Shown one piece after another: positions 1-32,000 of a stretch of DNA of 32,000 bases; within the stretch, counting starts at the first letter, position 1; every line of letters begins with the position of its first letter. The stretch is taken from the NCBI RefSeq assembly GCF_000012805.1, contig NC_007484.1, positions 3,090,001 through 3,122,000 on the forward strand, given 5' to 3'. The position numbers were made by a program, and so were the translations under genes. Source of the DNA: Nitrosococcus oceani ATCC 19707. GTDB taxonomy: Bacteria > Pseudomonadota > Gammaproteobacteria > Nitrosococcales > Nitrosococcaceae. The notes beneath the pieces are model-generated. The model did not search any database. It saw only the letters and a program-made list of their open reading frames with translations, and was not told the DNA's origin.

Positions 1-21
1 ACGGGAAAAGAAAATTGTCAT
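1..21 (-). CDS. possible 5' end of a leftward gene that runs off the window (7 codons visible)
   Basis: The minus strand reads GAGGAGGA, 7 nt, then ATG ACA ATT TTC TTT TCC CGT (ATG = 21..19). Shine-Dalgarno spacing is good. No product can be inferred. Confidence 0.3.
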
Positions 22-340
22 TGCGGATTCCTCCTCTGTGGAGGCTAGCTATACATTATAAGGAAAAAATCCCAGCGCTTCATAAAGAATTTGGAAACCA
101 TACGGTTTATTTAGCAAACGCTAATAGCGTCTTCGCTATATAAAAATTATAGTAGTAGCTAATCAACTTCGTTGTGACAATTTACCCTCAATTTTGTGAT
201 TTTTTATCGGTTTTATTGCTTCGTTTTTATAATCAAAGATCAAGGGATTGTTTACGATGAATCACTCCCATTATGAATAGGTTGATTACCCCTAAAGCCC
301 GGGGAAAATTGAGGATAAAACTTATGAATATTAGGGGACC

Positions 341-1588
341 ATGCCAATGGACTTCTCTGCACAGGCCACGTTAGCCGTCTGCCATCACTGCGACTGGGTG
401 ATGACCTTGCCACGACTACGGGCGGGCGAGACCGCTTGCTGCCCCCGATGCGAACACAAGTTACCTGGCCAACAGCACACTTCAATTCAAAGCCAACTTG
501 CCTGGGCCAGCGCGGCATTAATCATGTTGGCAGCCGCGATCGCCTTTCCCTTCGTGAGCTTCGAGGTACAGGGGATTAAACACACCATTATCGTGGCAGA
601 TACCGCACTAGCCCTCTTTGACTACGATTTTCCATTCTTGGGACTGGTTGTGCTTACGACCACGATTTTGTTGCCAACCGCCTATCTACTGGTCCTCCTT
701 TATCTCCATGGAGTGCTGGCTTCGGGCCGCCGTCCCATGGGGGCGCAAACACTAGCGCGGCTACTGACAAGCATCAAACCTTGGGTGATGAGCGATGTGT
801 TTGTGGTCGGGGTGCTAGTGAGCATGATCAAGGTGCTCTCCCTGGCGAGTCTGCAGCTCGGTCCTGCATTCCCGGCGTTTTGCGCCTATGCCGTGTTGCT
901 GTTGAAGTCCATCTCTAGCTTCGATCCTGGAACCTTGTGGACGGCTATCAGTGGCCCGGTCGATCCTCCGGTTGATCTTGCCCCCGGCAGTCCTGCGGCT
1001 ACTCAAGGAGCCGCAGGCTGCACCCGCTGCAATGCCATCGTCAATACTGCCAGCCAGACACGCTGCCCACGTTGCGGCTACCATCCTATCGCGCCCAACC
1101 CGCGCCGCTTGCAAGCAACCTGGGCATTGCTCATCGCAGCAGGCATCTTGTATATTCCAGCCATGGCCTATCCCATCATGATCACCACCGAGCTCGGTAG
1201 AACCTCACCACAGACCGTAGTGGGCGGCGCCCGGCTTTTGCTGGAGACCGGTTCCTGGCCCATCGCCCTGATAATCTTTACGGCGAGCATTGTGGTGCCT
1301 ATCGGTAAGGTGCTCGCTCTTGGCTGGCTTTGTTTGCAGGCACAAGCGGGTACCGGGCGCAGCGCCTATGACCGACTCAGGCTGTACCGGCTTGTCGAGG
1401 CAATCGGCCGCTGGTCGTTCCTCGACGTATTTGTAGTTGCCCTGTTGACCGCCCTCATTCAGGCAGGTGAGCTTATGCGCGTACAGCCCAGCCCCGGTGT
1501 GGTTATCTTTGCAATTGTGGTGATCCTCACCATGCTGGCGGCAATGGCCTTTGACCCCCGCCTGATTTGGCGGGTCCATGAAAAATGA
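341..1588 (+). CDS. pqiA: paraquat-inducible protein A (PqiA), inner-membrane component of the Pqi MCE transport system
   Basis: 415 aa with two repeated modules, each opening with paired CxxC motifs (CHHC...CPRC and CTRC...CPRC) followed by multiple TM helices. The 4-nt ATGA overlap with the next gene matches pqiAB operons. Confidence 0.9.
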   Translation: MPMDFSAQATLAVCHHCDWVMTLPRLRAGETACCPRCEHKLPGQQHTSIQSQLAWASAALIMLAAAIAFPFVSFEVQGIKHTIIVADTALALFDYDFPFLGLVVLTTTILLPTAYLLVLLYLHGVLASGRRPMGAQTLARLLTSIKPWVMSDVFVVGVLVSMIKVLSLASLQLGPAFPAFCAYAVLLLKSISSFDPGTLWTAISGPVDPPVDLAPGSPAATQGAAGCTRCNAIVNTASQTRCPRCGYHPIAPNPRRLQATWALLIAAGILYIPAMAYPIMITTELGRTSPQTVVGGARLLLETGSWPIALIIFTASIVVPIGKVLALGWLCLQAQAGTGRSAYDRLRLYRLVEAIGRWSFLDVFVVALLTALIQAGELMRVQPSPGVVIFAIVVILTMLAAMAFDPRLIWRVHEK

Positions 1589-3237
1589 GCGACTTGCTGA
1601 CTGAGGCCAAGATACGCCCGCCGCGGCGGATAAAGCTCTCGCCAGTCTGGCTGGTCCCCCTCGCAGCTGCACTGATCGGCGCGTGGCTGGTGTATCAGAA
1701 TATTGCATCTCAAGGTCCGGAGATCATATTGCAGCTCGACAACGCCGAAGGTGTGGAAGCTGGTAAAACAGTGGTTAAACTACACAATGTGGATGTGGGA
1801 CTGGTGGAGAAGGTACGCTTGTCCAAGGATTACACGGGAGCCATCGCCGAGGTGCGCATGAAGGCGGATATGGACCCTCTATTGGTGGAGGATACCCAAT
1901 TTTGGGTGGCCAAACCCCGGGTGGGACGGGAAGGTATTAGCGGCCTGAGCACAATCCTCTCTGGCGTCTATATCCAGATGCGCCCAGGCAACGCTCAAGA
2001 CCCAGCCCGCCGGTTCCAGGTGCTAGAACGGCCACCCACGATCCGTATCCACACCGAGGGATTATCGCTGGAGTTAGTCAGTACGGATGATAACTCCTTA
2101 ACCATCGGAGACCCTGTGGTCTATCAAGGCCAGGAAGTGGGTCAGATCGATACCGCAGAATTCAATGCCTCAGCGCTGGAAATGCACTACGGCGTATTTA
2201 TCCGTGCTCCCTTCGATGCGCTGATCACCGAGAATGTCCAGTTCTGGCCACGCTCCGGCATTATCTTTGAGATCACTTCCGAGGGATTGCAGGTACAAAC
2301 AGGCACCCTTGAGACGATGTTGGCGGGGGGTGTCACGTTTGGGATTCCACCGGATCTGAAGGATGGCAAACAAGCTGAACAAGGCGCTATATTTCGACTG
2401 TATCCGTCGCGCCAAGCCGCCCAGCAGGATCGTTACGACCATCAGTACAAGTACGTCATTCTGTTCGATGACTCGGTGCGCGGTTTGTACCCAGGAGCGG
2501 CTGTCGAATTCCGTGGCGTCCGGGTAGGCACGGTACTCAACGTCCCCTTCTTTGGTGACGACTTTGGTATGGAATATTCCCAGACCTTTCGCATCCCAGT
2601 ACTGATCGCCTTCGAACCGCAGCGGCTGGCAGGCACTACCTGGGCGCAATTCGATCAAAAAGCCTGGCAGCAGCATCTGAACCGCTTGTTCCCTAGAGGG
2701 TTGCGGGCCACTATAAAGGCGGCTAATCTGCTCACGGGCGCAATGTTTGTGGATCTCGCTTTCACGGACCAGAAAGGTGCCCACCATGAACCGGCGTTTC
2801 AAGGCCAGTATCCGTTGCTCCCCAGCCGCAGCAGCGGGCTGGCCAGTATCGAGGAAAAGATCACCCGACTATTGGATAAACTCAATGAACTGGAACTCGC
2901 GCCAGTGCTGACTAAGTTGCAACACACCCTAGAAAGCACTAGCGAAGTCATGAATAAGTCCCAAAACACCATGGATCGGCTGAACTCACTTCTCGGCAGC
3001 GAGGCCATGGGCAAGCTCCCTACTGAGTTCAATGCAACCCTAGATGAATTACGGAAGACCCTGAACAGCTATCAGCAGGGAGCGCCCGTCTACGATAAGC
3101 TCAACCGCTCCCTTGACCGGCTGAATCAGGTTCTGGATGATCTCGCCCCCTTCGTGGAAACGCTGCACAATGCTCCTTCAGCACTCTTTTTCGGCGATAA
3201 TGCCCCTGAAGACCCTATTCCCCAAGCTGCCAAATGA
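1585..3237 (+). CDS. pqiB: intermembrane transport protein PqiB (multi-MCE domain)
   Basis: 550 aa with an N-terminal TM anchor (WLVPLAAALIGAWLV), repeated MCE-like segments and a C-terminal coiled-coil-like tail. It sits between pqiA and the lipoprotein gene, with ATGA start/stop overlaps on both sides. Confidence 0.9.
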   Translation: MSDLLTEAKIRPPRRIKLSPVWLVPLAAALIGAWLVYQNIASQGPEIILQLDNAEGVEAGKTVVKLHNVDVGLVEKVRLSKDYTGAIAEVRMKADMDPLLVEDTQFWVAKPRVGREGISGLSTILSGVYIQMRPGNAQDPARRFQVLERPPTIRIHTEGLSLELVSTDDNSLTIGDPVVYQGQEVGQIDTAEFNASALEMHYGVFIRAPFDALITENVQFWPRSGIIFEITSEGLQVQTGTLETMLAGGVTFGIPPDLKDGKQAEQGAIFRLYPSRQAAQQDRYDHQYKYVILFDDSVRGLYPGAAVEFRGVRVGTVLNVPFFGDDFGMEYSQTFRIPVLIAFEPQRLAGTTWAQFDQKAWQQHLNRLFPRGLRATIKAANLLTGAMFVDLAFTDQKGAHHEPAFQGQYPLLPSRSSGLASIEEKITRLLDKLNELELAPVLTKLQHTLESTSEVMNKSQNTMDRLNSLLGSEAMGKLPTEFNATLDELRKTLNSYQQGAPVYDKLNRSLDRLNQVLDDLAPFVETLHNAPSALFFGDNAPEDPIPQAAK

Positions 3238-3869
3238 AGCGCAGCCCCATAATCCTGGTGGCAGTGGCTTTCATTTTAAGCGCCTGCGCCACAACGCCCC
3301 ATCAGCCCTGGCTATATTCGCTTACCACTCCTCCTGCAGGCACGACTCCACCCAGCGAGGCCCGCGTCGCAAGAAAGGCGTTAATCGTGAACCAAATTTA
3401 CGCCGCTGAATTTCTGCAGCACTCGGGCATCGTCTATAAAACCGCGCCCAATCGGTTGAGCGTGGCCCGGCAACACCGCTGGGCCGCTCCCCTGACAGTG
3501 CAACTGCACCAGTATATTTATAATAGGCTAACCACGCAGCTACCCTCTATAGCCGTTTATCCAAATACCAGCAGCGCGCCGCTCAAAGCATGGCAACTTA
3601 CTGTTGAATTCAATAGCTTCCATGGACGCTTTGACGGTAAGGCGGTAGTTGCTGGTAGCTGGCGATTGCGCAATGGAAACGGCGACGTGGTAGCCCAAAG
3701 CTCATTTAAGCAGGACACCCCACTTGCAGAAGATGGTTACGAAGCACTTGTGGCTGCACTTTCTAAAGGCTTGGCTCGGGTCACAGATAGCATCGCTAGC
3801 ACGATCCACGAACTGACACTAGAGCAAGCCGATGAAACTGCCCAAGGGGTAAATATAGACGCACCATAA
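3234..3869 (+). CDS. pqiC: PqiC/YmbA-like ABC-transport auxiliary lipoprotein
   Basis: 211 aa with a lipobox (FILSAC) after a short signal peptide. It is third in the pqiAB cluster and translationally coupled by an ATGA overlap at 3234..3237. Confidence 0.8.
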   Translation: MKRSPIILVAVAFILSACATTPHQPWLYSLTTPPAGTTPPSEARVARKALIVNQIYAAEFLQHSGIVYKTAPNRLSVARQHRWAAPLTVQLHQYIYNRLTTQLPSIAVYPNTSSAPLKAWQLTVEFNSFHGRFDGKAVVAGSWRLRNGNGDVVAQSSFKQDTPLAEDGYEALVAALSKGLARVTDSIASTIHELTLEQADETAQGVNIDAP

Positions 3870-4164
3870 AAAAGCTATCCTGCTTCCTTTTTTCCCATTT
3901 TCCCTTAAGCTTTTAAAGCTAACAGCACCGATAAGTACCTATAAATATGGGGTGCGCCGGCGATGTTCCATAAACCCGCTTTTCCTCCCTGAAAAAGATG
4001 CCTGCCCTCCCTTGCCTTCGCCCCACCAGCGCACTTCTAGGAATACTTCGAGACTTTTATGGAGGTACTTAGATAATTTTGAGCCTCAGTCCTTTTGGCT
4101 CTATACTTTCGTTTGCAAGCAAATTAACTAGCTTTCATATTCTAAAAAATAGTTTGGACAAACC

Positions 4165-4596
4165 ATGATAAATAAAAAACTTTTCCATATCGGTTCCCAG
4201 GCAGTTTTATTTTTCCTGTCCGCCACGCTGACGACTGCAGCCTATGCCTATGGCGGGAGTAGCGCCGCCCAATCAAGCAGCTGTAAAACCGTAAGGATTT
4301 CCGAAGAAAATCCAGCACCCAAGGCAATTATTCCCGAACTATCCAATTTCTCCTTTGTAGCAAGTTCTGATGTGCGGGAATCAAGTATTGCCGTCAAGAT
4401 TCGCGGCCAAGAAGGCGAGCTAACGATCACCCAACAACCCAATAAAAGTTATCTGGTCGAAGGGCATTTTCCTGAACCCATTACTGAGGCGCGGTACGTC
4501 AGGATCGATATCCTGTCAGAATCCGTCCGGGGATGTTCCAGCCATCATCACTACCTGGTACAAGTTGAACCCGAAGGACAATCAGAGGAAGAGTAA
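4165..4596 (+). CDS. hypothetical secreted protein
   Basis: 143-aa ORF with an N-terminal signal-like segment (AVLFFLSATLTTAAYA) and an acidic C-terminus. I recognise no family motif. Confidence 0.5.
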   Translation: MINKKLFHIGSQAVLFFLSATLTTAAYAYGGSSAAQSSSCKTVRISEENPAPKAIIPELSNFSFVASSDVRESSIAVKIRGQEGELTITQQPNKSYLVEGHFPEPITEARYVRIDILSESVRGCSSHHHYLVQVEPEGQSEEE

Positions 4597-4689
4597 TCTT
4601 CCTTGCCCTTTTCCTGGACGCTGGCTTATACGCCAGCGTCCTCATTCCAATCGATGGAATATCCTGTTTGGTAAACGCCCCGTCATACA

Positions 4690-5436
4690 CTAACGATCTG
4701 AGAAATAAATGTTCTCCTTGATAGTGTTGGAGACCATCTGAAGATAAGAATTCTCCACTTCCTGATAGCGACGAACCTGGAAATAGATGATTTTTTCACC
4801 ACTGCCAGGGCTCAATTCAAACAAGGGAGCGGAAACAAAAGCTTGCCATTGAACATCCCGGAAATCGGGAAACTGACTGGCACGATATTCGGTAGGCTCA
4901 CCTTCCACGGTGAAAGAGAGAGTAACCTCCCGGTTTAAAGTCAGAGGCGCACTTCCGTTAATCACTAAGTGCTTAACTTGTAGCTCCGCTGCGGAAGGTT
5001 CTCTCTTAGCGGCCTGGGATGATACGTCGCAGGCAGGGCCGCCGCCGCCCGGCGCCAACGATGCGACCATAACCCGATCTATCCGTTGCCTGCCTGCAAC
5101 GCGCCCTTCCCCTCTAAAGCCCGCTTTGGAGACTATTAGAATAAAGGGTATTGGCTGCATCTCGTCCAACCATACCTCCCCTTTTTCATCCGTCAGGTAA
5201 GCGCCGAACTGTTGGGGATTTGGTGAGGTTCCAAGGCAAACCGAGGCATTCTCCAAGGGTGTTCCTTCTCCTTCCGCCAAAACCTGGATTTGAAGGCTTG
5301 CCGCCCACAAGGGTCCAGCAAACCCTCCCCAAGCGCTTAAAAGCAATAATAGTCCTACCCATAGAGGAAGCGTGGCGTTCGCTAAAAAATTCGTTGGCAA
5401 CTTTAGCATCGCTTTAATCCCATCCAAATTCAACAT
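4690..5436 (-). CDS. hypothetical secreted protein (possible carboxypeptidase-regulatory-like beta-sandwich at the N-terminus)
   Basis: 248-aa ORF with a hydrophobic signal or anchor (LPLWVGLLLLLSAWGGFAGPLWA). The segment ASLQIQVLAEGEGTPLENASVCLG resembles CarboxypepD_reg-type starts. The assignment is weak. Confidence 0.5.
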   Translation of the reverse strand: MLNLDGIKAMLKLPTNFLANATLPLWVGLLLLLSAWGGFAGPLWAASLQIQVLAEGEGTPLENASVCLGTSPNPQQFGAYLTDEKGEVWLDEMQPIPFILIVSKAGFRGEGRVAGRQRIDRVMVASLAPGGGGPACDVSSQAAKREPSAAELQVKHLVINGSAPLTLNREVTLSFTVEGEPTEYRASQFPDFRDVQWQAFVSAPLFELSPGSGEKIIYFQVRRYQEVENSYLQMVSNTIKENIYFSDR

Positions 5437-5438
5437 AA

Positions 5439-5687
5439 TTAAAGATTGTGTAAAAACCGGCGATCCAAATCCACCGCCGTTATGCGACCGCTTGGAAACA
5501 CCACATTGCTCAACCAGCGTGGAATAGAATCTGCTCCAACCCCGCTTTCAAGGCAATTCGAGTTAGCAGCAATGCCTGCGGCAGTAAGCAGGCAGCGCGA
5601 AGCAGGGTCGAAAAGATTTTCAATGGCGCGGAGTCGCTCAAGCTCAATATGGTACTGCGTCGACCCGAAGACATAACTGCTATTCAT
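5439..5687 (-). pseudogene. N-terminal fragment of a class I SAM-dependent methyltransferase
   Basis: The 82-aa ORF has the layout E..ERL...FDP...LL..GI....CLESGVGADSI..WL......G.ITAVDLD..FL. This is typical of the first ~80 residues of a Rossmann methyltransferase, but motif I is degenerate (ESGVGAD). The ORF stops 3 nt before the ATG of the next ORF. Confidence 0.5.
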
Positions 5688-5734
5688 ACCCCGATTCTTT
5701 GTAGCCCAGCCTCTTATGGAAATAAGATAGATGA

Positions 5735-6802
5735 CTAGAAACTTTCCTTTTCCCGCAAGTCCCAGGAACGAATTTTAGTAAAACTCCGGGTGGCTCTCTC
5801 TCTAAACCTCCCTGACATTTTAATTATAAACAGGGCTGGGATTTGTTCCTGCTCGGCCAATTGTAATCCTTCCTCTGGGCCAAGCACGAACAGCGCCGTA
5901 GCTAAAGCGTCTGCCCGCATGGCGGTGGCATCGACCACCGTCACCGAGGCAAGTTTATGGGTAATAGGCCAACCCGTTCGAGGATCGAGCGTATGCGAGT
6001 AACGCTTTCCATCCTGCTCAAAGTAATTACGATAATTGCCTGAAGTAGCCACCGCGCCGGAATCTAGCTCAAGGATACGCTGCACCCGGCGTTCACCTGC
6101 TACTGGCCGCTCAATCGCAATTCGCCACGGGGCACCCTCCGGACCGTGTCCTTGGATTCGTTCTTCTCCGCCAATATCCACTAGATAATGGTAAATTCCT
6201 TGGGCCTCCAAAAGTTCCGCGATGCGATCCACGCCGTAGCCTTTAGCAATCGCCGAAAGATCCACATAAATATCCCCCCGCTTCTTCCTGACAGCAGGGG
6301 GTGAATGCCGTACCTGCAACTGCTTAAAACCGACCCTTTCCTTCTCAGCCTCCATCTCCCGCCGCGAAGGGATCTCATTGGTATAGGAGCCGGGGCCAAA
6401 CCCCCAGAGGTTAACCAGTGGCCCCACTGTCACATCAAAGGCGCCTTTGCTCAAACGGCTAATGCTCTGAGCCTCCTCTAATACCTTGACGATCTCTGTG
6501 GAAACGCTGACCCAATCAGTACGCTTATTACGGTTAAAGCGGGATAGTTCAGAATCCGCTTGGTAAGTGGACATCAATCCATTGATTTCTTCGAGCAACC
6601 GGGCGATATCCCGATCCAATACCTCGGGGTCGATCCGGGCAGGAAGGTCCACGATCTTGACGGAATATCCCGTGCCCATGGTAGCGCCGCTCAACCAGGT
6701 CAGATGATCCTCTCCTGACTCCGCGCAAGCGGTCAATACCAGGCAAAGCAGGATGCCCGCCGGCCTAAATAGACGGAGAATCAGTTTCAAAATCCAGGGC
6801 AT
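5735..6802 (-). CDS. apbE: FAD:protein FMN transferase (ApbE family) lipoprotein
   Basis: Motifs seen are MSTY, GA(F)[29 protein letters not shown] and [10 protein letters not shown]. The lipobox is LVLTAC. I chose the ATG at 6802, just before the signal peptide, rather than the ORF-track start at 6874. Confidence 0.85.
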
Positions 6803-7172
6803 TGGAATTAATACAATATCGCTGACCCGTGGGCGCGGGACCATCGCCAAAAACATGGCCCAGATGGGCATCACAGCGGGCGCATCTGACCTCGATTCGA
6901 CTCATGCCATGGCTATCATCCGAACGCTTCTCCAGGGACTGACTGTCGATGGGATTCCAAAAACTCGGCCAGCCACTTCCAGATTCATATTTTTGTTCCG
7001 AGCTAAACAAGGGGTTGCCACAACACACGCAGCAATAAGTTCCCCCTTCTTGATGATGGTAGTATTTTCCGCTAAAAGCAGGCTCAGTCCCCGCCTCCCG
7101 GGTCACATGATACTGCGCTGGAGTAAGCTGCGCTTTCCACTCTGCTTCGGTTTTGCGGACCTTATTTTCCAT
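6765..7172 (-). CDS. msrB: peptide-methionine (R)-S-oxide reductase MsrB
   Basis: 135 aa with two zinc CxxC pairs (CVCCGNPLF and [12 protein letters not shown]), GWPSF, and the catalytic Cys in RYCINS. Confidence 0.92.
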
Positions 7173-7691
7173 AAACCCTCCTTAATTAATCCCCTCGCGG
7201 CTCTGTCCTGACTTTTAGCCGCTTATCTGCTGATGCGTTCCCCGTCCTTCTTTAATTTAGTTCAGAAGGAAGGCTCTTAAAGCGCTCCTGGTACGCTCTT
7301 TTAATCATACTTTTATTTTGCGGAGAGCTGTATAGGACCATACGTACCCGCTAGGACAGCGGCGGCTGCTAGGGAGAAAGAAAATCGGCTTCCCCTTAGC
7401 CAGGATGATCCGGTTCCTGTTGGCGCGAGCACCAAACCAGGTAGCCATTTCCACGGCTCAGCCTTGGTGGCTGATGAGCGGTCATTTTATTTCAAAAAAT
7501 GCACAAAGTTAAAAATTAAGGGTTAAAATGATTTTTACGAGTGTGTAGAGCGTATAAGCACGCCCGTAAAAGGCGGTTTTTCTACAGGCCCGCTGGGATC
7601 GGATCTCAGTTCTACTTATAGGGTGTCAGTAGCGGCTGGTTGTTTTCTTTGGAGTTTGCGGCTAAGTCTCGCTTAACTGTTCCTGACCTGT

Positions 7692-7732
7692 CTGCGTGCC
7701 TGCCTGTGCAGCAGGCAGGCGGACACGCACAG
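7692..7732. repeat. long imperfect palindrome or hairpin in a degraded intergenic region
   Basis: The sequence is ctgcgtGCCTGCCTGtgcagCAGGCAGGCggacACGCAcAG. It has a 9-bp perfect inner stem plus an outer stem interrupted by a bulge. Confidence 0.5.
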
Positions 7733-7799
7733 GAACGCTCGCTGGGGGGTCGTCGCACATCCCTGTACTCCTTCAACGAATCGCTCAACCATTACCAGT

Positions 7800-8101
7800 T
7801 TGCAAGATGCTTTACAACGCTTTCCAGACCCCGCCGATATACACTATAGTTTAGGGTTACTATTTGTTCGCCAACAGAACCAGCCGAAGGGGCTGAACCA
7901 CCTGAAAAAGGCTGCTCAGTTAGCGCCGCAAAATGCGAGATACCACCACACTATGTCTATGCTGTGGGTTTGCACAAGCACGGGTCAAACGAAAGAGGCG
8001 CTATGGGTACACGAATAGCACTGCAAAGCCATCAGGACAATAATTTAATCAGGCTGGAGCAACAACTGGAAAATGAGTTGACCAACCACAACACTCAGTA
8101 A
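7800..8101 (+). pseudogene. remnant of the C-terminal part of a TPR-repeat protein (multiple frameshifts)
   Basis: TPR-like text (ADIHYSLGLLFVRQQNQPKGLNHLKKAAQLAPQNARYH) continues in another frame as YVYAVGLHKHG. It returns as TGQTKEALWV and then continues as ALQSHQDNNLIRLEQQLENE in a further frame. No intact long ORF remains. Confidence 0.35.
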
Positions 8102-8157
8102 CGTGCCCGTGACGACAGCGGACGAAAAAATCAGTGCAATGAGAAATCCTAATTTTA

Positions 8158-10065
8158 ATGCTAAGTTTTACAAATATTTCCCTGCGGCGCGGCCCTCGCC
8201 TGCTCTTCGAGAACTTTAATCTTACTATTCATCCTGGACAACGGGTTGGCCTCACCGGCGCCAATGGCTGTGGCAAATCTAGTTTATTTGATCTGATTTT
8301 AGGTCGACTCCAACCAGACGCAGGAGAATTTGACCAGCCCTCTCAATGGGTGCTCGCCCATGTGGCCCAGGAAACTCCAGCAGTAGACAGATCTGCCCTG
8401 GATTACGTCCTTGACGGTGACCGAGAACTGCGTCTTCTCCAGTCCGATTTGGAAAAAGCCGAGCAGGCAGACGATGGCACTGCCCAGGGCACGCTTCATG
8501 CCCGCATTGAGGCCATCAATGGCTATACAGCTCCGGTTCGGGCGGCGAAGCTCATGCACGGTTTAGGCTTTACTGCTGCTCAGGAGTCCCAGCCAGTACG
8601 GACCTTTTCCGGCGGCTGGCGGATGCGGCTCAATCTTGCCCAAGCCCTCATGTGCCGCTCTGACTTGCTGCTTTTGGATGAACCTACCAACCACCTGGAT
8701 CTGGATACCGTATTATGGCTAGAAGAGTGGCTGAGCACTTACCCCGGCACGCTCCTCTTGATTTCCCATGACCGGGAACTGCTCGATCAGGTGGTGAGCC
8801 ATATTGCCCATATCGAAAATAAAACTGTCAGCTACTACCGGGGTAATTACGCCGCCTTTGAACGGCAACGGGGCGAGCAGTTGGCCCAGCAACAGGCTGC
8901 TTATCAAAAGCAGCAGCGGGAAATTGCTCATATCCAACACTTCGTTGACCGTTTTCGCGCCAAAGCAAGCAAAGCGCGCCAGGCCCAGAGCCGGTTAAAG
9001 GCCCTGCAACGCATGGAGCAGGTGGCTTCTGCCCATGTCACTTCCCCTTTTTATTTTACCTTGCCCCCTCCCGAGAAACTGCCCGCTGCACTACTACGCC
9101 TGCGACAGGTAGCCATGGGATATGAACAACAAGCAGTGTTGTCCCACGTTAACCTAGACCTGGCGCCAGGAGATCGGATTGGTTTACTTGGGCCGAATGG
9201 AGCAGGCAAATCCACCTTCATTAAATCCCTTGCGGGGGAACTGCCATCCCAAGCCGGGACCGTAGAGGAAGCGCCTGATTTAGTCATCGGCTACTTCGCT
9301 CAGCATCAAGTAGAGCAACTCCGTGCCCAGGAAACTCCCCTCCAACATCTACAGGTATTGGCACCCTCAGCCCCTGAAAAAGATCTGCGGAATTTTCTTG
9401 GCGGTTTCAATTTCCAAGGGGAACAAGCCCTGGCGCCCGTGGGTTCCTTTTCCGGGGGAGAAAAAGCTCGTCTCGCATTGGCTTTGTTAGTCTACCGGCG
9501 CCCTAACTTGCTGCTGCTGGATGAACCCACCAATCATCTTGACCTGGAAATGCGTTATGCCCTGACCTCTGCCTTGCAGGATTTTGAAGGCGCCATGATC
9601 ATTGTCTCCCACGACCGTCATCTCCTGCGCAGCACGGCGGACACCTTATGGCTCGTCGCTAATCATACCGCCATCCCCTTTGATGGAGATTTGGAAGACT
9701 ATCAGCGGTGGCTTCAACAGCGCCGTGGCGGCACTGGGGAAAACACCCACGGCAATCCAACTGAATTCCAACATGCCACTGTCCGCAAGGAACGCCGGCG
9801 GCAAGAGGCGGAACGGCGGCGCCTGTTGCAGCCTTTACGAAAACAGCTTAAAGAAATTGAGAAGACGCTGGAAAAGTTACAAGCTGAAAAAGCGGTTCTC
9901 GACCAACAACTCGCTACTCCTGATTTATACCAAGATCCCCAGCAAAAAGAGCAGCTTAAGGTCCTTCTTATGGAGCAGGCCCGTCTTCGGAACGCTCTCC
10001 TTGAGACGGAAGAAAAATGGCTAATAGCCACTGAAACACTGGAAGCCGCCGAACAAGGAGGCTAA
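8158..10065 (+). CDS. ABC-F family ATPase (YheS/Uup-like translation-factor type, no TM domain)
   Basis: 635 aa with duplicated cassettes. Walker A is GANGCGKSS and GPNGAGKST, the signature is FSGGWRMR and FSGGEKAR, and Walker B is LLLLDEPTNHLD twice. It has a charged interdomain linker and a C-terminal coiled-coil tail. Confidence 0.92.
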   Translation: MLSFTNISLRRGPRLLFENFNLTIHPGQRVGLTGANGCGKSSLFDLILGRLQPDAGEFDQPSQWVLAHVAQETPAVDRSALDYVLDGDRELRLLQSDLEKAEQADDGTAQGTLHARIEAINGYTAPVRAAKLMHGLGFTAAQESQPVRTFSGGWRMRLNLAQALMCRSDLLLLDEPTNHLDLDTVLWLEEWLSTYPGTLLLISHDRELLDQVVSHIAHIENKTVSYYRGNYAAFERQRGEQLAQQQAAYQKQQREIAHIQHFVDRFRAKASKARQAQSRLKALQRMEQVASAHVTSPFYFTLPPPEKLPAALLRLRQVAMGYEQQAVLSHVNLDLAPGDRIGLLGPNGAGKSTFIKSLAGELPSQAGTVEEAPDLVIGYFAQHQVEQLRAQETPLQHLQVLAPSAPEKDLRNFLGGFNFQGEQALAPVGSFSGGEKARLALALLVYRRPNLLLLDEPTNHLDLEMRYALTSALQDFEGAMIIVSHDRHLLRSTADTLWLVANHTAIPFDGDLEDYQRWLQQRRGGTGENTHGNPTEFQHATVRKERRRQEAERRRLLQPLRKQLKEIEKTLEKLQAEKAVLDQQLATPDLYQDPQQKEQLKVLLMEQARLRNALLETEEKWLIATETLEAAEQGG

Positions 10066-10077
10066 AACCCAATGCCC

Positions 10078-10103
10078 CTTGAAAGCGGGCAAATCATCCC
10101 CAT
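10078..10103 (+). promoter_or_regulatory. sigma32 (RpoH)-type heat-shock promoter upstream of hsp20
   Basis: CTTGAAA (10078..10084), then a 13-nt spacer, then CCCCATTT (from 10098). It lies about 75 nt upstream of the hsp20 ATG and matches the E. coli sigma32 consensus CTTGAAA-N13-15-CCCCATnT. Confidence 0.55.
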
Positions 10104-10179
10104 TTCTTCTCTTAAGCGGAAGCCGGTAACCGTGCTTCCAAGCGAATTTGAAGACTTTATCGCAGGAGAAAAATAGAAA

Positions 10180-10626
10180 ATGGCCATTAGACATTATGAG
10201 TCCTTTGACCTACTCAACCAATTGCAAAGAGAAGTCAATCGTCTCTTTGAGGGGAACTCTCCCCAGCATACTCAAACCGAAGCGGAGCTTGCCACGAGCG
10301 ATTGGGTCCCCGCTGTAGATATTAAGGAAGAAGCGGACCGGTTCGTTATTTATGCCGACGTGCCTGGTGTTGAGTCCAAGGATATTGAGGTGACTTTGGA
10401 CAATGGCACCCTCACCCTTAAGGGCCACCGTCAATCCAGTAAAATCCCGGAGCAGCGGGGCTATAAGCGAGTGGAGCGGGTCAGCGGCAGCTTTTTACGG
10501 CGCTTTGCCCTGCCCAATACGGTGGATGCCGCTAAAGTCAGTGCCCGCTCTCAAAACGGTGTCCTTGAACTGGTGATCCCAAAAAGCCAGCAGGCCCAGA
10601 GCCGCAAGATTACGGTGGAAGGATAA
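10180..10626 (+). CDS. Hsp20/alpha-crystallin small heat-shock protein
   Basis: 148 aa. WVPAVDIKEEADRFVIYADVPGV...DIEVTLDNGTLTLKGHR...ERVSGSFLRRFALP...NGVLELVIPK is a canonical alpha-crystallin domain. An AGGAG Shine-Dalgarno sequence lies upstream. Confidence 0.9.
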   Translation: MAIRHYESFDLLNQLQREVNRLFEGNSPQHTQTEAELATSDWVPAVDIKEEADRFVIYADVPGVESKDIEVTLDNGTLTLKGHRQSSKIPEQRGYKRVERVSGSFLRRFALPNTVDAAKVSARSQNGVLELVIPKSQQAQSRKITVEG

Positions 10627-10695
10627 AGCCCAGAAAGCCAATACCAAGGAACCGTTACTATTACGGCAATGATAGTCTCTAAACATTAAGGAGTC

Positions 10696-11202
10696 ATGAC
10701 GATGTCCCCCCTAGAGCAGATCCATAAGGGTGCCTCCCGCGCTTGGGATTACCTTACCGAGGGTTGGCATCACCTGCGGGAAAGAGCGAACCAGGCTCTT
10801 ACCCAATTTACACCGGCAACCCAAGGAGGGCAGCTGGAAACGATGGAAGACCAGGTCATGGAAAATGCTTCCCGCTGGGGGCTATTAGCCGCCGAAATCA
10901 AGGAGGATGATAAAGCCGTGACCGTTCGGTTAGAAGCCCCTGGCATGGAAGCCGGCGATTTTGATATCGAGGTAATGAATAATGCCCTGGTGATCCGAGG
11001 TGAAAAGCGGGTAGAACGGGAGCAAAGTGATGGACGCTACTATGTGATGGAGCGGGCCTATGGGCGCTTTGAGCGAGTCCTGCCACTACCTGCCGAAGTC
11101 ACGGAAAGCGGATCGCAGGCTAAATATCGCCGAGGCGTACTCTGGATTTCCCTGCCAAAAACACGGCAGATAAAACATCGTGTTGAGGTAAAATCCGGCT
11201 AA
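10696..11202 (+). CDS. Hsp20 family small heat-shock protein (second paralogue)
   Basis: 168 aa. VTVRLEAPGMEAGDFDIEVMNNALVIRGEKR...ERAYGRFERVLPLP...RRGVLWISLPK. An AAGGAG Shine-Dalgarno sequence lies just upstream of the ATG. Confidence 0.85.
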   Translation: MTMSPLEQIHKGASRAWDYLTEGWHHLRERANQALTQFTPATQGGQLETMEDQVMENASRWGLLAAEIKEDDKAVTVRLEAPGMEAGDFDIEVMNNALVIRGEKRVEREQSDGRYYVMERAYGRFERVLPLPAEVTESGSQAKYRRGVLWISLPKTRQIKHRVEVKSG

Positions 11203-11266
11203 TAAAATTGAATTTTACTTCAATGCTAAAGTAACTTGTTTTTTTAGCAGCGGTAAAGTAAACGGC

Positions 11267-11290
11267 GCCCCCTCTCCGGGGGCATCGTTT
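11267..11290 (+). terminator. possible terminator hairpin after the hsp20 pair
   Basis: GCCCCC-tctcc-GGGGGC followed by atcgttt. The stem is GC-rich but the U-tract is weak. Confidence 0.35.
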
Positions 11291-11382
11291 AGAGCTAGTT
11301 CGATATAAGTCAGGTAAACAATCAGGATGGCGTCCAAATTAACCCTAACATTAGCGATGCCGCGATGACGAGCATACCCAAG

Positions 11383-11529
11383 TTAGGAAATATTTTTGAG
11401 CTGATCGTTGACCGCGTGTCTTTGCCCTTTGAGCTTCGATGATTTTTTGAACCCCATCAACCTTGTATGCAGAAGGTTGTCGACCATGGGGATATTACCG
11501 GGCTGCAAAATTGGAGAAGGCTTCAGCAT
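11383..11529 (-). CDS. small 48-codon ORF downstream of the structured RNA; coding status uncertain
   Basis: An AAGGAGAGG Shine-Dalgarno sequence lies 7 nt before the ATG at 11529. The product is MLKPSPILQPGNIPMVDNLLHTRLMGFKKSSKLKGQRHAVNDQLKNIS, with no recognisable family. The longer 101-aa ORF-track version overlaps the RNA terminator and is unlikely. Confidence 0.25.
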   Translation of the reverse strand: MLKPSPILQPGNIPMVDNLLHTRLMGFKKSSKLKGQRHAVNDQLKNIS

Positions 11530-11619
11530 AATGAACCTCTCCTTGGAATTAAACATGGATGTTGAATGACCCCCCAGCGAGAGTGCGAAACAAAGTGGCA
11601 CATCGAGCGCGAGGGCCAC

Positions 11620-11655
11620 ATAAAAATAGGTCCCCGGTGTTGGACCCCACCGGGG
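11620..11655 (-). terminator. intrinsic terminator at the 3' end of the structured RNA
   Basis: The minus strand reads CCCCGGTG-gggtccaa-CACCGGGG, then acc, then TATTTTTAT. This is an 8-bp GC-rich stem plus a U-run. The plus-strand reading has no U-tract. Confidence 0.65.
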
Positions 11656-11935
11656 AAGGGTTGGCTTTCGCCTGCTCTTACGAGCCACCGCTTACGCGGG
11701 TTAAGGTTCCCTCGCTCGGTTATCTCGCGGTTCCTCCCACCCTTGCGGGTCAATCCCTTGAGGGGGCACTGCCCGTTATCCCGGCCCGTGCTGTTTAACC
11801 CCCTGGCGCAGTGTTCGGAGCTGGGAATGCACCCCGAAGTGCCTATCTTTACCGGCTGAGGTAACACAAGCCCGTCAGCCAGAATTCGCGAGTAACGTCT
11901 CCTACCGAAGTAGGGAACTGGTTGAGTCAATGACT
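11620..11935 (-). ncRNA. unclassified highly structured RNA (about 320 nt; the 5' end is not defined)
   Basis: The minus strand carries two C(UUCG)G-type hairpins and five short stems capped by GNRA loops (GCAA, GUAA, GUAA, GAAA). It also has a long-range CTCGCG/CGCGAG helix, a possible pseudoknot and a 3' intrinsic terminator. The stable tetraloops exist only on the minus strand. The ORFs called on both strands here overlap each other and look non-proteinaceous. Confidence 0.6.
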
Positions 11936-12099
11936 GATCATTTAAATACATGGCAGTATGCAAATTTCAGTCAAACCGGGGACTCTACTCATTTCTAAAC
12001 ACCACCGGTTCACAGCAAAATGCCGAGTGATAAGGGGATTACCCCCTCCTAGACAGAGTGATCTATACTAATAAAGTACCCTCAATCCCTGTTAAAGAA

Positions 12100-12822
12100 A
12101 TGATGTCCTCAGACTTGCCTGCCTATAGGGTCCGGGTATCATCCCGGGCACGGCATGTCCGTATTCAGGTCAGCGCTGAGGAAGGCGTGATCGTCGTTTT
12201 ACCTCAAACAGTAGATCCAGCCTCGGTTCCCGCTTTACTCTGGAAAAAAAAGGCCTGGCTAGACCGCACCCTCTCTCAGTTCGAAGGGCTTCAGCACCAA
12301 CCTCCATTGGCTACTCAGGAGACTTCACCTACGCTTATTTGCCTACGCGCTATAAACCAGCAGTTTTATATCACCTACCACAAGGACGCCAACCCCAGCC
12401 TCCATATCCATACCCTGGGCAACCGGCTATTATTGCGGGGCCATGTCACTCATTACTTCCTGGTAAAGCAAACTTTGCAGCGCTGGTTGACGGAACAGGC
12501 CCACCTGCACCTCCCGCCCTGGTTAGAGACCGTAAGCAAAGAAATCAGCCTCAAACACTTCAAGACAATTATTCGAGGCCAACGCACCCGTTGGGCTAGC
12601 TGTTCCCAACGCCAGACCATCAGCTTGAACCATAAGCTGCTATTTTTACCCCCCCATTTGGTGCGCTATGTTTTTCTCCATGAACTCGTTCACTTGGTGC
12701 ACTTTAATCATTCCCCCCGTTTCTGGACTTTGCTGACTCACTTTGAATCTAATTGCCGCAGCCTGGATCAGGAATTGCGCCGCGCCGGACACTATGTCCC
12801 CGCCTGGGCTGAGCGACGCTAG
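12100..12822 (+). CDS. YgjP-like metal-dependent hydrolase (DUF45/M48-related, HExxH)
   Basis: YRVRVSSRARHVRIQV near the N-terminus and HELVHLVHFNHSPRFW near the C-terminus are characteristic of the YgjP/UTP-hydrolase family. I prefer the ATG at 12100 over the GTG at 12058. Confidence 0.8.
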   Translation: MMSSDLPAYRVRVSSRARHVRIQVSAEEGVIVVLPQTVDPASVPALLWKKKAWLDRTLSQFEGLQHQPPLATQETSPTLICLRAINQQFYITYHKDANPSLHIHTLGNRLLLRGHVTHYFLVKQTLQRWLTEQAHLHLPPWLETVSKEISLKHFKTIIRGQRTRWASCSQRQTISLNHKLLFLPPHLVRYVFLHELVHLVHFNHSPRFWTLLTHFESNCRSLDQELRRAGHYVPAWAERR

Positions 12823-12922
12823 AGACCCAAGTACAGCTACTCCATCCAACCCGTATTGCGCCGGTGGGAAGGTGTGCTTACTATAAGGAGATTCCCATGA
12901 TGATTCCCTAAAGTGAAAACTT

Positions 12923-14359
12923 ATGATGCCAAGATTAATTCCCGCGGGAGCCCTTGCGCTTTGGATTCTGGTTCCGCCCTCTACCGCCTGGAGTCAAGAA
13001 GAGATACACACCACCCACACCGATCAAAAAAAGGTGGCGATTACTATCTATAATAATGATTTAGCCTTGATAAAAGACCAACGCCAGGTGGCATTAAAAA
13101 AAGGGCATAATACGCTAGCTTTTATGGATGTGAGCACCGGTATTCAATCCGAGACCGCCCTGCTTCGCAATCTTACCCACCCCCAGGGTTTTTCTATTGC
13201 TGAGCAAAACTACGAATTTGACTTGCTCACCGCTGAAGCTTTACTTCAGAAACATGTGGGACAGCAGGTAGGCGTCATTTCCCGCCATCCCACGACCGGC
13301 GAGGAAACTATTGAACAGGCGATCCTATTAGCCGCCAATCCGGGGGTAATCCTGCGTTTCAAGAACCGCATTGAAACAGGGATTTCTCCGGATAGGCTGG
13401 TTTACCAACAGATTCCCCAAGATCTACGGGAGCGCCCTTCTTTAATTTTGCAACTCCAAACGGAAGTGGCAGACAAGCAGGCCTTAGAGCTAAGCTATCT
13501 GACCAGTGGCCTAAACTGGAAGGCTGATTACGTGGCTCAGCTCAATCAAACTGAGGATCGCTTCGATCTAAATGGCTGGGTGACTCTCACGAACCAGTCT
13601 GGAATTTCTTACCAAAATGCCCACCTGCAATTAGTGGCGGGCAGCGTCCATCAGGTCACCCCGCAAGTCCACTACGCCAAACGCCCAGCGCAAGAGGCCA
13701 GGACATTTGCAGACGTTCCCCCCATGGAGGAAGAAGGTTTACTAGACTATCATCTGTACACATTAGATCACACCACAACTCTCAAAAACAATCAGACCAA
13801 ACAGGTCGCCCTACTCAGCGCCCATAACGTCATAGCTCAAAAACAATATGAGCTCCGAAGCCACACACCGCGACTCTACTACGGTCACTCCCAATCTTTT
13901 CCCGTCTTAAAACCGCCGGTCATGGTTTACCTGCATTTCGATAACACCCAACAGGCTGGACTGAAGCTGCCCTTGCCAGCGGGTATCATCCGGGTCTATA
14001 AGCAAGACTCAAGAGGTAACACCCAATTTGTGGGCGAGGATCGGATTAATCATGTCTCCAAAAACGCTTCTGCTAAACTTAGGCTAGGGCAAGCTTTTGA
14101 CATCACCGCAAAAAAACAGCGGACCGAGTACCGCAAACTGGATTCCGATTCTTTCGAGGCCACCTTCAAAATAGAGCTTCGCAATGGCAAAAAAGAATCC
14201 GTTCTGGTTAAGGTCGCCGAATTTATTCCTGGCGATTGGTATATTATTACCGAGAGCCACCCCCACCAGCGGGAAACCGGCAATACCGCGCTTTGGCAAC
14301 TATCCATCCCGGCAGAGGGCCAGGTTACCCTTACCGTAAGTTTCCAAACCCGAACCTAG
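12923..14359 (+). CDS. secreted conserved protein, DUF4139-like
   Basis: 478 aa with a signal peptide (ALALWILVPPSTAWS). The size and the segment SYLTSGLNWKADYVAQL...LNGWVTLTNQSG fit my recollection of DUF4139/MuiA-like proteins. The family call is from memory only. Confidence 0.6.
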   Translation: MMPRLIPAGALALWILVPPSTAWSQEEIHTTHTDQKKVAITIYNNDLALIKDQRQVALKKGHNTLAFMDVSTGIQSETALLRNLTHPQGFSIAEQNYEFDLLTAEALLQKHVGQQVGVISRHPTTGEETIEQAILLAANPGVILRFKNRIETGISPDRLVYQQIPQDLRERPSLILQLQTEVADKQALELSYLTSGLNWKADYVAQLNQTEDRFDLNGWVTLTNQSGISYQNAHLQLVAGSVHQVTPQVHYAKRPAQEARTFADVPPMEEEGLLDYHLYTLDHTTTLKNNQTKQVALLSAHNVIAQKQYELRSHTPRLYYGHSQSFPVLKPPVMVYLHFDNTQQAGLKLPLPAGIIRVYKQDSRGNTQFVGEDRINHVSKNASAKLRLGQAFDITAKKQRTEYRKLDSDSFEATFKIELRNGKKESVLVKVAEFIPGDWYIITESHPHQRETGNTALWQLSIPAEGQVTLTVSFQTRT

Positions 14360-14404
14360 TCCTCGTCCAAATATGATTCCAGACACCTGAGTTTTTATAC
14401 CGCC

Positions 14405-15589
14405 ATGAGCATTATCCACCACGCCCTTGTCTTAAACTTACATCAACCAGCAGGCAATCTGGAGCATTTACTGGAACATGCCCCCTGGGAGGCTCAAGAA
14501 ATTCTCTATGCCCTGGACCGGATACCCCGCTCCCTTTGGGGATACGAGGATATCGCCCGGGTTCATCTAGCCTTCTCGGGTACGCTCCTTGAAACCCTCT
14601 CCAATCCCGGCTTTCAGCAACGGGTCTATGGGATTATCAAATGCGGCGACTTGCTGTGGCATCTCCAGAATACCGCCTTATTTAACCTTCTGGGGAGCGC
14701 TTACTATCACCCTGCTCTCCCCCTGATTCCTGGCCCGGATCGGGAAGAGCATATCAAGCGCTGGCTAGGTATCGGGCGGCATCTTTTTAGCCAAACTCGC
14801 TTCAGCGGGTTTTGGCCGCCAGAGATGGCTTTTACCATGGAATTGATCCCCCTGCTGAAGCAACATGGGTTCCGTTATGTCCTGGTAGATAGCCTCCATG
14901 TGGAGCCTTTAGAGGAGATGAGTTGGCAGGAGCTCCGCTACCGCCCCCATATTGCCGAGTACGGGGGGGAAGAAATCATTGTGGTGGTCCGGGACCGGGA
15001 ACTCTCAGATGCCCAGGAAGCCGGAATGGAGTATGACTGGTTTCTAAATGAGCTTTATCACCGCACCCGGCCGTGTGACTTCCCGCCCCTGGTTACCACC
15101 TGTAGCGATGGAGACAATGGCGGCTGGTTCCGTAATACTTCCGAGGAAAGTAATTTTTGGGGAACATTTTACCGGGATTTTTTAACAGGGGCGCGCCGGG
15201 ATAATGCTATTCTCCGCCCCGCTTTCATCCAGGATTACCTGGACAAATACGGCGCCAAGGGCCGAGTTAGGATAACAACCGCAGCCTGGAATACTGGCGA
15301 TCACTCAGGGATTGATTTTATCCAGTGGACCGGCTCCCAGTGCCAAAAAGAGGCCCTTAAACGGGTAGAAGAAACCAGTACGGCCTTCCATCAACTAAAG
15401 CAAAAACATCTTGGCGCTCAAGCCCTGAACCCGGAAATCGCCCATCTTCTCAATGAGGCGGAGTGGCACCTGCTACGCTCGGAAACCAGTTGCCACTTTT
15501 ATTGGGGAGAAGCATGGGTTCATCGCGCCCATGAAGATTTGGATACCGCCTGGACGCAAATGAACACCGCAGCCCAGAAACTTAAATAA
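14405..15589 (+). CDS. glycoside hydrolase family 57-like protein
   Basis: 394 aa. The N-terminal LNLHQPAGNL plus later WPPE..F and DGDNGG segments resemble GH57 (alpha-amylase or branching-enzyme type) cores. The assignment is by eye. Confidence 0.6.
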   Translation: MSIIHHALVLNLHQPAGNLEHLLEHAPWEAQEILYALDRIPRSLWGYEDIARVHLAFSGTLLETLSNPGFQQRVYGIIKCGDLLWHLQNTALFNLLGSAYYHPALPLIPGPDREEHIKRWLGIGRHLFSQTRFSGFWPPEMAFTMELIPLLKQHGFRYVLVDSLHVEPLEEMSWQELRYRPHIAEYGGEEIIVVVRDRELSDAQEAGMEYDWFLNELYHRTRPCDFPPLVTTCSDGDNGGWFRNTSEESNFWGTFYRDFLTGARRDNAILRPAFIQDYLDKYGAKGRVRITTAAWNTGDHSGIDFIQWTGSQCQKEALKRVEETSTAFHQLKQKHLGAQALNPEIAHLLNEAEWHLLRSETSCHFYWGEAWVHRAHEDLDTAWTQMNTAAQKLK

Positions 15590-15610
15590 CCATGAAATAT
15601 TTGCTATCCA

Positions 15611-15913
15611 TTATTCTGGGGGAACCAAGCCCAAAAATCCTCCTTTACCCTGAAAGGAACTATCAATATGGCGGCATCCCTCCATGCATATTTGCTGGAG
15701 ATCCATCCCTGGAAGCTTCAGCTGGCAGAAATTAATGCATCCAGCGTAATCGGATAAGGAAACCCCACTGGTTCGCTCCTTTACAGTCACTATCTCATCT
15801 TGGGAGCCAGTTTCCTTATTTGTATTTAGTCCTTGTGCATTTACTCCAATACCCGCACCCATCATGACCAAAAGAAAAGCTAATACCGTTAAAATAAGGC
15901 TTGAGCGTATCAT
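15611..15913 (-). CDS. small secreted Cys-containing protein
   Basis: The ATG at 15913 is preceded by GGGGAGG. The signal peptide is MIRSSLILTVLAFLLVMMGAGIGVNAQG, and the mature part has 4 Cys. It lies directly downstream of the 309-aa secreted protein on the same strand. Confidence 0.5.
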   Translation of the reverse strand: MIRSSLILTVLAFLLVMMGAGIGVNAQGLNTNKETGSQDEIVTVKERTSGVSLSDYAGCINFCQLKLPGMDLQQICMEGCRHIDSSFQGKGGFLGLVPPE

Positions 15914-16172
15914 TTCTAACCTCCCCGGAATAATGCCCTTTAGCAAAGTTTGCCCTAGTGGCATAAACCTATGATCTCTTTTAATTGTAGACTATGGAAT
16001 TCAGGACTCACGGAGATAAGGTAGCCTATACGCTCATCCATTACTCTCTGGCATCAGATGAGGCGCCCTCAATAGCGGACACCTCACTTTGACCATCCCC
16101 GAAATCGCAACACTTGCCCTTCAGGGCAATTTAGTTTCTGGATGGTGCTGCAAAAGTCTTGTCCTTGAGCAA

Positions 16173-17102
16173 CTACTTTGCCGGATGACCCACGCAGATC
16201 CCACTGCAGTCAGCGCCACCTTGGGCAGGGTCACAATCATCCGAGGGATCATCCACACACTTCTTGCCCTCCGGGCAAGGAAGGCCCGCAATGCCTCCAC
16301 ACATTTGCTTTGGACGGCTCACACAGATCCCGCCGCAGTCAGCACCACCCTGGGCAGGGTCGCAATCATCCGAGGGATCATCCACACACTTCTTGCCCTC
16401 CGGGCAAGGAAGACCCGCGATGCCTCCACACATTTGCTTTGGGCACCTTTTATCGCCGTAAGCCTTATCGCCGTAAGCCGGGCTGCCCTTGGGAGGATAG
16501 GTGATATGTTCCTTGATCTTAGGCTGCGCCGCCGGCGCCACCAGCTTAATCATTTCACGGATTTTCCGTGGCTGAACGGCTTCGACATCCATGGTTTCCA
16601 CCTCTCCTTCCGTAGACCGGGCGGTATAGACACTGACGACATCCAAGGGCACGGGGCTTTTAATCACCACAAACCCTTCCAGAAAAGCAAAATCTACGCA
16701 CACGCCGTCAATGGGGCAAAAAAAGCCTGCAATATTAAAACAGCTCAATTCAGTAACCCCATCCGGCTGAAGCTTGGCCTTTTTGAAGGGCGTAACATCG
16801 AAGGGGCCTGGTTCAGAGCCAAATGCTGTGGCCAACGCCACTTTGGCGGCAATAGTAATAGGTTTATTAGTAGGGTTATGGATATTAACAATGGTACGGT
16901 AGGTACCTCTGACCAAAGTGCCATCTTGATGCGGGAGTAATAGGGAGCAGGCGACTTTGGCAGCGTATTGAAATTCCGTTTTTATCGTTTCTGGGTACTT
17001 TGCCGTTTCTGCCTGAGCCGCCTGAAAAATTCCGCTGGAAGCAAGCCAACCCCATAAACCTATTAAGACAGAAAAGGCCCCAATCATTCGTAGCTGTTTC
17101 AT
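16173..17102 (-). CDS. secreted protein: conserved N-terminal domain plus two tandem 43-aa six-cysteine modules
   Basis: The signal peptide is MKQLRMIGAFSVLIGLWGWLASSGIFQAAQA. The module PKQMCGGIAGLPCPEGKKCVDDPSDDCDPAQGGADC(G/S)GICV occurs twice at the C-terminus. The plus-strand 283-aa ORF is its antisense shadow. Confidence 0.8.
   Translation of the reverse strand: MKQLRMIGAFSVLIGLWGWLASSGIFQAAQAETAKYPETIKTEFQYAAKVACSLLLPHQDGTLVRGTYRTIVNIHNPTNKPITIAAKVALATAFGSEPGPFDVTPFKKAKLQPDGVTELSCFNIAGFFCPIDGVCVDFAFLEGFVVIKSPVPLDVVSVYTARSTEGEVETMDVEAVQPRKIREMIKLVAPAAQPKIKEHITYPPKGSPAYGDKAYGDKRCPKQMCGGIAGLPCPEGKKCVDDPSDDCDPAQGGADCGGICVSRPKQMCGGIAGLPCPEGKKCVDDPSDDCDPAQGGADCSGICVGHPAK
16191..16448. repeat. 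tandem 129-bp duplication (2 copies) inside the 309-aa gene
   Basis: Copy 1 starts cacgcagatccc at 16191 and copy 2 starts cacacagatccc at 16320. They differ by about ten substitutions by eye and encode the repeated Cys module. Confidence 0.9.
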
Positions 17103-17534
17103 GGTCGTTACCTCATATCGGTTAGATATAGCCGTTATTCCAAACCACTAGAAATCTTCCCTTCAATCCTCCTCGCGAAATTTTTAGAATGCCGATTTTA
17201 AGTATAGTGTTCAGTACAGCTTATCGTGTGCGGAAAATAACCGTGTCTCTAGTGAAAAAATTACCTTCGTGGGAGTAGCTCTCTGCTCAGGATAAAAATG
17301 GCGGCAGAGAAATCATGCGATATTTGTATGTTCCGCCGATTCTAGACGGTGCCGCTCTGGTGAATACTTTCTGCGGAATGGTGGGAAGAATAGCTGGGCC
17401 ATAGCCGATTAGCTATAGAGGTTCTTGATTTTTATCTCCTTGAATAAAAACCCTCCTAAATAAATTAGGACTGCCCTAGCTGCTTATATAGTGTCAGATG
17501 AGATACCCACTATTCGTCAGGAGAAATCCCCAAA

Positions 17535-18083
17535 CTATTTTCCTCTAGGAGTATCCTTAATTTTCAGAAATTTTTTGATTTCTTGTTCAAGGTAGAAGGC
17601 TTGCTCGCCTGATTCGAGTTTCTCAATGAGTTTAATATTTTTTCCATTGTGGGTAATTACATGAATTTCGTGGGAAATTGATTTCCCTTCTGCGGAATGG
17701 AAAATTTTTTCTTTCGCATATAGCTGTTTGATAGCAGATACTGGTATCTCTTTATTACCACGCCAGGGGATTGGCTTGTGTTGGATCACTATTTTTTCAG
17801 CGCCTATATATATATGGGTTTTATTCAACCACAAGGCCGCAACGTAGTACGCTAAACTGATTCCAGCGGCAACGTGCAAAAACGGAAAAAGTATCACAAT
17901 GAGGGGACTGTTTTCGTTAAGTATAGAATACCAGTACACCAAGAGCCCATTCCAAAATACGGTGAATACCGCCAAGAGCGGAGTGGTCCAGCTTCGCCAT
18001 GCTCGAACTATTTCAATATACGATTCAAAATGATGAATCTGTAATCTCTCGGAGATTTCTAGTTCAGCTTTCTCTTTTCTCAT
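17535..18083 (-). CDS. hypothetical membrane protein (2 predicted TM helices), A+T-rich gene
   Basis: 182-aa ORF with hydrophobic stretches PLLAVFTVFWNGLLVYWYSIL and IVILFPFLHVAAGISLAYYVAALW. I recognise no family. Its composition differs visibly from the core genes. Confidence 0.6.
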   Translation of the reverse strand: MRKEKAELEISERLQIHHFESYIEIVRAWRSWTTPLLAVFTVFWNGLLVYWYSILNENSPLIVILFPFLHVAAGISLAYYVAALWLNKTHIYIGAEKIVIQHKPIPWRGNKEIPVSAIKQLYAKEKIFHSAEGKSISHEIHVITHNGKNIKLIEKLESGEQAFYLEQEIKKFLKIKDTPRGK

Positions 18084-18318
18084 AGCAACAGCGAGAAGTC
18101 CTTAATTGACTGTATCAATTCTAAACCGGGTAATGATGTTACCAGAACCAAGAGTTCTCAACCGGGAATGAGTTGCCAAGGTAGTTCGCTTGCGTTGGCA
18201 TTCAAGAGAAAACCTAATGGATGCATTTACCGTCCTGCATAGATTGGTTATTCTTTTGGCCTAGTTCATGATGAGTAAGATATGGCGGGATGCGCTACGC
18301 TTTCCCGCCCTACGTGCT
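18070..18318. repeat. copy A of a duplicated leader element (includes the start of the 182-aa gene)
   Basis: It matches 19053..19418. The 143-nt core, 18118..18260 against 19097..19242, shows 12 substitutions plus 1 indel by hand count. The shared distal end is gtaagatatggcgggatgcgctac.ctttcccg..ctacgtgct. Confidence 0.85.
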
Positions 18319-18424
18319 GGATAGTCTTTTCCGATAGTCTAAACCAAACAGGATACTTGCCCTCGTTCTTTGGCTTCCTGCTTCTCCAAATCAAACCCTA
18401 TTTCTTTAAGCACCTCATCAAATT

Positions 18425-18484
18425 TCTTAACTTTCTGCCCACGCATCGAAAGATCGCTTCTCGATCTCAATGGCATTGTTATGT
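18425..18484. other. attC-like imperfect palindrome immediately after the higA-like stop
   Basis: TCTTAAC...tgcc(c)a...gatcg-cttct-cgatc...tggca..GTTATGT. The terminal 7-mers are near inverse complements of RYYYAAC/GTTRRRY type, and the inner stem has a bulged base. It starts 3 nt after the ORF stop. Confidence 0.3.
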
Positions 18485-18486
18485 TT

Positions 18487-18789
18487 TTACCTTGCGAGGA
18501 CGCTCAAAACTAATTTAGGTTCTTTGGCAACAACCTTCAGCAACACGCGGGCAGGGCCATGCGGCTGGCGATCGCCTTGCTCCCAATGCCGCAACGTACC
18601 CAGGCTAATGCCGAATGATGCCGCAAACTCTCGCTGCGACATGCCCACTTTCTTTCGGACGGCTTTAACGTCTACCGGCGAAAACTCGTGAACAACTGCG
18701 CCAGAGTTCTTACCCTTCGCGTGGGCTATGGCCTCTTTTAGACCGGTTTGAATACTTTCAAATGCTTCGCTCATAACTATATCCTCCAT
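18487..18789 (-). CDS. HTH (XRE-type) antitoxin, HigA-2/COG2944-like
   Basis: 100 aa. VKAVRKKVGMSQREFAASFGISLGTLRHWEQGDRQPHGPARVLLKVVAKEP is the typical HTH of antitoxins paired with RelE/HigB-like toxins. Its start overlaps the stop of the toxin remnant. Confidence 0.75.
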   Translation of the reverse strand: MEDIVMSEAFESIQTGLKEAIAHAKGKNSGAVVHEFSPVDVKAVRKKVGMSQREFAASFGISLGTLRHWEQGDRQPHGPARVLLKVVAKEPKLVLSVLAR

Positions 18790-18947
18790 GCCTTGACAAG
18801 TAGTTGGACCAGTTTGGCTAGCTCGTTGCGTTCAGCCTTGGAGAGATTATCCTTTTCGCCTTTGCCGAAGACAGTGAGCAAGTAAAGCGGGATGCGCTCA
18901 TCGTGATAATAATAGACAACCTGGACACCACCACTTTTGCTAGAGCC
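18777..18947 (-). pseudogene. 5'-truncated RelE/HigB-family toxin remnant
   Basis: The frame reads GSSKSGGVQVVYYYHDERIPLYLLTVFGKGEKDNLSKAERNELAKLVQLLVKAWRI and then a stop. This is the C-terminal two-thirds of a RelE-fold toxin. There is no start codon, and an in-frame TAG lies at 18950..18948. Confidence 0.6.
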
Positions 18948-19052
18948 CTAGCGCCGAAGCTCACCTACCGCTATGAAGCACCAGCGGAATTGCCGTCCGG
19001 TGCAGCGCTTTGTTGTGCATTTTTTCTAAAATACCGGGGATATGTCAACTTT

Positions 19053-19418
19053 TTCTTTTTTCATAGTGACTGCAGGGAATTATTAATTCACCTTACTAAT
19101 TCTAAACCGGGTAATGTTGTTACCAAAACCAAGAGTTCTCAACCGGGAATGAGTTGCCAAAGTAGTTTGCTTTCGTTGGCACTCAAGAGAAAAACCTAAT
19201 GGAGACGTTTACCGTACTGCATAGATTGATTATTATTTTGGCAACGATGCGTATTAGCACATTCTTGCTAGAGCAAAGCTACGATTCAGCCGATTCTGAA
19301 TAGCCGCCTCGGCTTATTCTCCTAGATAAGCCGAGGCTGATCAGGTGAAACGAGGGTTTATCGAGTGAGTCTCAGTAAGATATGGCGGGATGCGCTACCC
19401 TTTCCCGTGCTACGTGCT
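19053..19418. repeat. copy B of the duplicated leader element, with an insertion of about 130 nt and only a 12-codon stub of the gene
   Basis: It has the same leader as 18070..18318. The minus strand gives ATGAAAAAAGAAAAAGTTGACATATCCCCGGTATTTTAG (MKKEKVDISPVF then stop), against MRKEKAELE... in copy A. The insertion carries a perfect 12-bp stem, gcctcggcttat/ataagccgaggc (19306..19337). Confidence 0.85.
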
Positions 19419-19878
19419 TATCCGCGTAACCATCTAACAACTTCTTCAGGTCAGCAATTTTTAAAGATATCAAAGGTTCTTCAAATGCAGTTGGGTAATT
19501 AGCAATTATATAAGTTTTTAATGATGTGGCCGTCAATTTATCTTTTGAGCAATCCCAAGATTTCTTAATGGTTAGCTTACCGTTTTCATCGAGGAGATAC
19601 TCTCTATGTAAATCAGTTGGCACAGTGTCTATGGTATATTGCTTATCTTCTGGACGAAAAGAGACCTGAATAGACATTTCAGGATCGTCCACGTGGACAT
19701 TGTGATCACCAATCTCCATTTTTACCGTTTCGTTATTAAAGAATATTTCCAAAGCCTCAAGGATTGTTGATTTACCAACGTCATTCCTACCAATGATGAC
19801 ATTGAAATTATCATCGAATTTCACAAAGACATTGCTATAAGCCCGAAAGTTCTTAAGTGTTAAACTCGATATTTTCAA
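19372..19878 (-). pseudogene. 3'-truncated OLD/AAA_15-family ATPase (N-terminal ~154 aa only)
   Basis: It has a TTG start with a GGAGAG Shine-Dalgarno sequence. MKISSLTLKNFRAYSNVFVKFDDNFNVIIGRNDVGKSTILEALEIFF is the N-terminus with Walker A of OLD, GajA, AriA and PtuA-type ATPases. From about 19419 the reading frame runs into repeat copy B and stops. Confidence 0.65.
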
Positions 19879-19923
19879 TGTTCACTCTCCATTAGTGACT
19901 ATCTATGGTCAGTTCAGCCGGAA

Positions 19924-19979
19924 CACATAACACGAAGCGCAGTGGCGTAAAGGACATCCGCGTGCCGCGTTTTGTTAAA
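19924..19979. other. attC-like imperfect palindrome overlapping the ParA-like stop codon
   Basis: ACATAAC-acgaa-gcgcagt-(18 nt)-gtgccgc-gtttt-GTTAAAT. On the gene strand it begins ATTTAAC (a perfect RYYYAAC) and contains the TAA stop. The inner boxes pair with one bulged base. Confidence 0.35.
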
Positions 19980-20967
19980 TAACCTGCCTCAGTTTAATCA
20001 TGATAGGGTTAAAATGCTGAGTAGAATCACTTGCTCTAGTTATGTGGGCTCCTGTCAAACCATCCCTTGAAGTACAGTCAAAGACTGGCTTTCGTGCTTC
20101 TAAAGAATAGGGGACTAGGCTATGAAGGTTCGGAATGCGGCCAAGATTCCATTCATTGTCAACCCAATGATGCACCTGACTAATTGGATCGAGTTTATCA
20201 ATAATGTTGTCTCTTACTGCTTGCTCAACCCTACTTCCGAAAATTGACCAACCTCGCGTCATACCATCTTGATTTTGACGTACGTTGTGCTGCTGCATTA
20301 CATACCCAAGAAAAGTCGGCTTGCCAGCAGGAAGATCCAACCCTTGACCTTTCCATGAACTATTGCATTGTCCCCATTCATTTGCCCAGTTAACGAGCTT
20401 GTTTCCTAGATTTTCAGTACCTCTTATTGAGAACAGGTCTGGAGACATCGGTACAATAAAGTAATCACTTGCAGCCAAAATCGCGCGATTGAGTGCGCCA
20501 AGGTTTGGTCCAAGATCCAACAGAATCACATCAGCATCAACCTGTTTCCCGCACCATTTTACATATCTGTATATCGCCGATTGGACTCGTAGCGCAGGTT
20601 CAGCACCACCTTTAGCGGAATTCCATGTATCACCCAATACGTCCTCCTAATTACTCAGCAAAATATCTCCAGGAACCAAAAAGAGGTTCGGGTATTGGCT
20701 GCTTACTCTGGAAGGGCGTCTTTTCCGGATGTCCCCCATACCCTGATAAACCCTTTCGACAGCGTTCCAGATACTATTTCCTCGATCTGGCTTCCAGCTT
20801 TGTTCAAGCTCTGTTTCCGAGATACAGTAAGAGGATAAATTACATTGACTATCTAAGTCTGCAATCAGAACTGTCTTCCCTTCTTTCTCAAGAAGGTGGG
20901 CAATATGGTACATGTAGGTGGTCTTTCCGACTCCACCTTTATTATTAAAAATACTAACTATCTTCAT
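19975..20967 (-). pseudogene. ParA/MinD-like P-loop ATPase (330 codons) interrupted by one in-frame TAG
   Basis: The deviant Walker A is NNKGGVGKTT, followed by DLDSQCN and ILLDLGPNLG. The two ORF-track pieces (20647..20967 and 19975..20637) are in the same frame. They are separated only by the TAG at 20649..20647 (..LLSN, stop, EDVLGDTW..). Confidence 0.8.
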
Positions 20968-20979
20968 TCGGTCTCCAAT

Positions 20980-21034
20980 ATTTAACGCGGAGCGAAGCAG
21001 CGGCCCGTCAGGGACGTCCGTCTTACGCGAATTA
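20980..21034. other. attC-like element between the 151-aa ORF and the ParA-like gene
   Basis: On the gene strand it ends ccgcGTTAAAT (a perfect GTTRRRY) 12 nt before the ParA-like ATG. Its centre, gacggacgtccctgacggg, is shared with the element at 23355..23410. The opposite core is not canonical. Confidence 0.3.
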
Positions 21035-21490
21035 TTATGAGATTTTTACTCCAAACTTTGAAAGATCAATGCTGAAAAATGGAGTTAAAATTTCCTTTTC
21101 AAATAATGCCAGCTCATTGTCAGGGACGGGGGTAAAAGTAGAATTATCGCTCGGTGCCCACCACTTTTTTTGTCCCATGTACTTCTCTTTTGATATTGAG
21201 GCGCTGATAAACCGAAAAGGGCGGTCGAGCCACCCCTCGCACCGAGAAGAAAAGATGTTCGCAGGGCCGGTGAACTGACCGAGCTCATAGATACCAGCAT
21301 TCCCATGGGTAAGATAAAAATAGTCACCGATTTTAGCGTCAATAAATTGCTGGGCCTGCGACTTATTTGAGGTAGCTTTCGCTTTCGTATCTTTGTGGAC
21401 ATAGACCAATCTTTGGTCAATTGACTCAATGATTTGATTAACACCGAACTCTGCGGTGCCCTGCGACAGTTTCCAAAACTTAGGTTTCAA
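21035..21490 (-). CDS. hypothetical 151-aa protein
   Basis: It has a TTG start 7 nt after AAGGAG and is an intact ORF. The N-terminus, KFWKLSQGT...IGDYFYL.HGN.GIYELG, recalls the small N-terminal modules of some restriction- or McrB-associated proteins. That similarity is from memory only. Confidence 0.55.
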   Translation of the reverse strand: MKPKFWKLSQGTAEFGVNQIIESIDQRLVYVHKDTKAKATSNKSQAQQFIDAKIGDYFYLTHGNAGIYELGQFTGPANIFSSRCEGWLDRPFRFISASISKEKYMGQKKWWAPSDNSTFTPVPDNELALFEKEILTPFFSIDLSKFGVKIS

Positions 21491-21514
21491 GGTGTAACTC
21501 CTTTACTCATAATC

Positions 21515-21598
21515 GGGGAGTTGACGGGCGGGTTCTCCTGCATACATAGGCCCACGGCGCCTGATTATGCGGGAGGTTCTGCCAGTCGAACTGGTTGC
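21515..21598. repeat. 84-nt repeat element, copy 1 (directly upstream of the 151-aa ORF)
   Basis: ggggagttgacgggcgggttctcctgcatacataggcccacgg...atgcgggaggttctgccagtcgaactggttgc. It matches 22618..22700 with 7 substitutions plus 1 indel by hand count. Confidence 0.85.
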
Positions 21599-22174
21599 CT
21601 TGATAAGTTGATATTAGCTAGTAAATTAGGCGTTTTTGCCATGATAACTTTATTTTTAGGTAAATTTACTTTGATAATTTGATATCAACTTAAAATTCAG
21701 GCAAGTTTGCCTGCATATTTGTTAATAATTTATCCACAGGCATATCAAAATACGGTAGACTGACTTTCAGTAAGTTCGTCTCCCTGCCAGCAAACTTTAA
21801 CTGTCCTGCGCAGAACCTATCGCGCTGGTTTATTGGTTATCGCATCCCACGGCAACCGATTGAAAACAACAATGCGGAAACTATCTGAATTCTTTATTAA
21901 GGACGGAAGCAATCTTAAGGAAGAAGAACGGGGGTGAGTTGAGGGAAGCTAGGGAAACCGGGAAATTAAATCAAATTACGCGGTATCAACTCGGGCGGGT
22001 AAGGCTCAAGATAATATTTTGACTGACATAGGAATTCGGGTGATCAAGGCCCTTCCCTGCTTCTTGACACCATCTCATTTTTGTTTTTTAAAGCGACTCA
22101 TTTCAACCCCTTTTGAGTGACGTTAATGCCTGAATTTAGAAGCGCACAGGAATGTGTCCGAGTTGAAGTTGTTG

Positions 22175-22374
22175 TTAGCTACTTTTGTACACATCCTGTC
22201 GGTGACCTACTTTGACAACCACTACGATCAGCTCTTCATCTTTAATTTCGTAGATGATCGCCGAAATTTCATAATGAGCGCCTCTATGGATTTGAAGATT
22301 CTCGTAACTTCTTTCTTGGAAATGCGCCAGAAATCCTTGCTAAAGGATTGCTTGACGCTGACCTTAAAGCTTAG
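22175..22374 (-). pseudogene. degraded RelE/ParE-family toxin (internal deletion and frameshift, no start)
   Basis: The minus strand reads LSFKVSVKQSFSKDFWRISKKEVTRIFKSIEALI in one frame. It continues as IIYEIKDEELIVVVVKVGHRQDVYKSS then stop in another. Both pieces are typical RelE/ParE text with the middle missing. Confidence 0.5.
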
Positions 22375-22433
22375 CCTTGTTAAGACTTTCAAGCTATATT
22401 AATACGGAAATCACATACATTATCGGCAGCTTT

Positions 22434-22608
22434 ATGGATACCATTTAGCGTAAACAAATTCAGAGAAAAATTGAAAACACTTGTAGAATAGATGATTAGC
22501 AAGCATAGACCCCTCAAGGTTACGCGGCGGGCTAGCGAGGCTTTTATAGTATTAAGCGCCGATGACTGGGAAAGAGAGCAGGAAACATTGCATGTACTCC
22601 AGAGTTAG
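22434..22608 (+). pseudogene. degraded Phd/YefM-family antitoxin (frameshift, in-frame TAG, 3' truncation)
   Basis: MDT.. shifts to PFSVNKFREKLKTLVE, then a TAG at 22489..22491, then MISKHRPLKVTRRASEAFIVLSADDWEREQETLHVLQS. The frame then stops where repeat copy 2 begins. Confidence 0.5.
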
Positions 22609-22617
22609 AACCTGGTG

Positions 22618-22700
22618 GGGGAGTTGACGGGCGGGTTCTCTTGCATACATAGGCCCACGGCTTTTGATGATGCAGGAGATTCTGCCAGTCGAACGGTTGC
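22618..22700. repeat. 84-nt repeat element, copy 2 (just downstream of hicB)
   Basis: See 21515..21598. The flanks are unrelated, so the repeat unit is a discrete element. Confidence 0.85.
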
Positions 22701-22722
22701 TCGCTGCGGCGCCTAGTTGACC
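22701..22722. other. attC-like half site right after the hicB stop
   Basis: The gene strand reads TGA-tGGTCAACTAGGCGCCGCAGCGAGC. This aligns with GACTAACAAATCACCGCAGCGGAC at the start of the element after the PH-domain gene. It then runs into repeat copy 2. Confidence 0.25.
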
Positions 22723-22723
22723 A

Positions 22724-23080
22724 TCACCGCTTTGTGCCCTCCCGGCGGCCCAAGCTCTCGGCGAGAAAAGACGATACCAAGGCATTCATGCTCACTCCTT
22801 CTTGTTTTGCGCGCGCGGTCAATCGAGCGTGCAAACTGCGCGGAACTCGGGCAATGAACTTTCCGCTAGGTAGATCGCTGGGATTCGGAATCTCGCGCCC
22901 AGATTCCTCTGCGGCTTTGAGCCAAGCCGCCAGCGCATCCTTGCCATTAGCCATGGCTTCTTCAGGCGTTTCACCATCCGACATGCAGCCCGGCAGATCT
23001 GGGTAGCTCACTAGCCATCCACCGCCTTCTTCATCGGCGAGAGGGCGGAACTCAAAAGGATACTCAATATGCTTCTTCAT
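22724..23080 (-). CDS. hicB: HicB-family antitoxin with a C-terminal ribbon-helix-helix
   Basis: 118 aa. It has an N-terminal HicB fold (YPFEFRPLADEEGGGWLVSYPDLPGCMSDGETPEEA) and a C-terminal RHH (ARVPRSLHARLTARAKQEGVSMNALVSSFL). It overlaps hicA by 4 nt. Confidence 0.85.
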   Translation of the reverse strand: MKKHIEYPFEFRPLADEEGGGWLVSYPDLPGCMSDGETPEEAMANGKDALAAWLKAAEESGREIPNPSDLPSGKFIARVPRSLHARLTARAKQEGVSMNALVSSFLAESLGRREGTKR

Positions 23081-23319
23081 TCTTCCGCTCCAATATCATC
23101 CAACAAAGCAAGGAACTGGGTGACGTACACCGGCTTGATGGGGCGCTTGAACGGAATCGTTACGGCCAGTTCGGAATCGGGATGCAGAAAGACAAAGTGG
23201 CTACCGCCAGTTTTCCGAACATCGATACCGAAGCGTTTCGCCACCGTTTCCAGCTCGTCGATGCGCCAACCGCGCGGATTGGTTCGCATCTTCGCGAGTA
23301 ACTTTTCAGCCTTGCTCAT
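23077..23319 (-). CDS. hicA: HicA-family mRNA interferase toxin
   Basis: 80 aa. ..W.IDELETVAKRFGIDVRKTGGSHFVFLHPD fits the HicA (YcfA) pattern with the GSH motif. It lies upstream of and overlaps hicB. Confidence 0.85.
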   Translation of the reverse strand: MSKAEKLLAKMRTNPRGWRIDELETVAKRFGIDVRKTGGSHFVFLHPDSELAVTIPFKRPIKPVYVTQFLALLDDIGAEE

Positions 23320-23328
23320 GAAGTATTC

Positions 23329-23352
23329 TATGATATTTTATATGATATCATA
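23329..23352. promoter_or_regulatory. probable hicAB operator/promoter (perfect 12-bp palindrome plus a half-site)
   Basis: TATGATATCATA lies at 23341..23352, preceded by the half-site TATGATAT at 23329..23336. The sites lie 10-33 nt upstream of the hicA ATG and overlap an A+T-rich -10-like stretch on the minus strand. Confidence 0.45.
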
Positions 23353-23354
23353 GG

Positions 23355-23410
23355 GCAATGCCGCTCAGCGACGGCTCGTCAGGGCCGTCCGCTGCGGTGA
23401 TTTGTTAGTC
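23355..23410. other. attC-like element overlapping the end of the PH-domain reading frame
   Basis: The gene strand begins GACTAAC (containing the TAA stop), then AAATCA-CCGCAGC-...-GCTGAGCGG. The inner boxes are complementary with 2 extra bases. The centre, gcggacggccctgacgagcc, is shared with 20980..21034. The distal core is degenerate. Confidence 0.3.
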
Positions 23411-23755
23411 GTTACCTTCACGATCTTGGTACTCCATGAAGGAGCGACGAAATATCATCGGACGCTAGATACCCGGAATGGGGGCCTACGGATTGCCAGC
23501 ACCGGAAATCATAATGGTGTCATAGCTGAATATGTGACCAAGGATATCTTGACCGACCTGGAGGCTCTTAATCTTTTTAAGATTGAGCTCAATGGTTCTC
23601 CGGCTAATAAAGCCAAGCTTCGCAACCATGCGTTTGTTCGTGCAAGCAAGTTCGGTGGTGACATGGCGTATAAGCGCAGCTAGCCAAAACAGCAGTCCCA
23701 AGCTCCATAGCCAAAAAAGGGAAGCAATCGCTTTTCCACGGAGAACAATTTTCAA
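23405..23755 (-). pseudogene. bacterial PH-domain (bPH_2/DUF304-like) membrane protein with two in-frame TAG codons
   Basis: TTELACTNKRMVAKLGFISRRTIELNLKKIKSLQVGQDILGHIFSYDTIMISGAGNP is bPH_2-like. After the TAG at 23488..23486 the same frame continues APIPGI, then a TAG at 23467..23465, then RPMIFRRSFMEYQDREGND and a stop. That matches the expected C-terminus of the family. Confidence 0.6.
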
Positions 23756-23805
23756 TCATAGAGAGGCAACCCACGGCTTAATGCGTGGGTTGCCTGCTGC
23801 TTTAG

Positions 23806-24690
23806 TTACTCGCTCACCATTAGCGATCCATTCGCAAGATCATTACAAATGACATCTGGCACTAATTTAACGAGCGGAATGATCCCCTGCAAGCCCTCGT
23901 CAGGAATATTAAAGCTTACCGTTCCGTTAGTGCAGCTTTGAAATTCGATATTCAGGGTGCCTACTTCGGTGGTAGCTACCGGAGTCGGATCGTTGAAAAC
24001 GCCTCCCGTAGTTTCGAACAAAGTGAGTTCCCCCCGGTTATTTTCAAAAGGACCTTGAGCCGTAAACCAGCGTTGTCCGGTACCGTCGGAATTGAACGTA
24101 AACCAGGCTACAAATAGTTCTCCTCTCGATGGAATCACATCAATTAAAAAGCCTTGGCCGCTGGTGCTAGGATTATACCAAGTGCCACTATGACCAAAAT
24201 TAATGCTACCTGGCCCTCCTTGAGTGGTAAAACTGAAATCATCGACCATTAGCCCGAAACCGGTGAACTCTATCCGGGCAATAGGTTGGGGAGGATTTAG
24301 GGTGACAAAATTCTCCGGGTCCGCGAAGAAGGTAGGGGCGTTGCTGTTGGCACTGGCAATAACATCGCCCGTGGCATTAAATGCGGTCGCCGTGGCTGGC
24401 GCAGATCCAGCCTCATGAACAAAAAAGAATGTGGCACTGTCAGCAGGTTGATCAAATGTTACCGTTGCCGTGTCATCATCAGATTCTAGCGCATAGGCGA
24501 AGGCCCCTGACGAATAAAGCGCCGGGACACCTTCTGTTAGTACAATACCGCCACTGAAATTTGCCCCTCCCTCGGAAAATTCCGTTTACCCAGCTCGATC
24601 ATCGAAAGTAATAGGCCCCTCTTGAGCCAGGCTGCTCCCTGAAGCCATGATAAGCCCTATTGCCGCAATCCATATTTTCCCCTGTGTCAT
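23806..24690 (-). pseudogene. secreted hypothetical protein interrupted by an in-frame TAA
   Basis: The minus strand starts MTQGKIWIAAIGLIMASGSSLAQE (signal peptide). It reads ..FDDRAG, then a TAA at 24588..24586, then TEFSEGGANF... It continues in frame into the 147-aa ORF (23806..24249). Confidence 0.6.
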
Positions 24691-24842
24691 AATCATCCCC
24701 TCCGTATTGACTCCACAATAAAATGCTACAACATTTACGTTAAAGATATTTCATAAAAACAGGTGCCCGATAAATTTCAGGCTTTTCCTGCATACAACTT
24801 CTTCTTTTTTTTCCTCTAAAAGTATAGAAGGTTTTTATGGGG

Positions 24843-27325
24843 TTATGGAATTCGATATTGAATCAATAAACCAATAACATTAACTTCAAAATCATTAGGG
24901 GTGGCCATGAGAAAAAGATGGTTATTAATCAATGGATTCAGTCCTTCAAAGTGCCAGTCGCGGATGGTCCCCCGTTCATAGCGGTGTAATAAACGTAACG
25001 CCAAGTTTTTGCTGATGTTCCAGCGCAGATTCGTCTCCAGTATGTGGCGGGTATACCGTAGATCGGGAAAGGAATTGCCAATCGTATCCAAAGCCAATTC
25101 AGGGTTTGCCAGCGCCAGATTTGAGACTGCCTCATAATCGACCTCACTGCGTGACCAATTAAAAGAGTAGTTGCCATCGAAGATAAAGCGATCAAATTGG
25201 TAGTAAAAACCAAACCCAAGGGCAGAGTTAGTTTCATCCACGTTCTCCTGCCAGGCGGCCCTTAAGGGAAAGGTGGCCCCACCTGCATTCGGATCAGTGG
25301 AAAAGCCTGCATCGTTAATATTGGCCATAGCGTTGGTTTTGGTTTGATAACTGCCGAATACATAGGTGCTCAGTTGGGCAGAGGGCTGGTAATTCCATTC
25401 CAGATTGACGGTATTGCTTTCATCCTGAAGAAGGCCGAAACGGGCATCAAAATCGTTGTCAACCCGAGCGAAGGAAAGCGAGAGATCCATATCTTCCCGC
25501 AGCAGCACATTCGCAAGGCCACAGAAAAGGTGTTGTTTCCGGTCACTCAAATCAAATTTACGCAGATCCGCCAGTGTGAAAGGAGTTGTCCCGGCGGGTG
25601 GACGGGAGCTAAATCCGGGCAGAGAATTAGTAAAAAACGACGTATAGGGGTCAAAGCGATAGGGACTGTCCGTACGGTCTGAGAATTCATAGGAAAAGCG
25701 AAACGTAGCCCAGGAAACTGAACGATTAGAGGTGCGGACTATGAACCGATTCTCGGTAGTTTTATCCCGCTCCCGATAGTCCCGATCAATCTCCTCCCGT
25801 TGGTAGCCTAGGCTCAGAACCGTTTTGGGAATGAGACGATAATCGGCGTTAAAGGACCAATTTATCTTGCGCTGGGCAAAGGGAACATTGCGAAAATGAA
25901 AAGGTATGGCCGATTGGTTCGGATTAAAGACAAAGCCACGGCCGGGATCAGCTCCATCCTCCACAATATAGCCAATCTCGCCCGCCAGGGGGTTGAAGGC
26001 CGTATAGTCGGTGTCATTATCTTCATCATAGTAGCGAAAATCCGCTCGCAGGGTGAGAGGATCAAAGGGGATTAGCCTCAAGCCTGTCTGGAATAGCCAG
26101 GTATTGATTTCGGCGTTGGCAGTTTTCCGTCCCAGAGCCGCGGTGGTATTCCAGTTACTCAAGTCAATACCTGCTGCGGATTGGCCCGAGTTGATGGTGG
26201 GGGGGAGCAAGTCATCATCTTGATGCATGCGGGACCAAGCGGCAGTGGAAGTAAACAGTCCCCTGAGGGGGAGTACATAACTGAAATCTAGTTTCACATT
26301 ATGAAAATCGTTATCAGGGTATAGTGCAAAACGGCCTCGCTCAACGGCGAAAGAATCTCCTGGCAGATTTTGGAATGGGTTTTCCCAGCTCAGTGCCTGG
26401 TTATGATTGCGGAAAAAGGAAGCGTTATAAGTAAAATTTAGTTGGTACTGATTGTGTCCATAATTAATACCGGCGAGTAAATTATGGGTTCGGTAGTCAA
26501 TCGGTTCCACTGTTTCCACCACCCCCCCTGCCGTGCCGCCGCATAAAAAGGGGCAAGAAAAGTGCCGCCAAAAGGGCGCCCGCCCGTCCTGTTCTCTTGC
26601 GTATAGCGGGTATACATTCTAAAGCGGGTGCTGGGTGTGATCTCAAACCCCAGCCCTCCTTTGGCCCGGGATAAATCCAGAGAGCGGCGGGAAGCTGATT
26701 CCAATGCGGTGCGAATATCTGCCGTTGAGTTATCGCCGGGGATTAGCCCGGGGGGCAGCAAAAGCTGGTCGCTGCCTACTCCCTCGAATAAGGTGATGGC
26801 ATTGGTTTCGAATACATGGGGGATTTCATTGAAAAACCCCATCAGCTTAAATAAGCCATACTGCCCGCCTTGGGCCAGGTAATATTGATCCTTCCTGTCC
26901 ACTCCGCCCCCCGATAAATCAAGAAAGTAACCGTTATCTTCCCGCCAGGCGGAGAGATTAAAATAATTGAGAAGGGGGCCTTCGCTCCAGTCACTATACT
27001 CGATGAAGTTCTCGGGTGTGTCCCCATCATCGTCCAGGAGAAAACCGCCTTCCAGGCTGCCCCGGTAGCGCCAGGCGTTTATTTTTCCAAATTCCGGCGG
27101 TTTAAAAGGAGGCGCATACAGCAAGCCCGTGGGAGATTGGGAAAAAGTTTCTTTGAAAGTCGCTAAACCCCGTTCATCCCGTCTTTGCGTGGTATCGATC
27201 CCCGTGGGGTTGAGAGTATTGGCAAAGAGGGTATTGACCCCGTTTGCTGAATTCGCTTGGGTAGTCTCGGCTATGGCCAAACATAGCCAAAGAACAAGAA
27301 GCACGCATGGGGCTTTTGATAACAT
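24843..27325 (-). pseudogene. MtrB/PioB-family outer-membrane beta-barrel (porin partner of the decaheme cytochrome), frameshifted
   Basis: The N-terminal ORF (signal MLSKAPCVLLVLWLCLAIAETTQA) and the 559-aa ORF overlap in different frames. The reading switches at the C7 run at 26522..26528 (..AARQGG to VVETVEPIDYRTH..). It is large and rich in Y/F/N/D beta-strand text, ends in ..LIQYRIP, and sits directly downstream of the MtrA-like gene. Confidence 0.75.
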
Positions 27326-27329
27326 CGCC

Positions 27330-28312
27330 TCAGCGATGGAAACGAACCCCCGAGGGATGATTAGAACCATGGATTTGAGCATGACAGTTTTGACAACTTC
27401 GGTTCATCAGCCGTGCATCGGGCCTTAAACCAGCGGGAAGGTTAGTCATGGTCAAGAGATCGTTGGGATGCCCTCGATTGGTATGGCATTGCTGGCATAA
27501 AAAGGGCCGCGCTACCGACAGTAAATTTTCATGGTTGGAGCCATGGGGTAAATGGCAATTTAAGCAGTTTTCCCGAACGGGAGCATGCTCCCAGATAAAC
27601 GGTCCCCGTTTTTCAGCATGGCATTGGTAGCAAACTTGGTTTACCGTATCGGCCTTGAGAAGGGGCGTGGTGTTTGAGCCGTGGGAATTATGGCAATCAA
27701 CACAAGAAAGCTTGCCTTCTAGCAAAGGCATATGGGAGCGTTTGCGAAACTGGACCCGCTGTTGTTGATGGCAGGTAAAGCAAGTTTGGCTGATACTTGC
27801 TTTTTTTAGCAGCCCATCCTGGGAGAACTGCGCCATTGGGTTATGGCAGTCGCTGCATCCGAGATCGTTGACTTGATGGGTGGAGCCTAGCCAGTAAATC
27901 CTCTCTCTGCCCCGGTGACATTGGAGGCACATGGCGTTTTGCTGGAGAATAGAAGACTCGGAGCCCCGGGTAAAAGCCATGATTTTGGATTTGCTGGCAG
28001 GTTCGGCAATATGGTTAGTCCGGGTCCATGGCAGGCTTCACAGCCCTTGGTTTGGAGCGAATTCTGGGGATTAAGATAAAAAACTCTCGCGTGGACAGTG
28101 TGACTCCAATGGCTATTTTCAACTTGGTGGCAGGCTACACACATGCCCTCCCCCACGTAGGTAGCATCAGCCTGCGCTGGGTTACCAAGAGGCGGACTAT
28201 CGGCGGCGGGTAGTGTAGATCGGCAACCGGTCATCAGAGAGAGTATTCCCACTACCGTCAGAAATGCTAACTTCTGCCAAATATTTATATTTAATAGCGT
28301 AATCTTCATCAA
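27330..28312 (-). pseudogene. MtrA/DmsE/MtoA-family periplasmic decaheme c-type cytochrome, frameshifted
   Basis: There are ten CxxCH motifs in total, 2 in the 141-aa ORF and 8 in the 216-aa ORF. The frames switch just after CEACHGPG, around 28015..28025. The alternative frame there reads TNHIAEPASKSKIMAFTRGSE and joins the second ORF. Confidence 0.85.
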
Positions 28313-28352
28313 GGATGAGTATAGTCCTATTATTGATAGGTAAAAGTGCGGG

Positions 28353-29210
28353 ATGAGCTACCTCCATCAGATTAAGGCTTGCAATAGCTATACGCTAAAG
28401 GACTTCCGCCCCTTTTATGTAGACGAGGTTCAGATAGGCCATATCCGATCTTCCTTTGCGGAAAAACTCCGAAGCTGGCCAGCGGTTTTTCGGGTGTCTC
28501 CGGCAGCGGTATATCTCGCGCCTGATCTCCACTCTTTTGCAACCCGGACAGAGAAGGTAAAAACTGTCTTAAAAGCATTGGTGGAGGAAGGCGCTCTTCC
28601 CCGCTGGCATGGGGAAGAATACCCGGTGACCGCTTCCTCCCGGGAAGCAGCGCTATTTGCCATTGACCGGGGGGCGGCCCCTTACTTTGGCATCCGGGCT
28701 TTTGGCCAGCATCTAAATGGTTTCGTCAATGACGGGGACCAGTTGAAAATATGGATTGGCCGACGTTCCCCCAATAAATGGAACGCGCCGGATAAGCTGG
28801 ATAATCTCGTGGCTGGGGGCGTGCCCCATGGAGTCCCGCTGCGGGAAAATCTAGCCAAGGAGTGCTGGGAAGAAGCAGCCATTCCCCCTGAACTTGCCGC
28901 CCAGGCGCTCTCCGTGGGCTATATTTCTTACCGCATGGAAACCGCCCAGGGTTTCAAACCGGATGTGATGTATTGCTACGATTTGGAATTGCCCCCTGAC
29001 TTCGTCCCCCAATGCCAGGATGGCGAAGTGGAGGAGTTTTATCTATGGCCCGTGGAAAAAGTAGCGGCGTTAGTCCGGGAGACCAATTCATTTAAGAAAA
29101 ATTGCAATCTGGTGATTATCGATTTTCTGATACGCCGGGGTTTTATCACGCCAGAACATCCCGATTACCTGGAAATGGTGGCGGGTTTGAGAGTGCCGTT
29201 GGAAGCGTAA
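28353..29210 (+). CDS. Nudix hydrolase with an N-terminal DUF4743-type domain (thiamine-pyrophosphokinase-related family)
   Basis: 285 aa. The Nudix box GGVPHGVPLRENLAKECWEEAAI fits Gx5Ex7REUxEExGU, and a long N-terminal extension precedes it. Confidence 0.8.
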   Translation: MSYLHQIKACNSYTLKDFRPFYVDEVQIGHIRSSFAEKLRSWPAVFRVSPAAVYLAPDLHSFATRTEKVKTVLKALVEEGALPRWHGEEYPVTASSREAALFAIDRGAAPYFGIRAFGQHLNGFVNDGDQLKIWIGRRSPNKWNAPDKLDNLVAGGVPHGVPLRENLAKECWEEAAIPPELAAQALSVGYISYRMETAQGFKPDVMYCYDLELPPDFVPQCQDGEVEEFYLWPVEKVAALVRETNSFKKNCNLVIIDFLIRRGFITPEHPDYLEMVAGLRVPLEA

Positions 29211-29233
29211 CCCGGGCAGTTCTTAACGCTTCC

Positions 29234-32000
29234 TTAAGAAAAAATCCAGCCGATAATATCACTATAATATAGTTGTTTTCCTTGTTCGAAATTATCCCCG
29301 ATGGATAGGGGCAGCGCGTTAATGGTATGGGAGTCAGTCACACCTCTCCGGGCTAATTGTTCCCGCCATTTTTCATGTAAGGAATCCCGGGAAAGTTCGT
29401 CAGGGGAGAAATAAGATTGCGCAAGGCATGGGTAGTTGCGTTTTTCATGAACTTTATCCTTTACGTTTTTAGCTTTTTTTTCTTTCTTATCAAGATATTT
29501 CCAGACACCGTCGTCTTCCCGATCAAACCAGAGCAAGTTCGGATTTTGATCTTTTCGGAAAGGGCAACACTGACTATGTCTTTGGGTCAATACCATTTGC
29601 GGACGAGCGCCTTCAATAAAAGACATAGCCTGTTTTGACTGCTCGGTACTTTCCAAAAGTCTCTGTAACTGACCATGTTCAAGCTGGCGCATATCGGGAT
29701 AAATATACTGGTTTTTGATTTTCTCAGCTTGAATCAGCGGTTCTTGGAGCGTAAAGCGGGCATCAATACTTTCTTGCAAGCTCTCCAGATCAAATATCTG
29801 CGCTAATGTCTCGGCCCTGTCAGATAGTTTAAAGTGCTTAGACTCCGGCCCGGGTTTGGTAAAGCGCATGGGTTGCTTATTTAAGCCCCGCATGGTTTGG
29901 CTCATTATCCGCATGTTGGGTTGACGGGCTTCCCAATGTCGCCGTTGCCGCCAAATGCGCCCGGCCATTTGAATCAAGGACCAGTAAGAATTGGGTTCGA
30001 CAATTCCCCAGTCATAGTCGTGATCCCGTCCCACTTCCGATATGGGAGAGGTGCTCACAATAACCAGTAAGTGAGTTTTTCCCTGTTGCCGACAATTTTC
30101 TAAATGGGCGCGCAAAGTTGGATGATCATGCGCTTGCCGCCCTTCTTTACGCTTCAAAAGAGTATTTAATGTTTGTTCAATGTGATGGCGGATGAGCGGT
30201 AAATGTTTGGCATGGTAGCAAATCAGCTTTACCTGAATATCATCTAAATTAGCAGGCATATTAAGCCAGTGCTTAGCAAATCCGCAGGTATGGGCAACAT
30301 TGCTCCAGCGAACGCAGCCGATGGAATAGCGAACGCCGCTTTCCGGATCGTGGCTCGCCCACTGTTGATGCAATTCCCTGCAACTCTCCATTATGTTTTG
30401 ATAAACTGCTGCCGGTCCTTCAGCAATGGGTATGAGAACGGTATCCAACCGCCGCCGCGCGGGTTGTTGCTGTAGCGTATTCAACAGGGCCTGGATAAAT
30501 CGATCATGTTGCTTGGTAAAAGCAGCATGATCAGCGACAGAGGCTAATTTGATATGGGCGGCATGATGGCTGAACCAACCGCAGCGGATAGGACCCGATT
30601 CCATGCCTTGAAGTTGCCGCCAACGATTAAAGCCGGTTTGGTAGGCGCGGTAGAAAGCGCGTGCGGTGGCCGGTGGCAAGGTAGCGGAAGAAAGCAGCAA
30701 TTTCCGCCCGTTGAAACCCACCACATAGGCAAGTTTTAATAATGCGGGCAAATCCTCGGCGGAAAAGCTGTCGATTTCGTCAATAATCAAGTCTGATCCC
30801 GCCATGCGAAAACCCAGGACGGCCGCTGATGCCCGCTGGCTTTGCAGAAACGGCATCAAGTGATCGATAGTGCAGACCAGAACAGGAACTTGTAACAGGT
30901 GATTAAGTTTGGGATTATTGGGCGCGATTATATCTTCCGGCCAGGGGGCGTCAGGATCGTAATCGAAATCAAATTCGCCGGTGATTCCTTCATACAGGGA
31001 GTCGTCCAGGGCGCTGCTTTCAACGCCGGCCTGTTCTTCCTGGGAAAACAGGTGGTTTCCTTTTTCGGCGCCTGCCTCTTCCCCAGCATTCGCCATCTCA
31101 TGAAGGGCGGTCGTTAAAGCGCCACCCACCATGATCGCGCATTGATCCCCTACGGCATCAGGCATCTTGCCAAACCCCAAATCATCACGGTATTCATCGC
31201 CAGTTTGCAAGGTCAAGGTGCGCAGTCCCAAAGCAACTGTTAACCGATAATTTTGATGGCGGTTAGCGGCAGCCAGAATGCGGGCGTTACCCCGCGTTTT
31301 GCCAGAGCCGGTTTCGGCCATCACGAGCGCGAAAAAGCCTTCCTTGGCGTTATCTTCTTGCCGTTGGATTTGGAGCACTTTGCGTTCGGCTTTTTGCTGC
31401 CAGCTAAAGGCTTCTTCTTTAATTGGAACGGTCAGGGCGGGGGGAGAGGTTTCAATGGTGCTGGCTTTACGATTATGCTGAAGTTGATGCAGCTGGTTGA
31501 AGGCTTTTCCCGAAAGTTTGCCGACTCGTTCCAAATGGGCGGCCAGCGTTTGTCGTAATTGCCCTTGTTGGCTGTTGGCGAAACAAACCTGCGCCTGGGC
31601 TGATTGGGATGGGACGGGGAGTTCCCTTTTCGCCTGGCTGGAAATGCTGTGATCCGCCAAAACGAGGGCGCAGCGAGCCATATAGCGGGCAGCGCTATAC
31701 CAAAGCACGCGATCCCGGATAGGAAGCGCGTGTTCCTGTAAGAGGTAACGGGCACGCCGGGCATGTTTGGTAATCTCATTGACCCATCTTGGCGACTGTG
31801 ACCAGGCGGGACGATAATCCGTGGCTAGCCGTAGCCCATCCTGCAATTCCTGAGATCTGTTAAGGTAGGTTTCCTCCAGCGGCGCAAAGCTATCTTCATG
31901 TCCGTCCGGTAATTTATGATGAGATATGATCAAAAAACAGAGCACGCTTAGCAAAGGCGCTAAACCCCGATCACCTTCTGCCGAACTCCATTGTGGGCGT
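29234..32000 (-). CDS. cas3: CRISPR-associated Cas3 HD-nuclease/SF2 helicase (large, type I-F-like), 5' end beyond the window
   Basis: The frame is open to the window edge (the ORF-track M is an internal TTG). The HD-domain tail is IISHHKLPDG...ALVLADHSISS. Helicase motif I is AETGSGKT, motif II is IIDEIDSF, motif III is SSATLP, and motifs V/VI are VSTSPISEVGRDHDYDW...LIQMAGRIWR. A long C-terminal domain follows. Confidence 0.85.
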   Translation of the reverse strand, partial: RPQWSSAEGDRGLAPLLSVLCFLIISHHKLPDGHEDSFAPLEETYLNRSQELQDGLRLATDYRPAWSQSPRWVNEITKHARRARYLLQEHALPIRDRVLWYSAARYMARCALVLADHSISSQAKRELPVPSQSAQAQVCFANSQQGQLRQTLAAHLERVGKLSGKAFNQLHQLQHNRKASTIETSPPALTVPIKEEAFSWQQKAERKVLQIQRQEDNAKEGFFALVMAETGSGKTRGNARILAAANRHQNYRLTVALGLRTLTLQTGDEYRDDLGFGKMPDAVGDQCAIMVGGALTTALHEMANAGEEAGAEKGNHLFSQEEQAGVESSALDDSLYEGITGEFDFDYDPDAPWPEDIIAPNNPKLNHLLQVPVLVCTIDHLMPFLQSQRASAAVLGFRMAGSDLIIDEIDSFSAEDLPALLKLAYVVGFNGRKLLLSSATLPPATARAFYRAYQTGFNRWRQLQGMESGPIRCGWFSHHAAHIKLASVADHAAFTKQHDRFIQALLNTLQQQPARRRLDTVLIPIAEGPAAVYQNIMESCRELHQQWASHDPESGVRYSIGCVRWSNVAHTCGFAKHWLNMPANLDDIQVKLICYHAKHLPLIRHHIEQTLNTLLKRKEGRQAHDHPTLRAHLENCRQQGKTHLLVIVSTSPISEVGRDHDYDWGIVEPNSYWSLIQMAGRIWRQRRHWEARQPNMRIMSQTMRGLNKQPMRFTKPGPESKHFKLSDRAETLAQIFDLESLQESIDARFTLQEPLIQAEKIKNQYIYPDMRQLEHGQLQRLLESTEQSKQAMSFIEGARPQMVLTQRHSQCCPFRKDQNPNLLWFDREDDGVWKYLDKKEKKAKNVKDKVHEKRNYPCLAQSYFSPDELSRDSLHEKWREQLARRGVTDSHTINALPLSIGDNFEQGKQLYYSDIIGWIFS

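Follow-up and report, generated by a model that had tools for sequence, protein, structure and literature searches.

What kind of RNA is encoded on the minus strand in the gap between hsp20 and ygjP of Nitrosococcus oceani ATCC 19707, and what kind of element carries it? The DNA analysed, referred to here as the window, is a stretch of 32,000 nucleotides (contig NC_007484.1, positions 3,090,001 to 3,122,000), and all coordinates given below are those of the window. A first-pass annotation, made from the letters alone, had described an unassigned, tetraloop-rich RNA at 11620..11935. Every motif string listed in it was found at its minus-strand position, and its reading of the region as a structured, minus-strand, non-coding RNA with its own intrinsic terminator was upheld. 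Judging by sequence and structure comparison, the RNA is very probably a diverged member of the known HEARO/IscB omega-RNA family, and not a new RNA class.

Family identity of the RNA

No Rfam family matched the region at gathering thresholds, the score of HEARO (RF02033) being 54.4 bits against the 83 bits required. The HEARO match spans model positions 1-211 in full (E 4.5e-10 for the 1 kb searched) and was the sole match when RF02033 was run against the whole 32-kb window (E 1.4e-08), so that the label "unassigned" gives way to a significant match with a known family. Three things bring the score below the threshold: insertions totalling 61 nt, an inner P1 hairpin that has diverged, and a nexus stem that the model alignment shifts by 1 nt in register. 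R1, a second model made from the omega-RNAs of three IscB-linked loci, gave 97.6 bits (E 2.5e-28) on 11990..11675, again as the sole match in the window; its own alignment of the window is wrong near ACGUUA because of a 39-nt insertion, and the Rfam alignment and a MAFFT alignment were used in its place. L073 and L074, two relatives from metagenomes, reach 109 bits each against RF02033, above the gathering score, and carry a complete IscB ORF directly 3' of the RNA; across an 86-nt core L073 and the window share 80% identity. The conserved HEARO motifs ACGUUA, UUAAACAG, CAGUGC, AUAAC and CGAGG all occur in aligned window positions, and the inner P1 hairpins of the window depart from the HEARO consensus in the Rfam alignment. 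Thermodynamic folding of the region is modestly unusual (z = -2.05).

Covariation was tested on an 11-sequence MAFFT alignment, from which two window-specific insertions had been taken out beforehand. The HEARO helices were paired in 90.5% of cells compared with 70.5% in shuffled alignments, and none of 500 shuffles reached 90.5%. Compensatory changes were present in 25 of the 37 HEARO pairs, with slid controls at 35-47%. The window itself forms all pairs of the nexus stem (10/10), P4 (8/8) and P5 (6/6), and adds compensatory variants of its own, such as CUCGCG/CGCGAG against GGGGUG/CACCCC.

A first pattern scan of viral contigs returned 69 loci, none with blastn similarity to the element, although distant HEAROs were later recognised at seven sites in six of these loci; a second, more specific scan of viral contigs gave no copies, and blastn of the element against plasmids gave no match. 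In the DNA scans of genome collections the first pattern found nothing and a 20-mer gave one chance match in an Anaerolineales MAG.

Modules of the RNA and of its 3' end

All features described here lie on the minus strand and are taken in 5' to 3' order. The RNA starts near 11990 with the P1/guide-adaptor domain, about 55 nt 5' of the start at 11935 proposed earlier; all IscB-linked relatives start with GAGUUGAGUC, to which GAGUAGAGUC at 11990 corresponds in the window. In the known IscB omega-RNA layout the guide lies directly 5' of the scaffold, beyond the transposon end (Meers 2023; Kato 2022, PMC9640706), and by this layout the flanking DNA at 11991..12008, reading ...CCGGUGGUGUUUAGAAAU, is the presumed guide segment. 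Upstream of the RNA, the minus strand showed no sigma-70-like promoter.

The P1/guide-adaptor hairpin domain occupies 11921..11988, where GUAGAGUC (11988..11981) pairs with GACUCAAC (11928..11921) around an inner stem of GACUGA (11972..11967) and UCAGUC (11937..11932). Seven of the eight P1 pairs are standard in the Rfam alignment; in the relatives P1 is formed by GUUGAGUC and GGCUCAAC, and the inner stems there are GACAAG/CUUGUC or GCUGA/UCAGC. The pseudoknot 5' strand GUUCC (11918..11914) and the P2 hairpin CCUAC-UUCG-GUAGG (11914..11901) follow, in the same place as the HEARO pseudoknot strand and hairpin. In the Rfam register the partner of this strand is CGAGC (11718..11714), with GUUC/GAGC making four of five pairs, among them one compensatory change from C-G to U-A, and family-wide 68.9% of cells are paired, which is moderate. 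An alternative 6-bp pseudoknot pairing, GUUCCC with GGGAAC, is also possible in the window.

The ACGUUA motif and the 5' strand of the long-range nexus stem together occupy 11887..11898; this strand, GUUA-CUCGCG, pairs with CGCGAG-A-UAAC (11729..11719) and covaries in the relatives as GGGGUG/CACCCC, AGAGAG/CUCUCU and CCCAGG/CCUGGG. The nexus 3' strand, the pseudoknot 3' strand CGAGC and the conserved linker GAGGGAACCUUAAC together make up 11700..11729. Between the two nexus strands lies the P4 stem-loop (11808..11843), with GC...GC closing pairs and an 8-bp stem of UUCGGGGU (11838..11831) and GCUCCGAA (11821..11814), in which compensatory changes occur at five of the eight pairs among the 11 sequences. 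P5 (11761..11804) pairs AGGGGG (11804..11799) with CCCCCU (11766..11761) around UUAAACAG, a CCG-GGAUAA-CGG hairpin and CAGUGC; each of its six pairs shows compensatory changes in the family, and the helix is nested and takes part in no pseudoknot.

Two further hairpins, GGCUGA-15 nt-UCAGCC (11854..11880) and ACCC-GCAA-GGGU (11739..11750), are lineage-specific insertions relative to the Rfam model and are absent from the relatives L082, L083 and L084. In a second N. oceani copy (L071, described below) the former has an altered loop and retains its stems, and the latter is identical; the latter is also kept at the translation level in P0002, a more distant copy.

Among the helices proposed in the first-pass annotation, those at 11914..11901, 11880..11854, 11750..11739 and 11699..11688, together with CUCGCG/CGCGAG and GGGGG/CCCCC, are real or plausible, and two others were not supported. 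The supposed GCAC-UUCG hairpin shows no covariation, and its UUCG (11838..11835) belongs to the 5' half of the 8-bp stem UUCGGGGU/GCUCCGAA and is not a tetraloop. The H-type pseudoknot built on CACUGC/GCAGUG has neither covariation nor family support, and the GGGGG/CCCCC helix with which it was to interleave is nested. An enclosing GGGAA/UUCCC helix with a switch-like alternative had also been suggested, and it is not supported, as the conserved linker of the omega-RNA contains GGGAA and the IscB-linked relatives lack a downstream partner for it.

Beyond the end of the Rfam model stands a first terminal hairpin, CCGC-GUAA-GCGG (11688..11699), whose position holds covarying hairpins in IscB-linked and viral HEAROs (CGGC-GCAA-GCCG, AGCC-GAAA-GGCU and CGCC-UUCG-GGCG). 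The terminal hairpins of an omega-RNA are bound by the PLMP domain of IscB (PMC9640706), and this hairpin corresponds to them. It is followed by two more GNRA hairpins (11663..11685), GCUC-GUAA-GAGC (11685..11674) and GGC-GAAA-GCC (11672..11663), a place taken in the IscB-linked relatives by the ribosome-binding site and ATG of iscB. L071 has one AGCC-UUCG-GGCU hairpin in place of the first two of these three and retains GGC-GAAA-GCC. The intrinsic terminator (11620..11656) consists of a 9-bp stem with seven G-C pairs at 11656..11631, an 8-nt loop and the U-run CCUAUUUUUA; it is kept in L071 with one loop substitution and is recognisable in P0002, whereas the IscB-linked relatives have no terminator of their own. 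An 80-nt repeat tail (11541..11619), ending ...UUAAUUCCAAGG, is common to L071 up to 11541 and is possibly the other transposon end. The lineage-specific parts of the locus are the two inserted hairpins, the two further GNRA hairpins, the intrinsic terminator and the 80-nt tail. When the terminator and tail module was compared with what lies 3' of iscB in L082-84 and in three IscB loci from plasmids, no similarity appeared, so that an origin by internal deletion of such an element is conjectural.

The agreement with HEARO RF02033 comprises a full-length collinear match, the motifs, P1/guide-adaptor, nexus, P4 and P5 with covariation, and pseudoknot strands in the expected places; the window differs in its insertions at 11880..11854 and 11750..11739, its other inner P1 hairpin, its own terminator and the lack of an iscB ORF next to it. 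By module order it also resembles the OgeuIscB omega-RNA seen by cryo-EM (Kato et al. 2022, PMC9640706), which has guide, guide-adaptor hairpin, nexus, central stems, a pseudoknot strand 3' of the nexus, linker and terminal hairpins. The Ogeu pseudoknot, in contrast, pairs a hairpin loop, whereas the window and Rfam pair a segment between P1 and P2, and the window has three terminal hairpins where Ogeu has two.

A repeated element without an ORF

The whole repeated element spans 11541..11990 on the minus strand, about 450 bp made up of omega-RNA scaffold, terminal hairpins, terminator and tail, and it probably represents a non-autonomous repeated mini-element. The window is identical (100%) to the corresponding sequence of N. 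oceani AFC27. L071, the second N. oceani copy, matches the window at about 95% identity along 11911..11541 before diverging into a different 3' flank, so that two DNA copies were recovered with a common 3' boundary at 11541 and different flanks. At least two genomic copies with the same ORF-less architecture and 3' boundary in different surroundings imply that the ORF-less form itself was copied. Assemblies from short reads are interrupted within the element. The contigs of four Logan assemblies stop at 11572, which with k=31 would place the repeat start at about 11543; one NCBI draft is interrupted somewhere between 11787 and 11875, and breaks occur in five assemblies overall. The only records returned by exact-protein look-ups came from N. 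oceani strains with the element, and the look-up of an annotated 38-aa spurious ORF led back to the same locus only. P0002 is a third, diverged copy, collinear through terminator and tail, which aligns only by frame switching.

Of the point differences between the window and L071, both that fall in stems give G-U pairs, and all others lie in loops or linkers; one L071 substitution changes the conserved motif UUAAACAG to UUAAAUAG. The DNA folds of the element ends are weakly better than shuffles (z -0.9 to -2.4), and the subterminal and tail hairpins are weak. Both copies end ...UUCCAAGG, which, from these two copies, makes AAGG a possible target motif common to them. The predicted empty hsp20-ygjP spacer would read ...GUUUAGAAAU joined to (AAGG)AGAGGUUCAUUAUG.

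No gene for the partner nuclease accompanies the element. Six IscB proteins used in tblastn left no trace of an IscB remnant in the 32-kb window (E > 0.2 only), in a position where the relatives L073/L082, L083, L084, L074 and L089-L091 have iscB directly downstream of the omega-RNA. The best 120 IscB matches included none from Nitrosococcus, and tblastn of IscB against plasmids matched 91 records, with no Nitrosococcus among the matches listed.

Origin and possible function

The element is most likely an approximately 450-bp ORF-less IS200/IS605 (ISC) derivative bearing the guide RNA alone. The reading preferred here, with a probability of roughly 0.6, is that the locus holds an IscB-type omega-RNA on such a protein-less ISC (IS200/IS605-superfamily) derivative, repeated in N. 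oceani. A TnpA-type Y1 transposase would mobilise the element in trans, as with PATE-like elements; transcription would enter from the flank, run through a guide of about 16-20 nt (12008..11991) and stop at the element's own terminator. The RNA would be loaded in trans onto IscB from a full-length element elsewhere, and the loaded IscB would cleave the element's own empty site, favouring its retention or homing. That the omega-RNA now functions in trans with an IscB is a conjecture, and less likely than not. A further proposal is more tentative still, namely that the locus is a guide-only selfish element, a self-terminated omega-RNA without nuclease in a unit of about 450 bp that borrows TnpA and IscB, or else an exapted stand-alone trans-acting guide or small RNA, the hairpins and terminator being adaptations to the lack of an IscB in cis. 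It is compatible with the data because the ORF-less architecture is common to two N. oceani loci and to a much more diverged copy, with helices intact.

ORF-less PATE-like IS200/IS605 elements encode omega-RNAs that are acted on in trans, and the window element resembles them in being short, protein-less and repeated, with a guide RNA only and a nuclease that would come in trans, but it is IscB-type, and the omega-RNA type of the PATE-like elements is not stated in the source (Meers et al. 2023, doi 10.1101/2023.03.14.532601). N. halophilus Nc4 carries a full-length IscB transposon, ISC2-1_NH, in four copies (Kapitonov et al. 2016, PMC4810608). It comes from the same genus and transposon superfamily and, unlike the window element, encodes IscB; ISC2-1_NH is likely the kind of full-length parent or helper that the N. 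oceani mini-element would have had. ORF-less HEARO copies were reportedly described by Weinberg et al. in 2009, and PATE-like elements are probably of the TnpB type, whose RNA is at the other transposon end.

The strongest competitor, plausible although only half as probable as the mobile guide-bearing element, is that the locus is an inert relic, a decaying omega-RNA left by lost N. oceani IscB elements, neither purposefully transcribed nor used by a nuclease, whose copies are still present only because they are recent. It fits the missing IscB, with none in the 32 kb and none from Nitrosococcus among the best 120 IscB matches, as well as the lack of a promoter-like site upstream, the score below the Rfam gathering threshold, the inner P1 hairpins that are off consensus and the L071 substitution in UUAAACAG. 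Decay, however, agrees poorly with core helices that are all intact in the window, with differences between copies that avoid breaking pairs, with a strong terminator and a module order kept in the much more diverged third copy, and with the copying of the ORF-less form to a second locus. The RNA could instead be domesticated and IscB-independent, exapted as a stand-alone small RNA that might act as a regulator or, by analogy with the TnpB-derived TldR systems, as the guide of a nuclease-dead IscB/IsrB-like partner; the extra hairpins and the terminator would then be adaptations. In favour of this are the terminator, absent from the IscB-linked relatives, the lineage-specific inserted hairpins kept between copies and the architecture retained by the diverged copy. 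It is nevertheless improbable, since no partner gene lies nearby, a sequence present in several copies with different flanks is more like a mobile element than a host gene, and there is no evidence of syntenic conservation in other species.

The original view of a novel RNA class, or of a riboswitch or leader of the downstream 48-codon ORF, has in its favour the lack of an Rfam match at gathering thresholds, the many tetraloop hairpins and the strong Shine-Dalgarno sequence of an ORF about 90 nt downstream. It has become very unlikely in the face of the full-length HEARO match (E 4.5e-10), the 97.6 bits to the IscB-linked model and a family covariation that backs the HEARO fold and not the alternative pairings. 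A link to the small ORF is not supported either, for the ORF lies outside the repeat, the downstream flank of L071 is unrelated there, and a strong terminator stands between RNA and ORF. The possibility that this 48-aa ORF derives from the N-terminal PLMP part of IscB (GNIPMV compared with GKPLMP) was also considered and rejected, as the ORF has no Pfam match, aligns with IscB in BLASTP only at an unrelated internal stretch (E 0.06) and lies outside the repeat. Least credible of all is the idea that there is a genuine gene among the overlapping ORFs (minus strand, 146 aa; plus strand, 97 and 79 aa), even though the ORFs exist and draft genomes annotate fragments of them as hypothetical proteins. 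No protein-coding gene was found inside the element; the only homologues of the 146-aa ORF are translations of other element copies aligned by hopping between frames, P0002 aligning in three frames in succession, which is a signature of non-coding conservation, and the plus-strand spurious ORF used as a protein query gave no matches. The dismissal of these ORFs as noise in the first-pass annotation was thus borne out.

For annotation, the result removes a false "novel RNA" and shows that the HEARO gathering threshold misses diverged, insertion-bearing omega-RNAs, from which it follows that orphan omega-RNAs are probably under-annotated in genomes. The finding extends known ideas, those of PATE-like omega-RNA elements and ORF-less HEARO copies, and in that respect is no surprise. 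An IscB-type omega-RNA that had lost its nuclease, acquired a terminator and nonetheless been copied would be a natural case of guide and nuclease uncoupling in OMEGA systems, and would bear on the origin of trans-acting guide RNAs, in tracrRNA/crRNA-like arrangements, from transposon RNAs.

Family assignment of the RNA

The minus-strand RNA in the hsp20-ygjP gap had been described as unassigned in the first-pass annotation. An Rfam search of the window at gathering thresholds gave no matches. With E-value reporting, HEARO (RF02033) matched the minus strand at 11988..11700 over model positions 1-211 (54.4 bits, E 4.5e-10), and HEARO was the sole match in the entire 32 kb (E 1.4e-08). HEARO RNA is now recognised to be the omega-RNA that serves the transposon nuclease IscB (Meers 2023, among other sources). 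Insertions totalling 61 nt and a divergent inner P1 hairpin hold the score below the gathering score of 83 bits. Two metagenomic relatives, obtained by a DNA pattern scan, score 109 bits and exceed the gathering score, and in both a complete IscB ORF with PLMP, RuvC and HNH motifs directly follows the HEARO. One of these two, L073, is 80% identical to the window over the 86-nt core. A covariance model (R1) built from three fetched IscB-linked members of the L073/L074 clade matched the window at 11990..11675 (97.6 bits, E 2.5e-28), with no second match in the window. Sequence and structure place the RNA in the HEARO/omega-RNA family, and it is predicted from its sequence to descend from a known RNA and to work like one.

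The closest IscB-linked relatives, contigs L083 and L084/L085 (IscB at 3001..4287), lie amid phage-like genes (Gp3-like protein, DnaB helicase), a setting that fits published accounts in which many HEARO/IscB systems are carried by viruses or prophages. On the 3.8-kb metagenomic contig L074, a group II intron domain match (RF00029, 44.2 bits) is present at 57-157 of the minus strand, together with a HEARO-IscB element.

Helices and covariation

A script check of 11200..12200 located every listed motif string at its minus-strand coordinates. Minimum free energy folding of 11960..11610 modestly beat shuffles (z = -2.05), so the claim is carried by homology and not by thermodynamics alone. The window core, with two Rfam-insertion segments removed, was aligned with three IscB-linked and seven viral HEAROs. 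In this 11-sequence alignment the HEARO fold was paired in 90.5% of cells versus 70.5% when shuffled (0/500 shuffles as high), both sides had changed in 25 of the 37 HEARO pairs, and sliding of the 3' partners lowered pairing to 35-47%.

The P2 hairpin CCUAC/GUAGG was upheld, as was the long-range CUCGCG/CGCGAG helix, which is the nexus stem (GUUA-CUCGCG/CGCGAG-UAAC in the window) and has covarying versions elsewhere (GGGGUG/CACCCC, AGAGAG/CUCUCU and CCCAGG/CCUGGG). The P4 stem is UUCGGGGU/GCUCCGAA and the P5 stem AGGGGG/CCCCCU. The first GNRA hairpin (11699..11688) also stands; it lies outside the Rfam model, has covarying counterparts in relatives (CGGC-GCAA-GCCG, AGCC-GAAA-GGCU and CGCC-UUCG-GGCG), and corresponds to the terminal hairpins of IscB omega-RNA that are bound by the IscB PLMP domain (PMC9640706). 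The UUCG of the proposed GCAC-UUCG hairpin makes up half of P4; neither this hairpin nor the CACUGC/GCAGUG pseudoknot strand showed compensatory changes, and the two were 70.0% paired versus 70.2% when shuffled. The GGGGG/CCCCC pairing is retained as a nested helix, and its pseudoknot role is dropped. The HEARO family pseudoknot, of which GUUC/GAGC forms 4/5 pairs, is compatible with the window, with only moderate support. GGCUGA...UCAGCC (11880..11854) and ACCC-GCAA-GGGU (11750..11739) are lineage-specific insertions. The 5' end moves to ~11990, 55 nt upstream of the start first given, where GAGUAGAGUC corresponds to the GAGUUGAGUC with which the relatives begin.

Copies, 3' end and surroundings of the element

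The window locus is 100% identical to that of N. oceani AFC27. Querying a protein collection with a spurious 146-aa ORF overlying the RNA recovered L071, a 394-bp contig from another N. oceani draft, which is ~95% identical to the window from 11911 to 11541 and unrelated beyond. L071 thus represents a second locus, one that shares the ORF-less architecture and the 3' boundary. L071 has one AGCC-UUCG-GGCU hairpin in place of the first two GUAA hairpins; among the point differences, both in-stem ones yield G-U pairs and the others fall in loops or linkers. Assembly is interrupted here as a repeat would lead one to expect, with contigs of four independent Logan assemblies all ending at 11572 and a break between 11787 and 11875 in one NCBI draft. 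The third copy, far more diverged, is visible solely as the catalogued "protein" P0002, collinear with 11870..11536 through the third terminal hairpin, terminator and tail. Its alignment to the window requires shifts among all three frames, which argues against any coding function and bears out the dismissal of the overlapping ORFs as noise.

In IscB-linked relatives the ribosome-binding site and ATG of iscB come within 12-25 nt after the single terminal hairpin, whereas the window continues at this point with two further GNRA hairpins, then a strong intrinsic terminator, then an 80-nt tail. The terminator stem has 9 pairs (7 G-C) at 11656..11631 and is followed by CCUAUUUUUA. Neither the terminator nor the tail resembled the 3' ends of the fetched IscB elements. 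The usual HEARO position upstream of IscB does not apply at this locus: six IscBs compared by tblastn with all 32 kb gave no IscB (best E 0.27), and the larger ORFs of the window included no transposase or IscB. No promoter for the RNA was detected. Downstream of the RNA, a 48-codon ORF (11383..11529, minus strand) has a strong Shine-Dalgarno sequence and is listed as a hypothetical protein in the N. oceani AFC27 annotation. It had no Pfam match or meaningful IscB similarity, and its ribosome-binding site AAGGAGAGG spans the 3' junction of the element: CCAAGG is supplied by the element, AGAGG by the flank.

Promoter-like sites near the element occur solely on the plus strand (12050..12077 and 12115..12142), placing it ~60 nt from the likely promoter of the ygjP-like gene (12058..12822, plus strand), whose start differs by assembly (254 aa from GTG 12058, or 240 aa). 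On the other side is a tandem pair of hsp20 genes (10180..11202, plus strand), the second of 168 or 166 aa by assembly. Small toxin-antitoxin-like genes (HicB-like antitoxin at 22724..23080, HTH/MqsA-like, PhdYeFM-like) and AAA ATPases at ~16000..23100 look like an accessory island downstream of conserved genes. Two overlapping minus-strand ORFs (24843..26522 and 26438..27382, profile positions 162-634 and 6-146) share an MtrB/PioB outer-membrane porin between them, a split that may reflect a frameshift or pseudogene; the multihaem cytochrome beside them (27330..27980) has paired CXXCH motifs. A 906-aa protein (29234..31954, minus strand) combines a DEAD-box helicase region with a Cas3-like C-terminal domain.

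Proposed origin of the element

The omega-RNA homologue in the window has no IscB in cis and lies on a repeated, ORF-less unit that ends in its own terminator. Uncoupled omega-RNA elements have already been described, with the omega-RNA type unstated (Meers 2023), and full-length IscB transposons are present in the sister species N. halophilus (PMC4810608). The element probably derives from an ISC/IS200-IS605 element as a PATE-like, non-autonomous form, which would be mobilised by TnpA supplied in trans. Its RNA would carry the 5' flank (~12008..11991) as guide, and the IscB of a full-length element could use it in trans and cut the empty site of the element. The main rival explanation is that the copies may be inert relics. 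The PATE-like elements already described presumably carry TnpB-type omega-RNA. Read as a PATE-like derivative, this self-terminated IscB-type arrangement without ORFs modestly extends the known PATE-like omega-RNA elements.
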